Part shown: one piece after another, positions 1 to 64,000 of the stretch
Position numbering within the stretch: position 1 is the stretch's first letter
Layout: each line of letters opens with the position of its first letter
Source of the DNA: Patescibacteria group bacterium
GTDB taxonomy: Bacteria > Patescibacteriota > Microgenomatia > UBA12405
Assembly: GCA_050943115.1 (NCBI GenBank)
Contig: JBMNON010000001.1
Span: forward strand, 50,023-114,022
Direction: 5' to 3'
DNA length: 64,000 nucleotides
Program-made: the position numbers and the translations under genes
The notes under the pieces: generated by a model
What the model was told of the DNA's origin: nothing
Database searches by the model: none
The model's input: the letters and a program-made list of their open reading frames with translations, nothing else

Positions 1-840
1 ATCGTAAAAACTACCATTATTGACATCCGCCGGGAACATCCAAAATTATGGCTGCGTTTTTCTGGGGAAGATGCCTTTAGGACAGAAATCTCAAGTCTTT
101 TTAATGTTTACGATCAAATTGCTGACCTTGTAGACACGATCGGCACTCCCGATACCACCGGCACTGCTACCCCAAAAACAGTAGCCCAAAGAGTCCGCGA
201 CCTCAAAACCCGCTACCCTAAAGTCAATCTTGAATGCCACTTTCACAACGATCTCGGCTTGGCTACAGCCAACACTCTGGCAGCAGTTGAAAACGGAGCC
301 GAGTTTGTCGATTCAACCGTTTGGGGCCTGGCTGAAAGATCTGGGATTACTTCTGTCACCGCCGCCCTAATTAATTTTTCCTACCTTGATCCAAAAATCC
401 TAGACAACTACAAAACAGAATTATGTTACCCCCTGAATGTTCTTATGGCTTCAATTCTAAAAATCCAAGTTCCCTGGTACGAACCGGTCTCCCTAACCAA
501 CAGAACCCATATCGCCGGTGTCCACCAAAAAGCCGTCCTGGCCAAACAAGGTTACGAAGCCCATCATCTGGATAAATTTGGAGTGATAACTGACCAGCTG
601 CTTCTTGGCCCTTTAAGCGGTTGGAACTTTATCCATTATTATCTCAAAGAGATTCTAAATTACATCGTCACCGAAGAACAGACCAAAGAAATTGCCGTCG
701 AATTCAAAAACCGCCAAAGTAAAACCAAAAAATCTATTGAACCGGAAAAACTTCTCAATCAAATAGCCATAGAATACAACTTGGTGAAAATTAGCATCCC
801 TGAAAAATTCGCCAAAACTCGCATTGAAAAACTGGACTGA
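1..840 (+). CDS. DRE-TIM metallolyase, 2-isopropylmalate/homocitrate synthase family (5'-partial, continues upstream of window)
   Basis: Frame 1 is open from nt 1. DTIGTPDTTG and HFHNDLGLATANTLAAVENGAEFVDSTVWGLAERSGI match the HMGL-like metal-binding motifs, and THIAGVHQKAV is the LeuA/NifV-type post-barrel motif. Confidence 0.6.
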   Translation: MVKTTIIDIRREHPKLWLRFSGEDAFRTEISSLFNVYDQIADLVDTIGTPDTTGTATPKTVAQRVRDLKTRYPKVNLECHFHNDLGLATANTLAAVENGAEFVDSTVWGLAERSGITSVTAALINFSYLDPKILDNYKTELCYPLNVLMASILKIQVPWYEPVSLTNRTHIAGVHQKAVLAKQGYEAHHLDKFGVITDQLLLGPLSGWNFIHYYLKEILNYIVTEEQTKEIAVEFKNRQSKTKKSIEPEKLLNQIAIEYNLVKISIPEKFAKTRIEKLD

Positions 841-911
841 AAGTTCAAGATCTCACCTTATTCTTATCTCTTTTTGTCTTAATACTTACTTAAAAGGTAT
901 ATTTTGAAAGC

Positions 912-1325
912 ATGAAAACATTAATTCTCTCCATAATTTTACCGCTCATCATATTAAGTTTTTCAAAAACTGCTCTGGCCGCTCCTTTTAAAGCCGCCGA
1001 CAAAAACCAGCAAATTGTTGCTTTTTACGAAGAAGGCACCCATGGTATCCCTGGCCAAACCTATACCCACGAAGGTAAAGATGTAGTCATGAAAGCCGGG
1101 GAAAGTCCAGTTGTCCAGCAATGGTTTGTCGGCACTAGTCAGGAAGAAGGATTCCATGGTGAGCATAGTGTCTGGAAGCTGTCAAAAGACGGTACTTGCC
1201 CTCCAAACTGGTTTAAAATGATAGTCACTGGGCCGGAAGGAAACAACTATTGGGGTGATGTTATGGAACCCGGAGCCACCTACTGCATCCACACCAGTCA
1301 GTTTCTCCAAGGGCAAAACCAATAA
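912..1325 (+). CDS. secreted hypothetical protein (N-terminal Sec signal peptide, cleavage near ALA-AP)
   Basis: ORF with N-terminal hydrophobic h-region MKTLILSIILPLIILSFSKTALA; no family recognised. Confidence 0.4.
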   Translation: MKTLILSIILPLIILSFSKTALAAPFKAADKNQQIVAFYEEGTHGIPGQTYTHEGKDVVMKAGESPVVQQWFVGTSQEEGFHGEHSVWKLSKDGTCPPNWFKMIVTGPEGNNYWGDVMEPGATYCIHTSQFLQGQNQ

Positions 1326-1376
1326 AAGCTGATTCATTCCCCAAATCACCAACGAGATAGTATACTGTTATTTACC

Positions 1377-1772
1377 ATGTCAAAACCCAACTACCCTCTT
1401 GCAGTCCTTGTTTTTATCCTTACTCTTGTAATCTTCACCATCCTCGGCCTTGCACTTTCCCGAAACAATCAAAATCTTCCACCGACAAACCAGCTCCCGA
1501 CGGACAACAGTCCCACACCAACTGCTATTGAAGCTAATTTTAATGAATCCGGTAACTTAATCAAAGAAAATGATTCCTGGAATTTCCTTTATGAAGAACC
1601 CGGTCAACCGGCTTTAAAAGTTTCTCTTAACTTTACCGGCGAAAGCCGCTGCGACATCTCCGGTTCTGTTGTTGAATGTGACGATGTAAACATAGAAACC
1701 GGTGCTCGGGCTATGGTAAAAGGCGACAAAATCGGCAATATAGTCACAGTTTACAACCTAATAAGCTTTTAA
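1377..1772 (+). CDS. hypothetical membrane-anchored/secreted protein
   Basis: ORF with N-terminal TM helix; Pro/Thr-rich segment then Cys-containing domain. Confidence 0.35.
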   Translation: MSKPNYPLAVLVFILTLVIFTILGLALSRNNQNLPPTNQLPTDNSPTPTAIEANFNESGNLIKENDSWNFLYEEPGQPALKVSLNFTGESRCDISGSVVECDDVNIETGARAMVKGDKIGNIVTVYNLISF

Positions 1773-2635
1773 GAAATATCTTCGGTATCTGACTCGTTAT
1801 TAGATATATGCTTCATCACTATCATATATCTGGACCATGTATAGTCACCAACTTCATCATTACCCTCCTCCCCCGGAACTCTCCATCCACAAAAAACTAC
1901 TACCAGATACTTCTCCTTTATCCTCTGCTCTGCTTGGGCATAATTCATTAGCGCTTTGGCATCACTCATAAATTCCCCTACTCCTTCAGGTGGAATTCTT
2001 ACCAAGTTCACCACTGAAAAATTTTCCCTATTTTCCTTTTGGACAAACTCTATTTCAGCCCTCATGATTAAATCAGCTCTTCTTTTTCTTTCATCTTCAT
2101 TAAATATATTTCCAAATAGCGACACTCCGCCCTCCAGAAAACTCCTCAAAGGCTCAGCCTCCAAAGGTATAGAATTTTTACTGCCACTATGCATTGCAAC
2201 CAGTGTGTAATCCTCTGTGTCCAAAGTAAATGCCCTACCGTCACCAGCTTTATATAATTCACCGACATCCGAAATTCCTTCAACATAAGGACTGGGAATA
2301 AATCCTATTTCAATACAACTCCCATCTTCCACCCTCACTATTCCTTGAACTTTTTCTTTGAATGACAAATTTATTTCACCAAAAACATATGGTTGTGACA
2401 TTTCTAATCCCGCAGATGGGACTATCACCGCACGCGGCTCATCATCAATGGGCTTTTTGCCAACCTCAATTGTAGGTACAGCTTTGGTATCATTGATAAT
2501 TCTCGAAATAGCTTCAGTACTTTCAGGCCCTGGGTTTTTATAGTTGTCTCCAGCACCACATGCAGACGCAGCCACACCTAGCACACTTAAAGCACTTATT
2601 TTTAAAAAATCTCTTCTGCCAAGTAATCTTTCCAT
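1769..2635 (-). CDS. Tat-signal lipoprotein, hypothetical
   Basis: MERLLGRRDFLKISALSVLGVAASACG carries a twin-arginine motif RRDFLK plus a lipobox-like ASAC. Confidence 0.45.
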   Translation of the reverse strand: MERLLGRRDFLKISALSVLGVAASACGAGDNYKNPGPESTEAISRIINDTKAVPTIEVGKKPIDDEPRAVIVPSAGLEMSQPYVFGEINLSFKEKVQGIVRVEDGSCIEIGFIPSPYVEGISDVGELYKAGDGRAFTLDTEDYTLVAMHSGSKNSIPLEAEPLRSFLEGGVSLFGNIFNEDERKRRADLIMRAEIEFVQKENRENFSVVNLVRIPPEGVGEFMSDAKALMNYAQAEQRIKEKYLVVVFCGWRVPGEEGNDEVGDYTWSRYMIVMKHISNNESDTEDIS

Positions 2636-2797
2636 AATTCATTTTTAAAATTAATTTAAAAATGAATTATGGAAATAACTTCAAACCACCCTTCAGGGAA
2701 CATAACACACAAACCTGTGCATCGCTGTTCCCCGAAGGAGGTGTTGGAGGGAATTTGGCACATCAATGTGCTTCCTTCCCTCCTCCCGAGAGATCCA

Positions 2798-3481
2798 CTA
2801 TGTTTCGTGCCGCCGCCCGGAACCATAGCCATACAAGTACCCGAAGAATGCTCCCAAGGCCATTGCTAGGAGAATAATAATTGCCATTTGGCAATCATTA
2901 TCCACACCACCCCCTGTAGGAATCAGTGGGATTGGTGTTGCCGTTAAAGTCGGCTGTTCCGGCGTCTCTGTCGGAGTGACTGGCGTAGCTGTCGGTGTCA
3001 CTGGAGTCGAAGTCGGCGTCATCGGCGTTGACGTTGGTGTCGGCTCCTCCGGCGTGCTCGTAGGAACTGGCGTTTCCGTCGGCTTCACGGGCGTTTCGGT
3101 AGGCACCGGAGTCTCAGTTGGCACCTCTGGTGTACTGGTCGGAGTCATTGTAGGGATCGGGCACTTGCATGTCCACGAAACGACAATGTGCGATATGTCT
3201 TGGCAGGCACTCGAATTGTCTTTCTCCCACACTCTCCAACCGGAATCATCCCAGGAAAACCCGAAACACTCGTTCGGACTACCTTGGTATTGTCCGGCCT
3301 TGATCTGAACGAAAGCTGACTCCACCCCATGTTCACAGTCAAACGATCCAGATTTCTCCGAATCGCTATCATTCCACTCGATCTTAACGGATCCGCCTCC
3401 ACAGGTTTCTGCTACAACCCACAAAGGGGTTGAAGCCAGAACCGTAACCAAAACGATCAACAAAAAGACTCTCCACTTCAT
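2798..3481 (-). CDS. GC-rich cassette: secreted Cys-domain protein with TP-repeat linker and C-terminal sortase-like sorting signal
   Basis: Start chosen at MKWRVFLL (ATG at 3481-3479) preceded by AAGGGAGGTCTGAA SD. Signal peptide, long TPTSTPEVPTETPVPTETPV... repeats, then LIPTGGG + hydrophobic helix + RRHET tail. Local GC is clearly above the window mean. Confidence 0.55.
   Translation of the reverse strand: MKWRVFLLIVLVTVLASTPLWVVAETCGGGSVKIEWNDSDSEKSGSFDCEHGVESAFVQIKAGQYQGSPNECFGFSWDDSGWRVWEKDNSSACQDISHIVVSWTCKCPIPTMTPTSTPEVPTETPVPTETPVKPTETPVPTSTPEEPTPTSTPMTPTSTPVTPTATPVTPTETPEQPTLTATPIPLIPTGGGVDNDCQMAIIILLAMALGAFFGYLYGYGSGRRHET
2925..3165. repeat. tandem low-complexity repeats encoding Thr-Pro-(Glu/Val/Ser) linker
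   Basis: Reiterated ggcgt/ggtgt/cggag units on the + strand; the opposite strand encodes PT(E/S/V)TP repeats. Confidence 0.5.
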
Positions 3482-3887
3482 TTCAGACCTCCCTTTCCTG
3501 TTCGTGTGAAGTATATTATCGGCCATCATTCTCACCACTATGGCAAGAATGTTTAACAAGGTTAGTTGCCAAGGGGCGGCAACTCTACAACAGATGGGGG
3601 TTAAAAGGGGTAATATATCCAAAAGGGACACTACCGGCAAATTTTACCGGCACTATCCCTCCTGGATATTTGATCTCTCGGATTGTTAAAGAACTATAAT
3701 CCACCCTCATTGATTAGCAATTAACCAAAAGTGGGAACTATAATACGACATTATAGGTTTTAATAGCTTAAAAGTCAATCACTTGATAGCCACTTTCCAC
3801 CATTCCTTGAAGCAAAATTCCAAAAATGTTATTCTTAAGAATAGATATCCTTGTTTGTGCCTTGATAATTACAAATTTTGATTTTAC

Positions 3888-4196
3888 ATGAACATACTCA
3901 TAACCGGCGACAATGTTGATATCACCCCCGAAATTAAAGAATTGGTTGATGAAAAAATTGACACCAAGCTCGACCCCCACCTCGCCCATTTCGCTCCGGA
4001 AATCAAAACTGCTGCCCTTAAAATCAGTCGTCAAACCAAAACAGGAAATTTCGAAGTTAATTTAGATATGATGTTGCCTGGAAAAATGCATGTTTACGCC
4101 AAAGCCGCCAATTCCCGTCTCGATTCAGCTCTTATTGACCTTAGGGAGCAAATAGAACGTCAGATTGAAAAATATAAAGCCGATCTAAGGCGATAA
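3888..4196 (+). CDS. hpf: ribosome hibernation promoting factor (short HPF/RaiA family)
   Basis: MNILITGDNVDITPEIKELVDEKIDTKL...IDLREQIERQIEKYK fits the YfiA/HPF pattern at about 100 aa. Confidence 0.75.
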   Translation: MNILITGDNVDITPEIKELVDEKIDTKLDPHLAHFAPEIKTAALKISRQTKTGNFEVNLDMMLPGKMHVYAKAANSRLDSALIDLREQIERQIEKYKADLRR

Positions 4197-4238
4197 CTGT
4201 AATTGCAATTTGCCCTTGCCTCACCTATAATACAGCCT

Positions 4239-4418
4239 ATGGCTAAAGCAAAAAAGACACCCAGAATATTAATCGCCCTAAACTGTGCTAAATGCGGCGC
4301 CCAAAATTATCTGAGTGAGAAAAATAGAACCAACACTACTGACAAGCTCAAATTCACCAAGTATTGTCGCTGGTGCAAAACCCGTACCGAACATCGGGAA
4401 TCTACCAAGCTCAAGTAA
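4239..4418 (+). CDS. rpmG: 50S ribosomal protein L33 (zinc-ribbon type)
   Basis: MAKAKKTPRILIALNCAKCGAQNYLSEKNRTNTTDKLKFTKYCRWCKTRTEHRE shows the C..C...C..C L33 signature. Start moved to the internal MAK. Confidence 0.8.
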   Translation: MAKAKKTPRILIALNCAKCGAQNYLSEKNRTNTTDKLKFTKYCRWCKTRTEHRESTKLK

Positions 4419-5464
4419 TGGTCCAAACTGAATCGCTTATTTCCGCCCTGGAAAATATCTACATCTCCCCTTTAGAGCAATGTAACTTGAACTGCAAGTA
4501 CTGCTACACTCACAAAACAAAAAATGTCCTTTCTAATAAACAAATATTAAACTTCGTCCGTGTTTATGGATCATTTTTAAAAAGTTACAGCCGCAAATTT
4601 TTGACAATCTCTCAACTCGGCAACGGACTTGACGGAGGCCAAAAATTTTGTGGCAAGACTGAAAATTCCCCTCGCTACAATAAATACATATCAAATTCTT
4701 TCAACACAAGTGCTTTTGACAGTCTTCAACGCCAAAACATTGACCAGCCCCAAAAACACCTCACCCAAAAGAATACATTATCCCTAAAATCCATCCTTTT
4801 TTGCGGCGGAGAAGTATTTCTTCTCCCTGACTTCCCTCCTCTGGTCAACCAACTTATCTCTCAAGGCATTTTTATTACCATCATCACCAACGGCACTATC
4901 GACCGGCTCTCCGAAATTAAAGACCCAACCAATTGTCAGCTATTAGTCTCCCTCGACGGACCCGAAAAAATCCACGATCAAAACCGAGGTTTGGGTAATT
5001 TTCAAAAGAGTAAAATTTTTATTCGTAATGCACTTAAATTAGGCTTTCCAGTGGAAATTATGTATCTCATAAGTTCCGCCTCTTACCCTTACAGAGACTC
5101 GTTTAACCTCTTTGATTTGCCCAAAACTTATCTTACAGACCGCCTTCATTCACTCGCTCCGGACCAAACCCTGAATATCAAAAAAAACTATCCTACCTAC
5201 CCCGCCAAAAACTTCGGTTGCTTTCAGCTGGCTTTGCAATCCGATACTTATATCTACGGTTGTTGCGAATCCTCAAAGTCCCTCGCCCGAATGTCTGATC
5301 CGCCCTCACGGATAATCGACAACTTCATCAATGCCCTCAAACCCTGCTCCCTCTGCTCCAATAAACAATGTCTGGGTTGCGTTGACCCCAGATACCTTTG
5401 TAGTTACAATTCCGAACTTTCCCAACAAAATTGCCAAAATGTTGTAAAATCTTTTACCCAATGA
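4418..5464 (+). CDS. radical SAM protein with SPASM/twitch-like C-terminal Cys cluster
   Basis: CNLNCKYCY (CxxxCxxC) at residue ~22, GGE motif FCGGEVFLL, C-terminal YGCC...CSLCSNKQCLGC. ATG at 4418 overlaps the rpmG stop (TAATG). Confidence 0.7.
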   Translation: MVQTESLISALENIYISPLEQCNLNCKYCYTHKTKNVLSNKQILNFVRVYGSFLKSYSRKFLTISQLGNGLDGGQKFCGKTENSPRYNKYISNSFNTSAFDSLQRQNIDQPQKHLTQKNTLSLKSILFCGGEVFLLPDFPPLVNQLISQGIFITIITNGTIDRLSEIKDPTNCQLLVSLDGPEKIHDQNRGLGNFQKSKIFIRNALKLGFPVEIMYLISSASYPYRDSFNLFDLPKTYLTDRLHSLAPDQTLNIKKNYPTYPAKNFGCFQLALQSDTYIYGCCESSKSLARMSDPPSRIIDNFINALKPCSLCSNKQCLGCVDPRYLCSYNSELSQQNCQNVVKSFTQ

Positions 5465-6483
5465 ATCAAAAATTTCAATCCCAATTTATCAAGGAATGGA
5501 CAATCCAGCTTGCAAGGGATTTTTTCCTGTCCCGGCACTTTCACGAGGTTGAAACTCCTACTCTCATGCCCCGGATTCCCATCGAACCCAATCTCTACCC
5601 GCTCAAAACCACTTGGGTCGAAAGAAAGCTTGATTTCTACCTGGCTACCTCGCCTGAAAGTTCTCTAAAAAAGTTAATCGCGGATGGTCTTGGCAACTGT
5701 TTTGCCATCAGCAAAGTCTTTCGTGATTTAGAAAATATAGGACCTACTCACAATCTGGAATTTTCCATGCTCGAATGGTATGAAATGGGCAAAACCTATC
5801 ATGATATCGCTCTAACTACTCAAAAATTACTAATACATGTTTACAATGGAATCCAAAATATATTAGGAATCTGCAATAACAATATACTCAACTACCAGGA
5901 TAACATAATTGATCTTAGCCCACCTTGGCACGAATATATCATGACTGATCTTTTTAAAAAATATGCGGATATGGATTTAAGCCAAAATTTAACCACCCAA
6001 AAGCTTAAAACCACCGCCCAAAAAAAAGGTTACAACACCGAAGGTGTTGACTCCTGGGAACCACTCTACACTCAAATATTTATTAACGAAATCGAATCCC
6101 GTCTTCCCATGGACAAACCCGTTATTATCTATGATTTTCCAACTCGCCAATCCCCCCTTTGCCAACCCTGTCCCAATTCCACCACCTTCTCTCAACGTTT
6201 TGAGTTTTATATCGGGGGCATGGAAATTGGCAATGCCTACACTGAATTGACAGACGCCAAGACCTTGGAAAAAAACTTTAAAAAAGAGGCTGCCTACCGC
6301 AAAAACCACTCCCTCCCCCTCCACCCTCCCGATGAAAAATTTGTTGAGGCCATTGGCCGTTTACCCCCCTGCGCCGGTATCGGACTGGGCGTCGACCGTC
6401 TAGCCATGCTTCTTGCCAATACATCCAATATCGAGGATGTTCTCTACTTCCCCACCTCCAAACTTATTTCTGACTCTAATTAG
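5461..6483 (+). CDS. epmA: EF-P--(R)-beta-lysine ligase EpmA/GenX-like (class II LysRS catalytic core, no anticodon domain)
   Basis: FHEVETPTL, ATSPESSLKKLIADGLGNCF, HNLEFSMLEWY (motif 2), RFEFYIGGMEIGNAYTELTD, LPLHPPDEKFVEAIGRLPPCAGIGLGVDRLAML (motif 3) align closely with E. coli EpmA. ATG at 5461 overlaps the rSAM stop (ATGA). Confidence 0.75.
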   Translation: MNQKFQSQFIKEWTIQLARDFFLSRHFHEVETPTLMPRIPIEPNLYPLKTTWVERKLDFYLATSPESSLKKLIADGLGNCFAISKVFRDLENIGPTHNLEFSMLEWYEMGKTYHDIALTTQKLLIHVYNGIQNILGICNNNILNYQDNIIDLSPPWHEYIMTDLFKKYADMDLSQNLTTQKLKTTAQKKGYNTEGVDSWEPLYTQIFINEIESRLPMDKPVIIYDFPTRQSPLCQPCPNSTTFSQRFEFYIGGMEIGNAYTELTDAKTLEKNFKKEAAYRKNHSLPLHPPDEKFVEAIGRLPPCAGIGLGVDRLAMLLANTSNIEDVLYFPTSKLISDSN

Positions 6484-7205
6484 CTTATCTTACTTGCCAA
6501 AACTCTAGCCGCCACCACAACTTCCTCACAGGCTGTTCTCTCTGCTGCCCTTCTTAAAACTTTTGAATACTTTCGCCTGGCTACCCAGGAACTAATTTCC
6601 GCCAATGGATACATATCAACAAAATACAATTTATTGCTTCCGTCTTCCACTACAAAATTTCTGAACTCGTCATGCGCCCGGTGAACACCTCCCAACAAAT
6701 CCGGCAAAACTGGATAACCTGCCTCTTTTTTTGTAACTTCGGCCATCTTGGTGCACCTTTCCAAAAAATAAGCCAATTGACTTCCCACATTGGCACTCAA
6801 CCTCCTCATCTCCGAAAGCGGTTGCCCCTTTATCCAATCCATAGAAATAATACAAACACAACCCGATGCCCATCTGGGATCGTCAACCACTTTCATTTCA
6901 CAACTCGGAATCATATTGTCAAGCCCCCACCTCTCGTCCTTAAGAAAATTAATACTTCTCCCCACTAGCCTTTCGTAATCTGATTTTTCCGGTATGCAGC
7001 TAAAGCCGCTTCCTGGCAAGTCGGGCAAATTAGTTACCTGTTTATGAACCCTGCCCTCTTTAGGGACCAAAACCATCGTATTCAAACCCATCTCTATCGT
7101 TCCCACAATGTATTCTACAACATTACCCCAAGGCTTGATAAAATAAAACAATATGACAAAAACAACTGAAAATAACCAACACCAACCGGAGCCCGCCCTA
7201 CCCAA
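6480..7205 (-). CDS. protein-kinase-like fold protein (Kdo/WaaP/KdkA-like), start uncertain
   Basis: HRAHDEFRNFVVEDGSNKLYFVDMY resembles a kinase catalytic loop plus a metal-binding D; the N-terminus is hydrophobic. Confidence 0.3.
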   Translation of the reverse strand: MGRAGSGWCWLFSVVFVILFYFIKPWGNVVEYIVGTIEMGLNTMVLVPKEGRVHKQVTNLPDLPGSGFSCIPEKSDYERLVGRSINFLKDERWGLDNMIPSCEMKVVDDPRWASGCVCIISMDWIKGQPLSEMRRLSANVGSQLAYFLERCTKMAEVTKKEAGYPVLPDLLGGVHRAHDEFRNFVVEDGSNKLYFVDMYPLAEISSWVARRKYSKVLRRAAERTACEEVVVAARVLASKIS

Positions 7206-7300
7206 GCGGCCCCCGATTCCTCAAATCCATCAAAAACCTTCTTTTGGCAATAAATCGTTCAACCGTACTTTCAACACACACAACCGTGGCCGCCGCTGAC

Positions 7301-8443
7301 TTATATCTTCTTCAATATATTCAATAGCTTGCCGTTAATCTTGTCCGGAGTAAAAACCTGCTTCATCCTATCCCTTACCTTGCCGCTTACTTCCTGGCGA
7401 TTAATTTCTCCGACCTTTTTATATACTTGAGCTGTCGACCTAAAATCTACCACCCAATCTTTTAAACCTAATTTTTTGAAAGTTTCTGCCACCCCCATAT
7501 TGGAGCTAACCAGAGCCGGAGTTCCGCAGGCAACGGCCTCCTGAGCTACATTTCCGTAAGTCTCAAAAAATGAAGGGCTCAAAACTACCCCCATATTACC
7601 ATAGAATTTAGCCAACCTCTGGTTATTCATCGGTTTAATTAACTTAACAAAATTATACAAATCACCCACATCATTTTTAGCCTTCTTGGTATCAGTTACC
7701 ACGTTAATTCTAAACAAATCACCGCGTTTATGGTTATATCTAACCAACTTCTTCACAAAATTTGGATTTTTTATATTTGACCAACGGCTAACTAAACCGA
7801 CGTTTTTGGCAGAACCCCCCTTCTTAATATCAAAGAAATGTTCCGGCACCGGATTGGGCAGCACTGCCCCCTGGCAAATCTTATGGCCAAAAACTTCGTT
7901 TTCAACAGTCTCCTTAGCTAGTTCCGACGGAAAAACATAGAACAATCTATCGTTGTCAAATGTCTTCTCCATTTCATTTACCAGTTTTCTTGGTTTTTCG
8001 TCCATATGCTCTGTTTCTTTAGTCAATATTCCGTGATAATGCAAAACCATTGACTGATTATTCTTATTCGACCCGGCCATAAATAAACACCATGGTACAA
8101 AGTATGTACCATTTACCAAAATTACGTCCGGCTTTTCCTTTTTAATTACTTCTTTATAGGTATCTATCAACTCTTGATAAGAGTTTTTTATGTCTTCAAC
8201 ACTTTCGGAATCCTTCAGCACATCCGCAAACACCTTGCATTTTTTATTAACTTTAAGCAGCTCAAAATTCTTCTTATCTTCTTTGTAAATTCCACTTTCA
8301 CAAGCATTCGGCTCTCCGCAAATTTCCACCCCGACAATTTTAACCTTCTTCTTTGAATCACTTTCTACATAATTAACAAAATTGGAAAAAGTCTGTCCGA
8401 TTCCTCCTAGTGGATTAGTTTGAACATTGGTTAATATTTTCAT
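7301..8443 (-). CDS. glycosyltransferase, GT4 (GT-B fold)
   Basis: FFETYGNVAQEAVACGTPALVSSNMGVAE matches the GT4 E..G....EA.A.G.PV motif. Confidence 0.65.
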   Translation of the reverse strand: MKILTNVQTNPLGGIGQTFSNFVNYVESDSKKKVKIVGVEICGEPNACESGIYKEDKKNFELLKVNKKCKVFADVLKDSESVEDIKNSYQELIDTYKEVIKKEKPDVILVNGTYFVPWCLFMAGSNKNNQSMVLHYHGILTKETEHMDEKPRKLVNEMEKTFDNDRLFYVFPSELAKETVENEVFGHKICQGAVLPNPVPEHFFDIKKGGSAKNVGLVSRWSNIKNPNFVKKLVRYNHKRGDLFRINVVTDTKKAKNDVGDLYNFVKLIKPMNNQRLAKFYGNMGVVLSPSFFETYGNVAQEAVACGTPALVSSNMGVAETFKKLGLKDWVVDFRSTAQVYKKVGEINRQEVSGKVRDRMKQVFTPDKINGKLLNILKKI

Positions 8444-8694
8444 AAGAAATCTCCATTCAAAAAATTATAGGATAGACTTCTATTTTACCATACGTTCACT
8501 TTATGTCAAAACATACAATTATAGGATTATCCGCGTCTTCTTATCATTCTCTTACACTAAGCTTACTCTCCCCTTAAACTTTGACCGTATCCTTATTCTT
8601 GAAAGGCACAAATAAAAAACACCAAGGTGAACTCTACCCCGTTGTGGGTCATACAAATTCAGCACCTTGGTTTTTTTATGTTATATTAGATTTC

Positions 8695-10116
8695 ATGCCC
8701 CGCCAGCCAGACAAATTGGTCTTCGTTGATATCGAAACTACCGGCACTAATTCATTTCGGGATCGTATCATCGAAATTGCTGCCCTCAGGGTTGAAAACG
8801 GACAGCTAATCGATACCTTTACAACCCTTGTCAATCCTGAATGCCACATTTCTCCTTTCATCGCTCAATTTACCGGCATCTCAGAGAAGGATTTGGAGAC
8901 AGCCCCTACTTTTGCTGAAATTAAAGAAAGACTGGAAGAAATTTTGGAAGGCTGCATCTTTGTCGCCCATAATGCGCGCTTCGATTATTCCTTTGTTAAA
9001 CGCAATTTAAAATTCCTAGGCGCAACTTATACCGCCCCCACTCTATGTACCGTCAAGCTCTCTAGAAACCTCTTCCCCCAGTATCGTAAACATGACTTGG
9101 ACAGTCTTATTGCCCGGTTTAATTTCGAATGCCCTAACCGCCATCGGGCTTATGACGACGCCAAAGTTCTCTTGGATTTTTACAACTATATAACCAAAAA
9201 TATTTCATCAAAGATAAATCATCATGCCTTCAGTCAAATCCTCCAAAAGCCTTCGCTGCCACCACATCTTGATCAAGCCCAAATTGATAGTCTTGACCAA
9301 TCCCCCGGTGTTTACATTTTCTACGATTCAAGAAATAATCCCCTATACGTTGGTAAAAGTAAAAATCTTAAAACCCGCGTTCTCTCCCACTTCCAAAATG
9401 ACGTCAATTCCAACCGGGAACTCGCTTTATCCCAAGCCACTGCTTCCATCAAAACCATTCCTACCGCCGGTGAGCTTGGAGCTCTTCTGCTTGAGTCCCA
9501 ACTGATAAAAGAACTTCAGCCCACCCATAATAGGCTTCTTCGCCACCGCAAAAAAATAGTTCTGGCAAAACAAACAACTGATAACAACGGCTATTATTCT
9601 GTTATCTTAGAGCCGGTTAAACGCATAACTCTGGAAAATACTTCAACGCTTCTCTCAGTCTTCAAAAACCAAAAACAAGCCATCGAATCCCTGCACCAAA
9701 TCGCCAAAAATCATCAACTATGCCCCAAGATCCTAAATCTCGACAAAAACAAAAATGCCTGTTTTAACTACCATTTGGGATTATGTAAAGGTGCCTGCAT
9801 CCAAAAAGAGAAGCCCCTTTTCTACAATATCCGCTTCCTTGAAGCTTTTTCCAAAAGAATCCAACCATGGCCTTTTGACGGTCCTGTTATTATCACCGAT
9901 GTTAATCCTGAAAACGGGATTACCGATAAATTTCTGGTAAATTTTTGGTGCTACTTAGGCAAACTTGAAGCGGAAGAACACACTGTTGATGCCACATGCT
10001 CTCAAAATAATTTTGATTACGACACTTACAAAATCCTCAATCGTTTTATCAACTCAAATTCCAATCAGTCCGCAATTACACCCCTCACTGCCTCTATCAA
10101 TTCATTTGAAGAATAA
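8695..10116 (+). CDS. DnaQ-like 3'-5' exonuclease fused to GIY-YIG nuclease domain (Cho/UvrC N-terminal-like)
   Basis: LVFVDIETTG (Exo I), FVAHNARFDYSF (Exo II), HRAYDDAKVL (Exo III); then GVYIFYDSRNNPLYVGKSKNLKTRVLSHF is GIY-YIG. Start moved to MPRQ (8695). Confidence 0.65.
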   Translation: MPRQPDKLVFVDIETTGTNSFRDRIIEIAALRVENGQLIDTFTTLVNPECHISPFIAQFTGISEKDLETAPTFAEIKERLEEILEGCIFVAHNARFDYSFVKRNLKFLGATYTAPTLCTVKLSRNLFPQYRKHDLDSLIARFNFECPNRHRAYDDAKVLLDFYNYITKNISSKINHHAFSQILQKPSLPPHLDQAQIDSLDQSPGVYIFYDSRNNPLYVGKSKNLKTRVLSHFQNDVNSNRELALSQATASIKTIPTAGELGALLLESQLIKELQPTHNRLLRHRKKIVLAKQTTDNNGYYSVILEPVKRITLENTSTLLSVFKNQKQAIESLHQIAKNHQLCPKILNLDKNKNACFNYHLGLCKGACIQKEKPLFYNIRFLEAFSKRIQPWPFDGPVIITDVNPENGITDKFLVNFWCYLGKLEAEEHTVDATCSQNNFDYDTYKILNRFINSNSNQSAITPLTASINSFEE

Positions 10117-11372
10117 TAGGCATAAAGCTCCTGCTCCCAGCTTTTTGATCTAATGTCAATTACGGGGTCAACACCTTTACCCTCAATCGGCTGTCCGTCT
10201 TCTCTCAAAGTTAAGCTGTGAACCAGGAACATTGAATGTTTTTCATCATCGGCAATCTGCTGTTTTAACGGAAAAACCCTCTCCACGGTTCCCCATCCCT
10301 TGCTCTTTGTCCCCACCAAAACTCCGACGTTATACTTTTTCAGAGTAGCCGCCATTAATTCCGCAGTAGATTGGCTGTTTTCATTTATTAAAATTACCAC
10401 CTTTTTAAATCTCACCATGCTTTCCATCCAGCCTACTTTAGTCTTAAAATCCACCTTTTCTCCTTGGTGAAAAAACTGATAAGCATACTGGTCCATTCCG
10501 ATAAATGGTCCCAAGAAGTATGGCAGCTGATCTATTGCCCCACCGATATTATTCCTTAAATCAAAAATTAGGTTCTCGACCCCCGTTCTGTCACCCAATT
10601 TCCCCATCACCCTGTTCAGCTCCTCAAAAGTCGTTGGAGAAAACTTTGTTAAATGGACATAATAAGTACTGTTATTTACAAGTTTGTAATCCATCGTCGG
10701 TTCAATTCCGGAAATATCATAAACTTTTCTGGCCTCCTCGTCCTTTAGCACCTTATATGCTTCCTGGATTTGTGCAAACTTTTCTGCAGCCTCGGGGTCA
10801 TCATTCGTCTCCGGATCCCATTCGGCCGACTTTTCGTTAAATGCCTTATCAATTGCACTTTGGGATGCTTGTTTATCTACCCCCAAGGCCTCATAGCGAT
10901 CCTGTCCGGATCTATTGGTTACATTGTCGCTTAATTCTTTTTCCTCTTTTTGGGTATAAAGCCTACTCCGGCCGAAAGGTTCCAAATTTGACAAGACCAC
11001 ATCGGCCAAAGTAGCACTAAACTCCTTCCTTTTCTCATCGCTGTCATACTGGTCCAAGATATCCAGCAAAGCCTTATTCCAAGTCACCTTATTTACTTCT
11101 GTTAAATTTAACGGCTGTCCAGTTAACTTCTCGGCCCCTAGGATAAAAAAATTCAAAAGGTCCGGCTCCTCCATCTTATTCCAGTGATTCTCTTTTATCG
11201 TTTGGTAGACCTCGTCCAAAAATAATGCATACTTATTCTGGCTCACGCCTGCAATCTCAGGTTGTACATCGGTAGCTTTATTTTTATTTCCCAAAAAGTA
11301 CCCTGCCGCCCCCCCGATTCCCAAAACCAAAAACATCACCAAAATCAGGGGCAGTAATTTTTTCAAGCGCAT
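10065..11372 (-). CDS. membrane-anchored S41 C-terminal processing peptidase with J-domain-like insert in place of PDZ
   Basis: LIFDLRNNIGGAIDQ, VVILINENSQSTAELMAATL and GVLVGTKSKGWGTV are S41 motifs. N-terminal TM. Residues ~158-222, DRYEALGVDKQASQSAIDKAF...EKFAQIQEAYKVLKDEEARKVYD, resemble a DnaJ J-domain with HPD replaced by DPE. Confidence 0.7.
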   Translation of the reverse strand: MRLKKLLPLILVMFLVLGIGGAAGYFLGNKNKATDVQPEIAGVSQNKYALFLDEVYQTIKENHWNKMEEPDLLNFFILGAEKLTGQPLNLTEVNKVTWNKALLDILDQYDSDEKRKEFSATLADVVLSNLEPFGRSRLYTQKEEKELSDNVTNRSGQDRYEALGVDKQASQSAIDKAFNEKSAEWDPETNDDPEAAEKFAQIQEAYKVLKDEEARKVYDISGIEPTMDYKLVNNSTYYVHLTKFSPTTFEELNRVMGKLGDRTGVENLIFDLRNNIGGAIDQLPYFLGPFIGMDQYAYQFFHQGEKVDFKTKVGWMESMVRFKKVVILINENSQSTAELMAATLKKYNVGVLVGTKSKGWGTVERVFPLKQQIADDEKHSMFLVHSLTLREDGQPIEGKGVDPVIDIRSKSWEQELYAYYSSNELIEAVRGVIAD

Positions 11373-11425
11373 GTCTTAAGATAAGCTATTTTGACTCCCT
11401 TTTCCAGTCTCTGGTAAAACTATAT

Positions 11426-11944
11426 ATGGCTTTATTACTGATACTTATATTCCTCCTTCTTCTTTCTTTCGGCATTTTAGTTTATTTTTTCTATCGTCTC
11501 GTAATTGCTCCCGGTGCCATTTACTATCCCACCCCAACCCATGTGGTTAGAAGCATGCTCAACCTGGCCAAAATCGGCCCTAGCGACACTATTCTCGATC
11601 TTGGTTCCGGCGATGGTCGTATTCTTATCGAAGCCGCCAAGCGCGGTGCCCATGCCATTGGCTATGAAATTGACCCCCTCCTTGTCCGCCAAACCCGAAA
11701 GCTGGTCAAAAATGAGAATCTCTCCCATCTTGTTACCGTTCACAATAAAAATATGTGGCAGGCTGATTTTAATGATGCAACCGTTATTACTCTCTATCTT
11801 TTCCCCAATTTTATGAACCGGCTTCAAAAAAACCTCGAATCCCGTCTCAACCATAAAATCAAATTAGTCTCCCATAACTACCGCTTTCCTAAAAAAAGGG
11901 AAATAAGCAGTAAGGACAATATATATCTCTATTCTTTCCCCTAA
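11426..11944 (+). CDS. class I SAM-dependent methyltransferase with N-terminal TM helix
   Basis: TILDLGSGDGRILIEAAKRGAHAIGYEID is SAM-binding motif I; N-terminal MALLLILIFLLLLSFGILVYFF. Confidence 0.6.
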   Translation: MALLLILIFLLLLSFGILVYFFYRLVIAPGAIYYPTPTHVVRSMLNLAKIGPSDTILDLGSGDGRILIEAAKRGAHAIGYEIDPLLVRQTRKLVKNENLSHLVTVHNKNMWQADFNDATVITLYLFPNFMNRLQKNLESRLNHKIKLVSHNYRFPKKREISSKDNIYLYSFP

Positions 11945-11963
11945 TCCAGCGTATAATTACCCT

Positions 11964-12830
11964 GTGATTAACCAGCTCCGCTACCTTGTTTCCGCCTGCA
12001 AGCAACTCAGCATAAGCTATTCTTTTATCGACAACCATCAAAATCTCATTAAGATAAATACCCTGCCCAATGCCACTTATTTTATCAACTACACCACCCC
12101 GTTAAATACCTCCGATGTCGTTCGTATTTGTTCAGACAAAGACTTTACCATCCAACTCTTAAAATCCGTTATTCTTACCCCCAAAACTAAAAGCTATCTT
12201 GATCCTTCCTGCCCCGAAAAATACCGGCATTACCTAAAGCACCGAACTCCCGAAGAGATATGCAATGATATATTACTTAACTTCAGTCTACCCCTGATTC
12301 TAAAAAAAAATTCCGGCTCCCAAGGATCAAACGTTTTTCTTTGTCACACCCGAAAAGAAATCAAATCAGCCGCCAAAACTATCTTTGACCAAAAATCAAA
12401 GGAATATGACTATATCTTATTGGCTCAGGAATATATTCACCCCAAGACAGAGTACCGGGTGGTTGTCTGCCGGCAGCAAATTACCTTTGCCTACCAAAAA
12501 GATATCTCCCAAGCCTTGTTTACAGGTAATTTGAGCCCCCTCCACTGGCACAACGCCAAGGCCTTACTCTGCTCCGACACCAAACTTCTAACAAAATTCC
12601 AAAATTTTCTCTCCCCGATTTATTCTCTTCTGCCGTTATCTTTTGGTGGTATCGACATAATCGAAGATCAAAACAATAACCTTTGGCTTATCGAAATTAA
12701 TACCAACCCCGGTTTCGATTACTTCCTCCGCGATAACAGTCCCAAACCCCTTATCGACACCTATAAACGTATTCTCTCCGGCCTTATTCCTACAACTCAC
12801 ACCAAAGATCTTCAGTGTAAATCAAAGTAA
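11964..12830 (+). CDS. ATP-grasp ligase (RimK/GshB-like)
   Basis: LILKKNSGSQGSNVFLC, LAQEYI, EYRVVVC, FGGIDIIEDQNNNLWLIEINTNPGF follow the ATP-grasp motif order. Confidence 0.55.
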   Translation: MINQLRYLVSACKQLSISYSFIDNHQNLIKINTLPNATYFINYTTPLNTSDVVRICSDKDFTIQLLKSVILTPKTKSYLDPSCPEKYRHYLKHRTPEEICNDILLNFSLPLILKKNSGSQGSNVFLCHTRKEIKSAAKTIFDQKSKEYDYILLAQEYIHPKTEYRVVVCRQQITFAYQKDISQALFTGNLSPLHWHNAKALLCSDTKLLTKFQNFLSPIYSLLPLSFGGIDIIEDQNNNLWLIEINTNPGFDYFLRDNSPKPLIDTYKRILSGLIPTTHTKDLQCKSK

Positions 12831-13924
12831 TATTCTATTTCTTCATTCCCAAAGCCAACCAGTTCAGGCTCATTTACTAATATCACCCCTAGTTTTTTAT
12901 AAACCTCCCTTCTTATAGCACGAAATAATTCCATCACGTCGTCTGCCGTTGCTCTGCCGTTATTTATTAATACCAAAGGCTGGTTTGGGTTAACATACAC
13001 CCCTTTTGCCTTCATGTTTTTTATGCCGCATATATCTAGGAGGGCTGCCGTTGGCACCTTAATGGATCCGGCCTCTACCCTTGTTAAATTTTCAACTTTT
13101 TTTGCCTCTTTCTCTCCGTATACCGTCTTCACCCTTTTGATTAACTTTCGAAACTCTTCCCTGCTCATTACCTGGTTTTTGAAAAAAGAACCCACACTGC
13201 CGCCTTTGGCTGCTAGGGGGAAAGGATACTTTTTGTCCCTAATCTCAATAATTGCCTGCCTGATGTCCTTTATATTGGGTTCCTGTATACCCTTTTTGGC
13301 AAAATACCCCCCCACATCCTTATAGCTTAAATTAGCCTTACCCTGCTTGTTTAACTTAATTGTTAATCCGACTATCACCATTTGCCCTCTCATTTCCTTA
13401 TTAAAAACACTCTCCCTGTATCCAAACCGGCATTCCTTTTTGCTTAATTCTAAAATTCTTTCCCGCTTCTTATGCCACACTTCCACACTTATCATCACAT
13501 CACTCACCTGCTGTCCGTAAGCACCGACATTTTGGACTGCCACCGCCCCGCAACTACCCGGAATATGGGATAAATTTTCAATTCCCCACCAGCCCCTCCC
13601 TACGGCCATTTTTACTACATCATCCCAAACCTCACCTGATTCCAACCTCAACCATACGCTTTTGTTATCTTCCTTAATTATTTTTATTCCCCGGTTAACC
13701 ATTCGTACAACCAACCCGCCAAACCCCCTTTCGGCAATTATCATATTACTTCCGCCGCCGAAAACCAATACCGGCAGATTTCTATTCCTGGCAAATTCCA
13801 ACACTTTACCTAAATCCTGACTCCGCTTCACCTCGGCAAAATATTTTGCCCTACCCCCCACTCTAAAAGTCGTTAAATTTTTCAGTAAATAATCTTTTTT
13901 AATTTCTACAGCTCTCACCTGCAT
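12812..13924 (-). CDS. murB: UDP-N-acetylenolpyruvoylglucosamine reductase (long form)
   Basis: LKNLTTFRVGGRAKYF and LPVLVFGGGSNMII form the FAD-binding domain. The C-terminal substrate domain includes KGGSVGSFFKN. Confidence 0.8.
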   Translation of the reverse strand: MQVRAVEIKKDYLLKNLTTFRVGGRAKYFAEVKRSQDLGKVLEFARNRNLPVLVFGGGSNMIIAERGFGGLVVRMVNRGIKIIKEDNKSVWLRLESGEVWDDVVKMAVGRGWWGIENLSHIPGSCGAVAVQNVGAYGQQVSDVMISVEVWHKKRERILELSKKECRFGYRESVFNKEMRGQMVIVGLTIKLNKQGKANLSYKDVGGYFAKKGIQEPNIKDIRQAIIEIRDKKYPFPLAAKGGSVGSFFKNQVMSREEFRKLIKRVKTVYGEKEAKKVENLTRVEAGSIKVPTAALLDICGIKNMKAKGVYVNPNQPLVLINNGRATADDVMELFRAIRREVYKKLGVILVNEPELVGFGNEEIEYYFDLH

Positions 13925-14025
13925 ACTTCATTTTATATACAAAATCATCCAAAACCCAGAGTCCTTCTTACTCCCTTCCCACTGTTTTCTTATTATTACC
14001 AGTAATTTGAGATATAAACTAAATC

Positions 14026-14604
14026 ATGAGTAGAACTACCGCCATTATCATCCTAGTACTCTTCTTCGCTCTGGCATTATTGTTTGGATTTGGCAATCGC
14101 CTTTCAGAGAACAGCAACAATCTCGCCTCACCCACAACAACACCCAGTCTCCAAACCACCGTCACCCCTTCACCTACAACCCGGCAAACCATTAATGTTT
14201 ATCTGGTCAGACTCGGTGGTAACGAAGATGATATCAACAATCCTGAGTCTTTTGGATGTGGTGACTTTTTGATACCAATTGAACGGCAAATCGAACCAAC
14301 TCAGGCAGTTTTAGAGGCTGCCTTCAACGAACTCCTCTCTCTCAAAGAACAGTTTGTAAACCGAAATGATTCCCGCCTCTACAACGCCCTCTACCAATCC
14401 AGTCTCAATTTTGACCGCGCGACGGTTGATAATGGTCTGGCTACTGTTTATTTAACGGGAACCCTAGCCTCTGGCGGTACTTGTGACGATCCCCGGATTG
14501 AAGAGCAGCTCACCGCTACCGCCCTCCAATTTAGTACCGTTAATGAAACTCGAATCTTCATAAATGACGAATCTATTGAAAATGTTCTGTCCCAAAGAAA
14601 TTAA
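14026..14604 (+). CDS. secreted hypothetical protein, possibly GerMN-like domain
   Basis: N-terminal TM/signal, Thr/Pro-rich linker, then a globular domain; the family call is weak. Confidence 0.35.
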   Translation: MSRTTAIIILVLFFALALLFGFGNRLSENSNNLASPTTTPSLQTTVTPSPTTRQTINVYLVRLGGNEDDINNPESFGCGDFLIPIERQIEPTQAVLEAAFNELLSLKEQFVNRNDSRLYNALYQSSLNFDRATVDNGLATVYLTGTLASGGTCDDPRIEEQLTATALQFSTVNETRIFINDESIENVLSQRN

Positions 14605-14629
14605 CCCCCAATCTTTCTTAACTTTTTTG

Positions 14630-14701
14630 CAGGCCCATCAGGATTCGAACCTGAAATAGCAGTTTTGGAGACTGCGGTGATAGCCATTTCACTATGGGCC
14701 T
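14630..14701 (-). tRNA. tRNA-Trp (anticodon CCA)
   Basis: Reverse complement folds as a cloverleaf: acceptor AGGCCCA/TGGGCCT, U8, D-stem GTGA/TCAC, anticodon stem GCAGT/ACTGC with loop CTCCAAA, T-arm TCAGG-TTCGAAT-CCTGA, discriminator G73. CCA is not encoded. Confidence 0.8.
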
Positions 14702-14728
14702 TAATAAAACATCAATATTATATCAATT

Positions 14729-15046
14729 TTACCTGTTGCTACCTTGACGTAAAAAATCACTAATCACACCGTCCACATTAGCCAACGCCTCGATTGACAA
14801 TAAACCACCGGCACTCACCGCTACCAAATTGACCCTATCGCCTCCGCCATAAAATTTGTCAATTACATCCATAAACCTTTTCTCCATTTCGACAAAACCC
14901 ACTTCCTTCCCGCTCCAATCAGGCCTAGCAATCTTTACATTCCAGCCCAATTGTGAAAACAATGCCGCTGGCACCTGGTAAACATTTTGAGCCCACTTCT
15001 GGCTCACGCCTGGTACCAAAACTAACTTTTCCGATTCTAGTTTCAT
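14729..15046 (-). CDS. hypothetical small protein (possible truncated alpha/beta-hydrolase fragment)
   Basis: The ORF tabled as 14729..15115 overlaps tRNA-Ala at its 5' end, so it is trimmed to MKLESEK. Contains AVSAGG (nucleophile-elbow-like) but is too short for a full hydrolase. Confidence 0.25.
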   Translation of the reverse strand: MKLESEKLVLVPGVSQKWAQNVYQVPAALFSQLGWNVKIARPDWSGKEVGFVEMEKRFMDVIDKFYGGGDRVNLVAVSAGGLLSIEALANVDGVISDFLRQGSNR

Positions 15047-15056
15047 AAAAATTTTG

Positions 15057-15130
15057 TGGACCTGGGGGGACTTGAACCCCCGACCTTCCCCATGCCATGG
15101 GGACGCGCTAGCCAACTACGCTACAGGCCC
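15057..15130 (-). tRNA. tRNA-Ala (anticodon GGC)
   Basis: Reverse complement GGGCCTG...CAGGTCCA with G3:U70 Ala identity pair, anticodon stem TCCCC/GGGGA with loop ATGGCAT, T-arm GGTCGGGGGTTCAAGTCCCCC. Confidence 0.85.
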
Positions 15131-15185
15131 TAAAAATTACTCCATATTCTATCAGACTTTACTCTGATTTAAAACAAAATTTTTT

Positions 15186-15431
15186 TTACAAATCTTGTCC
15201 GCTCACTCTTGGCACTTCTCTTCTTACGCCGTCAATATCAAGCAACTGCTCTGCCCAAGTTTTTGGGACAATACAATTTTCCATAAAACCCAAACCCATT
15301 TCTTCTGTCTTAAGTAAAATCCCATCCTGATTAAATACCAACATATCTACCCTGTCACTTCTCCTGATGCACTGTCTTCCTTCGCATGAACAACTACTAA
15401 CCCTAATACATTCCCTGCTTAGACTCGCCAT
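15186..15431 (-). CDS. hypothetical small Cys-containing protein
   Basis: ORF only; no recognised motif. Confidence 0.2.
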   Translation of the reverse strand: MASLSRECIRVSSCSCEGRQCIRRSDRVDMLVFNQDGILLKTEEMGLGFMENCIVPKTWAEQLLDIDGVRREVPRVSGQDL

Positions 15432-15488
15432 ATTTTAAAATTAAACAATAACTAAGCAAATTTTCCTCCAATAACAATAAATTATCAA

Positions 15489-16040
15489 CTACTTTTTTAC
15501 TTCGTCCAAATTTACTGGCTCCAAGGTCCTCAGTAAGTGCCATGAGTATACCCCAGGGTCTTTATCCTCCTCCCATGATTTAAGCTCCCTCACTCTGTGC
15601 ACCACCCTCGCCCAAACTTCATTTTCCACTCGACCATTCATCTTTTTATTTTCATATATTCCAATACCGTTAATCACCACCAACCCCTTAACCGGACTTG
15701 TTTCTCTCACCACTCCCCGGAGATCATCTGTTGGCCCCTGAACGCCCTTCCCGTTTGCCAAAGCTATTTCATTGTCAAACAACCCTCCTTCCAAACCATG
15801 CCGCAGGTCCTCTACTACCCGGCTGTTTCCCGCATACCTCTCCATATTCTGTTCATACCACTCCCTCTGGTATCTCCCTTCTCTTTCACTCTTTAGTTTA
15901 GCGGAATACTCAATAATCTTTTCGGCATCAGATCTGCTTTGGCCATCCATTAATTCAGATAATTTTCCCAATCCGGTAACCGCTGCTACCGCACCGGCTG
16001 TTCCTATAGCCACATCTCTTAAAAAATGCCTTCTTGTCAT
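15489..16040 (-). CDS. Tat-signal secreted hypothetical protein
   Basis: Start set at MTRRHFLRDVAIGTAGAVAA (twin-arginine motif), preceded by an AAGGTGAG SD. Confidence 0.45.
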   Translation of the reverse strand: MTRRHFLRDVAIGTAGAVAAVTGLGKLSELMDGQSRSDAEKIIEYSAKLKSEREGRYQREWYEQNMERYAGNSRVVEDLRHGLEGGLFDNEIALANGKGVQGPTDDLRGVVRETSPVKGLVVINGIGIYENKKMNGRVENEVWARVVHRVRELKSWEEDKDPGVYSWHLLRTLEPVNLDEVKK

Positions 16041-16120
16041 CTCACCTTTCTCGCCCATATTATTTAAATTAACTTATATTAAAACTATTATAGGAACTCC
16101 CCCTCTTTACTTCAAGCTTC

Positions 16121-16420
16121 CTATTTAATTTCAACGACACTCCGCCTTGGCATGTTTCTCACCACCGGCAATTCTAACTGAAAGTACTGTTCTTGACGCA
16201 TCTCCACCCCTACCATAGCCAAAGGAATATATCGGGAATCCAAACCTTGTGCATCTGCGTCTTTAACCAAGCTCTCAAGCAAAGACCTTACTCTTCTTGG
16301 AATATTTTCCTTATCCCTATATGGGCTGGTTGCTCTTTTAATTAAGTTATAAGTAACCGTTTTCATATTTAGCTCACATCTTTGGGCAATTACCATTCTA
16401 GCTCTTTCTAAGTCATTCAT
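16121..16420 (-). CDS. hypothetical protein
   Basis: ORF only. Confidence 0.3.
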   Translation of the reverse strand: MNDLERARMVIAQRCELNMKTVTYNLIKRATSPYRDKENIPRRVRSLLESLVKDADAQGLDSRYIPLAMVGVEMRQEQYFQLELPVVRNMPRRSVVEIK

Positions 16421-16557
16421 TTTTTTTGCAACCTATAATTTTATATAATTATCAGTCAACTCTTCTCCAAAAGCAACCGTCTTCCGAAACGAAACCGTTT
16501 CCCTGCATTCCTCTAATTTGCTAAACTAAAGGAATCCACGTTAACAGTTATTTTTAT

Positions 16558-17442
16558 ATGCCAATCACCAAAGCTATCATCGCCGCCGCCGGCCGCGGTA
16601 CTCGCTTTTTACCTGTTGTTAAAGCCTACCCCAAAGAACTTATCCCTCTTCTTTCCAAACCGAATATCCAACTATTAATCGAAGAAGCCATCGGCGCCGG
16701 AATTACTGACATTATGATCGTCCAACGTCAGGGTGAAACTGCCATAGAACGCTATTTCACTCCCGACGTGAAGCTCGAAAAATACCTCTCGGAAACCAAC
16801 AAAACCCCTTATTTGGATAGTCTTAAACGAATCTGGTCCCAAGCAAAAATCCACTTCACTTTTCAATCCTCCGACCTACCTTATGGCAATGCCTCACCCC
16901 TTCTGGCTTCCCGCGAATTTATCGGCCAGGAATCCTTTGTCTACATGTTTGGCGATGATTTAACCGTTGAACCCACACCCGGCCAATATCTAAAAGAACT
17001 TATCAACACCTACGATAAATATCAGCCTGCTGTTTTGCTCGGTGGCCAATACGTTCCTTGGGAAGAAATCAACCGTTACGGCTCTATGAAATTTATAGAA
17101 GACAAAAAATACCCTCAGCGTGTTACTGCCGTTTTGGAGAAAATGGAACCCAACCAAGCTCCCAGCAATTTTGCCCAGGGCGGCCGCTTCGTGGTTTCCG
17201 GCGCCAAAATATTCCCCGTTTTGGACAAACAAAGGTTGTCCCGGGATAACGAACTTTGGTTTGCCGATGCCAACAATACTTTAGCCCAAACTGATGTGGT
17301 TATGGCACAGGAAATCAAAGATGGTACCTGGTTAACTACCGGAGACCCCCTGCGTTGGCTGAAAGCCAATATCGCTCTGGCCCTACAGGATCCCGATATC
17401 GGCCCCAGCATCAAAGATTACCTGAAAAGCCTCCATATCTAA
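16558..17442 (+). CDS. galU: UTP--glucose-1-phosphate uridylyltransferase
   Basis: KAIIAAAGRGTRFLPVVKAYPKELIPLLSKPNIQLLIEEAIGAGITDI matches the GalU N-terminal signature. Confidence 0.8.
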   Translation: MPITKAIIAAAGRGTRFLPVVKAYPKELIPLLSKPNIQLLIEEAIGAGITDIMIVQRQGETAIERYFTPDVKLEKYLSETNKTPYLDSLKRIWSQAKIHFTFQSSDLPYGNASPLLASREFIGQESFVYMFGDDLTVEPTPGQYLKELINTYDKYQPAVLLGGQYVPWEEINRYGSMKFIEDKKYPQRVTAVLEKMEPNQAPSNFAQGGRFVVSGAKIFPVLDKQRLSRDNELWFADANNTLAQTDVVMAQEIKDGTWLTTGDPLRWLKANIALALQDPDIGPSIKDYLKSLHI

Positions 17443-17660
17443 CCATTATTATTACCGGCTTCTTAATATTCCTCAAAGTTTATTCTCTATTGACTTCCTA
17501 TTAACTGTACTTACACACTTCATACACATCCATAATAACCTATAGTTAGGTTGTTATTTATCGTGTCTTGTATGGTCCATGATAACTTTTTCTCATCCTT
17601 AAGGTAATAAATTACACTTAATTATTGATATTTGTCTAATAGTAACTTATAATATTTCTT

Positions 17661-17921
17661 ATGGATTTTAGGAAATATTCTTCTCTAATCCTAATATTGC
17701 TTGTCCTCTCGGCCATCAGCTTTTATGCTTTTGTCCAGATAGACCGCTATTTATCCCTCAAAGAGCAAAGCCTAAAAAATGACGCTGTCATTAACTGTCT
17801 TCGTTTTAGCGGTCAAAACAATCTTCTTAACAAGGAAGGCCAGATTACCGTTTCTTACCCTCTAAAAGAAATTTACACCTACTGTCTTAATGATCAGGGT
17901 TATTCTACTAACTGGAAATAA
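17661..17921 (+). CDS. hypothetical small membrane protein
   Basis: ORF with one TM helix. Confidence 0.3.
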   Translation: MDFRKYSSLILILLVLSAISFYAFVQIDRYLSLKEQSLKNDAVINCLRFSGQNNLLNKEGQITVSYPLKEIYTYCLNDQGYSTNWK

Positions 17922-17937
17922 GATTAGTATCCTATAA

Positions 17938-17966
17938 CTTGACATTATTACACATTTATTATATAA
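17938..17966 (+). promoter_or_regulatory. consensus sigma70-like promoter TTGACA-N17-TATAAT driving GC-rich cassette A
   Basis: TTGACA at 17938-17943, a 17-nt spacer, TATAAT at 17961-17966. Preceded by the recurrent TATCCTATAAC motif. Confidence 0.5.
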
Positions 17967-18290
17967 TATAGGTCATACAATCAAACAATTGATTGTTAGT
18001 ACTTTTTAAAAATAAAAGTAGTTGTCATAGGAGAGACGGGAGGTTGGGTGGCTCCTCTTAAACCCCCTGCTCCCCTTCTCCTTTGGCAATTCACTTGCCA
18101 AAAGTATGGACAAGACCTTTCCGGCACAGCGCTGGAAATCAGCTTTCCATACGGTTCTTTAACAACCTAGTTTCTTTACCCGCAAAACAACACCATATTG
18201 GGCATCTTCAAGGTGCCCGGCATGGTGTTGTTTTTAACATGTGGTTATCGGGCTCGTATCAAACAAACAGTTCGAAAAGGAGAAGCTGTC

Positions 18291-18848
18291 ATGAGAACGT
18301 TCTACTTTCTGCTTGCCGTCGCCTTGGTGTTTATGCCTGTTGGCTGTGGCGCCATCTATGCTGCGGTCGGGGGACGCAGTCTGATCGTCGGTCAACCGGA
18401 GGGATACATCCCACCGGCCGCTGACAGTCCCGCTGCTGATCCGACCCCAGTGCCGCCCACTGCCACCGCCCCCGTGACTCAGACTCTCCAGCGAAACGCG
18501 GAAGGCTACGTCGGTCCCACGACCGCCGAAGTCTCCGCCCTGGTTGGGGTGGATCTGGTTCGAGTGGGGACGGAGCCTTCCGCCTGGACATGGCGAGGGA
18601 AGCCTTCAACGGCAACCATCACCTGTCCGGAGGGCTTCTCATGCACGCTCGACGCCGTCGACGACATCACCGTCGTCGTCGGTGGAGTCAACCAGGAGGT
18701 TCTTGTTTACGCAGGGACCTTCAGATGGCTCGAGGCATACCCGCAAGGGATATGCGGCATCTTCGACTCGGAGCAGGAGTTTGCACTGAAAGAGGGCTAC
18801 CAAGTCCGCTATCAGGAAGCTTCTGGCTACGAGGCAGTCTGCCCATAA
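18291..18848 (+). CDS. GC-rich cassette A: secreted protein with Pro/Ala/Thr-rich linker (PPAADSPAADPTPVPPTATAPVTQT) and C-terminal globular domain
   Basis: ATG at 18291 sits 8 nt after AAAGGAGAAG. The signal peptide is MRTFYFLLAVALVFMPVGCG. The region is about 60% GC against about 40% background. Confidence 0.55.
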   Translation: MRTFYFLLAVALVFMPVGCGAIYAAVGGRSLIVGQPEGYIPPAADSPAADPTPVPPTATAPVTQTLQRNAEGYVGPTTAEVSALVGVDLVRVGTEPSAWTWRGKPSTATITCPEGFSCTLDAVDDITVVVGGVNQEVLVYAGTFRWLEAYPQGICGIFDSEQEFALKEGYQVRYQEASGYEAVCP

Positions 18849-18876
18849 CCACACCCACCCCAACAACACCCCCCGT

Positions 18877-18913
18877 GGGAGAGACCTGACATCGTCGTCA
18901 GATAATCTCTCCC
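18877..18913 (+). terminator. nested stem-loop downstream of cassette A gene (terminator-like, weak U tract)
   Basis: GGGAGAGA...TCTCTCCC with inner CTGAC/GTCAG; followed by tcggggtggggtggaatttt. Confidence 0.4.
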
Positions 18914-18946
18914 TCGGGGTGGGGTGGAATTTTGGGTAAGAAACTA

Positions 18947-19005
18947 GGTATGCGTCCTCTGATGAGTATCAGAGCTGATGAGTCCAAAAGGACGAAACGC
19001 AGACC
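18947..19005 (+). ncRNA. hammerhead ribozyme, type III topology
   Basis: GGUAUGCGUC^CUCUGA-UGAGUA-UCAGAG-CUGAUGA-GUCC-AAAA-GGAC-GAAA-CGCAGACC. It carries the GUC cleavage triplet (cut after C18956), closed stem I hairpin, CUGAUGA, 4-bp stem II with AAAA loop, GAAA, and open stem III (GCGU/ACGC plus extension). Confidence 0.75.
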
Positions 19006-19044
19006 ATTAAAACTTAAGCCCGATTATTCGGGCTTTCTTTGTAA

Positions 19045-19833
19045 ATGACTACAATTGACCTAATCATCCCCGTCTTCAACGAAGAAAAGCGTCTTCAAAA
19101 AACCTTTGAGGCTCTAAATTCTTTTGCCCCTCAAAAAGGCTTGAAAGTCCAAAAAGTCATTTTTATTAATGACGGTTCTGCCGACTCTACTCTAAAACTT
19201 ATCAAAACCACCAAAATTAAATTCAAAAAACATGTTATTTCCTATTCTCAAAACCAAGGTAAAGGTTATGCTGTTAAACAGGGCTTACTTGCTGCCCGAT
19301 CTGACTACGCCCTCTTTTTTGATGCCGATATGTCTACTCCTCTTACTGAAATTAAGAAATTCCTGCCTTATACCAAAAAAGGATGCCCAATCATAATTGG
19401 TACCCGCAAAAACGGCCACTCCACTGTTATTGTTCATCAACCCTTTGTCAGGGAACATTTGGGCCGTATTTTCACTAGACTCTCCCAAATAATCCTGGGC
19501 ACTTCAGTAACCGATTTTACTTGTGGCTTTAAAGCTTTTTCCAAAGAAGCCTACTCCGTAATCGCCCCCCTAATGCAAATAAACCGTTGGGGTTACGACA
19601 GCGAAATCATTTTTATTGCCCAAAAACACCAGCTTCCTATTCAGGAAAAATCAGTTACCTGGTCTGACGAGCCCAACACCAAGGTCAAATTACTAAAAGA
19701 CGGTTTCCGTTCTCTTAACGAACTTTTTCAAATTCGTTTAAACTATTTGAAAGGTAACTATGACCAAACAAACACAAAAAAAACTTGTCACTTCCCCTAT
19801 AACCGCACTCTTCCTACTGAAACTACATCTTAA
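19045..19833 (+). CDS. GT2 polyprenyl-phosphate sugar synthase-like glycosyltransferase (DPM1/GtrB/Ppm1-like)
   Basis: DLIIPVFNEEKRL, VIFINDGSADST, QGKGYAVKQG, FFDADMSTP (DxD) are the GT2 motifs in the expected order. Confidence 0.7.
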   Translation: MTTIDLIIPVFNEEKRLQKTFEALNSFAPQKGLKVQKVIFINDGSADSTLKLIKTTKIKFKKHVISYSQNQGKGYAVKQGLLAARSDYALFFDADMSTPLTEIKKFLPYTKKGCPIIIGTRKNGHSTVIVHQPFVREHLGRIFTRLSQIILGTSVTDFTCGFKAFSKEAYSVIAPLMQINRWGYDSEIIFIAQKHQLPIQEKSVTWSDEPNTKVKLLKDGFRSLNELFQIRLNYLKGNYDQTNTKKTCHFPYNRTLPTETTS

Positions 19834-19934
19834 TCCTAAACACTCAACTTGCCGCTCTTCTGTTACACTTTTATAAATAGTGTCTGTTTTAAAGCTAAAA
19901 TTACAGAACCACTTCCGCCTGCTTATCATTAATT

Positions 19935-21161
19935 ATGGACCATAAATTCGATCTTATTGTTATCAGCAGCTATCCCCCTAAAGGCCAAATCCATGGCAAA
20001 GGTACTGTAGGCGTAGCTATGTGCGCCAAAAACACTCTTCTGTCTATGTCCCGGGGTAAAAATCCTCCCAAAATCCTTGTTCTGGCTGAAAAGTTAATAA
20101 ATTCTCCCCAAAAATACCGCGAAGACAATGTCACTGTCAAAAGATGCTGGCAGAGAAACAGTCTGTCAATTTACTACCATCTTCTCGAAAATCTGCTTCA
20201 AAACCCGACCAACAAAGTTATGATCGAGTTCGAGGTTGCCATGCTTGGCAATCCCCTAATCAACGTCTTCTTCCCATTATTTATCCTGATCCTAAGGCTT
20301 TTTGGTATAAAAATTACCGTTGTCATTCATCAGGTTGTCCTCAACTTTTCTGAAATAAGCGGGCACATCGGTCAAAAAAAGGACAGCCCCAAAAACAATC
20401 TTCTATCCCTTTTGGCCCACGTCTTTTACCGTCTTGTTGTCCTCTTTTCCAACCAAACCATAGTTTTTGAACAGTTTCTCAAAAACCGTCTGGGGATTAA
20501 CGATCCTAAAATTAAAATCGTTCCCCTTGGCGTTGAAAACTATAAATTCCAAAAACCCAAGAATAATAAAACTTTTACCATTACCGTTTTTGGCTTTCTG
20601 GCCTGGTACAAAGGCACCGATTGGATTGTAGAAAAAATCAGCCGCTACCTCGACCGCCATCCCAAAGCTAATCTTAATCTCATTATCGCCGGTGGTCCCA
20701 ATCCCAACCACATCGATAAACCCCACTACCAGCAATTTCTCTCTAAAATTAACCGTCTTTCAGGCAAACACCCCCAAAACATAACCATTACCGGTTTCGT
20801 CCCCGAAGATAAAATAAAGGAATATTACCTTTCCTCCGACCTGATTGTACTTCCTTATCGTGTCGGCATGTCCTCTTCCGGACCCCTGTCCCTGGCTTTT
20901 AGTTACCACACACCTTTTTTAATCTCCGAAAAAATTGCCTTATCTCTCGATACTTTTGATTTTAAACAATCCCTGGAACAATTCTCAATTTCCCCCCGCC
21001 AAGTTACATTTAAGCTGAACTCAAAGGATTTTCTTAATAAGCTAGAACTCCTTGGGAAAAATCCAAAACTTTTAAACCAAATATCACTTGTAAGCCGTGA
21101 TATGTCCCAAAAACGCGACTGGGCTGAAATCGGAAAAATGTACAAAGAAATTGTCCTATAG
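19935..21161 (+). CDS. glycosyltransferase, GT-B fold (GT4-like)
   Basis: C-terminal ITITGFVPEDKIKEYYLSSDLIVLPYRVGMSSSGPL resembles a GT4 C-domain; moderate support. Confidence 0.5.
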   Translation: MDHKFDLIVISSYPPKGQIHGKGTVGVAMCAKNTLLSMSRGKNPPKILVLAEKLINSPQKYREDNVTVKRCWQRNSLSIYYHLLENLLQNPTNKVMIEFEVAMLGNPLINVFFPLFILILRLFGIKITVVIHQVVLNFSEISGHIGQKKDSPKNNLLSLLAHVFYRLVVLFSNQTIVFEQFLKNRLGINDPKIKIVPLGVENYKFQKPKNNKTFTITVFGFLAWYKGTDWIVEKISRYLDRHPKANLNLIIAGGPNPNHIDKPHYQQFLSKINRLSGKHPQNITITGFVPEDKIKEYYLSSDLIVLPYRVGMSSSGPLSLAFSYHTPFLISEKIALSLDTFDFKQSLEQFSISPRQVTFKLNSKDFLNKLELLGKNPKLLNQISLVSRDMSQKRDWAEIGKMYKEIVL

Positions 21162-21269
21162 TTGTAAACTATACGCATTTATTATATAATTCCCCTGTTC
21201 ATAAGAATCTTTAAAAATATTGCATTTTTATAGGATTTTTATGATGCTCTTTGACAGACTGCTAGGATT

Positions 21270-21320
21270 TGTGACGCAATTATTTAAGCCTATATAATAG
21301 GCTTGGCTATTTGCGTCACA
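21270..21320 (+). promoter_or_regulatory. promoter TGTGAC-N17-TATAAT embedded in nested perfect palindromes (candidate operator) for cassette B
   Basis: Outer inverted repeat TGTGACGCAA (21270-79) / TTGCGTCACA (21311-20). The inner palindrome AAGCCTAT-ATA-ATAGGCTT (21286-21304) is centred on the TATAAT -10 box. Confidence 0.45.
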
Positions 21321-21362
21321 AAAGGTGATGCATATTGTGCATAGAACAAAGGAGAAACTCAG

Positions 21363-22013
21363 ATGAAGTGGCAAGTTCTTTTAGGTCTTTTCGTTCTGGT
21401 CGTGATGGTCAGCTTCCCGGCTCTTGCCGAAGAGACAAAGACCATCTCCGTCTCAGGAAACACTGCCTGTTTAGCCTTCGTCGCCAACTACGACGGAGCA
21501 GCAACAGTCCATGTGTTGTGGGGCATCCCGGGCACTCCTCGTGAAGATCTTGTCTTCACCGAGCGGACTGTCCTGGTTGTCCCCCCGGAAGGCGCAAATA
21601 CCTTCTGGTTTGGAGGAAGCGAGGAGTTTGTGGTGGCAACTGATCTAACTCCGCTGGGAGAAGATTGGTATGCTATACCTCAAGTCCTGCAACCGACACC
21701 AGAACCGACTCCGCAACCGACTCCTGCACCGACATTCGATGTTTTCCTCCCCCTTGTCTTCTCGCCCCCCAGCACCATTACCATCGAACGTGATGGTAAC
21801 AATCTGGTCTTACGGGCCTCTAGGCAACCAAGTACCGACCTCTATCTCCTCTGGGGAGTGGAAAACACACCTCGACATAACCTGGTTTTCATCAATCAGG
21901 TCGCTACCACACCGATTCCCCAAGGGGCACAAACCTTCTGGTTTGCCGCACCCAACTTCAGGGTAAATACCAACTTTCAGGACCTCGGTTCTGATTGGTA
22001 CCAAATCCCCTGA
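21363..22013 (+). CDS. GC-rich cassette B: secreted two-domain protein (internal duplication) joined by PTPEPTPQPTPAPT linker
   Basis: AAAGGAGAAACTCAG-ATG RBS; signal peptide MKWQVLLGLFVLVVMVSFPALA. Two homologous ~60-aa modules (VLWGIPGTPREDLVF...FWFGGSEEF...DWYAIP and LLWGVENTPRHNLVF...FWFAAPNF...DWYQIP). Confidence 0.6.
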   Translation: MKWQVLLGLFVLVVMVSFPALAEETKTISVSGNTACLAFVANYDGAATVHVLWGIPGTPREDLVFTERTVLVVPPEGANTFWFGGSEEFVVATDLTPLGEDWYAIPQVLQPTPEPTPQPTPAPTFDVFLPLVFSPPSTITIERDGNNLVLRASRQPSTDLYLLWGVENTPRHNLVFINQVATTPIPQGAQTFWFAAPNFRVNTNFQDLGSDWYQIP

Positions 22014-22025
22014 TTTCCATGCCAA

Positions 22026-22058
22026 GCAGGGCGGCTGCCTCCAGGCTCGCCGCCCTGC
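22026..22058 (+). terminator. GC-rich 10-bp perfect stem-loop after cassette B gene
   Basis: GCAGGGCGGC-tgcctccaggctc-GCCGCCCTGC; no clean U tract. Confidence 0.45.
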
Positions 22059-22133
22059 CTCGGCCTCTCCTCCCCCGCACCACCCACTAGCAGTCTGTTT
22101 ATAATAAAGTAAGGAATTTATTTATCCTGCCTC

Positions 22134-24827
22134 ATGAAACTAGTCAAAACCATCTGGCCTCAAATTTTTCTCACCCTTATCTTAGGATTGGTCTTCTATC
22201 AAAACTATACTCCCGGCACCTACCTTACCGGCTGGGACAACCTTCACCCCGAATTCAATTTACCTGCCAATATTAAACGTTCTATCTTTTCCACCTGGCA
22301 AGAATACCAGGGTCTGGGGCTTTTAGCCGGCATGGCCCACGCCGCCGATCTCCCCCGTCAGCTTTTCCTTCTCCTCATCTCACCTCTAGTCCCCATTGAT
22401 CTATTAAGATACGTTTATCATTTTCTCCTAATTGGCCTTGGCACTTTTGGCGTTTATTATCTTGGCCTTTTTGTCACCCAAAATAAATCAAAAATTCCCT
22501 CATTTATCGGCGCCCTTTTTTATCTCCTTAATTTCGGCTCCATCCAATATCTTTCCCTGCCTTTCGAACCCTATACCACCTTCTGGGGCTTCCTGCCCTG
22601 GCTGATTTTGTCTCTTTTCTGTCTTCTTAAATCAAACACTAAAAAGAACTTTTTAATTTTCATCTTGCTCAATTTCTTGGCAGTCCCCTCTTTTTATGTC
22701 CAAACAATTTTTTTGGTTTACCTTATTTCTGTTATATTAATCCTCTTTCTCCAACATCTTCCCACCAATACTACTAACCATATCAAATTATCTCTCCTCA
22801 TCGTTTTTAGCATTCTTGTAGTTAACTCCTTCTGGCTCCTGCCCAATATTTACTTTACCCTATCCAAAGTCTCCGTCACCCAAAACGCCATGATAAATCT
22901 CATGGTCACCGACCAGTTTATCGAACAAAATTACCACCGGGGAAAAATCACCGACTTTATCCCCCTCCGCTTCCTTTACTATGACATAAAAGATAACCAG
23001 CAAAACCCTCCCATTCCCCTTTTCAATACCTGGCACCAGCATTTTTCCTCACCCCTCATTGTCGCTATCTCCTATCTATTTTTCTCCCTTGTCCTACTGG
23101 GCGCCATCTTTTCCAAAAACCGATATAAAAGATATTTCACCACTCTCCTCCTTTTTACCCTAATGGGCCTTCTTTCAGCTACTTTCCCCTTCAATCTGCT
23201 CAATACCATTCTTCGTGCCACCCCCCTGCTTAGCCAGATTTTCCGTAATTCTTTTACCAAACTTATCGTTCCCTGCCTTGTCTCCCTGTCGATACTATTG
23301 ACTTTTAGTCTGGATTTCCTGCCTAAAATTGCCCAGAAGTTCTCCATCCTTCTGCTACCCCTTCTTTTTATATTTTCTCTTCCGGCATTTAAAGGCAACT
23401 ATATCCATCCCCAAATGCGAAACAGCATCCCCGTAGAGTATTTTGAACTTTTTTCCTTCCTCAAAAACGTATCTACCCATTCCCGCATTATGAACCTGCC
23501 CCAATACAGTTTTTGGGGCTGGACAACTTACAGATGGGGGCCAACCGGTTCCGGTTTTCTCTGGTATGGCATCGACCAGCCAATTATGGACCGAGCTTTT
23601 GATGTCTGGAGTTCTGAACTGGAAAACTACTATTGGCAACTTCACTACGCTCTCCTCACGGAAAACCAAAACCAATTTAACCAAATCCTTGAAAAATATA
23701 ACATTGGCTACGTCCTTTTCGATAAAAATGTCATTCTGCCGGACGCTGGCAGCTCCAGTCGGATTGTCAGGGATACCGAAAACCTCTTATACCATTCCCA
23801 GCTTCTGGAACCGCAAGAAAGCTTTGGTCAAATTACGCTCTTTAAAGTCAAAAATCCTCCCCAAATCATCAACAATGTTACGATTCTCGACAACCCCCAA
23901 AACATTAATAATCCCGAACAGTTCCAGCACCTAGACCAAGCCTATTCCGACTTTGGTCCCTATATTACCTCAGGCTCTAATACCCAAATCCTCTATCCTT
24001 TTGGATCCCTTTTTACCAACCGCCCCGAAAAACCCGGCTTTTTACTCTCTCATTCTGATAGTTCCCAAACCATCCTGCTTTCTTCCGAATATAGCTCCCA
24101 CTCTCAAACTATTTCCCCCTCTTGGGAAAGTTGCCAGGGAACCCAAAAACTCCTCAATGCCCAAAACGAAGAAAAAACCTCTTTCTTTAGCTGTCAGTCG
24201 GATCTCGTCACTAATACCGCCTACCTCATAAAAATCACCGCGAACAACACCTCAAATCGCCCTCTTCTCTTCAAGGTCTTTTCTTTACTTGACAATCGTC
24301 TTTATGCTGACAGTCGGATTACAGAAAACGGCCGTTCTGAAACTTTAATCGTCGTCCCTCCCGGCAATAAATTTGATCAGGGTATCGGAATTAATTTTTC
24401 CAGCAATTCTTATTCAAATAAAACATCAAACAATCTTATCGAAGATGTCTCCATTTCCCCCATGCCCTATCACAGTCTTATCAGTCTCAAAACTCCCGTT
24501 ACTGAAAACCATAGCCCTGCCTTGACTTCACCCTTTAATGTTAAGCAGCCGAATCAAACCTTTTACAAAATCAACTTGGGCAGTTTACCCCACAAACCCA
24601 CCCTGGCTCTCTTCCAGTCCTACCACCCCGGCTGGTTGGCCTTCTCTCTAAACCCTCTACCCCAAATCCTAAAGCAACATTATCATCTTAGTAACTGGGC
24701 TAATGGCTGGCATCTTGAAAACAACCTAAGTAATCAAACCGTTTACGTGATATTCCTACCCCAACTCCTTCAATATATTGCTTTTTTCTTTACACCTCCC
24801 TTGCTCCTTCTAATCCTAAGAAAATAA
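22134..24827 (+). CDS. large polytopic membrane protein, putative GT-C fold glycosyltransferase (YfhO/Pmt/ArnT-like)
   Basis: 897 aa with more than 10 predicted TM helices in the N-terminal half. The first extracytoplasmic loop has acidic residues (TGWDNLHPEFN). Large C-terminal soluble region. The family assignment is tentative. Confidence 0.45.
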   Translation: MKLVKTIWPQIFLTLILGLVFYQNYTPGTYLTGWDNLHPEFNLPANIKRSIFSTWQEYQGLGLLAGMAHAADLPRQLFLLLISPLVPIDLLRYVYHFLLIGLGTFGVYYLGLFVTQNKSKIPSFIGALFYLLNFGSIQYLSLPFEPYTTFWGFLPWLILSLFCLLKSNTKKNFLIFILLNFLAVPSFYVQTIFLVYLISVILILFLQHLPTNTTNHIKLSLLIVFSILVVNSFWLLPNIYFTLSKVSVTQNAMINLMVTDQFIEQNYHRGKITDFIPLRFLYYDIKDNQQNPPIPLFNTWHQHFSSPLIVAISYLFFSLVLLGAIFSKNRYKRYFTTLLLFTLMGLLSATFPFNLLNTILRATPLLSQIFRNSFTKLIVPCLVSLSILLTFSLDFLPKIAQKFSILLLPLLFIFSLPAFKGNYIHPQMRNSIPVEYFELFSFLKNVSTHSRIMNLPQYSFWGWTTYRWGPTGSGFLWYGIDQPIMDRAFDVWSSELENYYWQLHYALLTENQNQFNQILEKYNIGYVLFDKNVILPDAGSSSRIVRDTENLLYHSQLLEPQESFGQITLFKVKNPPQIINNVTILDNPQNINNPEQFQHLDQAYSDFGPYITSGSNTQILYPFGSLFTNRPEKPGFLLSHSDSSQTILLSSEYSSHSQTISPSWESCQGTQKLLNAQNEEKTSFFSCQSDLVTNTAYLIKITANNTSNRPLLFKVFSLLDNRLYADSRITENGRSETLIVVPPGNKFDQGIGINFSSNSYSNKTSNNLIEDVSISPMPYHSLISLKTPVTENHSPALTSPFNVKQPNQTFYKINLGSLPHKPTLALFQSYHPGWLAFSLNPLPQILKQHYHLSNWANGWHLENNLSNQTVYVIFLPQLLQYIAFFFTPPLLLLILRK

Positions 24828-24849
24828 TACCAAGATAATATCCTATAAC

Positions 24850-24878
24850 TTGATTTTATTGTCTTTTTGATGTATAAT
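24850..24878 (+). promoter_or_regulatory. sigma70-like promoter TTGATT-N17-TATAAT driving cassette C
   Basis: TTGATT 24850-55, 17-nt spacer, TATAAT 24873-78. Preceded by the same TATCCTATAACTTGA 15-mer seen upstream of cassette A. Confidence 0.45.
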
Positions 24879-25114
24879 TCCTACATACTAACAACCGTTA
24901 GTAGATCTTTAACAGTATTGGTATTCTTCACCAAATATTGCTTTTGGAGTATGAGTCCAATACAGTTCTTTTACATGACAGGTCAGGGTTTGGGAATTGG
25001 TCTTATAGTTGGGCCCTTAAGGCCGACAAGGTGTTTGTCGGTCCTAAGGGCTACAACTATCAACTGACCCTATCCCGGGCCCTAGGGTCACAAGTATCGC
25101 TCGAAAGGAGCAAC

Positions 25115-25777
25115 ATGGTCATCAGCTGGAGTAACATCATTCTGTTTCTTGCGGGGATCGGAATCATCTTCATCGCTTTTCTTGCTTTGGGCGGAGCCAT
25201 CTACTGGTGGTTCTTTAAGAAGCCCACGGAAGAGCAACCCGAAGAGGTCGAGCCTGCCCCCCGACGCCGAGAGGAACACGACGAACCCGTCGTCGAACGT
25301 ACGACTGTACGTCGTGAGACTACGGTTCGCCCCGCGCGTCCACGAGAAGCCGTCATCGAAGAAGAGGTGGAAACTCGTCCCGTCGTCCGTCGTCGTCCGG
25401 CCACCCCCCCCGTTGTCCGCCGTCGTGCTCCAGCCCCCCCCAAGGAGGTAACCTCCTTCAACGAGGCTACCGACAAACTGGTGGATTATGTCGATCGCTA
25501 CGACACGAAAGAGATCCAGCTCCAACGGGACATTCGTCCTGCCTGGTCGGCTTTTCGAAGCTCCCTCGACGCGGCCGTTTCTGTCGGTGACAATCCGAAG
25601 ATCAACGTCACGAAAGTGGCCAAAATCCTCATTGACGCCGAGCAGGACGCCGCCAAGCGAAGCATGCCGGGCTACGCTCGAGAGTTCAGGTCCTACCTGA
25701 AGCAGCTCAACGTGGAGATCACCGAAGAGTCTTCGGACAAATCGGATGTACCACCTCCTCCCGCTCTCTCCGACTGA
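25115..25777 (+). CDS. GC-rich cassette C: N-terminally anchored protein with Arg/Pro/Glu-rich linker and C-terminal domain
   Basis: AAAGGAGCAAC-ATG RBS; TM helix IILFLAGIGIIFIAFLALGGAIYWWFF. Linker PRRREEHDEPVVERTTVRRETTVRPARP...RRRPATPPVVRRRAPAPP; about 60% GC. Confidence 0.5.
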   Translation: MVISWSNIILFLAGIGIIFIAFLALGGAIYWWFFKKPTEEQPEEVEPAPRRREEHDEPVVERTTVRRETTVRPARPREAVIEEEVETRPVVRRRPATPPVVRRRAPAPPKEVTSFNEATDKLVDYVDRYDTKEIQLQRDIRPAWSAFRSSLDAAVSVGDNPKINVTKVAKILIDAEQDAAKRSMPGYAREFRSYLKQLNVEITEESSDKSDVPPPPALSD

Positions 25778-25917
25778 CCCTCAACCTGTCATAACCGCGC
25801 ACTGCGCAAAATTTGGACCCTTTGGGGACCATCTTTTGTAATGTGCGCGGCTTGACCTTTGTCCAAAAATTATTTTTTAGCCAGAGGCCAAGCCCTAAAT
25901 TTTATAATTCAACAAAA

Positions 25918-25942
25918 AGCAGTCTTGAAGGGACTGCTTTTT
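25918..25942 (+). terminator. rho-independent terminator after cassette C
   Basis: GCAGTC-ttgaaggg-GACTGC followed by TTTTTT. Confidence 0.7.
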
Positions 25943-26144
25943 TGTTAGTCTCAAAATAGTCCTATAATAATAGTTTATTATTCCCTAGTTTCAGGCAATT
26001 ATTTGGCAATAACGCCATCCCTAATTTCTTGAAACTTTATTGTTCTTTGACAACCGACCGTAACTGATACAGCCAGAAAAGCTGATAAAAATCTTCTCGA
26101 TTTTTCTGGCTGTTTCAGACTTTTTCACAAGAAGGGAGTCACTC

Positions 26145-26264
26145 ATGTATCGCCTCCGCATGTTCACCCCGGCGACCATCCTTACCCTCGTCTTCGTAGT
26201 ACTGGTTTTGATTCTAACTGCTCTTGTCCTAAATCCCAATACCCAGCTTATTCTTATCAACTAG
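26145..26264 (+). CDS. possible 39-aa hydrophobic peptide (MYRLRMFTPATILTLVFVVLVLILTALVLNPNTQLILIN)
   Basis: AAGAAGGGAGTCACTC-ATG SD; followed by a 14-bp stem-loop at 26272-26303. Below the ORF-track size cutoff. Confidence 0.2.
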   Translation: MYRLRMFTPATILTLVFVVLVLILTALVLNPNTQLILIN

Positions 26265-26336
26265 TCTCTCCGGCTCCCGGAAAACCCCCGTTTTTCGGGA
26301 GCCTCCCTCTTTGGGAAATCTCACGCGGTCGGTTGT

Positions 26337-27539
26337 CTACAAACTCTTCACCAAAATTTTTACTTCTTGTCCTATCGTTCCTTTGCTCTCGCCCCGGATT
26401 AGCCTGTCAATTAACTCCCCTGTTTTTCGGAATTCCTCAACTCCAAACCCCCTTGTTGTCATCGCCGGACTTCCCAGTCGAATTCCTGAAGGCTTCATTG
26501 GGCTCCCTTCGTCGTGGGGTATGGTATTCGCGTTACAGACTATCCCGGCCTCTTCCAGCGCCACCGCCACTTCCTTGCCCTTTTCCTTACCTACGTCCAC
26601 CACCATTAGATGGTTTTCCGTACCAAACACCTTATAACCCCTCCTTTTTAACTCCTCAGCCAAGGCTTTTGCATTCTCCACCACTCTTTTTACATAATTT
26701 TGAAACTCAGGTTTTATTGCTTCTCCGAACACTATGGCCATTGCCGCCACAGCATTCTCGTGTGGCCCACCCTGCAACCCCGGGAATACGGCCCGATCAA
26801 TTTTCTTTGCTAAATCCGCATCTCTCTCCAAGCCCTTATCCGTAACTGCCACAAATGCCCCTCTCGGTCCTCGCAATGTCTTGTGCGTTGTTGATGTCAC
26901 AACGTGCGCATAATCTACCGGACTCGGATGAACGCCTCCGGTTACCAACCCGACTATGTGAGAAATGTCTGCCACCAACCAAGCCCCGACACTCTCGGCA
27001 ATTTTCCCAAATCTCACAAAATCCAGGACATACGGATAAGCCGTTGTTCCGGCTATGATCATTTTTGGTCTGTTTTGTTCTACTAATTGTTGCAATTTGT
27101 CATAGTCTATACGCCCATCTTCCTCCACATCATATTGGACACTATCAAAAAATTTCCCCGAAAAAGTGATCTTGGGGTGACCATGGGTCAAATGTCCCCC
27201 GGCTGACAACTTCAATCCGCAAATTCTATCTCCCCGTTCCAGTAAGGCCATCTGCACTGCACTGTTTGCCGGACTGCCAGAATAAGGTTGGACGTTCATA
27301 TGAGGTACTCCCAATAACCTTTTCCCTCTTTCTACTGCCTCATTTTCCACTTCATCTACTATCTCGTTTCCCTGGTAATAACGCTTGCCCGGATAACCCT
27401 CGGCGTATTTATTTGTCAACACACTTCCCAAAGCTCTCCTCACCTCATCTGAAGCAAAATTTTCGCTTGGTATCAAATGAATGCAATTTTTCTGCCTTTC
27501 CTCTTCCCTTTTTATTAAGTTAAGAATTTTCTCGTCCAT
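26337..27539 (-). CDS. glyA: serine hydroxymethyltransferase
   Basis: HLIPSENFAS, TNKYAEGYPGKRYY, GGHLTHGH, TTHKTLRGPRG (PLP lysine) are the canonical GlyA motifs. Confidence 0.9.
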   Translation of the reverse strand: MDEKILNLIKREEERQKNCIHLIPSENFASDEVRRALGSVLTNKYAEGYPGKRYYQGNEIVDEVENEAVERGKRLLGVPHMNVQPYSGSPANSAVQMALLERGDRICGLKLSAGGHLTHGHPKITFSGKFFDSVQYDVEEDGRIDYDKLQQLVEQNRPKMIIAGTTAYPYVLDFVRFGKIAESVGAWLVADISHIVGLVTGGVHPSPVDYAHVVTSTTHKTLRGPRGAFVAVTDKGLERDADLAKKIDRAVFPGLQGGPHENAVAAMAIVFGEAIKPEFQNYVKRVVENAKALAEELKRRGYKVFGTENHLMVVDVGKEKGKEVAVALEEAGIVCNANTIPHDEGSPMKPSGIRLGSPAMTTRGFGVEEFRKTGELIDRLIRGESKGTIGQEVKILVKSL

Positions 27540-27651
27540 TCCCTATTTTACATCCTAATACCCGATTCTATTTTCTCAGTTTCTCCGTATCCGCATATTT
27601 CAAATTAATTTTCTTACTAACAAGCCCTCGCAAAATCTATATAATCAGTCC

Positions 27652-28293
27652 ATGTCTTTACAAAACGGTGAAATAATTGGCTATGTCGGTCCGATGAAAT
27701 CCGGCAAGTCCGCCAAGCTAATTGAAATTGCTTCCAGAAACGAAACTCTTGGTCTGACCACCCTGGCTTTTTATCCGGAAATCGATTGCCGTTGTCATCC
27801 GGATACTATTCAATCACGCCGCGGCACTAACTCTCCCGCCTTCCCTGTTTCCTGCACCAATCCGGAAGATGTCTTGTGGATGGTTAGTCAGGAAAAACAA
27901 CGCGTCCACACCGTTATCTTTGATGAAATGCAGTTCTTTGCCCCGGAATATTCTGATGCCATTCGGGATTTGGCTAATTCTGACATCAAAGTAATTTACG
28001 GCGGACTGCTTCATGATTTTAGAGGCGAATTCTTCCCTGTTGTCAAAAAATTATTATCCTGTTCTGACAGAGTCCACTCTCTTTCAGCCCACTGCGATTA
28101 CCGTATAAACGGTCATACTTGCACCAGACCTGCCACCAGAACTCAAAGATTAATCAACGGAGAACCTGCTCCCTATAATAGCCCCGTCGTCGTCATCGAT
28201 AGTTCAAACAACACTTCCGTCACTTACGAAGCCAGATGTACCCAGCATTGGACCGTTCCGGGTCTTCCGGAATCCAGAAGAAAAATATTTTAG
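27652..28293 (+). CDS. tdk: thymidine kinase
   Basis: GYVGPMKSGKSAKLI P-loop, IFDEMQFF, C-terminal zinc ribbon CDYRINGHTCTRPA. Confidence 0.8.
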   Translation: MSLQNGEIIGYVGPMKSGKSAKLIEIASRNETLGLTTLAFYPEIDCRCHPDTIQSRRGTNSPAFPVSCTNPEDVLWMVSQEKQRVHTVIFDEMQFFAPEYSDAIRDLANSDIKVIYGGLLHDFRGEFFPVVKKLLSCSDRVHSLSAHCDYRINGHTCTRPATRTQRLINGEPAPYNSPVVVIDSSNNTSVTYEARCTQHWTVPGLPESRRKIF

Positions 28294-28907
28294 GAAACCA
28301 GTCCCCTTCGGGCAACTTCCTCATATATTAAGTTGCTAATTCTTTCTTCCTTGCAATCACCGTCAACTACAAATGTTCTTTCTTCAAATTCCTTTGCCAA
28401 CTCCAAATAAATTTTTCTCGCTGCTGCCAGCTTATCCTCTTTCTCAAATATTGTTGAATCCGACCTCCCCTTTGCCATTCTCACCATAGCCACTCGGGGA
28501 TCTATGTCCACCAGAACCCACAATTCCGGCTCTTCCAGTCCGGCTTCTAAGTTTAAATCAAGAAGCTTTCTTTTGTCCCATACAGCTGCCCCATACGCCA
28601 CCGTCGACCAATAATATCTATCACTAACAACCGACCTGCCACTTGTTAGTGCCTGCTTGATAAAACCCTCACTGTGGTCAATCCTGTCCGCGACAAACAT
28701 ATATTGCAAAGCCCTGGGATGAATCACTTGTTTTTTTGTTACCACTCTTTCAATAGTTTCTCCCGCAGCTCCCGTTAATGTGTGTTCTCTTGTCAACACT
28801 ACGTCAGCACCGCCAGCCACCATCATTTCCTGCAGCCTTTTTGCCTGTGTTGATTTGCCGCTGCCGTCAATTCCTTCTACCGCAATAAACCTGCCTCTCT
28901 CGCTCAT
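28290..28907 (-). CDS. tmk: thymidylate kinase
   Basis: FIAVEGIDGSGKSTQ P-loop; DRY motif SDRYYWS. Confidence 0.85.
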   Translation of the reverse strand: MSERGRFIAVEGIDGSGKSTQAKRLQEMMVAGGADVVLTREHTLTGAAGETIERVVTKKQVIHPRALQYMFVADRIDHSEGFIKQALTSGRSVVSDRYYWSTVAYGAAVWDKRKLLDLNLEAGLEEPELWVLVDIDPRVAMVRMAKGRSDSTIFEKEDKLAAARKIYLELAKEFEERTFVVDGDCKEERISNLIYEEVARRGLVS

Positions 28908-29470
28908 TTTTCCTCCTTAAAATTTAAATAACCCATTGATGCTGTCGGCCCTCTTTGTCCCTTATATTTACTTCCCAGTACCTCACTTCCATAAGGGTTA
29001 TCAACTTCACTACTCATTTGCAGAAAGCAAATTTGGGCAATTTTCATGCCGCCGTACAGTCGGATTGGCAATCTGGAAATATTGGTAATTTCAAAAGTCA
29101 ACTGGCCTTCAAATCCCGGATCTACGAACCCTGCCGTCGCGTGGACAATTAAACCCAGTCTCCCCAATGAACTCTTCCCTTCCAGCTTACCCGCCAAGTC
29201 TTTTGGTATGGCAAAAATTTCCGTCGTCGATCCCAGGATAAATTCTCCCGGATGAATGACAAATCCTTCTTTGCCAATTTCCACTATTCTGGAAACATCT
29301 TGTCTCTCCCTAACATCAATCACACTGGCAGCATAGTTATCAAATACCAGTACCTTATTCTGTAAATGCAAATCATAAGAGGAAGGTTGGACGCATTCCG
29401 GCTCAAAAGGATCGATTAAGATTCTTTTTGATTCAATTGCTTTCTTAATATCCTTATCGGACAGAATCAT
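28904..29470 (-). CDS. dcd: dCTP deaminase
   Basis: MILSDKDIKKAI..., EGKSSLGRLGL, HATAGFVDPGFEG fit Dcd/dUTPase-like motifs. Confidence 0.8.
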   Translation of the reverse strand: MILSDKDIKKAIESKRILIDPFEPECVQPSSYDLHLQNKVLVFDNYAASVIDVRERQDVSRIVEIGKEGFVIHPGEFILGSTTEIFAIPKDLAGKLEGKSSLGRLGLIVHATAGFVDPGFEGQLTFEITNISRLPIRLYGGMKIAQICFLQMSSEVDNPYGSEVLGSKYKGQRGPTASMGYLNFKEEK

Positions 29471-29657
29471 TAAAACTGTTTATAACAACCAAGCTGGCTT
29501 TTACCAAGTTTTATATCAAAGCAAGCAAGCTCACTTTATTCCATAATTTCCGCCACCTTTTAGATTGCTAGTTTCCAAGGCTAAAAATATAGACATATGC
29601 CGATAAACAGGATATAATTAAATATTCTCCATTTCTTTTTCATTTTCCCAATTTCTC

Positions 29658-30728
29658 ATGGCCAAAGAAATCTCCCGGAGAGACTTTCTTCGTCTTTCAG
29701 GATTAACCATCGCCAACTTAAGTCTGCCCAAATCGCGGGAGCTTCGTCAGGATTTTATCTCCCCAGAGTACCACTTTCATAATTTCTACAGAATCCACCG
29801 TCTCGACTTTCAAAACCAAGACATTAGAAATACCAATTCCGGCGGCCCCTTGACTCTGGCTACCACTCTTACCAATTGCGGCGCCATTGACTGCCGTAAA
29901 ACCGATGAAGTTCTTGGTCTTGCCGGTCGGGCCTTAATTATGGAGAAATGGAATTGGCGAGGCTGCAACTTGTCTTCTCTTCAGGATCTTGCTGCTTCTT
30001 ATGGCTGCCGCTACCACTGTCTTAGGCCAACCGAAGCCCCAAGCCTTCACAATCTGTCTTCAAATTCCCCCGCGCCTCTTCTTATCGAATACCCCGACAA
30101 CCATCAGAATACCGCTTTCCATAATCCCATCATGCTTATTGTCGGAACTGATTTAGCAAACAATCAAATTTCTCTCTACAACCCTTGTTCGAAATCCTCC
30201 TCTGAAGCTACCCAAACTCTCCCCTTTCCCGGATTCTTTTCCCGCTGGCCCAACTCATTGCAAAGAGTTCTCGTCCCTACTGAAAATGAAATCCGGACAC
30301 TAGATATTGACGATATCCCAACTTTTTTGGCTCCTCAAGTTTTGTCCTGGCGTCAAGAAATTATCGAATATACTCCGGAAGGATTTCCGCCATCTATCAC
30401 CGCAATTCTGATGCAACTTGAATCATTGGGAGATCAATACTTAGTATCCCATACCGGCGCTCTGGGCTTGCTTCAGGTAATGCCCTTCCATTTTAGACAA
30501 CACGATGATCCTTTGGACCCAAAAACGAACATTCAAACTGGCTTTACCGTCTTCCGGGAATGTCTCAACAAAGCCCTCGCCAGTCAACTTCCAGTCAAAG
30601 AAGCTCTGATTGAAGCAGCCGCCAATTATTCTGGCGGCAGCCGCCAATACGGGAAAGATTTCTACGCTTTTTTTGTCAGTCACCATCAAGGAATAGATGA
30701 TTGGTACAAGCGCCGCAGCGGTAATTGA
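29658..30728 (+). CDS. Tat-signal lytic transglycosylase (SLT domain) protein
   Basis: RRDFLRLSGLT Tat motif; ES...GALGLLQVMP and TNIQTGFTVFRE are SLT motifs. Confidence 0.55.
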   Translation: MAKEISRRDFLRLSGLTIANLSLPKSRELRQDFISPEYHFHNFYRIHRLDFQNQDIRNTNSGGPLTLATTLTNCGAIDCRKTDEVLGLAGRALIMEKWNWRGCNLSSLQDLAASYGCRYHCLRPTEAPSLHNLSSNSPAPLLIEYPDNHQNTAFHNPIMLIVGTDLANNQISLYNPCSKSSSEATQTLPFPGFFSRWPNSLQRVLVPTENEIRTLDIDDIPTFLAPQVLSWRQEIIEYTPEGFPPSITAILMQLESLGDQYLVSHTGALGLLQVMPFHFRQHDDPLDPKTNIQTGFTVFRECLNKALASQLPVKEALIEAAANYSGGSRQYGKDFYAFFVSHHQGIDDWYKRRSGN

Positions 30729-30759
30729 TAATTACAAAAAGCCTCTATATACTCAAAAC

Positions 30760-31404
30760 ATGACTGAAATTCTCAACCGCATTCTTGAGCTGGTTCATGT
30801 TAACGGTACCCTGGCCATGTTTATAGGAGGCGTTGTTGAACAGATTATCGTCCCCATCCCCTCTCCCATTATCACTATGGCCGGTGGCGCCTTTCTGATA
30901 GAACACGGTTTACCCATTTTTGAAACTGTCTGGCGCATTTTTTCTCATGTCACTCTCCCCTATGCTATCGGCGCCACCATCGGCACCAGCCTCGTTTATT
31001 TTATCGCCTATTTTGGCGGTAAGCCCATCATGGATCGCTTCGGTAAATTTATTGGTCTTTCCTGGAATTTAATAGAAAAAGTTAAAACAGACTTCCAAAA
31101 AACCATCAGGGACGAAATCTTCATTCTAGTTGCTTGCTCCATACCCATTGTCCCCGTTTCTCTGATCACCGGTTTCTGCGGCGGTTTTAAAATCCCTCCT
31201 CTAAAATTCTATCCCATGCTTTTTCTGGCCTTATTAATCCGCGCCACCCTCCTCGGCTTTATCGGTTTCCAAATGGGTGAAGCGTTCACGGAATTAGCTC
31301 ATGGTCTCGACAAAATTGAATCACTTCTCACTGTTGTCGGAGCCCTTCTCATTCTCGGCTTTCTTTACCTAAAGCGGGAAAAATGGCTCAAAACCAACGA
31401 ATAA
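30760..31404 (+). CDS. DedA/SNARE-associated family membrane protein
   Basis: Multi-TM protein ~215 aa with GGVVEQIIVPIPSPIIT...GG.F re-entrant-loop-like segments. Start moved to MTEIL. Confidence 0.5.
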   Translation: MTEILNRILELVHVNGTLAMFIGGVVEQIIVPIPSPIITMAGGAFLIEHGLPIFETVWRIFSHVTLPYAIGATIGTSLVYFIAYFGGKPIMDRFGKFIGLSWNLIEKVKTDFQKTIRDEIFILVACSIPIVPVSLITGFCGGFKIPPLKFYPMLFLALLIRATLLGFIGFQMGEAFTELAHGLDKIESLLTVVGALLILGFLYLKREKWLKTNE

Positions 31405-31457
31405 CCCTTACGTCTTTTCGGCTTCAAGGTTATCTTTCCTCATGGGGAATTCATCTC

Positions 31458-31637
31458 CTAGTATATAAGCAGCCATTGTTCCCACCCTACCGCCCCGCCT
31501 ATTCTAGCTTCCGGGCTTCTTCCGGCATAAAGTCCCGCCATACCTACCAAGGCCACCCCGGTAAACGCCATCCCGGTGATTTCATCCAAAACTGCTCTAA
31601 ACCGATTATCTCTTGATCTGTCAATTTCTTTATTCAT
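31458..31637 (-). CDS. possible 59-aa small membrane protein
   Basis: Unlisted ORF MNKEIDRSRDNRFRAVLDEITGMAFTGVALVGMAGLYAGRSPEARIGGAVGWEQWLLIY in a 300-nt gap. Confidence 0.2.
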   Translation of the reverse strand: MNKEIDRSRDNRFRAVLDEITGMAFTGVALVGMAGLYAGRSPEARIGGAVGWEQWLLIY

Positions 31638-31706
31638 GGCTTATTATAAACCTCGTTTGTGTAGTTTTAATAACCGGCAGCTTCGTTTATAGTATTTATA
31701 TAACCT

Positions 31707-33260
31707 ATGATCAAAATTACCCTACCTCGGCTTTTTTTCCTAAACGACATTCAGCAAACTAACGAAACTGAAGTTTTAAATACCATTAACCATAATAGCC
31801 GTCTCTCCGTCTCGTTTATCCTTCTTCTGGTTTCTTCAACCATAATTTGCACCCTTGGTCTTCTTCTGAACAACTCCCCGGTTATTATCGGCGGTATGAT
31901 TATCTCTCCAATTATGTGGGCGCTCTCCAAAATTTCTATTGGTATATCTTATGAAAGACGAAGCTATCTCCAACAAGGCCTTTTACTCTTAATCATCGCT
32001 ACTTTCGTCGGTTTTATCAGTTCTTATTTAATCACCGTCATCTCGCCAGTTAAAGTCATCAGTAGTGAAATTCTCTCCCGTACCAATCCTACTCTCTTGG
32101 ACTTGATTATTGCCTTTGCCGCTGGAGCCATTGCTGCCCTGGCCATCACCCAACCGAAAATTTCGGAAAGCTTAGCCGGTGTCGCTATTGCCACTTCCCT
32201 TACACCACCGCTATGTGTCAGCGGCATTGGCTTAGCTCTCTCCAACCTTTCCGTTTTCACCGGTAGCTATCTGCTTTATCTTACCAATGTGCTAAGCATT
32301 ATCTTTGTTTCCGTACTAGCTTTCATTATAATTGGTATAAAACGAAACAGCGACCCCCAACTATACAAAAAATCAATTTCTGTAATTGCCACCCTGCTTA
32401 TCCTTATCTCCATCCCCCTCTACCTTCTCCTTCAAAACTATTCTTTTAAAATTCTTGCCTTTGATCAAATCGAAGAAACCCTAACAACCGAACTCCAAAG
32501 CATTTCACCCTCCATTCATCTTCAGGACATCGATACCCGTTTCTCAACTTCCGGTTTAAAAAATTTGGTTGTCATTGAAGCCAGTGTTTTGCTGCCGGAA
32601 AACATATCCATAAACTTTAAACAACAGGAAAATATTCTCAAGATTCTGGAAAATAAATTAAAAAAAAATATTGATCTCCAGCTAAAACTTCAGCGCACCC
32701 TTTCTATCAAAAATCGTCAAAATATGGAAGAAGAAGAACTGAAAAAAAATCTTCGCACGGCTTTTGAGTCTGAAATTCATAATATCGACCAATCGCTAAC
32801 CATTGATTCTCTTGATATCTTTTTCAGCAGCATCAAGCTAATTACCCTCAACGCCGTCATTCGTGCCGACGCCGGAGTTTCCCTCACCTACAACCATCAA
32901 AAAAATATTGAAAGTTCTCTCACGCAACAATTTAACCGTGCTATCGCTCTCAACCTAGAAGCCCTGCCCCGTATCAAGCTCAAATCTCAACCCGATTTGG
33001 AAAGCGACCAAATCAAAAAAGAAATTGTCTCACTGCTCCAATCCATATCAGGGCAAATTGAAATATCTTCTATCAACCTTAAAAATGAAAATCAGGAAGG
33101 CCAAGAACTTATAACGGTTGACGCCGAGCTTAAAAAACCGGATAATTTAAAACTAACACATTCTGATTTAGAAGCAATAAAAAATTATCTTGAATACAAA
33201 TACCAAAAACCCCTCATCCTCAACTTCAAAGTCTACCAGAATACCGGATTTTCAGTTTGA
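31707..33260 (+). CDS. DUF389-like hydrophobic-domain membrane protein with long C-terminal soluble extension
   Basis: N-terminal ~220 aa of TM helices with GGMIISPIM / AAGAIAALAITQP resembling the TIGR00341/DUF389 hydrophobic domain. Confidence 0.4.
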   Translation: MIKITLPRLFFLNDIQQTNETEVLNTINHNSRLSVSFILLLVSSTIICTLGLLLNNSPVIIGGMIISPIMWALSKISIGISYERRSYLQQGLLLLIIATFVGFISSYLITVISPVKVISSEILSRTNPTLLDLIIAFAAGAIAALAITQPKISESLAGVAIATSLTPPLCVSGIGLALSNLSVFTGSYLLYLTNVLSIIFVSVLAFIIIGIKRNSDPQLYKKSISVIATLLILISIPLYLLLQNYSFKILAFDQIEETLTTELQSISPSIHLQDIDTRFSTSGLKNLVVIEASVLLPENISINFKQQENILKILENKLKKNIDLQLKLQRTLSIKNRQNMEEEELKKNLRTAFESEIHNIDQSLTIDSLDIFFSSIKLITLNAVIRADAGVSLTYNHQKNIESSLTQQFNRAIALNLEALPRIKLKSQPDLESDQIKKEIVSLLQSISGQIEISSINLKNENQEGQELITVDAELKKPDNLKLTHSDLEAIKNYLEYKYQKPLILNFKVYQNTGFSV

Positions 33261-33807
33261 TACTCTTCTCCAAAACCGCCTGGACCAACCTTTCTTTAAC
33301 AAAGATGTAGTCCTGGTCGCCCAAAAACTCTTGGGCTGCTACTTGGTTGTCTTCAAAAACAGTATCCTTCGTATAGGTCAAATTACTGAAACCGAAGCCT
33401 ATGGCGGAACATCCGACCTTGCCTCTCATGCCCGCCACGGTCCCACCCCCAGAAATAAAATAATGTGGGGGCCCCCTGGTATTCTTTACGTGTATCTTGT
33501 TTACGGCCTTCATCATCTTTTCAACATCATCGTAAAACCCCCACAACAACCCTCCGGTGTTCTCATCCGCAGCCTGAAACCGGTTCTCAACCTTCCCCAA
33601 AACGTTGACGGTCCGGCCAGACTCACCAAAGCTCTTGGGATTACCAGGAACGACACCGGGCATAATCTCACCCAAAGTTCACAAATATTTATTGCCAAAT
33701 CGGCAAATACCCCAGTATCTTTCTGCTCCCTACCCCGAATTGGCATTGATTATGCACCGGAACCTTGGCGATCTATCCCTTGGCGCTTCACTCTCAAAAA
33801 ACACTAA
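33190..33807 (+). CDS. mpg: DNA-3-methyladenine glycosylase (Mpg/AAG family); start uncertain
   Basis: VAQKLLGCYLV, GQITETEAYGGTSDLASHARHGPTPRNKIMWGPPGILYVYLVYGLHHLFNIIV is the Mpg signature. The ATG at 33190 overlaps the upstream gene by 70 nt. Confidence 0.65.
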   Translation: MNTNTKNPSSSTSKSTRIPDFQFDTLLQNRLDQPFFNKDVVLVAQKLLGCYLVVFKNSILRIGQITETEAYGGTSDLASHARHGPTPRNKIMWGPPGILYVYLVYGLHHLFNIIVKPPQQPSGVLIRSLKPVLNLPQNVDGPARLTKALGITRNDTGHNLTQSSQIFIAKSANTPVSFCSLPRIGIDYAPEPWRSIPWRFTLKKH

Positions 33808-33808
33808 A

Positions 33809-34753
33809 CTAACTACAAAAAGGACACGAGTCTCCCGAATAATACAATCCGCATTTTTTGCACAACTTATAACCTTCGGGAACATTACCATAAATCACCT
33901 TTCTTACCCCTGAAACTTCTGCAATAAAATACCCCCTACCGGTCACTTCGGCAACCATTGTACTACCACTGCAACCAAAACTCCTTTTCGCCTCCATCCC
34001 AACAAAATTGGCAGCAATATATTCCATTTTCATCTCATCGGAAACCCCAGCCCCTCCCCTGGCTCTTGCCTCCAATTGCCGAAAAGCATAAGAATACAAA
34101 CCCAAAATAGCCTTCTCATCACCATACAAATCATTTTTCCAGCTACCATAGAAACTATTAACAGCCTCACTTACTACTGCTTGGACATCCACCTGACCCA
34201 CACTGCCCCCTCTAGTCCCGGCAATTCGCAACCTCTCCATAACCTCTGCCATTTTTACACCCGTCTGCACCGGCTTACCCAAAATTTCTAACCTGCTGGT
34301 AACCTCTCCCTGTCCCCCCAGTTGCTTTCTTATCTCCCTCATCTCGCCAAAACCCTGTCTTACTACTATTCGATTCCATTTGATTTGACCCTCGACCCTC
34401 CTCCAAAAATCTATACAATCATCGGTATAGTTTAATTCTTCATTCCGGGGGCTAAAGTAAACCCACATTTTCAAAGGATCACGCTCCAACCCCTTTTCTA
34501 TTGCCTCTATTGCCTCCGATTCCTCTTTTATTGAATACCTCCTGGTAATGTCTACCACCCCCAATCCCGACACTGGATCTACAATTTTTCCACCTCTTAT
34601 GTCATATGTTTTACTAAACTTGACCAACCCAAAATCCTCAGCCAGTTGAGTACTCAGTTCAGCTTCCAAACTTCTCCGCCGCCTACTCGCCTCAACTCTC
34701 AACAAAAATTCTTTTTCTTTTACTGGTGAAAATCCTATTGTCCTTTCCATCAC
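33809..34753 (-). CDS. hypothetical protein with C-terminal zinc ribbon (CKKCG...CPFC)
   Basis: ORF; no recognised family. Confidence 0.35.
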   Translation of the reverse strand: MMERTIGFSPVKEKEFLLRVEASRRRRSLEAELSTQLAEDFGLVKFSKTYDIRGGKIVDPVSGLGVVDITRRYSIKEESEAIEAIEKGLERDPLKMWVYFSPRNEELNYTDDCIDFWRRVEGQIKWNRIVVRQGFGEMREIRKQLGGQGEVTSRLEILGKPVQTGVKMAEVMERLRIAGTRGGSVGQVDVQAVVSEAVNSFYGSWKNDLYGDEKAILGLYSYAFRQLEARARGGAGVSDEMKMEYIAANFVGMEAKRSFGCSGSTMVAEVTGRGYFIAEVSGVRKVIYGNVPEGYKLCKKCGLYYSGDSCPFCS

Positions 34754-34832
34754 TTTTGCTCGAAAGTTTTACGTGGGTCGGGCTTTAACCGTAGCGGCAC
34801 TGCTCAGGAATTTCACCTGCTTCCAATATAAT

Positions 34833-35324
34833 TTACTGTTCTTCCGACTTTCTCCCCAACATAAATAAATAATCCGACAATCTATTAAAATAAGTCAAAA
34901 CATCTTCCCGTACTTCTCTGTTCCTGCTGAATCTTACCAGCCGCCTTTCTACCCTCCTTGCTACTGTCCTCGCCCAATTAAGTAATGCCCCCAATCTACA
35001 CTCAAAACCGATAAACTTCCTAATCGGAACTGTTTCTTTCTCCATCTTCTCAATCGCCTCTTCCAGCTGAATTATCCTGCAACCACAATCCCTGTATTTA
35101 ATGCCACAGCTTAATTCACCCATAATTCCCCACAAATCATCCTCAATGTCTTTAATGCCAGCCTTCACCTCCTTATTCTTCTCTGCCTCCAATCTCACCA
35201 GCCCCATAACTGCCTTTAGCTCATCCGCCACCCCTATTGCTTCCAACAAATCCCCATCCTTGTCCTCCTCTCTCCCCATCCAATAGCTCTTTCCTTTATC
35301 CCCTATTTTTGTCATTATGTCCAT
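34833..35324 (-). CDS. PduO-type ATP:cob(I)alamin adenosyltransferase
   Basis: MTKIGDKGKSYWMGREEDKDGDLLEAIGVADELKAVMG matches TKTGDxGxT...EA.GtvDEL of PduO/MMAB ATR. Confidence 0.65.
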   Translation of the reverse strand: MDIMTKIGDKGKSYWMGREEDKDGDLLEAIGVADELKAVMGLVRLEAEKNKEVKAGIKDIEDDLWGIMGELSCGIKYRDCGCRIIQLEEAIEKMEKETVPIRKFIGFECRLGALLNWARTVARRVERRLVRFSRNREVREDVLTYFNRLSDYLFMLGRKSEEQ

Positions 35325-35366
35325 ATTCTCACCCCTTGCGGTAGATACACTTTAACCTCAAAGATC

Positions 35367-37895
35367 TCAACTGCACTTGCTGTAACCGCAAAAGCTGTTT
35401 GAACATTTAAAACACCCCTCCTCGGCATACAAAGGGCTGCCGCAATCCGGGCATGAGCTAAACTTGCTTTCACTACTTGCCAGTTTATTTCTGATTTCCG
35501 AAAGCAAATCCAAACTCGGTTGAACAATTACCTGCTGGCTCTGAGGCTTTATCTTGTCCTTTTCTTCCTTAAAAAGATCCAACTGTGCGCCTCTGGAAAT
35601 CTCCAATATGGATTTTCCAACTGCATCAAACATACTCAAAACAGTACCATGACCAATTCCCACTTTCTGTCCGCATGATATTCCTACCATTTCCTCAGCA
35701 ACCTCATCTAAACTAGCACCGTACTTTAATGCCAAAGATGCCAATCTTCCTGTCACCTCCGCCGCTGCTGCCATATACCCTCCGCTTTTCCCCAAAACTA
35801 CAAATACCTCGACAGGGCCGTCTCCCTCTTCAAAAAACACCGACGTATAAACGTTCCCCATATCGCATGCTTTTTTCACCCTAGCACCATTGGCAATCAT
35901 TGGTGTACTTTTCTTCATTGATACCGGCAGATGACTCTTACCATTACCCTCAACCTCCATACTACCCTTCCCCTCTTTCTCCTTTACCTTTTGCAAAACC
36001 TCTTTTTCCCTGGAACCTGTCCGGTATATTGTAATTCCCTTGGTTCCCAATTTGTATGCCTGCAAATAAGCCCTCCTGACTTCTTCAACACTTGCTTCCT
36101 TGGGAAAATTAATCGTTTTTGACACTGCATTATCAACATTTTCTTGAAAAGCCGCTTGAATTTTAATATGCCACTCCGGTGAAATTTCCAAAGCTGTTCT
36201 AAATACTTCCTTAATATCATCGGGAATTTCCTCAATACCTGTTAGTACCCCTCCGTTTTTGGAAATCTTCTCAATCAAAACGTCATTGTATAAATCCCTC
36301 TTTTTCAACTCTTCCACTAACACCGGATTAACATTGTAAAGCACTTTTCCCTCAATTGTATTCTTTTGGAAAGCTAGAGAAAATACCGGCTCAATACCGC
36401 TGCTGGTATCGGCAATCACACTTATTGTTCCCGTTGGGGCTATCGTGGTTAAGGCCATATTCCTTGGTTTATAGTCTCCTCCCGCAAACACGCTATCTTC
36501 CCAAGCCGGAAATACTCCTCTTTCCCGTCCCAACACTATCGTCGCCTCCCTGGCTTTCTCATCGATAAATTTCATCACCTTTCCGGCCCATCTTACCCCT
36601 TCCTCCGAGTCATATTTAACTCCCAGCTTGAATAACATATCGGCAAAACCCATTACCCCCAACCCTACCCTCCTAAACTTCCTTACGGTTTCTGAAATTT
36701 TCTCCACCGGAAATTCATTGACTTCGACTACATTGTCCAAAAAATGTATTGCTTCTTTTACTGTTTGCCCCAAACTCTCCCAATCTACCTCTTTGTTCTT
36801 CACAAAACCGGCCAAATTTATACTTCCTAAATTACAGGCGTCATAAGGCAAAAGAGGCTGTTCTCCGCAAGGATTTGTAGCCTCAATCTTACCCAATTTA
36901 ATGACCGGATTTGACCTTTCATTATTCATTCTGTCAATAAATACCAACCCCGGATCACCGTATTGCCAAGCTAACCTGGTAATTAAATTAAAGACCTTAT
37001 AAGCGTTCAACTTCATGGTAACCTGGTTATCCCGGGGGTTTATCAGCTCATAACCCTCCCCTTGGCTTTTTGCTTCCGCCCATTCATATAATTTGGCAAT
37101 TCCCTCCTCTACCTGCTTTAACCGGGCATCCACATCCCGATTCTGTTCCGCTTCCCTAATTGCTTCTACCACATCCTCCGGAACGCTATCGTCATCAACA
37201 TATTTTTTATCGCTCTCCACCTTCTCCATGAAGGTGTTTGTTACTGCCAGTGAAATATTAAAATTTGTCAAACTAAACTCATCCAGTTTCACCACCGCAA
37301 AACGCAACACATCCGGATGGTCAATGGACAACATTCCCATGTTGGCACCCCGCCTCACCCCTCCCTGTTTAATTTGTGAAGTCACGTCATTATATGCCTG
37401 CATAAAAGATACCGGCCCCACTGTAGTCCCACCGCTGGTTTTTATGTAATCACCATAAGGTCTCAACCTGGAAAAAGAAAATCCGGTTCCCCCACCGCTT
37501 TTATGAATCATCGCCATATCCGCCATAGTCCTTAAAATTGATTCCATCGAATCATCAATTGGCAAAACAAAACAAGCCGATAATTGTTGATGCGTCTTTC
37601 CCGCATTCACCAAACAGGGAGTATTTGGAAAAAATCTTTGCTCTGCCATCATGGTATAAAACCTTTTGGCCAAGTTATTTACCTCATCCTCGTTTTTACT
37701 AAAAACTTTATCAGCTTTGGCGATGCTGGAAGCCACCCTCCAAAATATATCCCTAATTTTTTCTGTTGGTTTGCCGTCAGCCCCCTTCATGGCATACCTG
37801 GTTTCGGCAATATACCTGGCATTATCCGACATCTTTACTTCGGGCAGGTCATTAACAATATTATCACTATTTGAAAGAATTTTTATATCTGTCAT
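35367..37895 (-). CDS. nrdJ: class II (adenosylcobalamin-dependent) ribonucleotide reductase
   Basis: FFPNTPCLVNAG, LSACFVLPIDDSM, ATNPCGEQPLLPYDACNLGSINL are class II RNR motifs; C-terminal Zn ribbon. Confidence 0.85.
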   Translation of the reverse strand: MTDIKILSNSDNIVNDLPEVKMSDNARYIAETRYAMKGADGKPTEKIRDIFWRVASSIAKADKVFSKNEDEVNNLAKRFYTMMAEQRFFPNTPCLVNAGKTHQQLSACFVLPIDDSMESILRTMADMAMIHKSGGGTGFSFSRLRPYGDYIKTSGGTTVGPVSFMQAYNDVTSQIKQGGVRRGANMGMLSIDHPDVLRFAVVKLDEFSLTNFNISLAVTNTFMEKVESDKKYVDDDSVPEDVVEAIREAEQNRDVDARLKQVEEGIAKLYEWAEAKSQGEGYELINPRDNQVTMKLNAYKVFNLITRLAWQYGDPGLVFIDRMNNERSNPVIKLGKIEATNPCGEQPLLPYDACNLGSINLAGFVKNKEVDWESLGQTVKEAIHFLDNVVEVNEFPVEKISETVRKFRRVGLGVMGFADMLFKLGVKYDSEEGVRWAGKVMKFIDEKAREATIVLGRERGVFPAWEDSVFAGGDYKPRNMALTTIAPTGTISVIADTSSGIEPVFSLAFQKNTIEGKVLYNVNPVLVEELKKRDLYNDVLIEKISKNGGVLTGIEEIPDDIKEVFRTALEISPEWHIKIQAAFQENVDNAVSKTINFPKEASVEEVRRAYLQAYKLGTKGITIYRTGSREKEVLQKVKEKEGKGSMEVEGNGKSHLPVSMKKSTPMIANGARVKKACDMGNVYTSVFFEEGDGPVEVFVVLGKSGGYMAAAAEVTGRLASLALKYGASLDEVAEEMVGISCGQKVGIGHGTVLSMFDAVGKSILEISRGAQLDLFKEEKDKIKPQSQQVIVQPSLDLLSEIRNKLASSESKFSSCPDCGSPLYAEEGCFKCSNSFCGYSKCS

Positions 37896-37897
37896 TT

Positions 37898-38347
37898 TTA
37901 TTTTTTATTTTGAAATTCAACCACTAAATTTTTAAAATCTTCAATTGACTTAATATCCAAATATACTGTCGCAAAACGGATATACGCTACCGGATCAATG
38001 TCTTTTAATTTATTCATTACCATTAGGCCGATTTCCCGGCTTGGTATTTCCACTTTTTCCCAATTCAAAAGCTTTTTTTCTATCTCATCAATCAGCTTAT
38101 CCCTCTCTTCTGCCCCCAGCTTCCAGCAAGCCTTGTCAAAGCATCGCGCTAACTTTTCTCTGGAATAATCTTCTACCCGACCATCCTTTTTAACCACTCT
38201 AAGCTCAATACTGCCCACTTTTTCATAAGTAGTAAATCTCTTGCCACATTTCAAACACTCCCGTCTTCTTCTCGTCGCCCTGCCCTCCTGAGCGTCACGG
38301 CTTTCCAAAACATTGGATTCATCAAATCCACAATATGGACATAACAT
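37898..38347 (-). CDS. nrdR: transcriptional repressor NrdR
   Basis: MLCPYCGFDESNVLESR...CLKCGKRFTTYE zinc ribbon plus ATP-cone. Confidence 0.85.
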   Translation of the reverse strand: MLCPYCGFDESNVLESRDAQEGRATRRRRECLKCGKRFTTYEKVGSIELRVVKKDGRVEDYSREKLARCFDKACWKLGAEERDKLIDEIEKKLLNWEKVEIPSREIGLMVMNKLKDIDPVAYIRFATVYLDIKSIEDFKNLVVEFQNKK

Positions 38348-38388
38348 ATTTTGCGTAATGTTAAACCTTTAATAAGTTTTTGGGGCAG

Positions 38389-38405
38389 TACACTATAACT
38401 AGTGA
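38389..38405. promoter_or_regulatory. candidate NrdR box upstream of nrdR
   Basis: TACACTATAACTAGTGA resembles the acaCwAtATaTwGtgt consensus. Only one copy was seen. Confidence 0.35.
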
Positions 38406-38535
38406 ATAATTACCATCATACACACCACGGGAAGTGCCAGTCAACTACAAACAACTGCACCAAACTAAGTCAAGTTAAAAAAATTACCTTCCTCCAAAAC
38501 TCGCCACCTTCCAATGTCTACGGTATAATACCCCT

Positions 38536-38826
38536 ATGCAAAAAATTATCCGTTTTTTCAACGAAGTTAAAGTTGAATTCAAGAACATCTCTTGGCCCAA
38601 AAAAGATACTTTAATTCAGCTTTCAGTTGTGGTAATATCAATCTCGATCTTAACTTCCCTAATTTTAGGAGGTTTCGATTATTTGTTTACTAATTCGATT
38701 GCTCTTTTGAGCAGGGTTAATAATCCCGCTTCTGAAGTCCAAATCGAGCCTGAAATTCAAATTGAAGAGGCCACTCCTTCAGCAGAAAGCCCCTCCTCAA
38801 CGGAATCATCAGAAATTCAAAACTAA
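38536..38826 (+). CDS. secE: preprotein translocase subunit SecE (with acidic C-terminal extension)
   Basis: FFNEVKVEFKNISWPKKDTLIQLSVVVISISIL is a SecE-like single TM; located immediately upstream of nusG. Confidence 0.7.
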   Translation: MQKIIRFFNEVKVEFKNISWPKKDTLIQLSVVVISISILTSLILGGFDYLFTNSIALLSRVNNPASEVQIEPEIQIEEATPSAESPSSTESSEIQN

Positions 38827-38827
38827 A

Positions 38828-39424
38828 ATGCCCAATACTTCTAATAAAACTAAAAAAAAGGAATTTTTGTTCAAGCTCTCTCCAAAAGAGCCTAGCTTTG
38901 ATGCCGCCTGGTACGTCATCAACACCTACTCCGGTCACGAATATAAAGTTATTGACGCTCTCAAAACCCGTATTAAAACTATGGGTCTCGAGGATCAAAT
39001 TTTTCAGGCCATTGTCCCCATTCAAAGCAAAATGGTCATCCGCCGCGGTCAAAAGGTCAAAACCCAGGAAAAAACTTTTCCTGGTTATGTCTTAATCCAA
39101 ATGGCTCTTAGTGATGATTCCTGGATTACAGTCAGAACCACCCAGGGTGTTACCGGCTTTGTCGGTATTGGCAATCAGCCCTCTCCCATCTCCCAAAAAG
39201 AAGTTGACAACATTATCAAAACCGTCCAGGAAGAAAAACCCAAATACCAAACACCTTTTGCAATGGGCGATGTCGTCAAGATCACCAACGGTCCTTTCGC
39301 CGACTTCATCGGTACTATTGACAATATTGACCAGGAAAAAGGCAAGCTTCGTGTTTTGGTCTCCTTCTTTGAGCGGGAAACCCCGGTTGAGCTTGATTTC
39401 TTACAAGTTACCAAAGAATTATAA
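38828..39424 (+). CDS. nusG: transcription termination/antitermination factor NusG
   Basis: WYVINTYSGHEYKV...; KOW motif GDVVKITNGPFADFIGTI. Start moved to MPNTSNK. Confidence 0.85.
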   Translation: MPNTSNKTKKKEFLFKLSPKEPSFDAAWYVINTYSGHEYKVIDALKTRIKTMGLEDQIFQAIVPIQSKMVIRRGQKVKTQEKTFPGYVLIQMALSDDSWITVRTTQGVTGFVGIGNQPSPISQKEVDNIIKTVQEEKPKYQTPFAMGDVVKITNGPFADFIGTIDNIDQEKGKLRVLVSFFERETPVELDFLQVTKEL

Positions 39425-39429
39425 AAATT

Positions 39430-39855
39430 ATGCCTAAAAAAATAAAAACTATTGTTAAATTAGCCATTCCCGCAGGTTCTGCCAACCCGGCACCTCCCGT
39501 TGGAACCGCTCTTGGTCCTCAAGGTATCAAAATCATGGACTTCTGCAATGAGTTCAATGAAAAAACCAAAGACATGAGAGGCTCCCTTATTCCTTCTGTT
39601 ATTACTATCTACGAAGACCGCTCCTTCGACTTTATCATCAAGAAGCCCCCGGTTTCTGATATGATCAAAAAAATGGCCGGACTTCAAAAAGGCGCCCAAA
39701 CCACCGGCCGCGAAAAAGTCGGCAAACTCTCACCCGCTCAGGTTGAACAAATTGCACAGGATAAACTGGTCGATTTGAACACCAAAAACCTTGAATCAGC
39801 CAAAAAAACCGTTATGGGCACTGCCCGTTCTATGGGTGTCGAAATTACCGAATAA
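39430..39855 (+). CDS. rplK: 50S ribosomal protein L11
   Basis: MPKKIKTIVKLAIPAGSANPAPPVGTALGPQGIKIMDFCNEFN. Confidence 0.9.
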   Translation: MPKKIKTIVKLAIPAGSANPAPPVGTALGPQGIKIMDFCNEFNEKTKDMRGSLIPSVITIYEDRSFDFIIKKPPVSDMIKKMAGLQKGAQTTGREKVGKLSPAQVEQIAQDKLVDLNTKNLESAKKTVMGTARSMGVEITE

Positions 39856-39886
39856 ACTATTTATTTTATATATTTCTAAATAAATT

Positions 39887-40657
39887 ATGAGCAAAACCAC
39901 AAAAGACCTAAAAGCCAAAAAAGCTCGGGAAGAGCAGGCCCAGGTGGAAGAGCAGGCAACAGAAACTGCTCGCGAGGCCCAAAATCAGGAAGAGGCAGTA
40001 CAGATAGAAAAAGTTGAGACCAATCCTTCCTCGGACACCCAAGACACCTCTGCCGCTACAATTAAAACCGCCAAAACCCGAAGTAAGCAATACAAAACGG
40101 CTAAAGCCAAAGTCGATAAAGACAAGTATTATTCCCTACCGGAAGCTGTATCCCTTGTCAAAAAAACCTCTTACGCCAAATTCGGTGGCAAAGTCGAAGC
40201 TCACGTAGTTGTAACCGATGTTGGAACCGTTGGGGAAATTTCTTTTCCTCACTTGGAAACTGCCGCCAAAAAAATTGCCGTTCTCGACGATAAAGTCCTG
40301 GCAGCCATCAAAGACGGCAATATTGATTTCGATATCCTCATTGCCACACCGGCCACCATGCCCAAACTTCTTCCCTACGCCCGCCTGCTTGGACCCAAAG
40401 GTCTAATGCCCAATCCCAAAAGTGGTACATTAACTGACAAACTACAGGACGCCGTCAAGAAACTTTCTGCTGCCAAAACTGTCCTCAAAACCGAAAAGAA
40501 AGCTCCGGTACTCCACCTGGTCACCGGCCAAGTTTCTCAACCCGAAAAAGAACTGGTAGAAAATATCGATGAACTAATCAAAACCATTGGCGCTACCAAA
40601 ATTAAAAAATTGGTACTGAAAGCCACCATGGGACCAGCTGTCAAAGTAGCTCTTTAA
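39887..40657 (+). CDS. rplA: 50S ribosomal protein L1 with ~60-aa N-terminal extension
   Basis: YYSLPEAVSLVKKTSYAKFGGKVEAHVVV; IATPATMPKLLPYARLLGPKGLMPNPKSGT. Confidence 0.85.
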   Translation: MSKTTKDLKAKKAREEQAQVEEQATETAREAQNQEEAVQIEKVETNPSSDTQDTSAATIKTAKTRSKQYKTAKAKVDKDKYYSLPEAVSLVKKTSYAKFGGKVEAHVVVTDVGTVGEISFPHLETAAKKIAVLDDKVLAAIKDGNIDFDILIATPATMPKLLPYARLLGPKGLMPNPKSGTLTDKLQDAVKKLSAAKTVLKTEKKAPVLHLVTGQVSQPEKELVENIDELIKTIGATKIKKLVLKATMGPAVKVAL

Positions 40658-40672
40658 TCAAAAGACAATTTA

Positions 40673-40703
40673 AAACCCTCCAAACAAACGGAGGGTTTTA
40701 ATT
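40673..40703 (+). terminator. rho-independent terminator after rplA
   Basis: AAACCCTCC-aaacaaac-GGAGGGTTTT. Confidence 0.6.
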
Positions 40704-40716
40704 GTTATGCCCTTGC

Positions 40717-41277
40717 CTACACGCTTACATCAACTGTTCTCACCTGAGCGACTCCGTTTCGGTTAAAAATTCTCTCAACTTCATTACTCCTGCCGTCAGC
40801 TACCGGCACCATCAGCATTACATCTTCACCCCGAACCTCCTCATCGTAATAAGCTCCCGCCTCTTCCCTGACTCCACCGGCTCTCTCCAATGCTCCAATA
40901 AGACCGCCGATAGCTGCTCCCAATACCGCCCCCGTCACTGTTACGGCTGCAATCCCGGTTAACCCCAAAGCTCCGGCTATGGGTCCGACAAACAATATTC
41001 CTGCCAATCCAGGCACAATCGTTGCCACAATACCATAAATCAGGCCTGCAAGGGCTCCGATAATTGCTCCGGTGATAACTCCGTTACCGATATTTCCTGT
41101 CCTATCCCTCCTCATGGTTGTCACGCCCCCCCTTCTTCCAGCCTCACTAACATTACTTTGCCTCCGGGAGCCGCCCAGTTCCATATCCTCGACATCAAAT
41201 CCGGCCCCCCTTAAATCTCTTAAGGCTTTGTCGGCATCGTCGTAGTTATCAAAAATTCCGACCATCATTCCTGCCAT
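40717..41277 (-). CDS. general-stress-like membrane protein (YflT/DUF1269-like N-domain plus glycine-zipper TM segments)
   Basis: GIFDNYDDADKALRDLRGAGFDVEDME N-domain; GxxxG-rich TM region. Confidence 0.35.
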   Translation of the reverse strand: MAGMMVGIFDNYDDADKALRDLRGAGFDVEDMELGGSRRQSNVSEAGRRGGVTTMRRDRTGNIGNGVITGAIIGALAGLIYGIVATIVPGLAGILFVGPIAGALGLTGIAAVTVTGAVLGAAIGGLIGALERAGGVREEAGAYYDEEVRGEDVMLMVPVADGRSNEVERIFNRNGVAQVRTVDVSV

Positions 41278-41403
41278 ACTTGTTCCTCCTGCTTTAATAA
41301 ATAATTATTTACTAATATCTTCGAAAAAAACCTTCAGAAACCAAACAGAAACAAGCAAGAATCAAGTAAGAACCAAAATCAAATATACGATAAAATACTT
41401 TAA

Positions 41404-42630
41404 GTGAAGCAAAAAATATCCATTGTATTTTTGAACTATCTTCGGATTCTCGCAAAAATCCAGCTTTTTAAGATCCGAATTATTCAGATTGCTAAAAAAC
41501 GTCCCCTCTGTATAATCGGGATCACTGGCTCAGCTGGTAAAACCTCCACCCTGTCTGCCCTCCATTCAGCCCTGTCGCCTCAATACCAAATAAAAACTAA
41601 TTCTGGTTCTAATTCCGAATCCGGTATTCCCCTGGACATTTTAGGTTTAAAGATCAAAGAATTCTCTCTTACAAGTTGGCTCAAAATCGCCCTCCTTTCC
41701 ATCTGGAAAATTCTTACAAACTGGCAAAGTTATCAAATATATATTGCCGAAATGGGAATTGATAGCCCTAAAGAGCCCAAAAATATGACTTACCTGTTAA
41801 AAATTTTTACACCCGACATCGGTATCTTTCTCAATGTTAGCCCTGTCCATTTGGAATATTTTGACAGTCTTGATCAAATCGCTTTGGAAAAGGCCAAAAT
41901 GATAGCATCCCTTCCATCCTCGGGTTTTGCCATTCTAAACCTTGAAGATCCTCTTGTGAAAAAATATGCCCAAAATACTCCCGCTCGAATAGTTCCCATC
42001 AAACCCGTCAAAATTAATTTCCCCGGCTTTATTATTCCTGATGTTTATCAGGATTCTTTTGGCGCGGCTATCGCCACAGCCCGGGTTCTTGGTATAAAAA
42101 CAGAAACGGCCACCATCAATATCATAAACAATTTTCGCCTCCCTCCCGGCCGTGCTTCCATTCTCCGCGGCCTTAATAATTCCACAATTATTGACAGTAC
42201 TTATAACGCTTCACCCTTGGCCGCTACTGAAATGCTAAACTTCCTCCGCAACTTCCCGCCCCCCCGAATTGCTGTCCTCGGAGACATGAGGGAGCTTGGA
42301 CAAGCCTCCCGGGAAGAACACCAAAAACTTTACACCAAAGCCATCAAATCAAGCGACCTTCTCATTAGTGTAGGTCCCCTAACTTGTAAGTACTTTGGAC
42401 CAAAAGCCCAAAAATTCGACTTTTGGTGGCAGGCAGCCGACTATATGAAAACCCATCTTCCCACCAACGCTACCGTCTTGGTTAAAGGCTCCCAGAATAC
42501 GATTTTCCTCGAAGAACTAGTCAAGTCTCTCCTCCAAAATCCTTCCGACAAACAACTCTTATGCCGCCAAAACAACTACTGGCAAAAAACCAAAAGTGCC
42601 TTTCGCAAATCCATCAAAAAACCCTCCTAG
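41404..42630 (+). CDS. Mur ligase family protein (MurF-like central plus C-terminal domains, no N-terminal domain)
   Basis: IGITGSAGKTST P-loop; IAEMGIDSP...IGIFLNVSPVHLEYF; IIDSTYNASPLAATEMLNFL; RIAVLGDMRELG. Confidence 0.6.
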   Translation: MKQKISIVFLNYLRILAKIQLFKIRIIQIAKKRPLCIIGITGSAGKTSTLSALHSALSPQYQIKTNSGSNSESGIPLDILGLKIKEFSLTSWLKIALLSIWKILTNWQSYQIYIAEMGIDSPKEPKNMTYLLKIFTPDIGIFLNVSPVHLEYFDSLDQIALEKAKMIASLPSSGFAILNLEDPLVKKYAQNTPARIVPIKPVKINFPGFIIPDVYQDSFGAAIATARVLGIKTETATINIINNFRLPPGRASILRGLNNSTIIDSTYNASPLAATEMLNFLRNFPPPRIAVLGDMRELGQASREEHQKLYTKAIKSSDLLISVGPLTCKYFGPKAQKFDFWWQAADYMKTHLPTNATVLVKGSQNTIFLEELVKSLLQNPSDKQLLCRQNNYWQKTKSAFRKSIKKPS

Positions 42631-43196
42631 GCCGAGTATTCTTTATCCTTCTTCATCTCTTTTTCAATCAAGTTTCTCAAAAACACTGATCTTGGCAGTC
42701 TCTTTTTCTTGGCCACCCAATCAAGATAGTTTAATATCTTGGGCGAAACAAAAAAGTTAAAACGGACATCGGCGCTTTTAATTGCCTCCTCAATGGCTTC
42801 TTCCAAGGCAGCCTCCACGTTACCCAGCTCATATTGAACAATTTGCATCTTGTCATAATCGGAACCAAAAAACAAACCTGGCTTCCGGTCTCCTGCAAAC
42901 AACACCACCAATGGCTTATTTAATGCCATGACTTCAGTCAATTCATGGCCGACTGACAAGCTTTGGGTTGACACCTCAGCCACGATTACTTGGGCTTTCT
43001 TAATTTCTGATATAATTTTTACGTAATTTTTCCTAGCTTCGGCTTTTGACAAACTATCAACACTTTGAGAACCGTCCTTTAAAATATGTTCCGAATACAC
43101 CTTATGCCCCATCTTGCTTAATACTCTTACAATTTCCTCATAATTTTCACTGAACTCTTTCTTTCCTCGGAGAGATGCGGTAAAATATATTCTCAT
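42627..43196 (-). CDS. DNPH1/Rcl-like 2'-deoxynucleoside 5'-phosphate N-hydrolase / nucleoside 2-deoxyribosyltransferase superfamily, with C-terminal extension
   Basis: MRIYFTASLRG and VIVAEVSTQSLSVGHELT match IYFCGSIRGG / AEVTQPSLGVGYELG of DNPH1. Confidence 0.5.
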   Translation of the reverse strand: MRIYFTASLRGKKEFSENYEEIVRVLSKMGHKVYSEHILKDGSQSVDSLSKAEARKNYVKIISEIKKAQVIVAEVSTQSLSVGHELTEVMALNKPLVVLFAGDRKPGLFFGSDYDKMQIVQYELGNVEAALEEAIEEAIKSADVRFNFFVSPKILNYLDWVAKKKRLPRSVFLRNLIEKEMKKDKEYSA

Positions 43197-43223
43197 AAAA
43201 CAGATTATATCATTATTAATCCC

Positions 43224-44231
43224 TTGATAACAGATTCTAAAAAGATTGCCATTTATTTAACTAATAAATGTAACCTTAAATGCAAACACTGCTTCATGGA
43301 AGGATCTCCCATGAACGACAGTTTCTTAAGCTGGGGTCAGATAAAAACGGCTCTCAGCAATTTCTTTTCCCAGGACTTCAAACATGTCGAACTTTCCGGA
43401 GGCGAATCCTGCCTCTCCCCCTATTTTCTCGACGCTATAAATGAGGCCAAAAGGATCGGCTACACTGTCGGTGTCAGTACCAATGGCACTAACGGTCATA
43501 TATTTAAAATTATTAATCCCAAAATTGTAGACAAGATCACTTTCAGCCTCGATGGCGCTACCGCCTCAACCCATGCCCGTCTTCGCGGACCACAAGCTTA
43601 TGAGCTCTGTTTAAACAACATCAAAAAAGCGGTTTCCCAAGGGTTTCGTGTCGAAGTTGTTTATACCGTTCACCGCTATAATCTCAAAGAAATCGCTCCT
43701 GTTATTAAACTTCTCGATAAGCTCAAAGTAGACCGTCTCACTTTTGGTTTTATCAACAATGCCGGGTCGGCTACTTTAAATCAGCATTTCCTTCTTGAAG
43801 CCAAAAATTGGATAACAGCCAAAAAAGATATCGAAGCCCATTCTAACACCCAACACATGAGCATCCGCTATCCGCCCCTTTTTGTCACTAAGTCCGAATT
43901 TGAGGCTATTAAAACTAATACCGATTACCGTTGTCTTGTCGCTGACCCTGTCAAAATTGAAATCTACCCTGATGGATACTTTTACGGTTGCTGCTTTGTT
44001 ACATCCAACAAAGATTTATCCCTAGGTAAAATATTTGACGATCATGTTGAGGCCGACAACACTAATGCCAAAAACTTCTCCCAAAAATATTGTGCCAAAA
44101 GCTGTCCGGCAATTCAAACTAGTCTTATCTTCTCCAACAATAACAAACTAGTTCCCGTCTGCCTCTACTGTAAAATTATTACCCAGCCCCATCCTGTCAA
44201 CAAGATGCTCGGTGCCAAATCCCATAGTTGA
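43224..44231 (+). CDS. radical SAM/SPASM-like protein (paralog of 4418..5464)
   Basis: CNLKCKHCF (CxxxCxxC), GGESCL, C-terminal FYGCCF...CAKSCP...CLYC; shares a Y.YGCC motif with the first rSAM. Confidence 0.7.
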   Translation: MITDSKKIAIYLTNKCNLKCKHCFMEGSPMNDSFLSWGQIKTALSNFFSQDFKHVELSGGESCLSPYFLDAINEAKRIGYTVGVSTNGTNGHIFKIINPKIVDKITFSLDGATASTHARLRGPQAYELCLNNIKKAVSQGFRVEVVYTVHRYNLKEIAPVIKLLDKLKVDRLTFGFINNAGSATLNQHFLLEAKNWITAKKDIEAHSNTQHMSIRYPPLFVTKSEFEAIKTNTDYRCLVADPVKIEIYPDGYFYGCCFVTSNKDLSLGKIFDDHVEADNTNAKNFSQKYCAKSCPAIQTSLIFSNNNKLVPVCLYCKIITQPHPVNKMLGAKSHS

Positions 44232-45005
44232 CATTGAAGCCACCCGACATGCTTCTTCAAGGGCATCTTTTTTACCCGCTCCGTTTAAAAGCTGAGCTAT
44301 AAATACCCCGGCAACCACATCTCCGGCCCCGATAGTGTCCCGAACTTCAATATTGTCAATTGTAGCCGCCTTCACCTCTAATTTCCCCTTCGAATAATAT
44401 TCTGCCCCCTTTGCACCCAATTTTAAAACCATATCTGTGTCTAAATTCTCTCCTCCAATTTCCCTCCCTTCAAACTCATTGGCAAAACCTAAATTGCACT
44501 TTTCCATCACTTTTTTTACCAAATTCGGTCTTGTTCTTGTAAACGTGTCAAATGTATCACAAGATATCGGAACATCACCAAAACCCATGGTCTTAATTTG
44601 TTCGAGCCATTCCAGTTGCTGTTCTGGCGATGAAGCCGCCAAATGTATCCACCCAACTCCTTCTATATCTTCCACGTCTTTAATATCAATATTTTTGCCC
44701 AAATCACCTTCGCTCCGGAAAGCCCTTCTGCCTCCTTCTTCGTTCAGCCAGTGTCGGTCAGTCATTTTCCCGCTATCTATTCCTAAATAACTAATATCAA
44801 TACCTAAATTCTTCAATATTGACAAATCAAAATCCTTTCCTATCCTGCTTTTTATTACTACTTGTCCCACAGGCAAATAAAAGGAGGCTGCTAAACTAAC
44901 ATGAAATGCCGATCCTCCCCAGAATTTATGGCACACTGAATTCCTTTTAACGATATCTCTGGCCAAATGGCCGACAACTAAAAGTTTACCCTTAATCAAA
45001 TTCAC
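44148..45005 (-). CDS. PfkB-family carbohydrate/nucleoside kinase
   Basis: DTIGAGDVVAGVF (PfkB signature 2), N-terminal GG-like motif; the 3' end overlaps the rSAM by 84 nt. Confidence 0.65.
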   Translation of the reverse strand: MNLIKGKLLVVGHLARDIVKRNSVCHKFWGGSAFHVSLAASFYLPVGQVVIKSRIGKDFDLSILKNLGIDISYLGIDSGKMTDRHWLNEEGGRRAFRSEGDLGKNIDIKDVEDIEGVGWIHLAASSPEQQLEWLEQIKTMGFGDVPISCDTFDTFTRTRPNLVKKVMEKCNLGFANEFEGREIGGENLDTDMVLKLGAKGAEYYSKGKLEVKAATIDNIEVRDTIGAGDVVAGVFIAQLLNGAGKKDALEEACRVASMSTMGFGTEHLVDRMGLGNNFTVEADGN

Positions 45006-45063
45006 GCCAAATTATAACACCCCCCAAACTCTTTTCTTCTCCATCAAATTTCGCAATCATTTT

Positions 45064-46077
45064 CTAATTTATTAAATTCTTTTTATAAAACAAGACGTCC
45101 CCTTCTGCCACCTCCTCCCAATTACCTGAAAGGTTGTGATCATCATTTGAGTATACATAAAGCATTACTTCTTTATCAACCGCTCTCAATCCTTCAACCA
45201 CTTCCTCCTGCCACGTTACTTCACACCAAGCATCTGCAGTTCCCTGGTGGATCACTATTGGCGCTGCTACCCAATCATAGTAATTTTCAAAAGCATATCT
45301 TCGGCTGTCGTGATGTTTTTCGAAATTATTTATAGCCTTAATTACTGCCTTCCCACCATCATCTAATCCTGACGCCGTATCCAATACACTTTTTGGAAAA
45401 GGATTTGTCATTGGCGCCCACAAGCTGGTCGGATAATTTCCACTGGTAATTTCCAAAACGGACAGGGCAATCTGCCCGCCATTACTATGGGCCCAAATTC
45501 CGATGTTATTTTCATCTACAAATCCGACCTCTTTTACCGATTCTATTAAATCCAATACTGTCGGCACTTTCTCAAAGCGTGCTTCCATCATATCCAGACT
45601 CTCCGCATCGGACTCTCCGAATCCCAAAAAATCTATGGAAAATGTTACAAAACCATTCTCTGCCAGCTTATCAGCCATTCTCCAGCTTCCCGATCCTACA
45701 TAGTAGCCAGACTTGTCCGCATATCCACGTATCATAATAATTGCTGGTTTCTTCCGGCTTTCCTCTGGATTCGGTATGTTTACCATACCTGAAATTTTTT
45801 TTCCGTCCGAATAAAAATAGAATACTCTACTGTCAATATTTTCCAGAACCTCTTTTCTCCTTATGCAAACCCCTTCCGGTTCTCCGCCAAACTCTATTTT
45901 GCTAACTTTCCCGCCCCTTTTTTTCAAGTTATCAAAATCGTACTTTTCCAAATAATTTTCTGCCTCCTGTTCCCTCTCTCCTGTCGGTTGGGTTAGTTTA
46001 AGACCCCACTTCCAATAACCAAAAGCTGTTGCTACCAAGCCCATTATCAAACCCAAAACTACAAAAAGTCGCTTCAT
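45064..46077 (-). CDS. secreted alpha/beta hydrolase (S9/DLH-like)
   Basis: N-terminal signal/TM, nucleophile elbow AHSNGG, later D and H (DDHN). Confidence 0.55.
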   Translation of the reverse strand: MKRLFVVLGLIMGLVATAFGYWKWGLKLTQPTGEREQEAENYLEKYDFDNLKKRGGKVSKIEFGGEPEGVCIRRKEVLENIDSRVFYFYSDGKKISGMVNIPNPEESRKKPAIIMIRGYADKSGYYVGSGSWRMADKLAENGFVTFSIDFLGFGESDAESLDMMEARFEKVPTVLDLIESVKEVGFVDENNIGIWAHSNGGQIALSVLEITSGNYPTSLWAPMTNPFPKSVLDTASGLDDGGKAVIKAINNFEKHHDSRRYAFENYYDWVAAPIVIHQGTADAWCEVTWQEEVVEGLRAVDKEVMLYVYSNDDHNLSGNWEEVAEGDVLFYKKNLIN

Positions 46078-46136
46078 TACAATTATTTTACCCCAAACAC
46101 CTTCTCTCTAAATACTTCCAAGTGCTATCATCACTT

Positions 46137-47633
46137 ATGTCTTCTTTGCTGAACTTCCTCAAAAAACATCGCTTGCTTATTTTCATTTTAGTATTGGGTT
46201 TATCTTTTCGTTTCTATAATTATCCTAATCGTTGGGTTTTGAACCAAGATCAAGCTCGTGATGTTTCTATCGCCCTTTATGCAATTAGAAACCGAACCCT
46301 CCCCCTTCTTGGTTCACCTTCCTCCGCAGGTCCTTTTAACTTCGGACCTCTTTATGATTGGCTCGTTATTATTACAACCCTGCTTTTCCCCTTCACTTCT
46401 GGTCCTTGGGTTGCCTTTACCCTGCTTTCAACCCTTGTTATCGTTATCTTCTATTTAATCGGACGTCAATTTGCCGATCATTCAACCGGGCTCATTTTTG
46501 CTCTTACTACCGCTTTTGCTGCTGGTCCCATTGGTAATGCTCCCGACATGCTCAACACGGTTATTGTTCTTTTTTGGGTATCTCTTGCCTTTCTTTGCTT
46601 AACTTTTCTAATCACAAAAAAGAAAATTGCCTACGCCATTCCACTATCTTTTTTTATCGGCGCTGCTCTCAACTCCCATTTTCAATCTCTCGGCTTATTT
46701 GCCCTGCTTCTGTCAGCGTTTCTCATCAACCCATTTAATTTTAAGCAAAAAATTCAAACCGGATTCCTTTTTTTATTCGGTTTTCTTCTCGCCTTCCTGC
46801 CTCTTTTAGTCTTTGATATAACTCATAAATGGATCTGGATTAAAAGTGTTTTTGCTTATTACACCAATGGTCAAAACAAATTTCATGTTCCGATCCGTTG
46901 GCTTACTGATCTTCGTGATTTTTGGCCCCAATTATGGGGCAGCACCATTCTTGATCTACCCTATGCCGGCTACTTTTTTTTGGTTCTCTTCTTTGTAGCC
47001 ATTTATCTTTATTACCACAAACACCGTCGATTACCTCTTCCTCTGATCATTCTAACCGTCTCGTTACTTATCCAAGTTGTCCTGCTTCGTTATTACAAAG
47101 GTGTTCGTTCTCGTGAATACCTCATTGTTTTTCATTCCTACTTCATTTTTTATACAGGCTGGCTCCTTTCTGTGTTTATTCACACCAATCGTCGCTTAGG
47201 CCAATTTTTAATTGGCCTTTTTTTACTAATCTCTTGTTACTCTAATTACAAAATTATACAAAAAACTTCTCAAGCTAAAATAATCCTAACTTTCAAAAAA
47301 AATATTGACAGTCTGCATTTGGGAAATTTTGAATACTATGTCAAAAATTCTCCCAATGATCAGCTTAATACTCCTCTCTTTTACTTGCTATATAAAGAAA
47401 ACCGTATTAATCCTTCGGCATACAAAATTGGCACTTGTTATCCCAAACACGATTCTGACTATTGCCCTTCACCGGAGTATATTATTCACCAGTCAACAAA
47501 ACCTCCTTATATTCTTTACAACCTGTCTCATTTATCATCCGAGGACCTAGCCAGATTAGGTTTCTACCAATATACCCCCAAAAACATATACGAACGCCTT
47601 TTTGTTAATTATCCTCAAGCATTAAATAATTGA
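46137..47633 (+). CDS. GT-C glycosyltransferase (GT39/GT83, ArnT/PMT-like)
   Basis: More than 10 TM helices. First loop FRFYNYPNRWVLNQDQARDVSIALYAI...GPFNFGPLYDWL matches the ArnT/PMT_2 N-terminal pattern. Start moved to MSSLLNF. Confidence 0.55.
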   Translation: MSSLLNFLKKHRLLIFILVLGLSFRFYNYPNRWVLNQDQARDVSIALYAIRNRTLPLLGSPSSAGPFNFGPLYDWLVIITTLLFPFTSGPWVAFTLLSTLVIVIFYLIGRQFADHSTGLIFALTTAFAAGPIGNAPDMLNTVIVLFWVSLAFLCLTFLITKKKIAYAIPLSFFIGAALNSHFQSLGLFALLLSAFLINPFNFKQKIQTGFLFLFGFLLAFLPLLVFDITHKWIWIKSVFAYYTNGQNKFHVPIRWLTDLRDFWPQLWGSTILDLPYAGYFFLVLFFVAIYLYYHKHRRLPLPLIILTVSLLIQVVLLRYYKGVRSREYLIVFHSYFIFYTGWLLSVFIHTNRRLGQFLIGLFLLISCYSNYKIIQKTSQAKIILTFKKNIDSLHLGNFEYYVKNSPNDQLNTPLFYLLYKENRINPSAYKIGTCYPKHDSDYCPSPEYIIHQSTKPPYILYNLSHLSSEDLARLGFYQYTPKNIYERLFVNYPQALNN

Positions 47634-47639
47634 TTCTTT

Positions 47640-47784
47640 TGAAAACATCGTTTATAATCAGCCTATCCTTAAACCGAAGACAGTAGGTACCCGCAACCCG
47701 GGTCGAAGCATCCTACCGAGGCAGACACAAATCAATTTTGTTGTTGACACCTCGCTTCGGCGGGGTTTTTTATTTTAAATACAT
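47640..47784 (+). promoter_or_regulatory. putative rplJ (L10) leader with attenuator-like hairpin
   Basis: Structured 145-nt leader ending CCUCGC-UUCG-GCGGGG followed by UUUUUUAUUUU, immediately upstream of rplJ. Confidence 0.45.
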
Positions 47785-48297
47785 ATGCCAACCCAACAAA
47801 AAATCGACCAGGTCAAAGAAGTTGCTGATAAAATCAGCGAATCCAAATCAGCCGCTCTCGTTCAATACCAGGGCCTGAACGCTGAAGATATATCAGCCCT
47901 TCGGGATAATATCAAACAGGCCGGCGGCCGAATGGAAGTTATCAAAAACACTCTCCTAATGCGTGCTTTGGAAAGTTTAGGTATAAAACTTCCTGAAAAA
48001 CTTACCGGCCCTACCTCAATTACCTATTGTCTTGATGACGAAATCGCCCCCCTAAAAGAAATCGACAAAGTCAACAAAGACAAAGAATTAACCGGGTTCA
48101 AATACGGTATCTTTGAGAACAAGCTGCTTTCAGTCGAAGAGTTGACTAAGTTCCTAATTCTTCCTTCCAAATCCACCCTCATTGCTCAATTTGTCGGTGG
48201 TTTGGCCAATCCCCTGACCCGTCTCGTTTATTCTCTTAAATATAGCCATACCAGATTGGCTTTGGTTCTCAAAGCCATCTCAGAAAAACAGCAATAA
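47785..48297 (+). CDS. rplJ: 50S ribosomal protein L10
   Basis: MPTQQKIDQVKEVADKISESKSAALVQYQGLNAEDISALR. Confidence 0.85.
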   Translation: MPTQQKIDQVKEVADKISESKSAALVQYQGLNAEDISALRDNIKQAGGRMEVIKNTLLMRALESLGIKLPEKLTGPTSITYCLDDEIAPLKEIDKVNKDKELTGFKYGIFENKLLSVEELTKFLILPSKSTLIAQFVGGLANPLTRLVYSLKYSHTRLALVLKAISEKQQ

Positions 48298-48326
48298 ATT
48301 ATTAATTATTTAAAAAGAAAAAAAAT

Positions 48327-48740
48327 ATGTCAGAACAAACAACCCAAGTTTCAGAAAAACTCCAGAAAATCATCGATTCTGTTTCTGAACTCTCCGTTCT
48401 CGAGCTCTCCGATCTTGTCAAGGCTCTTGAAGAAAAATTCGATGTTCAGGCTGTCGCTGCCGCTCCTGTAGCTGCTGCCGGTACCGCTCCCGCCGCCAAT
48501 GGCGAAGCCGCCGCTCCCGCTGAAGAGAAAAGCGAATTTGAAGTTGTTATCACCAATGCCGGTGCTAACAAAATCGCCGTTATCAAAGCTGTCCGCGAGT
48601 TCAAGCCGGAACTTGGCCTCAAAGAAGCCAAAGATATGGTCGATGCTGTCCCTGCTTCTCTTGGTACCATGAAAAAAGAGGATGCGGAAAATGCCAAAAC
48701 CAAACTCACCGAAGCCGGTGCCCAAGTTGACCTTAAATAA
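48327..48740 (+). CDS. rplL: 50S ribosomal protein L7/L12
   Basis: Ala-rich hinge, then [22 protein letters not shown]...[10 protein letters not shown]. Confidence 0.9.
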
Positions 48741-48759
48741 CTTTAAGTCAATTTAAAAC

Positions 48760-48790
48760 AAACCCTCACGATAACGTGGGGGTTTTTGGT
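48760..48790 (+). terminator. rho-independent terminator after rplL
   Basis: CCCTCACG-ataa-CGTGGGGG followed by TTTTT. Confidence 0.65.
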
Positions 48791-48793
48791 TGT

Positions 48794-50299
48794 TTAAGTT
48801 GTCAGTCCGTCTGTGGACAGCCACATCGATAACTTCCTAAAAATATTTCTGTCTGCCGCCGATGGTGTATGGGTGGTGTGAATAAAACAGTTTTTTAATT
48901 TTCCCAAGTAAGATAAAGCCTTTCTTGCCAGTGGATTATCCCTGGCCGATATCGCCCAGGCCATCATCATTTCCGAACAATCCAGCGAACAGGACTTGTC
49001 ACCCAACCTTTTATTAAGCAAATTTACTTCCTTGATAACCGAAGGCGATATCAATTCAAACTTATCATCTATCCCCGCCAATTCCTTGACGGCGTTTAAT
49101 ACCGCCGCTGCTTCGGCATGCAACAATGAAGAATTCTTTCCGCAAATCACGCTCCCGTCCGCAAGCTCAATTGCCGCCCCGCAATAAATTCCCATACTCC
49201 CCTTGTCTTTTCTCTTTTTTGCCTCCGCTCTGGCTGTCCTGGCCTTGCTAACCACTCTCAAATATTCCTCGTCTATTCCGACCTTGTCCAATAATTTTCC
49301 CATCCTCTCCAGGGTATCTTTATCCACCAACCCCTTTCTATACTCTTCGCGGTAACGAAACACATAAAAATTAATCTCCTTTTTTGCCGCTTCTTTCAAT
49401 ATTTCATCGTTGACAATCCCGCTTGATAATCTGTTAAACCCCATATCTGTCGGTGACCTATAACTCCTGGCAAAATTTCCCTTCTTCATCAACCTTTCAA
49501 AAATACTCTTCATAATCGGAAATGAATCCACATCCCGGTTGTAATTAACCGCTGAAACTCCATAAGATTTTTTATGGAAAGTATCGATCACATTGTAATC
49601 CCCCAAATCGGCGGTTGCTGCCTCATAAGCTATATTTACTGGGTGCTCTAAAGGTAAATCCCACACCGGGAAAGTCTCAAACTTGGCATAACCCGAATTC
49701 AATCCCATTTTTTCTTCATGATATATTTGCCCCAAACAAGTCGACAACTTTCCCGATCCTGGCCCTGCCCCCCAAACTACCACCAACTTATTCTTTGGTG
49801 CTAAATATTCGTCTGCCCCAAAACCCCTATCACTCAAAATTTCCCTGATCTTCTTGGGATAACCTCTGATCTCCCGCCTTTTGAACACTTTTATCCCCAT
49901 TTGCCCAAGTCTTCTTTCAAACACGTCTGCCTCCCGTTCCCCTTCGTATCTGTTTATTGCTACACCTTCAACCTCCAACCCCTCCTCCATTAGTCCACTT
50001 ATGGCTTTTATTGTCGCCTCATCGTAACCCAACCCCCAATCTCCTCTCAATTTACCATCAGCCAGCTGCTTGGCTGATATACAGTAAATTACCCCCATCG
50101 TCCTCTTTAGGCTTTTTAGAAGTGCCAATTTTGCATTCGGATCATAACCCAGCAAAGTTCTGGAAGCATGAAAATCATCCATTAGTTTCCCTCCAAACTC
50201 CAAATACAATCTTCCGCTAAACTTCTCCAGCCTCTTCTCGACGGCAATTTTTTGGGCTTTCAAGTAGGTTTCAGTATCAAAACCTACTTTTTTCATCAT
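48794..50299 (-). CDS. UPF0371/DUF1846 family protein
   Basis: RLYLEFGGKLMDDFHASR, VVVWGAGPGSGKLSTCLGQIYHE, GYAKFETFPVWDLPLEHPVNIAYEAATADL, RSPTDMG match family hallmarks. Confidence 0.7.
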   Translation of the reverse strand: MMKKVGFDTETYLKAQKIAVEKRLEKFSGRLYLEFGGKLMDDFHASRTLLGYDPNAKLALLKSLKRTMGVIYCISAKQLADGKLRGDWGLGYDEATIKAISGLMEEGLEVEGVAINRYEGEREADVFERRLGQMGIKVFKRREIRGYPKKIREILSDRGFGADEYLAPKNKLVVVWGAGPGSGKLSTCLGQIYHEEKMGLNSGYAKFETFPVWDLPLEHPVNIAYEAATADLGDYNVIDTFHKKSYGVSAVNYNRDVDSFPIMKSIFERLMKKGNFARSYRSPTDMGFNRLSSGIVNDEILKEAAKKEINFYVFRYREEYRKGLVDKDTLERMGKLLDKVGIDEEYLRVVSKARTARAEAKKRKDKGSMGIYCGAAIELADGSVICGKNSSLLHAEAAAVLNAVKELAGIDDKFELISPSVIKEVNLLNKRLGDKSCSLDCSEMMMAWAISARDNPLARKALSYLGKLKNCFIHTTHTPSAADRNIFRKLSMWLSTDGLTT

Positions 50300-50584
50300 T
50301 CCTCTATCCTACTAGCAAGCGATCACTTATTCAACCCCTATACATAAACCTCATTTTATTTATAATTTTTCTAACATGACCATATCGCTTCAAACCTCAC
50401 CCCGTCACAGATCGCCGGAAATAATTGATACCAAACTAGGCTATTGTAATATCACCCAAAGCTAGGTCCCTCTTATTAGAACATTTCACGGCTGGCGCTG
50501 CGACTGCCCTCTCCGACTTAATAACTGCAACGACGAAATCGACACTGTCGGTCAAATTCTTCGCCGCCAGTCAAAATAATTCCC

Positions 50585-51589
50585 TTATAAAAGCTCTCCC
50601 CGGCCTTCTTCTTTAAGTTTGTCAACCACTTGCCCTACTTTACCGCTGTCGCTCTTTTTCATTATCAGGAGGGCGTCTGGCGTGTCCACAATTACCAAAT
50701 CTTCCACGCCTATAGTAGCCACATAGCGGTCGCTCTTCCAGACAAAATTATTATTACTATCCAATTCAAAATCGGCTGGACGCTTGCCTAAATAGGCTGC
50801 CAGTGATTCCCATGTCCCAAAGTCCCTCCACACAAAAGGCAATTCAATCACCAAGCCTTCCTTCAATTCAAATTGGGTTACCTCTTCAATTGGACCTTTT
50901 GGCATTTTGGCGTATTCCTCAGCAATATTACCACCCTGAACAATATTCATTAAAGGTTCGTACCACTCCGGCTTGCGCTCCTTAAGACATTCTAACAAAC
51001 CTCTGGGGGTCCAGGCGTAGTGGTTAGTATGGATCAATGCCTTGCCATCCGCAAGATAACTTTCAATTACCTCTTTCTCACCCCGGCCCAACCACTCTTG
51101 CATCCGATGGCTCTCAGGATCGACAATCAGGTAGTCTACCCCCATCACGGCATAATCCGGTTTGAGACCAGCTGTCATCAGCCGCCCTTCGCTTTTTATT
51201 GTCCTGTCAAAAAGCTCGATCATTTCAATAAATTTCTCGGCAGGTTCTCTTAGTACATCGGCTTGAACCAGCATAAATGGCTCATCGGGAAATTTTTTAA
51301 AAAGCATCGCCGCCGCAAACCCTGTCGCCGGACCCTGATTTCTCATTTCCGGTTCGATAAAATAATTTTCTTGGGGTATCTCGGGTACTTGTTCCTGGGC
51401 AATTTTAGCTTGTTCTTCGTTAGTCTGTACAAATATTTCCTCTGCTCTAAACTTCAATCTTAAAGCTTCGTAATTCAACTGAAACAATGATTTATTACCC
51501 AATAATTTGGCAAAGTGCTTAGGACAGCTGCTTCGGCTGACTGGCCACATCTTCGAGCCAATTCCGCCGCATATGATTACTGGATTCAT
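50585..51589 (-). CDS. mannose-1-phosphate guanylyltransferase-like nucleotidyltransferase (no cupin domain)
   Basis: MNPVIICGGIGSKMWPVSRSSCPKHFAKLLG matches PVILAGGSGTRLWPLSR...PKQF. Confidence 0.6.
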   Translation of the reverse strand: MNPVIICGGIGSKMWPVSRSSCPKHFAKLLGNKSLFQLNYEALRLKFRAEEIFVQTNEEQAKIAQEQVPEIPQENYFIEPEMRNQGPATGFAAAMLFKKFPDEPFMLVQADVLREPAEKFIEMIELFDRTIKSEGRLMTAGLKPDYAVMGVDYLIVDPESHRMQEWLGRGEKEVIESYLADGKALIHTNHYAWTPRGLLECLKERKPEWYEPLMNIVQGGNIAEEYAKMPKGPIEEVTQFELKEGLVIELPFVWRDFGTWESLAAYLGKRPADFELDSNNNFVWKSDRYVATIGVEDLVIVDTPDALLIMKKSDSGKVGQVVDKLKEEGRGELL

Positions 51590-51704
51590 TATGTTTTCTC
51601 CAAATTTAATATTTAAATATCAAATAACTTATCAAATAAAGTCAATTAAGCATTAGTAGCTTATTATATATTACCAACTTTATTTTTTTCCAAAAAACAC
51701 CTTC

Positions 51705-54700
51705 TTAGTCTCCGTAATACCAGGAAACCGCTTCTTTGAGATCTTTTGACATACTGAAAATATAAGCAGGATTGTATGTCACCACTACCGCCGGACTGGT
51801 ATTGTTCGTTGAAGCATCGGTATAACTCCGGGTAAATTGAACTCCGTTTGCCAGAATTATTCCTGAAATTGTCAACCTGGAAGTGCTATCCCCACCAGCG
51901 CTAAAACTACCATTGCCCACATAGACCCCCTCCACCCTGCTGACACTCTCGTCAACAGTAATACTGCCCTTTACCACCACCATCAGGAACCTGTTGCCAA
52001 CCAAATCAATTGGCGTAGTGGTAATATTTAAGTTCCCATTGACAAAAACCATTTCCAACTCACTGTCAGCATTTACCAGGTTCATTATCTGGCTTGAAGT
52101 AGCATTTCCGTCAATCAACTCCCCTTCACCCATTCCCTGATAATACCTATTGAAGAAGAAATCATAACCATAAGAATCATCAACTATACTCGCCCCACTT
52201 CTATACCAGTTGTTTGGACTCCCGTAAGATCCGCTGGCCGGATTAAGTTGCCCTGCAATCACTAGACCGTTGTTACTGCTAGTTGTGCTTATATCCAATG
52301 CTGGTATACATGTAGATGAACTGGCACAAGTACTGGGCACTTCTCTTGTTATCGTATTTTCTCCGACAATTCCTCCCCCCTCAACTTGATACCATGGGTC
52401 TTGGTGTCTATAAGATGAAAAATCTACCATAATATTTGTATTTGCAGAATACGGATTAACCACTGATGAATTAATTATGAAATTCAAATTGCAGCCTATT
52501 ATTTCACCCACCCTTCCCAAATCATCCAGCCTGGCTTCCATTGGCTCCGACCCATCAGTAAAACCCGAAATTACCGCTTGATATTGCTTGCCCCAACGCA
52601 AATGGTTGCCGTTACTATTGGAATGGTATTGGGGATCAGTCGTGGGAACTACTGTCATTGCTTTGTCTTCGGTACCAATTCCGTCAAACAACAATGAATA
52701 ACTTGATCTTAACACGGTAGTATACAAACTCGGATCCGGACAAACACCACTAGTACCAGTCTTGTCATACATGGACCCGCTTACTTCGACATTACAATCC
52801 CAAATCTTTAAATTCCTGGTCGTGTCTGTATAAGAGCCATTATTACTCCATACCCCCATTGAATCCTGTACTCGTACTTCAATATCATATGTCCTTTCAG
52901 CCATAGTGCTTTCAAACCTGATCGGGAATATATATCTTCTGGTCGTTGAGTTAACGGTTTCTACTGTAGTTGCTGTAGACGTCAAAACTGTTCCGGGAGA
53001 ATTATTGTTAGAGGTACTGATACTTAACACTGAACCGCTGATCGATCCGTCCAAAGTTATCGTATTACTGCCATTAACCATTCTGACCACAACCCGGCTT
53101 ATAGTACTTGCCCCCTGGGCGTCGCTGGCTTCCACCACCAATCTCATCATCCTTTCGGTAGCTCCGCTGACAAACCTCTGGTCACAAACCTGATTATAAA
53201 GATTTCCGGTATGTTCTCCCGGCACGGTTACATCCGCCGGTGTCCTAATCGAAAATGTTCCGACTGTCGGCGCTGAATTCACCACACTAAACTTGCCATA
53301 ATCACTACTGCTGCAGCTCAACCAACCATCACAGTTATCCCTGGAAGCTGTTATGGCGCTGTCTGCAGATCCGATACCTGGCGGCGGCGGACAAAAAGGG
53401 TTTCCGGAACACTTAGAAGCATCCGGGCCTGGATTCGGAGGGCTACTGGGCAAATCACAATGAACAAAATATGTTCCCAAAGGTAAATTGGTAATCGTCC
53501 GGCTAAAAGTTGCAGGAACATTCGTCTGGCTATAAGTTGTAGTCCCAATTTGGTAATAATTATTACCGGTTGCATTTGTGTACATGGGGTAAGAAGATAA
53601 AGCTGTCCCGCTCACCACTCCGCCATCACTTTTTTCCAGAAACATCCTTACCGGCTCACCCAAAGAATTTCCCACACCCGATACAGTCAGGGTGACACTA
53701 CCTCCGGGATTCACGTCTGAAGAACTGACTGTCACACTACACCTCTTAGGAATATCAACTTGCTCATTAATAATGCTATAGTTCACACTCTGTGAACACT
53801 GACTTGAACAAATGCTCGGATAATCATCTCGGCAGTTTACCCACGATCTAGTCCAAGTGTAATTGCCGGGATAATAACCCCTATAAGCTGTCACATTGTC
53901 CGGTGCCCAAAAGCGGGTGGGGTCACAGTCTGTTCTGGGATTCATGGATCCGTCAGGATTCAGGCCGTGGTTAGCCAAACCACCATTGTTGGTAATACTG
54001 GGGTCCCCGTTCGGCCGGCAGTCATTGTTAATGTATTCATGTCCCTGGCAGCCCCCTAATACAAAATCTATAGTATCACCTACTCTAACCCTATTTGTTC
54101 CATCTGCCGGGTTTCTCACATTCATCCCCGTTACCTGGTATGAGTTACATGGCGCTGCGGTCCTGGGTACACTAGTTCCGGTATTATTCGACCAAATGGT
54201 GAAAGCCATGCCTCCCTGCCAATAAATCCCATTGTTATCATAACATCCACAGCTCCCGCCCGGGCAATCTTTCTCTTGAACATCCAATTGGCCCGTCCTG
54301 TCATTTGGCACCTCTACCCTTAGGTTGATTGTTTCCCCTGGCCGCAAGCAATACAAATACCTATCAGCCGAAATAGCAGGGTCATTTTCATTGGGGTTAC
54401 CATCAGAAGCCGCATCTACATTTCCATTACACTGATAACGCCAGTCATCTGGAGTCGGATTACTTAGATTATCGAAACTATGGTAACTGCATATGTTTTC
54501 AAGTGCCTCCAGAACTACAGTATAGTTCTTGTTGTTAGTAATCACCAAAGTGTCTTCATTTAATTTATTCCTCCCATAACAGCTCTGTCCTGGGCTGCAG
54601 CCCATACCACCTTCCGGATAACAAACCAAATTTTGTGCGACAACTATACTTGAAAAACCATACAACCAAGCTACACTCACTACCCCAAATATTAGCAATA

Positions 54701-54713
54701 GCTTCTTTGTCAT
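51705..54713 (-). CDS. giant (1002 aa) secreted Cys-rich surface protein, unknown function
   Basis: Signal peptide MTKKLLLIFGVVSVAWLYGFSSIVVA. Many Cys, Asn/Gly/Ser/Thr-rich, likely beta-rich repeats; no enzymatic motif recognised. Confidence 0.5.
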   Translation of the reverse strand: MTKKLLLIFGVVSVAWLYGFSSIVVAQNLVCYPEGGMGCSPGQSCYGRNKLNEDTLVITNNKNYTVVLEALENICSYHSFDNLSNPTPDDWRYQCNGNVDAASDGNPNENDPAISADRYLYCLRPGETINLRVEVPNDRTGQLDVQEKDCPGGSCGCYDNNGIYWQGGMAFTIWSNNTGTSVPRTAAPCNSYQVTGMNVRNPADGTNRVRVGDTIDFVLGGCQGHEYINNDCRPNGDPSITNNGGLANHGLNPDGSMNPRTDCDPTRFWAPDNVTAYRGYYPGNYTWTRSWVNCRDDYPSICSSQCSQSVNYSIINEQVDIPKRCSVTVSSSDVNPGGSVTLTVSGVGNSLGEPVRMFLEKSDGGVVSGTALSSYPMYTNATGNNYYQIGTTTYSQTNVPATFSRTITNLPLGTYFVHCDLPSSPPNPGPDASKCSGNPFCPPPPGIGSADSAITASRDNCDGWLSCSSSDYGKFSVVNSAPTVGTFSIRTPADVTVPGEHTGNLYNQVCDQRFVSGATERMMRLVVEASDAQGASTISRVVVRMVNGSNTITLDGSISGSVLSISTSNNNSPGTVLTSTATTVETVNSTTRRYIFPIRFESTMAERTYDIEVRVQDSMGVWSNNGSYTDTTRNLKIWDCNVEVSGSMYDKTGTSGVCPDPSLYTTVLRSSYSLLFDGIGTEDKAMTVVPTTDPQYHSNSNGNHLRWGKQYQAVISGFTDGSEPMEARLDDLGRVGEIIGCNLNFIINSSVVNPYSANTNIMVDFSSYRHQDPWYQVEGGGIVGENTITREVPSTCASSSTCIPALDISTTSSNNGLVIAGQLNPASGSYGSPNNWYRSGASIVDDSYGYDFFFNRYYQGMGEGELIDGNATSSQIMNLVNADSELEMVFVNGNLNITTTPIDLVGNRFLMVVVKGSITVDESVSRVEGVYVGNGSFSAGGDSTSRLTISGIILANGVQFTRSYTDASTNNTSPAVVVTYNPAYIFSMSKDLKEAVSWYYGD

Positions 54714-54731
54714 ATTTCTAATATCATCATA

Positions 54732-55166
54732 TCATTCAATAATTATCTTTTGGGCGGCAATTGCTTCATATATTTCGGTTTCTACTCTATCTTTCTTGAA
54801 ATAAAGCACCCTCACCTTTTTGCCAACAATCTCCCTCCTCCCCACTACCCTCACTCCATCCCAAACAGTGGAGCTCTCCCTTAAGCTCACCACGGCGTCG
54901 TCATTCAAACCAATATTTAAAAAATAAGCCTTGTCCTTTTCCAATTCCGAAGTAATCACCCCGCCAACCTCTTCCAGCTCTTCTTTTTTCTGTTTTCCTA
55001 CCAAATCCATTGCTATATCACTTACTATGGGAATCCTGTTAATAGCACTGCTTACCTTTCCACCCCTGTTCTCATATTCCTGTAACAGTAGTAAGTTTAC
55101 TAAAAGTAATAAATCCACCCAAACAATGGCCATCAACACCATCCACATAGTTCTCTTCTTTTTCAT
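54732..55166 (-). CDS. membrane-anchored hypothetical protein
   Basis: N-terminal TM; co-oriented 18 nt downstream of the giant gene's start. Confidence 0.35.
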   Translation of the reverse strand: MKKKRTMWMVLMAIVWVDLLLLVNLLLLQEYENRGGKVSSAINRIPIVSDIAMDLVGKQKKEELEEVGGVITSELEKDKAYFLNIGLNDDAVVSLRESSTVWDGVRVVGRREIVGKKVRVLYFKKDRVETEIYEAIAAQKIIIE

Positions 55167-55221
55167 TTAATTAATGATAGTCAAAACCCTACTGCACGTC
55201 AAATTAAAAACATTCAAGTTT

Positions 55222-56184
55222 TTATTCATTCCTCACCACCAAAGGTATAAAAACCTTGTTTTTTAACTCTGGTGCCGGTGTGGGTGTTGCTGGCGGTTGC
55301 TGGTCAAAGTTAAGCTTGAGAGTGTCTATATAAGCATTCAAATTCGTATCTGGCATTTTCCCTACATCGTTAACATACTCATAGGGCATCATCGCTATAG
55401 ACACATCATAAAGTTGACTCCACCACAAATAAAATACCCCCATGCTACCATCCGGAGTTACCACATTATCATCATAGCCGATTAATGGTACTGCGTGACC
55501 GCTGGTAAACTCCTGTCCGTCAGACAATCTCTTGACAAAACCGCCATTATAAGTTTCTAGACTTCCTGGAAAAGTGGGAAATCCTAAGACTATTGGACCT
55601 GTCATCACTCTCTTCCTAACCTCCGCCACAGCATCCGTCTGCCTGATTTCTGTTGGGTTATACATTTTCAAATCAAAACTGCTAGGCCGATAGTTTAATG
55701 CATCTTGCTTTTGTTCATCGGTTGGTATTGAAGTCGGATCGCCTTGCTCAATAAAATTCGGAGCGATATGATTGCGGCAGATCCCATTTCTCACCAAAGC
55801 ATCTCCTGTTTGATACAAAGATAAAACAACTGATCTCCAGCTTCCCGTTAAGAAATTCGGGTTAAATACCTGGTCAGAATAGGGGTCGCTTGAAGCTTGG
55901 TTGCAAATCCCTTCTCTGAATCCACCATACAATCGATTCATTTCCATTCTCATTAATTCGGATGTAGCTAAAGAGGTACAGTTTGATGTTCCTTGAAATG
56001 ATGCCCGGTACGGAACATGTGTTTCCCAGCTCACTCTCTCTGGGAGTGTCTCTACCAAAGGTGCTGCTTCTACTTTACTTCCCCCGTAAAACCTCCTGCC
56101 AATCTCCTCGGCTACCAAACCCGCTCCCGTCAACCCGGCCAGCCTCAAAAATTCTCTTCTGTCAAATTTTCTCTCTTTTTTCAT
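55222..56184 (-). CDS. Tat-signal papain-like (C1) cysteine peptidase
   Basis: RREFLRLAGLTGAG Tat motif; QGTSNCTSLA (Gln/Cys), SGHAVPLIGYDDN (His), and FYLWWSQ, a probable Asn/Trp region. Confidence 0.5.
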   Translation of the reverse strand: MKKERKFDRREFLRLAGLTGAGLVAEEIGRRFYGGSKVEAAPLVETLPERVSWETHVPYRASFQGTSNCTSLATSELMRMEMNRLYGGFREGICNQASSDPYSDQVFNPNFLTGSWRSVVLSLYQTGDALVRNGICRNHIAPNFIEQGDPTSIPTDEQKQDALNYRPSSFDLKMYNPTEIRQTDAVAEVRKRVMTGPIVLGFPTFPGSLETYNGGFVKRLSDGQEFTSGHAVPLIGYDDNVVTPDGSMGVFYLWWSQLYDVSIAMMPYEYVNDVGKMPDTNLNAYIDTLKLNFDQQPPATPTPAPELKNKVFIPLVVRNE

Positions 56185-56216
56185 AAAAACAAAAAACCGG
56201 CCGCAAAACGGCCGGT
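56185..56216 (-). terminator. intrinsic terminator hairpin (minus strand) ending 1 nt before the C1 peptidase start codon
   Basis: Minus-strand GACCGGCCG-uuuug-CGGCCGGUU followed by UUUUUUGUUUUU then AUG. Confidence 0.5.
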
Positions 56217-56463
56217 CGGATTAACGATTATTTGTCAAAAAACTATAAATATAATGCAAGATTCCTGCAAATATTTGCATTTGCGCAATTATAATCCCCA
56301 AAGATCCCAAAGTCAATATATTATAGGATACATATCAAATACACACTACTTCCTCTCCGCGCCTACGCAACCATGACATACAAAAACAGACTATCAGACT
56401 ATAGGATAATACCTTAACTTAAGCAGAAATATAAAACACAATAAGTATCAAGATTACAGTAAT

Positions 56464-57477
56464 TTATATAACACTTACCTTGCAAAAATCTACGATACTA
56501 CCAACAGTCGTCTCCACGATACGGCCTATCGCCTCCCTGGTATTAAAGGCATTATGGGGTGTCAACACCACGTCATCCCGGTCCCGCAATAAATGATAGC
56601 TGACCATTTCCCTCAAATCATCCTTCGTCACACCATTAGCCAACACTCCCTCTCCGTTATCAATCAAAAGTCCTTCTTCCTCAACTACATCCAAACCGGC
56701 TCCGGCCAAAATACCTTTATTAAGCGCCCACACTATCGCCTCCGCCTCCACCACAGTCCCCCGCGAAGTGTTAATCAGGATACATCCCCGTTTCATCAGT
56801 TTTATGTTCTCTTTGTTTATCAAATGGAATGTTTCCGGAATACTGGGCACATGCAAACTGACAAAATCCGATTCTTTCAAACACTTTTCCAAATCGGCAT
56901 ATTTAAAACCCATTTTTTTCTCGAGTCCGGGTACTCTGTGTCCATCGACCCCCAAAACTTTCATTCTAAAGCCTCTGGCGAAACGAATCATATTTTGTCC
57001 TATCTTTCCAACACCAATTACACCCATAGTTTTTCCGGCCAAATCCACACCCGTCAAACCTTCCGGACTAAAGTAATTCTCTTCCACAGCCTGGTGCCCG
57101 CAGACAATTTTCTTGGCAACGGCCAAAAGCAACGCCATTGCGTATTCAGCCACCGTCTCCGACCCGTATACCGGCACGTTTTCCACCTTAATTCCCCTAC
57201 TCTTAGCTTCCTCCACATCTATATGGTCAATCCCCGTCGATCTGGAAGCAATCATTTTTAGCTTCGGCAATTTTTCCAAAACCTTCTTGTCCATTTTGGA
57301 ATATATAAAAGTTGAAATTACATCATATTCTTTGGCAATTTCCAAATCTTCATGAACTTCTTTTTCAAATATCCCAATCCCGAAACTATCAATCCGCGAA
57401 ATCTCTTTTTCGATAATCTCCCTTTCCCACGGCTTAACTCCAAAAAAGGCAATCTTAAAATTTTCTCTGTTATTCAT
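56464..57477 (-). CDS. D-isomer-specific 2-hydroxyacid dehydrogenase (D-lactate dehydrogenase-like)
   Basis: GKTMGVIGVGKIGQ NAD-binding; catalytic R/E/H region VLTPHNAFNT. Confidence 0.75.
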   Translation of the reverse strand: MNNRENFKIAFFGVKPWEREIIEKEISRIDSFGIGIFEKEVHEDLEIAKEYDVISTFIYSKMDKKVLEKLPKLKMIASRSTGIDHIDVEEAKSRGIKVENVPVYGSETVAEYAMALLLAVAKKIVCGHQAVEENYFSPEGLTGVDLAGKTMGVIGVGKIGQNMIRFARGFRMKVLGVDGHRVPGLEKKMGFKYADLEKCLKESDFVSLHVPSIPETFHLINKENIKLMKRGCILINTSRGTVVEAEAIVWALNKGILAGAGLDVVEEEGLLIDNGEGVLANGVTKDDLREMVSYHLLRDRDDVVLTPHNAFNTREAIGRIVETTVGSIVDFCKVSVI

Positions 57478-57633
57478 ACCAAAATTTTACACTAAATCTA
57501 AACTTTTCCCATACCTGCCAACTACACTATATCTGGTGTCAATAATTATCTATTTACCTTGTTGACACACAAATATCCAATATGTTTTACTGATTACAGT
57601 TATACATTATTTTGATACAACAGGAATCAGTAT

Positions 57634-57891
57634 ATGGATGAACAAACTCAAACACAAGATAAACTTGTGAATCAAAACTCCACCCCCAAAAAGGTCAATG
57701 GCGTTTCTATCGACAATCTTCCCGACCTTCTTACAGTCGCAGAAGTTGCCGATCTTCTCAGGGTTAGTAAATTAACAATCAAAAGGTGGGGTAAAAGAGG
57801 CAAACTTCCTGCTATCCGTATCAATGCTCGCGGTGACCGCCGCTACCGAAAAGAAGCTGTTCTTTGGCTTTTAGGTATCCAAAGCGAATAA
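57634..57891 (+). CDS. excisionase/MerR-like helix-turn-helix DNA-binding protein
   Basis: LLTVAEVADLLRVSKLTIKRWGKRGKLPAIRI matches the HTH_17/Xis pattern. Confidence 0.45.
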   Translation: MDEQTQTQDKLVNQNSTPKKVNGVSIDNLPDLLTVAEVADLLRVSKLTIKRWGKRGKLPAIRINARGDRRYRKEAVLWLLGIQSE

Positions 57892-57933
57892 ATCATTCGT
57901 CCCAATGTCACTGGGACCCCAAAAAATGCCACT

Positions 57934-57968
57934 AAGGTGTTTTGGCTTCGCCAGGACACCTTTTTTGG
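57934..57968 (+). terminator. rho-independent terminator (serves HTH gene; hairpin shared with ruvB end)
   Basis: AAGGTGT-tttggcttcgccagg-ACACCTT followed by TTTTTGG. Confidence 0.6.
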
Positions 57969-57969
57969 T

Positions 57970-58932
57970 TTAAGAAACTAACACTCTTCCCCTTGGTGTT
58001 CTCTTTACCAGCCCCTTTTTCATCAAAAATGGCTCGTATACTTCGGTAATCGTACCCACATCCTCGGTCAATGCCGCTGCCAAATTCTCCACTCCCACCG
58101 GCCCGCCATCATAATGCACCCTGATCACCTCCAAATATTTTCTGTCCGCCTCCGATAGTCCCATTTCATCCACTCCCAGCATCTTTAATGCTGTTTTAGC
58201 TTCATTTATGGTAATCAGTCCGTCGTTGTTGACTTGGGCATAATCTCTTACCCGCCGCAGTAGACGATTGGCCACCCTGGGCGTCCCCCTTGACCTTTTG
58301 GCAATTTCCAATGCCGCTTCTTTCTCAATTTTTACCTTCAAAACTTCTGCCGTTCTCTCCACAATTTCCCTCAAACTGTCCTCCGTATAAAAATCCAATT
58401 GCTGGACGTAACCGAACCTGTCTCTCATTGGTCCGCCGATCAATCCGATCCTGGTTGTTGCTCCTACTACCGTAAACTTCTGTAAATTCAACCTAACCGT
58501 TTTTGCTGACGGTCCCTTGCCCAAAACAATATCCAAAGCAAAATCTTCCATAGCACTGTACAGTGTTTCCTCTACCAGTTTATTCATCCGGTGGATCTCG
58601 TCTATAAACAAAAAATCGCCCTTCTTTAGTCCGGACAGAATTGCTGCTAAATCCCCCGCTCTGGTCAAAGCCGGTCCCGAAGTGATCTTGATATTCGCCC
58701 CCATTTCCTTTGCCATCAGAAAAGACAATGTGGTTTTCCCCAATCCCGGCGGACCGTAAAACAGAATGTGGTCCAACGGCTCACCTCTCGACCTTGCTGC
58801 TTCCAAAAATATCCCCAACTGTTCCTTTAATCTTTCCTGACCGATAAATTCACCTAAACTCTGCGGTCGTAAACTCTTCTCGATAATTTTTTCTTCCTTT
58901 TTTGGCCTGGCATCTAAATTCATATCACTCAT
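57970..58932 (-). CDS. ruvB: Holliday junction branch-migration helicase RuvB
   Basis: [24 protein letters not shown] Walker A, DEIHRM Walker B. Confidence 0.9.
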
Positions 58933-59238
58933 CCTTTTATTCTACATCAAAACCCAAATTACCCTCCCCAAAACCCTATTCAATTCATCAGGCACCACAA
59001 AGTCTCTCTTTACCTATCCCCAAAAATTTGGACCTTGGCTTGCATATTAAAACCCAGTCACCATGTCCATTAACAGGATGAACCGTCTTCTCCTCCCCCC
59101 TGTTGGCTGGACAAACCGGGCATTGCTCCTCCATAGTATATCTGATTCTCTCTTCTGTCCCCTATAGCAATACTCTTCCTGCCGGACAACGGCTCACATA
59201 TACAAATCTGCTGTCTTGTTCCTTTGGCATATTCGTAT

Positions 59239-59811
59239 TTATACCATATTCGCCAGACACCAACTCAACCTTTCCTCCACACCGCCTATCTCCTGCGGCA
59301 GTTTCCTTATCACCGACTCAATTTCCACCCTGCCAAAACCTAATTGTTTTAAGCTCAAATACAAATCATCCTCTACCACCTCACTCTCCTGCCCTAAGTC
59401 CAACTCTCCCAAACCTCCAATTTTTGGCTTTAAGTCAACAATAATTCTTTGGGCTGCCTTCTTGCCGATTCCCTTAATTTTTTCAAAAAACTTCACATCG
59501 GCATCCCCGATAGCTTTTAGAATATCAATATAGCTGCATTCACCCAAAATTTGTGCTGCCGTCTTTGGACCGATTCCGGAAACCCCGATAATCATTTTGA
59601 AAAGCTCCACCTCTTCCGGACTTTCAAAACCAAACAAACTCATGTCAGTCTCTGATACCGCCATGTAGGTTTCCACTCTTATCTCTTCGCCTTCTTTATG
59701 TTTCCGAAGATAGCCGTTGCCTACTCTTACCAAATATCCCACTCCATTAACATCAATCTCTATCAAACTACCTCTTGTTCTGCTGATTATCCCCCTTAAA
59801 CTGGAAATCAT
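59239..59811 (-). CDS. ruvA: Holliday junction DNA helicase RuvA
   Basis: MISSLRGIISR...GVGYLV; GVSGIGPKTAAQIL HhH motifs. Confidence 0.8.
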   Translation of the reverse strand: MISSLRGIISRTRGSLIEIDVNGVGYLVRVGNGYLRKHKEGEEIRVETYMAVSETDMSLFGFESPEEVELFKMIIGVSGIGPKTAAQILGECSYIDILKAIGDADVKFFEKIKGIGKKAAQRIIVDLKPKIGGLGELDLGQESEVVEDDLYLSLKQLGFGRVEIESVIRKLPQEIGGVEERLSWCLANMV

Positions 59812-59827
59812 AATTTATTATAAAGGA

Positions 59828-60427
59828 TCATTTGCCCAAATATCTCTCCGTCGTTCTCCTGGCCCTGTCCAAAATTCCCGCGGCCTCCTCCGCTGCCTCT
59901 GATCCCTCCATATTTCTTATAATAAAATAGTCAGCCCAATGGACAAAAGGGGTGAACGCCTTATTTTCTCGACTGCCGTATCTTTTCTCCGATTCAATAG
60001 CATTATAATCATGGGCCAAATCCCACAAAAAGTTCAATTCTTCCACCTGATCCATAGATCCTTCTTTCATTTTCCTGTAAGCTTCCGGATGGATAATCAT
60101 CACAAATTTATTGCCCCGCCTGCTTTCCTTGATTCTTTTAACCCTTACCTGGTTCTCATCGTAGGTATACAATTCCCCCTTTTTACCACTGTACAACCCT
60201 TCCTCATCTACGGCAACCACCACCCCCTCCCTATCCAATACTTCTTGGAATCTTGTCAACGCCTCACCGCTGCTTCTTCCGTTGTAAAGATTCTCCAAAC
60301 CACCTCTCAGTGCTCTGATGCCTTCAGAACTTCCCACGAAATTGGCCGCCTCTCTTCTTATATCCGTTTCCCTTACTTCCTTCCTGACACCCATAAATAA
60401 TTCTTTTATTCCGCCGTCAATTCCCAT
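59828..60427 (-). CDS. hypothetical protein inserted between ruvA and ruvC
   Basis: ORF, moderately GC-enriched; no family recognised. Confidence 0.4.
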   Translation of the reverse strand: MGIDGGIKELFMGVRKEVRETDIRREAANFVGSSEGIRALRGGLENLYNGRSSGEALTRFQEVLDREGVVVAVDEEGLYSGKKGELYTYDENQVRVKRIKESRRGNKFVMIIHPEAYRKMKEGSMDQVEELNFLWDLAHDYNAIESEKRYGSRENKAFTPFVHWADYFIIRNMEGSEAAEEAAGILDRARRTTERYLGK

Positions 60428-60435
60428 AATGTCTC

Positions 60436-60702
60436 CTATTCACACGCCCAATCCTCGCAATTTCCCCTCTTGCATTGTAAATCCAATAGACAAAAACAAT
60501 TTCTGCCCGAATTCCACAATCCGCATCTTTCCTCCTCATCTTCCTCCCCTTCCAGATAGCCCATCTCCGTGTTCATCACATATTTTTCTTCGGCAAAATT
60601 CCTGTTGTCCTGGTTTTGTCCCACCAGCCTCAAAGCCAAAGGCAGCGACAAAACCATAATTGCCAGCACCAACACCAGGGGAATTTGCGTTAATCCTTTC
60701 AT
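60436..60702 (-). CDS. small secreted 6-Cys peptide (paralog 1)
   Basis: Signal peptide, then C-terminal RCGLWNSGRNCFCLLDLQCKRGNCEDWACE. Confidence 0.45.
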   Translation of the reverse strand: MKGLTQIPLVLVLAIMVLSLPLALRLVGQNQDNRNFAEEKYVMNTEMGYLEGEEDEEERCGLWNSGRNCFCLLDLQCKRGNCEDWACE

Positions 60703-60706
60703 ATTT

Positions 60707-61036
60707 TCATTTTACACTTTCGTCTTCACAATACCAATCGACACAGTTTTTACTCAAACACTGGTTGCTCATCAGACAAAAGCAGCCTTCCTTTAAGTTG
60801 ATTAAAACGCATTTTTCCTTTACCTGCACACTACCATACAAAGTCGCCATCTCATCCACCTGGTTAACTTCCAAAATATACGGATCTCTGCCAGGTAATT
60901 TGTCGGAAGCCCTATCCCGTAAATCCCTTTTTTCTTTAACAGACTTCACCAAAGTCGGCAGCATCCCCGCCATAAACAGCATTATCACAATAACCCCGAT
61001 ACTTGATCCACCATCCTGCCTTTTTACTGGGCCCAT
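60707..61036 (-). CDS. small membrane-anchored/secreted 6-Cys peptide (paralog 2)
   Basis: C-terminal KCVLINLKEGCFCLMSNQCLSKNCVDWYCE shares the C..C.CL...QC...NC.DW.CE spacing with paralog 1. Confidence 0.45.
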   Translation of the reverse strand: MGPVKRQDGGSSIGVIVIMLFMAGMLPTLVKSVKEKRDLRDRASDKLPGRDPYILEVNQVDEMATLYGSVQVKEKCVLINLKEGCFCLMSNQCLSKNCVDWYCEDESVK

Positions 61037-61056
61037 TTACATAAATTGTACTCTAT

Positions 61057-61527
61057 TTAAGCTACTTTTAGTCGGGCCGTAAATAAGTGTGTCAAAGCCA
61101 CCGCCACCGCATCCGAAGCGTGTCCTGGCTTTATCGGCTCACTTCTCCCCAAAAAATTCCTCACCATCATCTCCACCTGTTCTTTTTCCGCCCTTCCGTA
61201 ACCCACCAAAGCCATCTTTACCTGTAGGGGGGTATATTCCTTTACTTCTATTCCGCTTTTTTGTCCGCACACCTTTAACACTCCTATCGCTTCCGCCACC
61301 TTTATCGCCGATTTGGCATTTTTAGCAAAATAAAGGCTTTCGATAGCCACCTCTCTCACACCATATTTATTTATGATTTGTTCTAATTCGGTATATATCT
61401 GATATAGCCTAATTGCTGAACTGTTTTCAATTTTTGTCCTAAAGCAACCACAGTCCACCAATGTCCTTTCGTCCTTTAAAACCGCCCAACCGGTATTTGC
61501 TAAACCCGGATCAATTCCCAATATCAT
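61057..61527 (-). CDS. ruvC: crossover junction endodeoxyribonuclease RuvC
   Basis: MILGIDPGLANTGWAVL; catalytic acidic residues follow the RuvC pattern. Confidence 0.8.
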   Translation of the reverse strand: MILGIDPGLANTGWAVLKDERTLVDCGCFRTKIENSSAIRLYQIYTELEQIINKYGVREVAIESLYFAKNAKSAIKVAEAIGVLKVCGQKSGIEVKEYTPLQVKMALVGYGRAEKEQVEMMVRNFLGRSEPIKPGHASDAVAVALTHLFTARLKVA

Positions 61528-62350
61528 TATTTTCTGAAATTATAACCTGCCTCTCTAATATACCACTCTTGATCTTAAATTCCGTGTACCTGGGTGCCTG
61601 AGTATTCCGGTTTCTGCTGACTGCCCCAACCAGATAAGTCCTGATTCCGTCAATCTCATAAGAACTGGAATAGTGTAAGTGACCGGCAATAATATCCTTA
61701 ACCCCTTCGTTTCTCAGAATCTCCAACAAATTTTTAGCCTCCCTGCTTACTTCTTCGTTGCCCTCCCCCATCACATAGGTTGAAAAGTTGTGATTAAGCG
61801 GCATATGCATTACCGCCACACAATAATAATCCCCGCACTCATCTAGCTCTTCTTTTATCCAGTCAAACTGCTCTCTCCCCAAACCTTTTTCGCTGCCGTT
61901 GTTTATCAGAATAAACTTATTGTCTTCGGTCTTAAAGCTTTGGTATTCTCTTCCAAAATATTCAGAAAACACATTTTCCCCGTTCTTCTCGCCCCACCAC
62001 AAATCATGATTTCCGGGAACGGCATAATAGCTCACCCCGCCCCTCTCCAGCATCTCCTTTGCTTTTGCTGTCTCCTGCCTGGTCCCCAGTGAAGTCATGT
62101 CCCCGGCCACCAAAACAAACTCACTGCCCCTTTCCCCAGCCTTTTCCAAAAATTTCTCCATGTCGCTCCAATTCAAATGAATATCAGCCATTACAGCAAA
62201 CCTTACCTCCCTTGCCTCCTTCACCGTTGGCTCAATTTCTGTTGGCTCACCTTCAGTCTTTATTACCCCACCGTCCCAAAAACCGTATCTCCAGGCTACC
62301 AATGCCAACAAAACTAATACGATTACCCAATTCATCAGCTTTCTTGTCAT
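61511..62350 (-). CDS. membrane-anchored calcineurin-like metallophosphoesterase
   Basis: AVMADIHLN, VAGDMTS, VPGNHD, GHLH are the metallophosphoesterase motifs. Confidence 0.65.
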   Translation of the reverse strand: MTRKLMNWVIVLVLLALVAWRYGFWDGGVIKTEGEPTEIEPTVKEAREVRFAVMADIHLNWSDMEKFLEKAGERGSEFVLVAGDMTSLGTRQETAKAKEMLERGGVSYYAVPGNHDLWWGEKNGENVFSEYFGREYQSFKTEDNKFILINNGSEKGLGREQFDWIKEELDECGDYYCVAVMHMPLNHNFSTYVMGEGNEEVSREAKNLLEILRNEGVKDIIAGHLHYSSSYEIDGIRTYLVGAVSRNRNTQAPRYTEFKIKSGILERQVIISENNDIGN

Positions 62351-62534
62351 TCTTAATTTTACCTAATTTATTAAACAAACAAATTATAGGATAAGTTAAT
62401 AATTACTCACTTTTCCACATCAACAACCTATAATTAGATATTACATAAATTTCATCAATGTTATTAGGATAATATCCTTGAATGTCACCTGCTGTTAGGT
62501 TAAACAAGCTCCTGTACATAAGCTATAATCACTT

Positions 62535-63491
62535 ATGGACCAGTCCCTTGTCCTTCAAATCCAAAATCGCTTTCCTGAAATTAACATCAAAACTGATTAT
62601 CCCCTGGCTCCTTTCACCACCTTAAAAATTGGCGGTCCTGCCGATATATTTATTCAAACCGAATCGGTATCTCAGCTTACCCGTCTCCTTACTTTCTTGG
62701 CATCCCAAAGTACCCCCATTACTATCCTTGGCAACGGTTCCAACATTCTCATCTCCGATTTCGGACTCTCCGGCGTAGTCATAAAAAACACCGGCAATTC
62801 TATTACTACTTCCGAATCTAATCCCAACCACGTTACTATCTCTTCCGGTACCAGTTTGGCTTATGCCATTAATTGGACTCTAGACCATCACCTTACGGGT
62901 CTTGAATATTACGCCTATATCCCCGCCACCATCGGCGGTGCCGTTTATTCCCATATCCATGGTGTTGAAAATCATCAGTTTTCTCAAATCCTCAACACTG
63001 TCACCGTCTTTAATCTTAAAAAACGAAAAGTTGAAAACTTGCAGGCAACCGCTTTGAAATGGGCTTATGACTACTCCCAGCTTCAGGACGAACCCCACCT
63101 TGTTATTCTCTCCGCCAAGTTCAATCTAATTCCTGGCAACCCCCAAAAAGCTAAACAGTTCGCCAAAGATATTATTGACCAAAAATCATCAGTTCAACCA
63201 CTTAATTCCGCAGGATCGGTATTTAAAAATCCCACACCCAAAGACTGCCTTCCCCTGTGGGGCGAAACCAAATCTGCCGGTTGGATTATTGAACACGAAC
63301 TCAACTTAAAAGGTTATTCCTTGGGTGACGCTCAGATCGGCCCTCAGCACGCCAACATCTTCACCAACCAGGACAAGGCTACCGCTTCTGACTTCTACCG
63401 TCTTATCCGGCTCGTCCAGGATCAATCGCTAAAAAAACTGGGCTTACCCCTTCAATTAGAAATTCAACTTCTCGGCCAATTTAAAGACTAA
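62535..63491 (+). CDS. murB: UDP-N-acetylenolpyruvoylglucosamine reductase (short form, second copy)
   Basis: LAPFTTLKIGGPADIF, ITILGNGSNILI, and C-terminal SAGSVFKNP and GDAQIGPQHANIFTN. Confidence 0.75.
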   Translation: MDQSLVLQIQNRFPEINIKTDYPLAPFTTLKIGGPADIFIQTESVSQLTRLLTFLASQSTPITILGNGSNILISDFGLSGVVIKNTGNSITTSESNPNHVTISSGTSLAYAINWTLDHHLTGLEYYAYIPATIGGAVYSHIHGVENHQFSQILNTVTVFNLKKRKVENLQATALKWAYDYSQLQDEPHLVILSAKFNLIPGNPQKAKQFAKDIIDQKSSVQPLNSAGSVFKNPTPKDCLPLWGETKSAGWIIEHELNLKGYSLGDAQIGPQHANIFTNQDKATASDFYRLIRLVQDQSLKKLGLPLQLEIQLLGQFKD

Positions 63492-63750
63492 ATATTCTCT
63501 TGGATTTCCTCTTCCCAAGGAGCCAAAGGGTGTCTTCTCCTTCTTATCTGAATCGCATCCGCCTTTTCCGGGTCCAAGTCCTCAACAAAGGTTTCATCAA
63601 AACAATAAGCTCCGTCCCTCAACCTGATTCCATAGCTCACTCTCTCATTCACCAGCTTCCAAGCTCTTACACCTATTCCGCTTATATGTTCAACTATCCC
63701 ATGGCACCCCCCACAAATCCTTAATAAATATCTTTAATTTTAAAACGCTA

Positions 63751-64000
63751 CTATGTTACTTTTCCACTATCAAGCAATATCCTGGCAACAAACTTCGGCA
63801 GTTCCATCTGCCTCCTCCATCTTTTTGGTTCTTTGACAAGTGAGTATAGCCACTCCAAACCCATCTTCCTAAGCATCATAGGAGCCCTTTTTAAATCACC
63901 ACTGTAATAGTCAAAACTCCTCCCGACTCCCATCACCATGCCTACTTTTAATTTCTTTAAATTTCTGTCAATCCATTCCTCCTGCCTTTTCATTCCATAA
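63751..64000 (-). CDS. GT26 WecG/TagA/CpsF-family glycosyltransferase (3' part; continues beyond window end)
   Basis: GMKRQEEWIDRNLKKLKVGMVMGVGRSFDYYSGDLKRAPMMLRKMGLEWLYSLVKEPKRW matches the GT26 C-terminal signature. The frame is open to nt 64000. Confidence 0.6.
   Translation of the reverse strand, partial: YGMKRQEEWIDRNLKKLKVGMVMGVGRSFDYYSGDLKRAPMMLRKMGLEWLYSLVKEPKRWRRQMELPKFVARILLDSGKVT

Follow-up and report, generated by a model that had tools for sequence, protein, structure and literature searches.

Sortases are eight-stranded beta-barrel enzymes in which the catalytic His follows strand beta4, the catalytic Cys lies at the end of beta7 within a TLxTC motif and an Arg is found in beta8, and sortase systems have been catalogued almost entirely with sequence models from Firmicutes and Actinobacteria. 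Some are dedicated pairs, as in Staphylococcus aureus, where the class B sortase SrtB serves one neighbouring substrate, IsdC, through the motif NPQTN. Motifs of the (V/I)PTG type are also genuine sortase signals, e.g., the S. pyogenes pilins carry EVPTG, VVPTG, QVPTG and VPPTG and are substrates of the class B sortases SrtC1/2 (PMC7900414). The T4SSs of Gram-positive bacteria make use of adhesins anchored by sortases (PMC12857230), and a survey of T4SSs in Patescibacteria reported no detectable adhesins (PMC12102498). Here we describe a pair of genes from a Patescibacteria group bacterium in which the tail of the substrate and the enzyme are both invisible to curated models, although the predicted fold, the invariant residues and the recurrence of the pair suggest sortase chemistry.

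The window (the whole 64,000-nt stretch of DNA that we analysed) encodes a 227-residue surface protein on its minus strand (2798-3481, stop codon 2798-2800), the strand on which all gene and protein features below lie. Its ATG at 3481 is preceded by a GGGAGG Shine-Dalgarno sequence 6 nt upstream (3488-3493). This ribosome-binding site had been claimed in a first-pass annotation of the DNA, and the signal peptide, Cys-containing domain, Thr-Pro repeats, LIPTGGG motif, helix and RRHET end listed there are likewise all present. A longer TTG-initiated open reading frame reaching to 3640 lacks support, as gene callers on independent assemblies give the 227-residue product and similarity to an ortholog (described below) starts at MKW. 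Since three contigs, drawn from at least two assemblies (Logan SRR31061296 and ENA ERZ27293234), encode the identical protein, the gene is not an assembly artefact, a worry that had been raised for its repeat region. The exact 227-residue sequence was absent from the clustered protein collection, a scan of GTDB genomes with the protein found 0 relatives, and Pfam, NCBIfam and PHROGs searches of it and its neighbours gave only matches to the low-complexity linker and sub-threshold matches to TAT signals.

The protein begins with a signal peptide (residues 1-24, 3410-3481) consisting of MKWR and VFLLIVLVTVLASTPLWVVA, which has a hydrophobic core (hydropathy peak 2.1), a helix at residues 2-16 in the AlphaFold model and a probable cleavage site between VVA and ET. 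The head domain that follows (residues 25-107, 3161-3409; ~83 residues) belongs to a rare unnamed family and has six Cys residues, at positions 27, 49, 72, 93, 105 and 107. AlphaFold with a 13-sequence alignment modelled the head with confidence as an all-beta domain of seven strands (pLDDT 85-95), the linker as disordered and residues 195-221 as a C-terminal helix. This small six-Cys sandwich on a disordered stalk differs from the CnaA/CnaB domains of the S. pyogenes FCT-2/3 pilins assembled with SrtC1/SrtC2 (Spy0129), and CnaA/CnaB domains, a pilin-motif Lys and isopeptide bonds, the marks of sortase-assembled pilins, were not seen in the target. The Thr/Pro-rich linker spans residues ~108-185 (2927-3160, ~80 residues); Thr and Pro make up 61% of residues 107-193, there are nine PTxTP units, and TRF found a 21-nt period in the linker DNA (2961-3028). 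The sole lead on O-glycosylation of the linker was a near-threshold PMT_2-like glycosyltransferase at 46029-47633.

Beyond the linker lies L-I-P-T-G-G-G (residues 186-192, 2906-2926), with a presumed scissile bond between T189 and G190, followed by six polar residues (VDNDCQ), a hydrophobic helix of 22 residues (199-220, 2822-2887; hydropathy 2.2) and the charged tail SGRRHET (221-227, 2801-2821), with RR at 223-224. The protein therefore has the N-terminal signal peptide, hydrophobic segment and positive tail of an LPXTG protein; the pentapeptide itself is L-I-P-T-G, in which Pro comes third and not second as in LPXTG, and it resembles (V/I)PTG variants. TIGR01167/LPXTG_anchor (cutoff 15.9 bits) gave no match at E ≤ 10 to the whole protein or to the tail alone, models for PEP-CTERM, GlyGly-CTERM, PGF-CTERM and related signals left the tail unmatched even at E ≤ 10, and the gap of 8 residues between motif and helix, like the place of the Pro, counts against the sortase reading. 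The cell-wall anchor proposed in the first-pass annotation thus holds for its tripartite layout and fails with every curated sorting-signal model. What supports its wider reading of a secreted, Thr-Pro-stalked surface protein with a sortase-like tripartite signal is comparative evidence from related sequences, not motif models.

The comparison came from an EpmA-like gene nearby (5461-6483), for which we found 36 loci among species-representative genomes, the best match (73% identity) being in locus L029 (CAZFAI010000003.1). This locus is syntenic with the window, having p137, p131, the 288-residue gene that lies beside the target, the target ortholog and then HPF in a block; in more distant Shapirobacteria loci HPF is present and the two-gene module is absent. 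The ortholog (L029:6185-7021, 278 residues) is highly diverged, with 37% identity by whole-protein tblastn, a head that can barely be aligned, a different hydrophobic segment and a linker ~60 residues longer. Against this diverging background PTLTATPIPL(I/V)PTGG is kept exactly (PTLTATPIPLVPTGG in the ortholog, which ends in RRRRRI), and the DNA near the motif (2901-3000) is 85% identical to L029 vs. 37-67% elsewhere in the gene. A sorting signal looks like this, with the motif conserved, the helix free to vary and the tail basic. The Shine-Dalgarno sequence is also kept except for one base, and the 162-nt spacer between the two genes (2636-2797) is 80% identical to L029, above the flanking coding DNA.

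The partner gene (1769-2635) lies 162 nt downstream of the target on the same strand and encodes 288 residues. Its product starts with MERLLGRRDFLKISALSVLGVAASAC, in which a twin-arginine-like RRDFLK motif is followed by a lipobox Cys26; after this signal come a low-confidence linker of ~60 residues and a domain of predicted sortase fold in which H149 and C249 are invariant. Homologues were few (P0013-P0017), and the family alignment and the AlphaFold model were both made from six sequences. The members are only 20-27% identical and the His and Cys are invariant among them, the full set of invariant positions being H149-S150, L158-E-A-E161, L163-R164, E168, F248-C-G-W251, Y265 and Y270. The model, from these six sequences, had a mean pLDDT of 58.5 with residues 1-82 disordered and the core at ~70-89; in a Foldseek search with it all 50 top matches were sortases (E-values 5.6e-5 to 1.9e-3). 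The predicted structure has the eight-stranded beta-barrel fold of sortases. H149 ends strand 143-149 and C249 ends strand 243-249, strands that in the model would correspond to beta4 and beta7, the sites of the sortase catalytic His and Cys, and the surrounding motifs are (M/I/L)HS and FCGW, vs. GH and TLxTC in sortases.

Searches by sequence did not find this relationship. Curated Pfam and NCBIfam sortase models (PF04203) left the neighbour unmatched, with only sub-threshold TAT-signal matches at E ≤ 1; a profile of its family against PDB sequences gave only spurious or linker matches; and hhalign gave no significant match between the family and an alignment of three sortases (probability 0.07%). 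Since the sortase HMM, PDB profile and hhalign searches were all empty, the assignment rests on the predicted fold, and is structural and contextual rather than sequence-based. The neighbour thus differs from SrtC1/SrtC2 in being unrecognised by sortase HMMs and in having a twin-arginine-like lipoprotein signal in place of an N-terminal membrane helix. A scan of viral contigs found no member of its family. A TLxTC motif scan and Pfam searches of ~41 window ORFs (with ~13.5-27 kb partly covered) turned up neither a canonical sortase nor a rhomboid or exosortase, and the genes called on the adjoining contig included none either. The first-pass annotation would have given up its reading if the genome had no sortase or exosortase and the C-terminal helix were predicted as a plain membrane anchor; in terms of the predicted fold, a candidate sortase is encoded 162 nt downstream of the target.

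The two genes recur together. In seven loci (the window, L029, L040, L042, L044, L045 and L043) a substrate-like gene is followed after a gap of 24-162 nt by a co-oriented sortase-fold gene. The heads of these seven substrates are interchangeable, being of at least four unrelated-looking types, and their tails share a P-x-(T/S/A)-G-G-(G/E/S)-G core, a helix and a basic end. LIPTGGGV with a terminal RRHET in the window has its counterpart in LVPTGGEG and RRRRRI in L029; L040, L042 and L044 have GPISGGEG, GPQTGGEG and GPKTGGEG, ending in RRKASLL, RRKASLL and RRKASLR, respectively; L045 has RPKTGGGG with KKGRIRL, and L043 has EPAGGSGP with KRIKQTVNIE. Compared with SrtB-IsdC, the window module differs in motif, substrate fold and lineage, and its enzyme family is unrelated at the HMM level.

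The head domain gave a second view of sortase partners. While a word-indexed homologue search with it had 0 matches and a PDB sequence-profile search with its family gave only spurious or linker matches, HMMER, run exhaustively over 1.84 billion representatives, identified 12 clusters only (E-values 5e-21 to 3e-4). Most of these relatives have a signal peptide, the head, a Thr-Pro linker, a tail (LPESG, LADTG, KPTGPG or MPTAG), a helix and basic residues. In P0012 (L048) the LADTG tail scores 20.3 bits with TIGR01167, above the cutoff, and a canonical Pfam Sortase (82.5 bits) is encoded 8 nt after the gene; this LPXTG/LAXTG and PF04203 pair is like ours in head family, Thr-Pro linker and gene order, and unlike ours in that the tail motif and the enzyme of the window have both diverged beyond curated models. 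P0009 has a Pfam Sortase domain fused at its C-terminus (28.2 bits), and the C-terminus of P0001 aligns with P0009 and S. aureus SrtA with His, Cys and Arg invariant. P0003 (L049) has a gene of the sortase-fold family downstream (hhalign 97.4%, E-value 1.2e-11), and the one downstream of P0004 (L047) is a candidate with a twin-arginine-like lipoprotein start and GHS...TLVAC motifs but a weak family match (hhalign 24.7%). Because the canonical, fused and divergent sortase-fold proteins all fill the position after the substrate gene, we argue that they are functional equivalents. In L049 and L047 the head-domain gene and its downstream partner come directly after a gene for a VirD4/TraG-like coupling protein, a likeness to PrgB-type LPXTG conjugation adhesins; unlike PrgB systems, the window copy is without flanking T4SS genes and without a PrgB-like polymer-adhesin domain.

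We consider it likely that the target and its neighbour form a two-gene surface-display module in which a dedicated, very divergent sortase serves its own substrate, for which we infer catalysis, the cleavage site and the acceptor, and also a ligand for the head domain. The 227-residue protein would be exported by Sec, its six-Cys beta-sandwich head would be held off the cell by the ~80-residue Thr/Pro stalk, and its C-terminal helix and RR tail would hold it transiently in the membrane. The neighbouring lipoprotein, acting as a divergent sortase-fold Cys/His enzyme (H149 and C249), would recognise L-I-P-T-G-G-G, cut it, most likely after Thr189, and transfer the protein to an acceptor. A peptidoglycan precursor seems the most likely acceptor, the alternative being a lysine of another subunit, and we count the peptidoglycan genes in the window and contig (MurB, a Mur ligase and SLT) in favour of this module. 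The peptide TATPIPLIPTGGGVD would be the expected substrate of neighbour residues about 83-288.

A different possibility is that a canonical housekeeping sortase encoded elsewhere processes the tail, the neighbour then having an accessory role or being a sortase-like protein without activity. What gives it some weight is the less than strict conservation of the triad Arg among the neighbour's homologues: the window protein, P0013 and P0017 keep R269, P0014-P0016 have Gln instead, and P0014-P0017 carry an Arg four residues upstream of this position. The invariance of the His and Cys at 20-27% identity argues for catalysis, however, the tight and recurrent adjacency to one tail type is the pattern of dedicated sortases, and the canonical sortase, where a relative uses one, takes the same downstream position, suggesting that the two are functional alternatives; we think this possibility unlikely. 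The target might otherwise be a plain tail-anchored surface protein, with the helix a permanent anchor, PTGGG simply the last stretch of the linker and the neighbour unrelated in function. The motif is indeed non-canonical, the sorting-signal HMMs do not recognise the tail and the neighbour shows no sequence-level similarity to sortases, but the orthologs keep the motif better than any other part and differ in the helix sequence, motif and neighbour recur with different heads in the seven loci, and the neighbour has a predicted sortase fold with invariant His and Cys, making a plain anchor improbable. In GlyGly-CTERM signals the Gly-Gly abuts the helix and processing is by rhombosortase. A signal of this kind, handled by a rhombosortase-type intramembrane protease or other non-sortase system, would account for a tail core of G-G followed by helix and Arg/Lys and for the sub-threshold MYXO-CTERM match of the L029 tail (15.9 bits vs. 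a cutoff of 20), yet it is very improbable given that the target matches none of GlyGly-CTERM, PEP-CTERM and PGF-CTERM, that its GG is 7-8 residues from the helix, that neither the ~41 ORFs scanned in the window nor the genes called on the adjoining contig included a rhomboid or exosortase family, and that the conserved partner has a predicted sortase fold.

If the dedicated sortase-substrate module is real, it would represent a new sortase class and a new recognition motif, possibly useful for protein ligation; the surface-display capacity of CPR bacteria would have been under-counted, and there would be a concrete candidate for small adhesin-like heads on long stalks in episymbionts. If the enzyme is inactive, the target is one more lineage-specific stalked surface protein. 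More speculatively, and with considerable doubt, the neighbour family may be an unrecognised class of sortases defined by a twin-arginine-like lipoprotein start, HS...LEAExLR...FCGW and its own P-x-T-G-G-(G/E)-G motif, spread across CPR and other uncultured bacteria as a mobile gene pair with exchangeable heads. Such modules could polymerise subunits via an invariant head lysine into a fibre, and could supply the undetected adhesins near orphan VirD4-like genes of Patescibacteria.

The region upstream of the target was the most conserved of the locus. The intergenic block 3482-3835 is ~92% identical to L029 (93-97% across 3601-3800) vs. 57-77% for the coding DNA flanking it, and is the conservation peak of the 9.4-kb alignment. 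Folding of 3745-3470 on the minus strand gave an MFE of -94.6 kcal/mol (z = -5.4) with four hairpins. From the two sequences compared, we read the block as a putative conserved, structured leader of the surface-protein mRNA, of ~260 nt (3482-3743) if the transcript ends are placed correctly, preceded by a sigma-70-like promoter candidate within the conserved block (TTGACT-17-TATAAT, 3750-3778, 11 of 12 consensus matches), from which leader and gene would be transcribed. The hairpin that the first-pass annotation had singled out (AGTTGCC-aaggggc-GGCAACT, 3564-3584) does exist within the leader, as does one of ~25 bp (3612-3672). The former is unremarkable on its own, since perfect 6-bp hairpins are frequent in the window (203 vs. 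~100 in shuffles), and is better seen as one element of the larger leader than as a stand-alone feature. Rfam searches at gathering and relaxed thresholds found no leader family, the relaxed matches being chance hairpins such as mir-2355. An integron attC site or a MITE was rejected for the hairpins, since the core sites do not match and the window has a single copy of the leader block.

The locus also stands out in composition, with a GC content of 0.53 in the region vs. ~0.42 in its surroundings. In the target one component is high GC at second codon positions (GC2 0.55-0.63, with 0.63 in the linker), owing to ACN and CCN codons, and GC3 shows a modest rise to 0.54 vs. 0.31-0.50 in neighbouring genes. 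The plus-strand skew at third positions (-0.34) falls within that of host genes (-0.31 to -0.66), and because it is host-like, the apparent loss of GC skew across the target gene is mostly an effect of amino-acid composition. The earlier label of a GC-rich cassette is thus only partly apt; the GC excess is real, and much of it is amino-acid composition on a host-like synonymous skew. The same third-position skew led us to reject the idea that recent horizontal transfer alone accounts for the GC anomaly of the target gene. The plus strand is C-rich throughout the window, with a skew of about -0.3 whatever the gene orientation, and a C-rich plus strand is a published trait of Microgenomates of the order UBA1400 (PMC7143001).

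The intergenic block separating the surface-protein gene from the HPF gene (3482-3835) was ~92% identical to its counterpart in L029 (CAZFAI010000003.1), the locus of the closest relative, with identity reaching 93-97% in the sub-range 3601-3800, while the adjoining coding DNA was 57-77% identical. When folded as the minus strand, this block had a z-score of -5.4 and formed four hairpins, and it matched no family in Rfam; it is possibly a new cis-regulatory leader or small RNA. Two small genes without family assignment, encoding a secreted 137-residue protein (912-1325) and a 131-residue membrane protein we designated p131 (1377-1772), were kept together with the module of surface-protein gene and sortase-fold partner in L029 (73% and 53% identity, respectively). 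Neither gene was found in other Shapirobacteria loci, apart from a weak match to p131 in one of them, L022 (31% identity over 80 residues). Synteny with L029 was otherwise kept, except that the GT4 glycosyltransferase gene at 7301-8443 was missing from L029; the radical-SAM gene had a ~200-nt insertion (4600-4800) relative to that locus.

Relatives of the head-domain protein were found in several settings. In two unrelated contigs, L047 (413-4749) and L049 (2522-6879), a gene for a VirD4/TraG-like coupling protein was followed directly by that of the head-domain protein and then by the partner gene, a gene order that hints at a tie to conjugation-type machinery. The partner was a confirmed member of the sortase-fold family in L049 and only a candidate member in L047. 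Another arrangement was seen in P0009 (L039, 8001-9038), in which the head domain and TP linker were fused to a Pfam Sortase domain; the 62-kb contig carrying it, which consists of many small same-strand ORFs and a DNA methyltransferase, looks phage-like. The sortase-fold proteins of the window (1769-2635) and of L029, L045, L047, and L049 all opened with a twin-arginine-like motif, RR(D/E)F(L/V/M), followed in each except the L049 member by a lipobox cysteine. This predicted combination of twin-arginine-like and lipobox route would be an unusual means of export and anchoring for a sortase.

The products of three other GC-rich genes, 18291-18848, 21363-22013, and 25115-25777, are small proteins, secreted or membrane-bound, that contain stretches rich in Pro/Thr or Arg/Pro/Glu, none of the three having the C-terminal sorting tail. 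Since their GC3 was 0.55-0.67 and their third-position skew (-0.18 to -0.26) was weaker than that of host genes, they look more foreign than the surface-protein gene (2798-3481). Along the whole window (1-64000) the GC skew was approximately -0.3 per kb window, i.e., the plus strand was C-rich independent of gene strand, which matches the strand disparity published for the Microgenomates order UBA1400 (PMC7143001).

The polytopic protein encoded at 46029-47633 had a near-threshold match to PMT_2 (protein O-mannosyltransferase-like), scoring 25.5 bits where the cutoff is 26.1; it is a candidate for the enzyme that glycosylates Thr-rich linkers. Two very large ORFs, 51705-54713 and 22134-24827, had no match in Pfam; one encodes 1002 residues and the other an 897-residue polytopic membrane protein. 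The ribosomal L10 leader (47656-47781; 55.8 bits), tRNA-Trp (14629-14701), and tRNA-Ala (15056-15130) are ordinary housekeeping features.

Follow-up and report, generated by a model that had tools for sequence, protein, structure and literature searches.

What does an EpmA-like ligase modify, when the gene next to it encodes not its usual partner but an uncharacterised radical SAM enzyme (hereafter rSAM)? This arrangement, found in the window (the whole stretch of 64,000 nucleotides that was analysed), points to an undescribed pathway of protein modification. The rescue of ribosomes stalled at polyproline by EF-P, and by its counterpart in eukaryotes and archaea, depends on a long modified side chain. 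In the classical pathway the occurrence of EpmA is strictly tied to that of EpmB, and the two genes are often adjacent. To our knowledge, only a few chemical solutions of the EF-P type are known, namely beta-lysyl(-hydroxy)lysine, rhamnosyl-arginine, 5-aminopentanol and hypusine. Neither a radical SAM/SPASM route for EF-P nor Patescibacteria appear in a review of 2026 (PMC12856214), and our literature search, in which EpmA or EF-P was paired with radical SAM/SPASM enzymes or with Patescibacteria, brought up no earlier account. The strictly co-inherited EpmA-type ligase and SPASM/twitch rSAM may be a new answer to the same need in a large radiation of uncultured bacteria; alternatively, the EpmA scaffold may have taken on another protein as its target. 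Either way, the system is compact, consisting of two and perhaps three genes, and can be expressed and tested, and a radical SAM family without a known reaction is gained together with its defined partner.

Organization of the rpmG, rSAM and ligase genes

The three genes are all encoded on the forward strand. The rpmG gene (4239..4418), encoding Cys-type ribosomal protein L33 of 59 aa (PF00471, 58.8 bits; TIGR01023, 52.4 bits), ends with the stop codon TAA at 4416-4418, and the ATG of the rSAM gene begins at 4418, giving the overlap TAATG. The rSAM gene (4418..5464), encoding a 348-aa enzyme of the SPASM/twitch clade with PF04055 (54 bits) as the sole Pfam match, ends with TGA at 5462-5464 and overlaps, as ATGA, the ATG at 5461 of the gene for the EpmA/GenX-family ligase of 340 aa (5461..6483; tRNA-synt_2, 160.9 bits; PF00152 over residues 11-333), of which the stop codon is located at 6481-6483. 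The gene order and both overlaps described in the earlier note were thus confirmed by direct reading of the sequence. As context only, the gene for the ribosome hibernation factor HPF/YfiA (3888..4196, forward strand; PF02482, 48.3 bits; TIGR00741, 41.8 bits) is located upstream, as in 69 of the 79 related loci. Just 5′ of rpmG, the sigma-70-like sequence TTGCAA-17-TATAAT (4203..4231, forward strand) is a possible start of the operon; it is a consensus match only, and promoter matches in this region were not above those in shuffled sequences (11 found against a mean of 8.2).

Linkage of the rSAM and ligase genes across loci

About 85 loci from Microgenomates-type CPR bacteria, which are ultra-small and uncultured, carry the rSAM-ligase pair. 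An EpmA-like gene adjoins the rSAM gene in 74 of the 79 genome loci, the contig ending in the remaining 5, and the pair is adjacent also in L082, L085, L169, L171 and L172, the last with an rSAM of only 34% identity. The exact ATGA-type overlap of 4 nt between rSAM and ligase is present in 12 loci of the 79-locus set. The surroundings of the pair are unrelated in L042, L055, L057, L066/L075 and L172; altogether the adjacency is kept with rSAM identity as low as 34%, and it is seen in both orientations and in no fewer than six contexts unrelated to one another; no rSAM-family gene without the ligase was found in any locus with enough sequence. This adjacency far exceeds chance, and its maintenance in so many contexts and at such low rSAM identity indicates that the functional link is real. 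The proposal of a functional link with translational coupling, made earlier for this single locus, extends to the relatives, in which the linkage is conserved and start and stop codons often overlap. The two enzymes vary together: long ligases (at least 55% identity to the window ligase) always have partner rSAMs with 6-9 tail Cys, and rSAMs with only 2-3 tail Cys always have a short ligase as partner. An apparent rSAM-ligase fusion of 677 aa in L031 was rejected as an artefact of a masked N run.

Two explanations of the gene order can be weighed on this evidence. CPR genomes are compact and stop/start overlaps are common in them, and two housekeeping genes might just stay adjacent in streamlined genomes with no functional link; this is hardly credible, given the unrelated contexts and both orientations noted above, the loss of every other neighbour through rearrangement, the co-variation of domain architectures and the failure to see the rSAM family without the ligase in loci with enough sequence. 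The order HPF-L33-rSAM-ligase and the TAATG overlap could also mean that the pair acts on L33 or another ribosome component, as the earlier note had suggested, since the L33 gene is directly upstream of the rSAM gene in 66 loci, with codons often overlapping or abutting and with HPF before L33. Such a target is, though slightly less so, very improbable: the pair is intact without L33 or HPF in L042, L055, L066, L075 and L172, a Nudix-like gene is inserted between L33 and the pair in L057, the 66 loci are largely one inherited synteny block, and nothing in L33 resembles the acceptor loop of EF-P. As the pair persists elsewhere without L33, we regard the adjacency of L33 as lineage-specific synteny only.

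The radical SAM enzyme

The rSAM has the core features of the SPASM/twitch subfamily, that is, PF04055 with CxxxCxxC and GGE. The codons for CxxxCxxC (C22, C26 and C29; 4481..4504, forward strand), the radical SAM [4Fe-4S] motif, are invariant in 26 aligned homologues, and GGE is formed by residues 130-132. The low-complexity insertion between these two motifs (approximately residues 52-122; 4571..4783, forward strand) is variable, being absent or differing in length from zero upwards among the aligned homologues, and its residues 67-117 are modelled as disordered (pLDDT <50). The insertion had been described as roughly 100 aa long; it does exist, but its length is about 70 aa, and it is a non-conserved linker.

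The putative C-terminal auxiliary-cluster domain (5219..5434, forward strand) is rich in Cys, invariant or nearly so in the alignment, at residues 268, 282, 283, 310, 313, 318, 321, 328 and 339. The resulting pattern, C268-x8-G277-x4-C282-C283 ... C310xxC313xxxxC318xxC321 ... C328 ... C339, is similar in Cys count to the SPASM motif, CX9-15GX4C ... CX2CX5CX3C ... C, but differs in spacing from its canonical CX2CX5CX3C part; the pLDDT is low around residues 314-326, and one part of the family, represented by the class-2 rSAMs at other loci, retains no more than 2-3 Cys in the tail. The closest structural neighbours are SkfB, SuiB, anSME, BlsE, MoaA, TigE, ChlB, PqqE and CteB, and the PDB matches by sequence are BlsE, SkfB and anSME. 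Unlike anSME, SkfB, SuiB, BlsE, MoaA and PqqE, the rSAM reached no curated family cut-off in Pfam and NCBIfam profile searches and gave no match to Pfam SPASM (PF13186) at E<=0.1. It belongs to the SPASM/twitch clade as an uncharacterised, CPR-restricted family, and we know of no description of an aminoacyl ligase as partner gene for any of the known SPASM/twitch enzymes compared. Distant relatives, at about 100-140 bits, do not fall within a curated family either; behind the gene of one such relative, P0421, an EpmA-like gene is lacking, which marks the edge of the linked rSAM family.

The earlier view that the rSAM is not KamA-like agrees well with these structural neighbours and with the location of CxxxCxxC at residues 22-29, against about 120 residues in, after an N-terminal domain, in the KamA signature. 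The KamA fold was not matched, and no KamA/EpmB model was present among the best 25 of 60 NCBIfam matches listed. Two lysines, K33 and K197, are invariant in the homologue alignment, without a tie to PLP. A leader-recognition domain of the RRE/PqqD type was not found in the rSAM with Pfam and NCBIfam, only 21 residues preceding the Fe-S motif.

Family and substrate gate of the ligase

The best NCBIfam model for the ligase is TIGR00462 genX, with 272.8 bits against the cut-off of 286.9, and the score for NF006828 is likewise below the curated cut-off (232.8 against 264). The 340-aa protein has the class II aaRS core with motifs 1-3 and without the anticodon-binding domain; among 35 aligned ligases these motifs are conserved, as are the residues of the lysine pocket. 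In an NJ tree of 61 sequences, the EpmA-type ligases, including the window ligase, were separated from LysRS in 60 of 60 bootstraps; the window ligase is 37-39% identical to canonical EpmA of CPR bacteria, the efp-adjacent homologues that are also called EpmA in the NCBI naming, and 28% identical to CPR LysRS. As judged from tree and identity, the ligase is EpmA-derived, branching inside the EpmA family and not with LysRS. The EpmA/GenX-type assignment of the earlier note stands in this respect, while the score stays under the curated genX cut-off. Like class II LysRS, the ligase keeps the catalytic core, a Gly at the substrate gate and the pocket residues E240, E278, Y280, N424 and E428 (LysU numbering); unlike LysRS, it lacks the anticodon-binding domain and is separate in the tree. 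The ligase also retains E103, H108 and R235, which contact EF-P; these are no proof of EF-P recognition, being conserved in LysRS as well. The short class-2 ligases are entirely without the insertion that lies between motifs 2 and 3, and the ligase classes cannot be told apart by overall pI or net charge.

The substrate gate was located by alignment with E. coli EpmA, in which A298 gates alpha versus beta backbone selectivity and hence specificity for beta-lysine, and the A298G substitution turns the enzyme to alpha-lysine (bioRxiv 10.64898/2026.07.07.736966). The codon GGA at 6382..6384 (forward strand) places Gly308 of the window ligase at the A298 position. The gate residue is Gly in 63 of the 69 rSAM-linked ligases, as in LysRS, and Ala in 51 of the 56 other short EpmA-type ligases, 32 of those adjoining efp; in L090, a Gly-gate ligase is directly coupled to efp. 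Since the Ala gate appears to have reverted to the Gly of LysRS type, the substrate is probably L-lysine itself or a lysine derivative with an alpha-amino backbone, and the idea that the pathway uses a different amino acid gains support. Among the rSAM-linked ligases with an Ala gate, those of L066/L075 cluster with the efp-adjacent EpmA of L086 (51% identity, 59 of 60 bootstraps), and that of L057 is basal to the Gly clade. As a natural Gly-gate variant, the ligase is relevant to the engineering of EpmA for alpha/beta amino-acid chemistry (bioRxiv 10.64898/2026.07.07.736966).

EF-P and canonical epmA in the lineage

The EF-P loop of Microgenomates and Shapirobacteria is FVSPGKGSAF. The target lysine is kept within PGKG, and the equivalent of position 34, for which Lys, Arg or another residue had been considered, is Lys in EF-P of the lineage. 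In related Microgenomates, canonical epmA with the Ala gate is located directly upstream of efp, and canonical epmA adjoins efp in more than half of cases; the rSAM-linked ligase could thus have replaced canonical EpmA or could be an additional paralogue that serves a different acceptor. At the Lon-YkuD-[epmA]-efp-GT2 locus of close relatives, canonical epmA is present in some and missing in others, indicating that it is dispensable in some lineages. No KamA-type gene was seen near any CPR epmA locus examined.

The efp gene was not found in the window; with tblastn, none was detected up to 6 kb from the pair in any of the 79 genome loci, nor did the blastp screen or the gene tables show one within the 3-5 kb flanks of L082, L085, L169, L171 and L172. 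A tblastn search with efp-flanking genes against the window and all loci gave no synteny bridge to the pair. With regard to co-occurrence of the pair and canonical epmA-efp in one genome, no contig was common to rSAM, EF-P and canonical EpmA among the up to 120 matches listed in each case; as these lists also lack EF-P from the long contigs that bear the pair, this carries no weight. The protein accession ranges of rSAM and canonical EpmA at NCBI point to different MAGs, and the assemblies of the long-contig rSAM matches P0057 and P0095 have none in common with those of canonical EpmA matches P0270 and P0347. The ENA samples that contain the longest contigs for EF-P P0187 and for rSAM P0363 belong to one ERZ272933xx series, without overlap.

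The small basic ORF downstream of the ligase

A small basic ORF of 48 aa, MTKTT...FNRTFNTHNRGRR (7153..7299, forward strand), was detected in the window by an HMM match (E=0.001). It represents a family of 48-60 aa, without Pfam or NCBIfam match, with members in 57 loci, the window among them, on the same strand and usually directly 3′ of the ligase; its overlap with the ligase stop codon in class-2 operons is 4 nt. Its C-terminal motif varies with the ligase/rSAM class (TINRGRR versus FRTQNRGGGGK), and the family has no invariant lysine and no Cys. The ORF is missing beside the pair outside Shapirobacteria and was not detected beside the out-of-context pairs of L042, L055, L066, L075 and L172, and its place next to the pair may thus be a matter of synteny alone, as with HPF and L33; the ORF is a candidate third component or acceptor.

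Comparison with known systems and proposed role of the pair

The nearest known system is EpmA-EpmB(-EpmC) of E. coli and Salmonella, acting on Lys34 of EF-P, in which the gene for a truncated class II LysRS-type ligase is likewise associated with that for a radical SAM enzyme; the ligase here has retained motifs 1-3 and the lysine-binding pocket, and EF-P of the lineage has the lysine loop PGKG. Unlike that system, the rSAM partner is of the SPASM/twitch type and not a PLP-dependent aminomutase of the KamA type, the ligase has Gly in place of Ala298 and scores just under the genX cut-off, and the pair never adjoins efp. A precedent for lineage-specific modification of the EF-P lysine is the 5-aminopentanolylation in B. 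subtilis (YmfI, GsaB, YnbB; YaaO, YfkA, YwlG), in which the group is assembled stepwise on the protein and the modification level is influenced by yfkA (PMC5885033). Unlike the system described here, the B. subtilis pathway has no EpmA-type ligase, and YfkA is not adjacent to a ligase. The yfkA gene is a radical SAM gene, and YfkA was not among the best 25 NCBIfam matches listed for the rSAM. In SCIFF-type rSAM/SPASM RiPP cassettes, a conserved small ORF also adjoins a SPASM/twitch enzyme, sometimes with translational coupling, but the small ORF here follows an aminoacyl ligase, lacks Cys and is absent next to pairs outside Shapirobacteria, and no leader-recognition domain, protease or exporter accompanies it.

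We consider it somewhat probable that the EpmA-derived ligase and the SPASM/twitch rSAM carry out a modification new to date, either a radical-dependent, lysine-derived adduct of EF-P or modification of the first other acceptor of an EpmA-family ligase, for instance a small basic protein. Our tentative choice within this range, which may well prove to be right, is a variant pathway of EF-P lysine acylation with an alpha-type lysine substrate and an obligatory radical step. For acceptor, amino acid and rSAM reaction, we infer the following course. The rSAM and the ligase would be the two obligate enzymes of a protein-modification module in Microgenomates-type CPR bacteria, descended from the EF-P beta-lysylation system. 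The diverged EpmA would adenylate a lysine-type amino acid and move it onto a protein amine, most likely that of the EF-P lysine conserved within PGKG. The rSAM would stand in the place of EpmB, the KamA-type aminomutase of the classical pathway, but with different chemistry, either making an unusual amino acid from lysine or remodelling the lysyl group once on the protein. In favour of this pathway as a whole are the conserved linkage, the co-varying classes, the EpmA descent, the kept catalytic residues, the Gly gate, the Lys-type EF-P, the dispensability of the canonical ligase in some lineages, the efp-coupled ligase of L090 and the association of the rSAM also with near-canonical Ala-gate ligases (L057, L066 and L075); against it count the lack of efp near the pair, the canonical epmA-efp of related Microgenomates, the contact residues common to LysRS, the class-2 ligases without the motif 2-3 insertion and the small downstream ORF as alternative acceptor.

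The main alternative is that neofunctionalisation has turned the Gly-gate ligase, as an EpmA paralogue, away from EF-P, and that together with the rSAM it matures another small protein, most plausibly the 48-60 aa ORF; in such a RiPP-like or ribosome-associated cassette, the ligase would lysylate an amine of the peptide, and the rSAM would cross-link or modify the peptide. The position of this ORF on the same strand 3′ of the ligase in 57 loci, its overlap in class-2 operons and its class-dependent C-terminal motif agree with this explanation, as do the peptide and protein maturases (SkfB, SuiB, anSME, PqqE, CteB-type) that make up most of the nearest structural relatives of the rSAM, the canonical epmA-efp operons of the same bacterial group and the separation of the pair from efp. 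We nevertheless regard it as rather unlikely, because the ORF is undetected beside five pairs (L042, L055, L066, L075 and L172) and offers no invariant lysine as acceptor, its class-specific motif may just track organismal phylogeny, the rSAM is without an RRE or other leader-binding domain, and we know of no EpmA-family member with another acceptor. Improbable to a higher degree is the plain replacement of EpmB, in which the rSAM, as a lysine 2,3-aminomutase working without PLP, would provide (R)-beta-lysine for standard beta-lysyl EF-P. The strict co-occurrence and frequent adjacency of EpmA and EpmB in the classical systems, the rSAM partners of Ala-gate, canonical-type EpmA in L057, L066 and L075, and the lack of KamA-type genes near the CPR epmA loci examined would all be accounted for; the Gly gate of 63/69 partner ligases, however, disfavours the non-orthologous replacement of EpmB, raised in the earlier note, in its simple beta-lysine-making form, since Gly in E. 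coli EpmA abolishes the preference for beta-lysine. In addition, the N-terminus of the rSAM begins at the Fe-S motif and leaves no space for a KamA-like N-terminal domain, and all 2,3-aminomutases of the KamA type known to us need PLP.

Other features of the window

No Rfam family was found in positions 1-12000 of the window, and its tRNAs are located only at 14.6-15.1 kb. A second rSAM of the window (43224-44231), distant and 30% identical over 98 aa, was rejected as part of the system. Convergent with the ligase gene is a conserved hypothetical gene of 241 aa (6480..7205, reverse strand), without Pfam or NCBIfam match, which is outside the module; its homologues are 71% identical in L008 and 53% identical in L001.

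Organization of the locus

The gene for a radical SAM protein of 348 aa (rSAM; 4418-5464) is followed by that for an EpmA-like ligase of 340 aa (5461-6483), and upstream of this pair are located the genes for HPF/YfiA (3888-4196) and L33 (rpmG, 4239-4418), both identified by Pfam/NCBIfam, together with a sigma-70-like promoter at 4203-4231 that is a consensus match only. Direct reading of the ORFs and the DNA gave the same overlaps as described in the earlier note: the ATG of rSAM at 4418 has one base in common with the rpmG stop codon (TAATG), and the end of the rSAM gene overlaps the ligase gene by ATGA. The start codons proposed there also match the N-termini of homologues. A hypothetical gene of 241 aa on the reverse strand (6480-7205), for which no family match was found, is convergent with the ligase gene and overlaps its stop codon by 4 nt; its counterparts exist in L008 (71%) and L001 (53%) (L numbers refer to loci fetched from genomes or metagenomes).

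Conserved linkage between rSAM and ligase

Using an rSAM profile, we collected 79 loci from species-representative genomes, and an EpmA-like gene was found to adjoin rSAM in all 74 loci with a continuing contig. The ligase gene is mostly downstream of rSAM but divergently transcribed in four loci. Roughly every second locus has overlapping stop and start codons, and 12 loci have the ATGA overlap of the window. Further pairs were found in L082, L085, L169 and L171, and also in L172, where rSAM is 34% identical to that of the window and the neighbourhood is wholly different. In total the pair is known from roughly 85 loci, and near-complete contigs bearing it include JBAQNJ010000001.1 (998 kb), JBAYUY010000001.1 (949 kb), DAIOHD010000001.1 (906 kb), JAKLGL010000001.1 (563 kb) and JALHFY010000001.1 (535 kb). 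After clustering of neighbouring ORFs, no gene besides the ligase was universally linked to rSAM. HPF and L33 are found ahead of the pair in the Shapirobacteria-type synteny block alone, and both are missing at L042 (adjoined by gyrB and a small ferredoxin gene), L055, L066/L075 (gatB, ruvA and ileS) and L172. The rSAM-ligase linkage, previously proposed together with a link to L33, is real and is kept across relatives, but the link to L33 is not. An apparent rSAM-ligase fusion of 677 aa (L031:1309-3342) is an assembly or masking artefact, in which a run of N joins both reading frames, and might be misread as a Rosetta-stone fusion.

The two partners vary together. Long ligases, with at least 55% identity to the window ligase, are always accompanied by rSAM with 6-9 Cys after the CCES motif, while twitch-like rSAMs of about 250 aa with 2-3 tail Cys are always accompanied by short ligases of about 250-290 aa, which are devoid of the insertion between motifs 2 and 3 (hereafter class-2). 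In 57 loci (including L003, L006, L067 and L180-L189), a basic ORF of 48-60 aa, unmatched in Pfam and NCBIfam, is located downstream of the ligase and in the same orientation. Class-2 operons show a 4-nt overlap between this ORF and the ligase stop, and the source annotation lists it there as a gene, whereas in the window the ORF (7153-7299, forward strand; MTKTT...FNRTFNTHNRGRR) is separated from the ligase by the conserved convergent 241-aa gene, the 5′ end of which overlaps its start. Conserved in the small proteins are a central Pro-rich part and, at the C-terminus, the motif F-x-x-x-[NS]-[RK]-G-(RR or GGGK), ending in TINRGRR with long ligases and in FRTQNRGGGGK with short ligases. No lysine is invariant across this family, and the ORF was not detected adjoining the pairs outside the Shapirobacteria-type block, so that it may be either a substrate or just one more translation-related neighbour kept by local synteny.

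Two observations on these loci are added. Directly downstream of the ligase of the L042 pair, which lies outside the synteny block, is a gene for a 65-aa 4Fe-4S ferredoxin-like protein (L042:4714-4911, reverse strand) that could be an electron donor for rSAM. L001, L002, L005 and about 30 more loci, all typical of Shapirobacteria/CPR, come from MAGs (binchicken co-assemblies) whose records bear the title 'uncultured Gammaproteobacteria bacterium'; the taxonomy in these titles looks mislabelled.

Properties of the radical SAM protein

The generic Radical_SAM domain was the sole Pfam/NCBIfam family assignment for rSAM: the highest-scoring curated NCBIfam family reached 46 bits, its cut-off being 380, and no NCBIfam family model was assigned among the best 25 of the 60 matches listed. 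More distant relatives likewise fall outside every curated family. The CxxxCxxC motif, previously placed at about residue 22, is indeed formed by C22, C26 and C29, and the GGE motif is at 130-132. As to the SPASM-type Cys cluster claimed for the C-terminus, a conserved Cys block does exist (C268-x8-G277-x4-C282-C283, followed by C310xxC313xxxxC318xxC321, C328 and C339), but its spacing departs from the canonical SPASM motif and the Pfam SPASM model was not matched, so that we call rSAM SPASM/twitch-like and not a proven SPASM protein. A PDB sequence profile search with rSAM matched BlsE, SkfB and anSME. The insertion once estimated at 100 aa is present, but measures about 70 aa, and its length differs among homologues, the minimum being zero. 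The structure model shows disorder over the greater part of it (residues 67-117), and this stretch is a linker rather than a functional signature. The protein leaves no room for an RRE domain. All those with an organism name among the 496 homologues in the protein database belong to CPR bacteria, and at E<=1e-30 only 24 cluster representatives were recovered among 1.84 billion.

Identification of the ligase and its gate residue

The ligase, labelled 'lysyl-tRNA synthetase' or 'hypothetical protein' in the sources, matches tRNA-synt_2 and has the full set of class II motifs (1-3). Among curated models it scores highest with EpmA/genX TIGR00462 (272.8 bits, just short of the cut-off of 286.9). 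The lysine pocket of LysRS is kept (E240, E278, Y280, N424 and E428 in LysU numbering), except that F426 is replaced by Tyr. Also retained are E103, H108 and R235, the residues essential for PoxA aminoacylation of EF-P (PMC3950694), which are the same in LysRS. The ligase shares 37-39% identity with canonical CPR EpmA and 28% with CPR LysRS, and a neighbour-joining tree built from 61 sequences set every short ligase apart from LysRS in 60/60 bootstraps. From these identities and the tree, the ligase is judged to be an EpmA-family protein and not an independent LysRS truncation.

Residue A298 of E. coli EpmA was described as a binary switch, Ala leading to (R)-beta-lysine and the A298G substitution to (S)-alpha-lysine (bioRxiv 10.64898/2026.07.07.736966). 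In the window ligase, this gate is Gly308 (CAGIG-LGVDRL; codon 6382-6384). Among 69 rSAM-linked ligases, the gate was Gly in 63 and Ala in three, the motif being unmatched in the other three. Of the 56 further short ligases of EpmA type that 80 metagenome loci yielded, 51 had Ala and five Gly, with no other residue, while all 15 full-length LysRS with the motif in the same sample had Gly, with neither Ala nor any other residue. Set apart from these counts were one short ORF with Ser and one without motif match; four ORFs in the metagenome loci with Ala and a length of 430 aa or more represent over-extended EpmA calls. The efp gene directly adjoins 32 of the 51 Ala ligases. The five Gly exceptions include two that are rSAM-linked, two cut at the contig end and one adjacent to efp. 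The last, on a low-GC (30%) metagenome contig (L090:2691-4342), consists of efp with a 4-nt overlap with the gene for a 365-aa EpmA-type ligase, without rSAM nearby, and represents a third arrangement of the system.

The earlier identification as EpmA holds with respect to family, but the score below the curated cut-off and the Gly in place of Ala at the gate make a plain EpmA annotation unwarranted. The chemistry is very probably EpmA-like, i.e., formation of an aminoacyl-adenylate followed by transfer to a protein amine. The Gly-gate rSAM-linked ligases form one clade together with that of L057 (54/60 bootstraps), one of the three Ala-gate ligases found beside rSAM, which is basal to the Gly members; the other two, L066 and L075, group with the canonical efp-adjacent EpmA of L086 (51% identity; 59/60 bootstraps). 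These positions tie rSAM historically to genuine EF-P ligases, and the tree suggests that rSAM was associated with an Ala-gate EpmA before the change to Gly.

EF-P in the lineage

No efp gene was found in the window or in the 79 genome loci. Using as query the protein beside a CPR-like canonical EpmA (L083), we recovered EF-Ps labelled Microgenomates and Shapirobacteria, all with the loop FVSPGKGSAF (loop peptide TFVSPGKGSAFYR), which places Lys at the position equivalent to 34, the residue that the earlier note had wished to see checked. A canonical Ala-gate EpmA gene, encoding a protein of 310-350 aa named 'EF-P lysine aminoacylase EpmA' by NCBI, immediately precedes efp in L160-L164, L177 and L179. 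Within the shared gene order Lon-YkuD-[epmA]-efp-GT2-PMT2/GH8, epmA is present between YkuD and efp in L161-L164, L177 and L083, but missing in L165-L168; an 88-nt spacer takes its place in L165 and L166, while in L167 and L168 the contig begins at efp, and no epmA stands before it. The EF-P loop is identical in relatives with and without epmA. The group thus includes both canonical epmA-efp operons and losses of the canonical ligase. Should the pair-bearing genomes be devoid of the canonical ligase, the pair would amount to a substitute pathway for EF-P; should they retain it, the Gly-gate ligase would have to serve another role.

Proposed function of the pair

An obligate genomic partnership, a LysRS-like Gly gate, an intact lysine pocket and a Lys-type EF-P in the lineage were observed. 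On this basis we give nearly an even chance to alpha-backbone lysine ligation to the EF-P loop Lys, coupled with an obligatory radical step replacing that of EpmB. The ligase would adenylate L-lysine or an alpha-backbone lysine derivative and pass the adenylated group to the loop lysine, and rSAM would either make the amino acid or remodel the attached lysyl group, a parallel for the latter being anSME-type enzymes, which act on protein side chains. The strict co-occurrence of rSAM and ligase resembles that of EpmA and EpmB, unlike the optional EpmC step. Transfer to a new acceptor instead of EF-P, such as a small basic protein, appears rather unlikely to us, even though the lack of a nearby efp, the canonical operons of relatives and the peptide-maturase kind of rSAM fold are in its favour.

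That rSAM is a PLP-independent aminomutase, the product being ordinary beta-lysine, is improbable, as both the Gly gate of the ligase and the rSAM fold speak against it. Action of the pair on L33 is still harder to accept, because the pair is present even where L33 is not, and the absence of any functional link between rSAM and ligase is scarcely credible in view of their adjacency in unrelated contexts. The interpretation in the earlier note, a replacement of EpmB with a different modified amino acid or an action on L33, is thereby retained in part: the linkage and the Gly gate agree with it, but the L33 branch is not supported.

The EF-P strategies known so far are beta-lysylation by EpmA, EpmB and EpmC, arginine rhamnosylation, 5-aminopentanolylation, and the unmodified PGKGP-type EF-P. 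The B. subtilis yfkA is presumably a radical SAM gene, although this term is absent from the text of the 5-aminopentanolylation paper. This gene influences 5-aminopentanolylation in B. subtilis (PMC5885033). It provides only a loose precedent for a radical SAM protein in EF-P modification. A review of January 2026 (PMC12856214) is silent on both a radical SAM/SPASM route and Patescibacteria, and no description of an EpmA-SPASM pairing came up in full-text searches. The pair is a robust, compact, unannotated and directly testable system, the acceptor and chemistry of which we infer.

Other genes in the window

A second radical SAM gene of the SPASM/twitch clade (43224-44231, forward strand; 335 aa, CxxxCxxC at residue 16), unrelated to rSAM of the pair, missed all curated family cut-offs; its neighbours are Mur-ligase-like (41404-42630) and nucleoside 2-deoxyribosyltransferase-like (42627-43196) genes. 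At 11426-12830 (forward strand), a small SAM-dependent methyltransferase gene is followed by that for a RimK-family ATP-grasp ligase (TIGR00768 at 74.6 bits, under the cut-off of that model), possibly another protein- or cofactor-tailoring pair. A 280-aa ORF on the reverse strand (2798-3640), in which an extended Thr/Pro-rich repeat region (PTETPVPTETPVKPTETPVPTSTPEEPTPTSTP...) is combined with a hydrophobic segment at the C-terminus, probably encodes a cell-surface protein.

Follow-up and report, generated by a model that had tools for sequence, protein, structure and literature searches.

Bacterial hammerhead ribozymes are mostly linked to prophages (PMC3088659), and those that flank genes have been proposed as processors of polycistronic RNAs (PMC3088659, PMC6765202). 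The genes of abundant S-layer proteins combine strong promoters with mRNAs whose stability is 6-10 times the average (PMC8056022), while in streptococci GtrB and a GT-C enzyme glycosylate Ser/Thr-rich, disordered extracytoplasmic regions (PMC12041528). The locus described here shares features with each of these systems. Within the window, that is, the whole 64,000-nucleotide stretch analysed, three GC-rich cassettes (A, B and C) are interleaved with glycosyltransferase genes on the + strand in the order cassette A, hammerhead, GT2, GT4, cassette B, an 897-aa protein and cassette C, as an earlier note had read it and as the coordinates bear out:

16558..17442, +, sugar-1-phosphate nucleotidyltransferase for NDP-sugar supply (PF00483, E 2.5e-20), opening the conserved cluster
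17661..17921, +, conserved 86-aa protein with a hydrophobic segment at its N-terminus (relatives by tblastn)
17928..17967, +, cassette A promoter, a TATCCTATAAC element fused to -35 TTGACA, then a 17-nt spacer and -10 TATAAT
17974..18290, +, cassette A 5′ leader of ~317 nt (MFE z -7.3) with a conserved hairpin and a GTTCTTTAACAA box
18291..18848, +, cassette A coding sequence, 185 aa: signal or lipoprotein-like peptide, P/T/A linker, Cys-containing C-terminal domain (GC 0.59)
18855..18927, +, long hairpin 3′ of the cassette A stop codon, without a U-tract (MFE structure; counterpart in locus L002)
18949..19003, +, type III hammerhead (Rfam RF00008 42.5 bits, E 1e-6; our own model R1 67.9 bits)
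19016..19040, +, terminator-like hairpin (19016-19035) and T-run in the hammerhead-GT2 gap, specific to this species
19045..19833, +, GT2 resembling polyprenyl-phosphate sugar synthases (GtrB, ArnC, DPM1, PgfS; PF00535, E 3e-23)
19935..21161, +, GT4 glycosyltransferase of GT-B fold (PF13692 2.6e-10; PF00534 3.7e-8)
21162..21362, +, cassette B promoter region (two promoter matches) and structured leader (z -6.1)
21363..22013, +, cassette B coding sequence, 216 aa: Sec-type signal peptide, two homologous ~80-aa domains with a PTPEPTPQPTPAPT linker between (GC 0.53)
22026..22058, +, GC hairpin of 10 bp behind cassette B, lacking a U-tract (read from the sequence; no call in the terminator scan)
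22134..24827, +, AftD-like GT-C, 897 aa: polytopic N-terminal domain, then C-terminal CBM-like beta-sandwich domains
24839..24878, +, cassette C promoter with a TATCCTATAACTTGA element as in cassette A
24885..25114, +, cassette C 5′ leader of ~230 nt (MFE z -7.6)
25115..25777, +, cassette C coding sequence, 220 aa: N-terminal TM anchor, charged Glu/Arg/Pro-rich region, C-terminal domain (GC 0.56; start taken as ATG 25115, the longest ORF beginning at 24938)
25915..25945, +, cassette C intrinsic terminator, a GCAGTC / GACTGC stem (inverted repeat) then TTTTTTG

Conservation of the cluster

Judged by comparison of the genomes, the link between a surface-protein gene and this glycosyltransferase cluster is conserved across Microgenomates. 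The nucleotidyltransferase gene occupies the same slot in related loci L002, L014 and L040, and tblastn places relatives of the 86-aa protein beside the cluster in L002, L009, L018, L011, L012 and L063. Within 7 kb of the GT-C gene at 80 related Microgenomates loci, 62 of 319 ORFs upstream are GC-rich vs 3 of 314 downstream (Fisher p 1e-16), and P/T/A-rich stretches occur in 27 of the 38 loci having a GC-rich ORF upstream. The slot is GC-rich also in relatives whose GT-C is 35-50% identical, and cassette GC (0.53-0.68) lies above the background of each related locus examined (0.31-0.50). At 30 loci, the ORF ahead of the hammerhead lies above background GC in every case (mean +0.11), with a mean of -0.02 for the GT2 gene after it. 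The 12-mer CCTATAACTTGA, present in the promoters of A and C, recurs at 18 or more related loci, where it precedes GC-rich surface ORFs by 300-550 nt; both this element and the leader hairpin of A are specific to Microgenomates.

The syntenic locus L002, whose GT-C is 50% identical, carries a cassette of 61-68% GC in the same slot as A. The two units agree in their promoter, in leader motifs, and in the 3′ hairpin and hammerhead, but encode unrelated proteins (BLASTP E 9). Neither B nor C is present at the matching L002 junctions, the GT4 and GT-C genes abutting and the SHMT gene following GT-C after 3 nt, and the cluster there has an additional 676-aa protein. Since the gene inside a conserved frame varies between lineages, some gene exchange has occurred. 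The surroundings are made up of housekeeping genes (MurB, SHMT, TK and dTMP kinase among the neighbours in the window and its relatives), and no integrase, mobility or phage gene was found among the genes around the cluster.

Glycosyltransferases and candidate acceptors

Among solved structures, GT2 comes nearest to GtrB, ArnC and DPMS, which are polyprenyl-phosphate glycosyltransferases (E about 1e-11), and its top NCBIfam match is PgfS (6e-22, under the cutoff of that model), all NCBIfam equivalog cutoffs being missed. The 897-aa protein has no Pfam match; it has 1344 homologues, some with PF11847, and an invariant GWDNLHPE loop motif. Its AlphaFold model (pLDDT 86.9, pTM 0.88) retrieves AftD as the best Foldseek match in the PDB (E 3e-16, TMq 0.59), followed by STT3, PglB and AftA, while the C-terminus matches AftD weakly in sequence (E 0.6). 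The GT-C fold and its pairing with a polyprenyl-phosphate-sugar synthase, both proposed in the earlier note, thus held up. The GT-C enzyme is AftD-like, however, and not the PMT (GT39) type that the note had expected from Ppm1/Pmt O-mannosylation, a process of Actinobacteria. The protein is built like AftD of mycobacteria (PDB 6W98, 6WBX, 6WBY; PF11847), with soluble, CBM-like beta-sandwich domains after a GT-C membrane domain, but it is 10% identical and ~500 residues shorter, and the organism is without mycobacterial-type arabinogalactan. With streptococcal GtrB/PgtC2 and Pgf (PgfS + PgfM) (PMC12041528) and with Ppm1/Pmt, the locus shares the pairing of a polyprenyl-P-sugar-synthase-like GT2 with a polytopic GT-C, as well as candidate acceptors that are anchored or secreted and carry disordered P/T/A(S)-rich linkers; unlike in those systems, the candidate substrate genes sit inside the enzyme operon.

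At 185-220 aa, the cassette proteins are small, and they represent several uncharacterised families that are unrelated to one another. Their N-termini are all hydrophobic, in agreement with the signal or anchor sequences ascribed to them earlier. P/T/A linkers had been attributed to all three; those of A and B are present as quoted, while the linker of C is Arg/Pro-rich. It is preceded by a KK-flanked TM helix, so that by the positive-inside rule the charged region of C may be cytoplasmic. This region, in which Ser and Thr are scarce, is probably cytoplasmic, and exposure of C on the cell exterior is unlikely; on this predicted topology, C is a poor glycosylation-substrate candidate. Cassette proteins are nonetheless plausible glycan acceptors, with A and B, whose P/T/A linkers are predicted to be extracytoplasmic, most likely the candidate acceptors or partners of the cluster's glycan. 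Relatives of the A protein are found in L006 and L004 at 38-41% identity and more weakly in L037 and L062, with distant ones at 24-25% in L008 and L009 (selected by eye, then aligned); relatives of B at 27% lie downstream of GT-C in L014. Cys, Gly and Pro are kept among the homologues over this range of 24-41% identity. A word index of 5.8 billion proteins yielded no homologue of A or B from outside Microgenomates, and a phmmer search of 1.84 billion representatives with C returned a 98% identical variant and no other relative.

Composition, folding and expression signals of the cassettes

The GC-richness first noticed in the cassettes (53-59% vs 43%) persists under codon analysis. Against a window mean of 0.43 and 0.39-0.43 in the glycosyltransferase genes, A reaches 0.59, B 0.53 and C 0.56 (peaking at 0.66, 0.56 and 0.63 over 300 nt), and GC3 is 0.64, 0.55 and 0.63 vs 0.38-0.49. 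The cassettes also lack the genome's extreme strand skew, their GC3 skew being -0.17 to -0.24, whereas other genes on the + strand lie at about -0.5 to -0.6. From amino acids and background codon usage, the expected GC would be 0.525 for A (observed 0.595), 0.496 for B (0.535) and 0.485 for C (0.565) over the background of 0.43, so about half of the excess stems from amino-acid composition and about half from synonymous codon choice; for the pooled "cassette-like" genes the synonymous share is inflated, since GC was the criterion by which they were picked. General expression-linked codon bias is not the source of the cassette GC3, since GC3 is at background in the genes of ribosomal proteins L10 and L7/L12.

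Folding of the coding RNA exceeds that of synonymous shuffles (z -4.6 for A, -4.2 for B and -2.3 for C; controls -1.2 and -1.7), which indicates selection rather than ancestry. At 10 other loci, the upstream ORF has a mean z of -3.3 and the adjacent GT2 of -0.7, L002 and L020 being the two in which excess coding-region folding was not found. The coding RNA would be GC-rich because its proteins contain much Pro, Thr, Ala, Gly and Val and because synonymous sites are apparently selected for intra-RNA pairing; the same base pairing would also account for the lost strand skew.

Each cassette had been credited with its own near-consensus promoter, and this stands for A at 12/12 (TTGACA-17-TATAAT, 17939-17967) and at 10/12 for B (21162-21190 and 21269-21298) and C (24850-24878), with the limit that the promoter scan by itself has low specificity (21 sites vs 13 +/- 3.9 in shuffles). 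A 43-nt block is common to the A and C promoters, and cassette B is identical to the -10 region of promoter A at 18 of 19 nt. The long structured leaders and good Shine-Dalgarno sequences reported earlier recur in our data for all three cassettes, by the z-scores listed and by an AAAGGAG 5-8 nt ahead of each ATG. Leader A, found by nhmmer at 18 loci or more, contains the conserved hairpin GGAGAGA...GGTGGCTCCTC...TTCTCC (18023-18093), whose 13-bp outer stem covaries, and the GTTCTTTAACAA box at 18154-18165; the hairpin model R2 detects ~22 loci, on the + strand, with a single match in the window. Terminators, also claimed for every cassette, apply to A (the hairpin with T-run at 19016-19035) and C; the hairpin of B is without a U-tract, making read-through into the GT-C gene likely. 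The cassettes resemble genes of S-layer and other abundant envelope proteins (PMC8056022) in their consensus-like promoter, long structured 5′ leader, signal peptide and implied high, stable expression, and some S-layer genes likewise adjoin glycosylation genes. Unlike in S-layer genes, the cassette coding region is itself GC-enriched and over-folded and the 3′ end would be ribozyme-defined, and the proteins are of 185-220 aa and from several families.

The hammerhead and the reading of the locus

The window hammerhead has a complete catalytic core, its unconstrained MFE recovers the three-way junction, and cleavage is predicted 3′ of C18956, in the GUC triplet 18954-18956. Its score lies below the RF00008 gathering score of 48.5, most related hammerheads falling slightly under the same threshold (one of six scanned there passed). 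Among 30 homologous ribozymes, pairing covers 90% of cells, double changes affect 15 of 16 pairs, and the CUGANGA and GAAA core is invariant; covarying stems around an intact core point to purifying selection on the active fold. Model R1 gives 47 matches at E<1 in ~42 of 82 loci (~13 of the 47 from outside the set used to build it), all but one on the GT-C strand. Where at least 3 kb of upstream sequence is available, 31 of 55 loci have a hammerhead within 7 kb, and at about half of related loci none is detectable. The ribozyme usually ends 0-16 nt ahead of the GT2 start codon, as counted where the downstream ORF is callable, a gap that leaves no space for a separate GT2 promoter; in this species, the terminator-like hairpin between the two may keep read-through to GT2 low. 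Catalytic core and three-stem architecture are those of gene-flanking type III hammerheads (Perreault et al. 2011, PMC3088659), for which the proposed role is also alike, namely cutting polycistronic RNA into units of differing fate. The HF1/HF2 halovirus hammerhead lies 13 nt ahead of a start codon, and here too the ribozyme stands between cistrons and close upstream of a start, while the tandem hammerheads either side of a single ORF in L035 and L040 recall prophage ones (PMC3088659). The difference from those hammerheads is that the present one sits in a housekeeping chromosomal cluster and is syntenic lineage-wide at one specific junction, that of a surface-protein gene and GT2. Within the library of papers searched, hammerheads were not connected to Patescibacteria or to the candidate phyla radiation in any paper.

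The three cassettes are native units with heavily folded mRNA, found lineage-wide in Microgenomates, and not foreign DNA. The earlier note had suggested a high-GC donor, and recent acquisition from one such as an actinobacterium, supplying new substrates to native machinery, could explain the atypical GC and GC3, the lost host skew, the missing B and C in L002 and the variable gene within a conserved frame; P/T/A linkers, moreover, are common among actinobacterial secreted proteins. Outlier composition and patchy presence in one relative are likewise what the cassettes have in common with composition-defined genomic islands. Yet mobility genes around the cluster and donor homologues among the proteins searched are lacking, relatives of A and B being confined to Microgenomates and C having none beyond its variant, whereas position and regulatory frame (the lineage-specific 12-mer of A and C, the leader A hairpin, the matching unit in L002) are conserved and GC-rich genes upstream of GT-C are a lineage-wide rule. 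The composition is better accounted for by RNA-folding selection and amino-acid content, so the donor reading is largely refuted and a foreign origin very unlikely. A GC-rich island in an AT-rich genome is classically read as a sign of structured RNA, and with predicted folding of -0.36 to -0.46 kcal/mol per nt and several overlapping ORFs on both strands, the islands might be mainly structured non-coding RNAs with incidental ORFs. We regard this as the least likely explanation of all, given that each ORF has a consensus Shine-Dalgarno, an ATG and, at the N-terminus of its product, a signal peptide or TM helix, that homology is kept at the protein level, that cassette B holds two diverged copies of a protein domain and differs between strains solely by an in-frame 12-nt indel of its PTPQ repeat, and that an Rfam scan of the islands gave no match. 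Between these two in likelihood, and so highly improbable, is the view that hammerhead and cassette are phage or mobile-element remnants and the ribozyme has no role in host expression: the same core has at least 120 matches in viral contigs, the tandem arrangements look prophage-like and bacterial hammerheads are mostly phage-associated (PMC3088659), but the slot just ahead of GT2, on the same strand, is fixed in dozens of divergent genomes among housekeeping neighbours, and the fold shows signs of purifying selection.

A more serious alternative, possible but doubtful in our estimate, keeps the RNA features as they are and has the cluster make a wall- or membrane-linked polysaccharide or glycolipid, the GC-rich genes encoding co-regulated, abundant envelope proteins that are unglycosylated (roles such as glycan binding or anchoring can be imagined). 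AftD, the top fold, acts on a polysaccharide (arabinan) and not on protein, and the CBM-like domains, the probable location of C and the cytoplasmic GT4 with the 676-aa protein of L002, which suggest oligosaccharide assembly, fit the same picture. The next-best folds, STT3 and PglB, are protein glycosyltransferases, however, and P/T/A-rich stretches are frequent beside the cluster, of the kind that streptococcal GtrB-type GT2 and GT-C pairs glycosylate (PMC12041528).

A little better than an even chance can be given to our preferred reading, in which native surface-protein units with stabilised mRNAs are co-transcribed with a lipid-linked-sugar glycosylation operon and parted from it by ribozyme cleavage. 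Counting against it are the sub-threshold score of the window's hammerhead, the terminator-like hairpin before GT2, the absence of a ribozyme from B and C and its non-detection at about half of related loci, the missing excess folding in L002 and L020, the polysaccharide acceptor of AftD, and the probably cytoplasmic, Ser/Thr-poor charged region of C. Under the preferred reading, an NDP-sugar pyrophosphorylase would feed an extracytoplasmic lipid-linked-sugar pathway of the GtrB/DPM1-like GT2, the GT4 and the AftD-like GT-C. Each cassette would combine a strong promoter (with the 12-mer in A and C), a long structured 5′ leader and folded coding RNA into a probably abundant, long-lived mRNA, B and C being units of the same type with their own promoters. 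The cassette A transcript would pass the U-tract-less 3′ hairpin into the hammerhead, and cleavage after C18956 would leave, on the upstream side, a surface-protein mRNA capped by a hairpin and carrying a terminal 2′,3′-cyclic phosphate, and, on the downstream side, a glycosyltransferase mRNA starting with a 5′-OH. The block would thus be a native cell-envelope locus across Microgenomates (Patescibacteria), uniting glycosylation enzymes with surface-protein expression cassettes, in which hammerhead cleavage could allow one promoter to give two RNAs differing in stability and translation.

Layout of the cluster and its enzymes

The earlier note had read this region as a candidate self-contained protein O-glycosylation module, with substrate genes that it suggested were horizontally acquired, possibly from a high-GC donor, and the seven elements that it named are all found on the plus strand in the order that it gave. 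The features of the window are as follows, with the cluster listed before its surroundings.

18291-18848, + strand: cassette A, GC-rich surface-protein gene
18949-19003, + strand: hammerhead ribozyme
19045-19833, + strand: GT2 glycosyltransferase gene
19935-21161, + strand: GT4 glycosyltransferase gene
21363-22013, + strand: cassette B, GC-rich surface-protein gene
22134-24827, + strand: gene for the 897-aa GT-C protein
25115-25777, + strand: cassette C, GC-rich surface-protein gene
2798-3484, - strand: fourth GC-rich (0.52) surface-protein gene, leader to about 3780, outside the cluster
14629-14701, - strand: tRNA-Trp(CCA), an ordinary feature
15056-15130, - strand: tRNA-Ala(GGC), an ordinary feature
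40717-41277, - strand: GC-rich (0.52) ORF of 186 aa with hydrophobic segments and a high content of Gly, Ala, Ile and Leu
47656-47781: ribosomal protein L10 leader (55.8 bits), an ordinary feature

The cluster is headed, as in its relatives, by an NDP-sugar pyrophosphorylase gene (16558-17442) and is flanked by housekeeping genes for MurB, SHMT, thymidine kinase, dTMP kinase and dCTP deaminase. Around it, neither integrase nor phage genes are called, and the window is chromosomal DNA of a candidate-phyla-radiation bacterium. It matches the Logan contig SRR31061296_877 (77.8 kb). At the Rfam gathering threshold, the window yields the tRNAs and the L10 leader only.

The GT2 enzyme matches PF00535 (E 3e-23), and its nearest PDB structures are GtrB, ArnC and the archaeal dolichyl-phosphate mannose synthase (E ~1e-11), with other GT2 enzymes at 1e-4 or weaker. 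Its top NCBIfam matches are PgfS, PgaC/IcaA, ArnC, AglJ and PpgS, where PgaC/IcaA is a processive polysaccharide synthase outside the polyprenyl-phosphate glycosyltransferase type. These scores all fall far under their cutoffs (PgfS 78 vs 500), and the matches span only residues 4-180 of the 262-aa protein. By sequence, GT2 resembles the polyprenyl-phosphate sugar synthases, a similarity that does not extend to an equivalog assignment. GT4 is an ordinary GT-B enzyme.

The 897-aa GT-C protein has no Pfam match (E < 0.1) and no NCBIfam match, and it has 1344 homologues in Patescibacteria, the closest of which belong to Candidatus Shapirobacteria. PF11847 is present in 3 of the 120 homologues listed; the window protein falls outside this profile, and a profile search against AftD in the PDB gives just E 0.6. 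A structural model built from a 30-sequence alignment (pLDDT 86.9, pTM 0.88) has three AftD entries as its best Foldseek matches in the PDB (E 3e-16 to 9e-14, TMq 0.54-0.59), with STT3, PglB and AftA next. In GWDNLHPE, an acidic motif that is conserved in the first loop on the outer side, residues D35 and E40 are invariant in 30 homologues. Judged from this model, the protein is a GT-C enzyme by fold, as had been proposed, and neither a transporter nor a member of an unrelated family. The proposed Pmt type gives way to an AftD-like one, as no PMT family is found in Pfam or NCBIfam and no PMT structure appears among the top PDB matches. From the fold and the neighbouring GtrB-like GT2, we infer that the enzyme uses a polyprenyl-phosphate sugar donor at the outer face of the membrane. 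In outline, then, the suggested enzymology stands, with a GT2 resembling polyprenyl-phosphate sugar synthases and a GT-C partner. Close relatives encode an extra protein of 655-676 aa, without a Pfam match, between GT2 and GT4 (locus L002, 6724-8754; L003, 1742-3772; L004, 1411-3378), which is absent from the window.

Near-identical strain variants of the window (L086-L088) differ mostly in these enzymes. GT2 diverges by 3.2% between L086 and the window (19045-19833), against 0-0.8% in neighbouring cassettes and other genes, and the GT-C N-terminus diverges by 6-14% in L087 and L088 (against window 22134-22761). This pattern would mark the glycosyltransferases, and not the surface proteins, as the site of recombination or diversifying replacement. 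Strain-level hypervariability or targeted mutagenesis of the cassettes is rejected, with a single difference over 558 nt in A and one repeat indel in B. The repeat is a 12-nt tandem array (21689-21733) that codes for the PTPE/PTPQ linker of cassette B, and its copy number varies by one unit between strains.

The surface-protein cassettes and their shared expression frame

Sorted by eye, the cassette-type proteins form at least three families, and many of them run from a cytoplasmic zinc ribbon through a TM helix and a PT linker to an outer domain. Searches of Pfam and NCBIfam with the cassette proteins, eight cassette-like relatives and the 676-aa protein of L002 find only N-terminal zinc ribbons, in one of them. 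Word-index protein searches with A and B return only strain variants (98-99% identical), while tblastn against the fetched loci finds relatives at 27-41% identity, and an orphan status is rejected for both; the cassette A family reaches 38-41% identity to proteins of L006 and L004. Cassette C remains an orphan, finding only itself by phmmer against 1.84 billion representatives. An AlphaFold model of cassette B made with no alignment is unusable (pLDDT 41).

The Pro/Thr/Ala-rich linkers ascribed to all three proteins are present in A and B, but the linker of C is Arg/Pro-rich. By sequence, A and B would fit the layout of O-glycoprotein substrates, in which a signal peptide or TM anchor is followed by an extracytoplasmic, disordered S/T/P-rich segment. 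In C, KK directly follows the TM helix, and the region is rich in Arg, Glu and Pro and poor in Ser and Thr, so it is probably cytoplasmic. The protein of the fourth gene has a signal peptide, a Cys-containing domain and a PT-repeat stalk of ~90 aa, and it ends with the LPxTG-like LIPTGG, a TM helix and an RRH tail, which together form a sortase-type sorting signal.

Most of the expression signals credited to the cassettes are borne out. Cassette A has a perfect TTGACA-17-TATAAT promoter and B and C each match at 10 of 12 positions, the leaders are strongly folded relative to shuffles (z = -7.3 for A, -6.1 for B and -7.6 for C), and AAAGGAG precedes the ATG in all three. A terminator-like hairpin with a T-run follows A and C, but B has a GC hairpin with no U-tract. 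A promoter block of 43 nt is common to A and C, and in the region of the -10 A and B agree at 18 of 19 nt. With one mismatch permitted, a locus has about one copy of the 12-mer CCTATAACTTGA; in at least 18 loci it precedes a GC-rich surface-protein ORF by 300-550 nt, and within the window it is found at A and C only.

The first ~250 nt of the cassette A leader are recognised by nhmmer in at least 18 loci. At the core of this leader lies a hairpin, GGAGAGA ... GGUGGCUCCUC ... UUUCUCC, whose 13-bp stem covaries and whose loop GGUGGCUCCUC is conserved; our model of it gives strong plus-strand matches in ~22 Microgenomates loci, sometimes as 2-3 tandem copies (for example L046, 7517-7810; L014, 6988-7137; L053, 6660-6811), and one match in the window (18023-18093). 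Rfam contains no match to this hairpin, which is a candidate new cis-regulatory RNA. Its loop, GGCUCCUC, holds CUCCU, complementary to the Shine-Dalgarno sequence, and one may speculate from this that the loop controls translation. A further box, GTTCTTTAACAA, occurs twice in the window, in the leader of cassette A and in that of the fourth GC-rich surface gene (3683-3694).

The syntenic Shapirobacteria locus L002, whose GT-C is 50% identical to that of the window, reveals how the frame relates to its contents. Here, the order is two NTP-transferases, an 83-aa homologue of the window's 86-aa ORF, an ORF of 61-68% GC, GT2, the 676-aa protein, GT4, GT-C and SHMT. The GC-rich ORF shares with the window the promoter CCTATAACTTGACAT ... 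TATAATATAGG, the leader motifs AGGAGAGAYGGG ... TTCTCCTTTGGCA and a 3′ hairpin, and a type III hammerhead lies 16 nt upstream of the GT2 start codon. The proteins inside this shared frame are unrelated (BLASTP E 9), which means that the expression frame is old and conserved and that the gene inside it has been replaced.

A further 80 loci were fetched via the GT-C family from Shapiro-, Roizman-, Levy-, Woese- and Gottesmanbacteria and unclassified Patescibacteria, and about half contain GC-rich islands a few kb upstream of the GT-C gene. If ORFs of at least 120 aa are counted and those at least 0.08 above background are taken as GC-rich, 62 of the 319 that lie up to 7 kb upstream qualify, against 3 of 314 downstream (Fisher p 1e-16). 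Such an upstream ORF lies on the GT-C strand in 38 of the 55 loci whose sequence reaches at least 3 kb upstream, and in 27 of these 38 it encodes a run of 25 residues of which at least 60% are Pro, Thr, Ala or Ser. Slots B and C do not occur everywhere. In L002, GT4 abuts GT-C and SHMT begins 3 nt after it; in L078, as in the window, a gene (60% GC) separates GT4 from GT-C; in L016 a GC-rich gene follows GT4; cassette B relatives lie downstream of GT-C in L014; and in L077 a GC-rich gene located downstream bears the promoter motif. The database records of many related contigs (L006, L010-L013, L015-L017 and others) name them as 'uncultured Gammaproteobacteria bacterium' MAGs, and that of one as 'Candidatus Methanoperedens'; with their Microgenomates-type GT-C cluster, these contigs have probably been mislabelled or mis-binned.

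A chromosomal hammerhead at the gene junction

The window copy has the full hammerhead core, with GUC at 18954-18956 followed by CUGAUGA and GAAA, and the unconstrained MFE structure of the window RNA reproduces the three-helix junction. Stems I and II are loop-closed and stem III is open. Against Rfam RF00008 it scores 42.5 bits (E 1e-6 in a 9-kb search), short of the gathering score of 48.5, which 1 of 6 related copies passes (L046, 49.2 bits); since most scored copies lie just under this score, routine pipelines miss them. A pairing-aware pattern recognises type III hammerheads in about 30 related loci, and the core CUGANGA ... GAAA is invariant in 30 homologues. Our covariance model, built from 30 hammerheads, returns 47 hits with E < 1, of which ~13 lie outside the seed and all but one are on the GT-C strand. 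Stem cells are paired in 90% of cases, vs 29-41% with partners slid, a figure that is partly built in because the seed was chosen by pairing, and double (compensatory) changes are seen in 15 of 16 pairs. This selection effect does not extend to the diversity of pair types, to the additional hits or to the constant position.

That position is 70-250 nt past the stop codon of the GC-rich gene, and in loci with a callable downstream ORF the ribozyme usually ends 0-16 nt upstream of the GT2 ATG. Because such a gap leaves no space for a promoter of its own, co-transcription followed by self-cleavage is the parsimonious reading. In the window transcript, the predicted cleavage site follows C18956. 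Read-through in the window may be partial, because the ribozyme is separated from GT2 by a terminator-like hairpin (19016-19035) that is specific to this species. Searches with Rfam find no other ribozyme class near B or C (E up to 10) and no substitute ribozyme in loci without a hammerhead (gathering threshold).

Viral contigs often contain the core with a GUCC/GGAC stem II, in agreement with earlier surveys (PMC3088659). As the core is common in phages, the motif alone is unspecific, and the case against a phage origin rests on context. The function of bacterial genomic hammerheads has long been an open question (PMC6765202), since the majority of copies lie in variable prophage contexts, and our literature search found no publication joining hammerheads with Patescibacteria, the candidate phyla radiation or Microgenomates classes. 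Both terms occur together, for the candidate phyla radiation, only in a paper on an RNA-polymerase domain, which exists in two versions.

Paired hammerheads bracket a single GC-rich ORF in L035 (286-339 and 1430-1484) and in L040 (7706-7760 and 8978-9040), and in L054 two hits (1079-1152 and 2967-3027), one of them weak (E 0.05), lie around three ORFs. Bracketing hammerheads would yield an mRNA with a 5′-OH and a 2′,3′-cyclic phosphate. RNA with these ends is the substrate of RtcB-type circularisation.

Composition, mRNA folding and the possible role of the cassettes

The compositional difference described earlier is real, with a GC of 0.59 in A, 0.53 in B and 0.56 in C, vs a window mean of 0.43 and 0.39-0.43 in the three GT genes, and a GC3 of 0.64, 0.55 and 0.63, respectively, vs 0.38-0.49. 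It also persists in a codon-usage analysis, where cassette GC lies 0.04-0.08 over the amino-acid expectation. When the background codon usage of each locus is taken as the reference, amino-acid composition and synonymous choice each contribute about half of the GC excess, with C- and G-ending codons up and T-ending codons down; because the pooled cassette-like set was selected by GC, the three window cassettes are the safer evidence. The GC of the 186-aa ORF at 40717-41277, unlike that of the cassettes, is wholly due to amino-acid composition (observed 0.52, expected 0.53).

An extreme strand asymmetry extends over the entire window (1-64000) regardless of gene orientation, and is also seen in L002 and L004. 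GC3 skew is about -0.5 in plus-strand genes and +0.3 to +0.5 in minus-strand genes, and sliding GC skew spans -0.1 to -0.55 over all 64 kb, far exceeding typical bacterial replication skew. In the cassettes, GC3 skew drops to about -0.2, a signal absent from the earlier note.

The coding RNAs were compared with synonymous shuffles, in which codons are swapped among identical amino acids so that protein, codon usage and GC are all fixed. Folding z values are -4.6 for A, -4.2 for B and -2.3 for C, against -1.2 for GT2 and -1.7 for thymidine kinase. Across ten other loci, the gene preceding the hammerhead has a mean z of -3.3 (below -2.5 in 8 of 10) and the adjacent GT2 -0.7. Folding energy per nt is -0.25 to -0.46 kcal/mol in cassette genes and -0.16 to -0.25 in controls.

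Several explanations for the GC-rich genes can be weighed against these results. Acquisition from a high-GC donor, as the earlier note had suggested, would account for the atypical composition, but slot A is also filled and GC-rich in relatives, and the search for a donor phylum found no homologues outside Microgenomates and no mobility genes; taken together, the features of a horizontally transferred island were not found. For an integron-like or mobile-cassette reading, neither recombination sites nor an integrase were seen. Ribosomal protein genes lie at background GC3, which speaks against general expression-linked codon bias, and the low divergence of the cassettes between strain variants speaks against hypermutation. 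Horizontal transfer is not required for GC-rich islands in an AT-rich genome, as selection on mRNA folding can give the same signature, including the loss of skew: strong within-strand pairing needs G roughly equal to C, which would also explain the lowered strand skew. We therefore favour the reading that the cassettes are under selection for highly structured, presumably long-lived mRNAs. S-layer genes, which have strong promoters and stable mRNAs, provide a parallel (PMC8056022).

Whether the cassette proteins receive the glycan is a separate matter. They may be the acceptors of the cluster's glycan, given their conserved linkage and probable co-transcription with the GtrB-like GT2 and the GT-C enzyme and, for A and B, linkers that are P/T/A-rich and, by sequence, probably extracytoplasmic. 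In streptococci, GtrB and a GT-C enzyme glycosylate Ser/Thr-rich disordered regions, shielding them from proteolysis (PMC12041528). Against this reading, the nearest structure, AftD, acts on polysaccharide, a GT4 is present, and the region of cassette C, with little Ser or Thr, probably faces the cytoplasm.

The first observation is confirmed and extended, in that known parts occur in a lineage-wide variant whose wiring we have not found described. The cassettes for surface proteins have a promoter and a leader dedicated to them, their GC-rich coding RNA is over-folded, and a hammerhead encoded in the chromosome sits where they join the glycosylation operon. We tentatively propose, as a possibility that we hold at rather less than even, that the main surface proteins of Microgenomates have a dedicated RNA-level architecture, in which a class-specific promoter, a leader hairpin (perhaps a riboregulator) and a selected, GC-rich, base-paired coding sequence are combined with a housekeeping hammerhead that splits the surface-protein mRNA from those of the glycosylating enzymes. 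If true, a bacterial hammerhead would for the first time have a cellular role outside phages that is conserved and can be assigned. Its fixed place between surface-protein gene and GT operon in a large uncultured lineage leads to a concrete hypothesis, the differential processing of one transcript. The locus also indicates which envelope (glyco)proteins of episymbiotic bacteria are probably the major ones and what machinery probably modifies them; the surfaces of these bacteria mediate host and phage contact.
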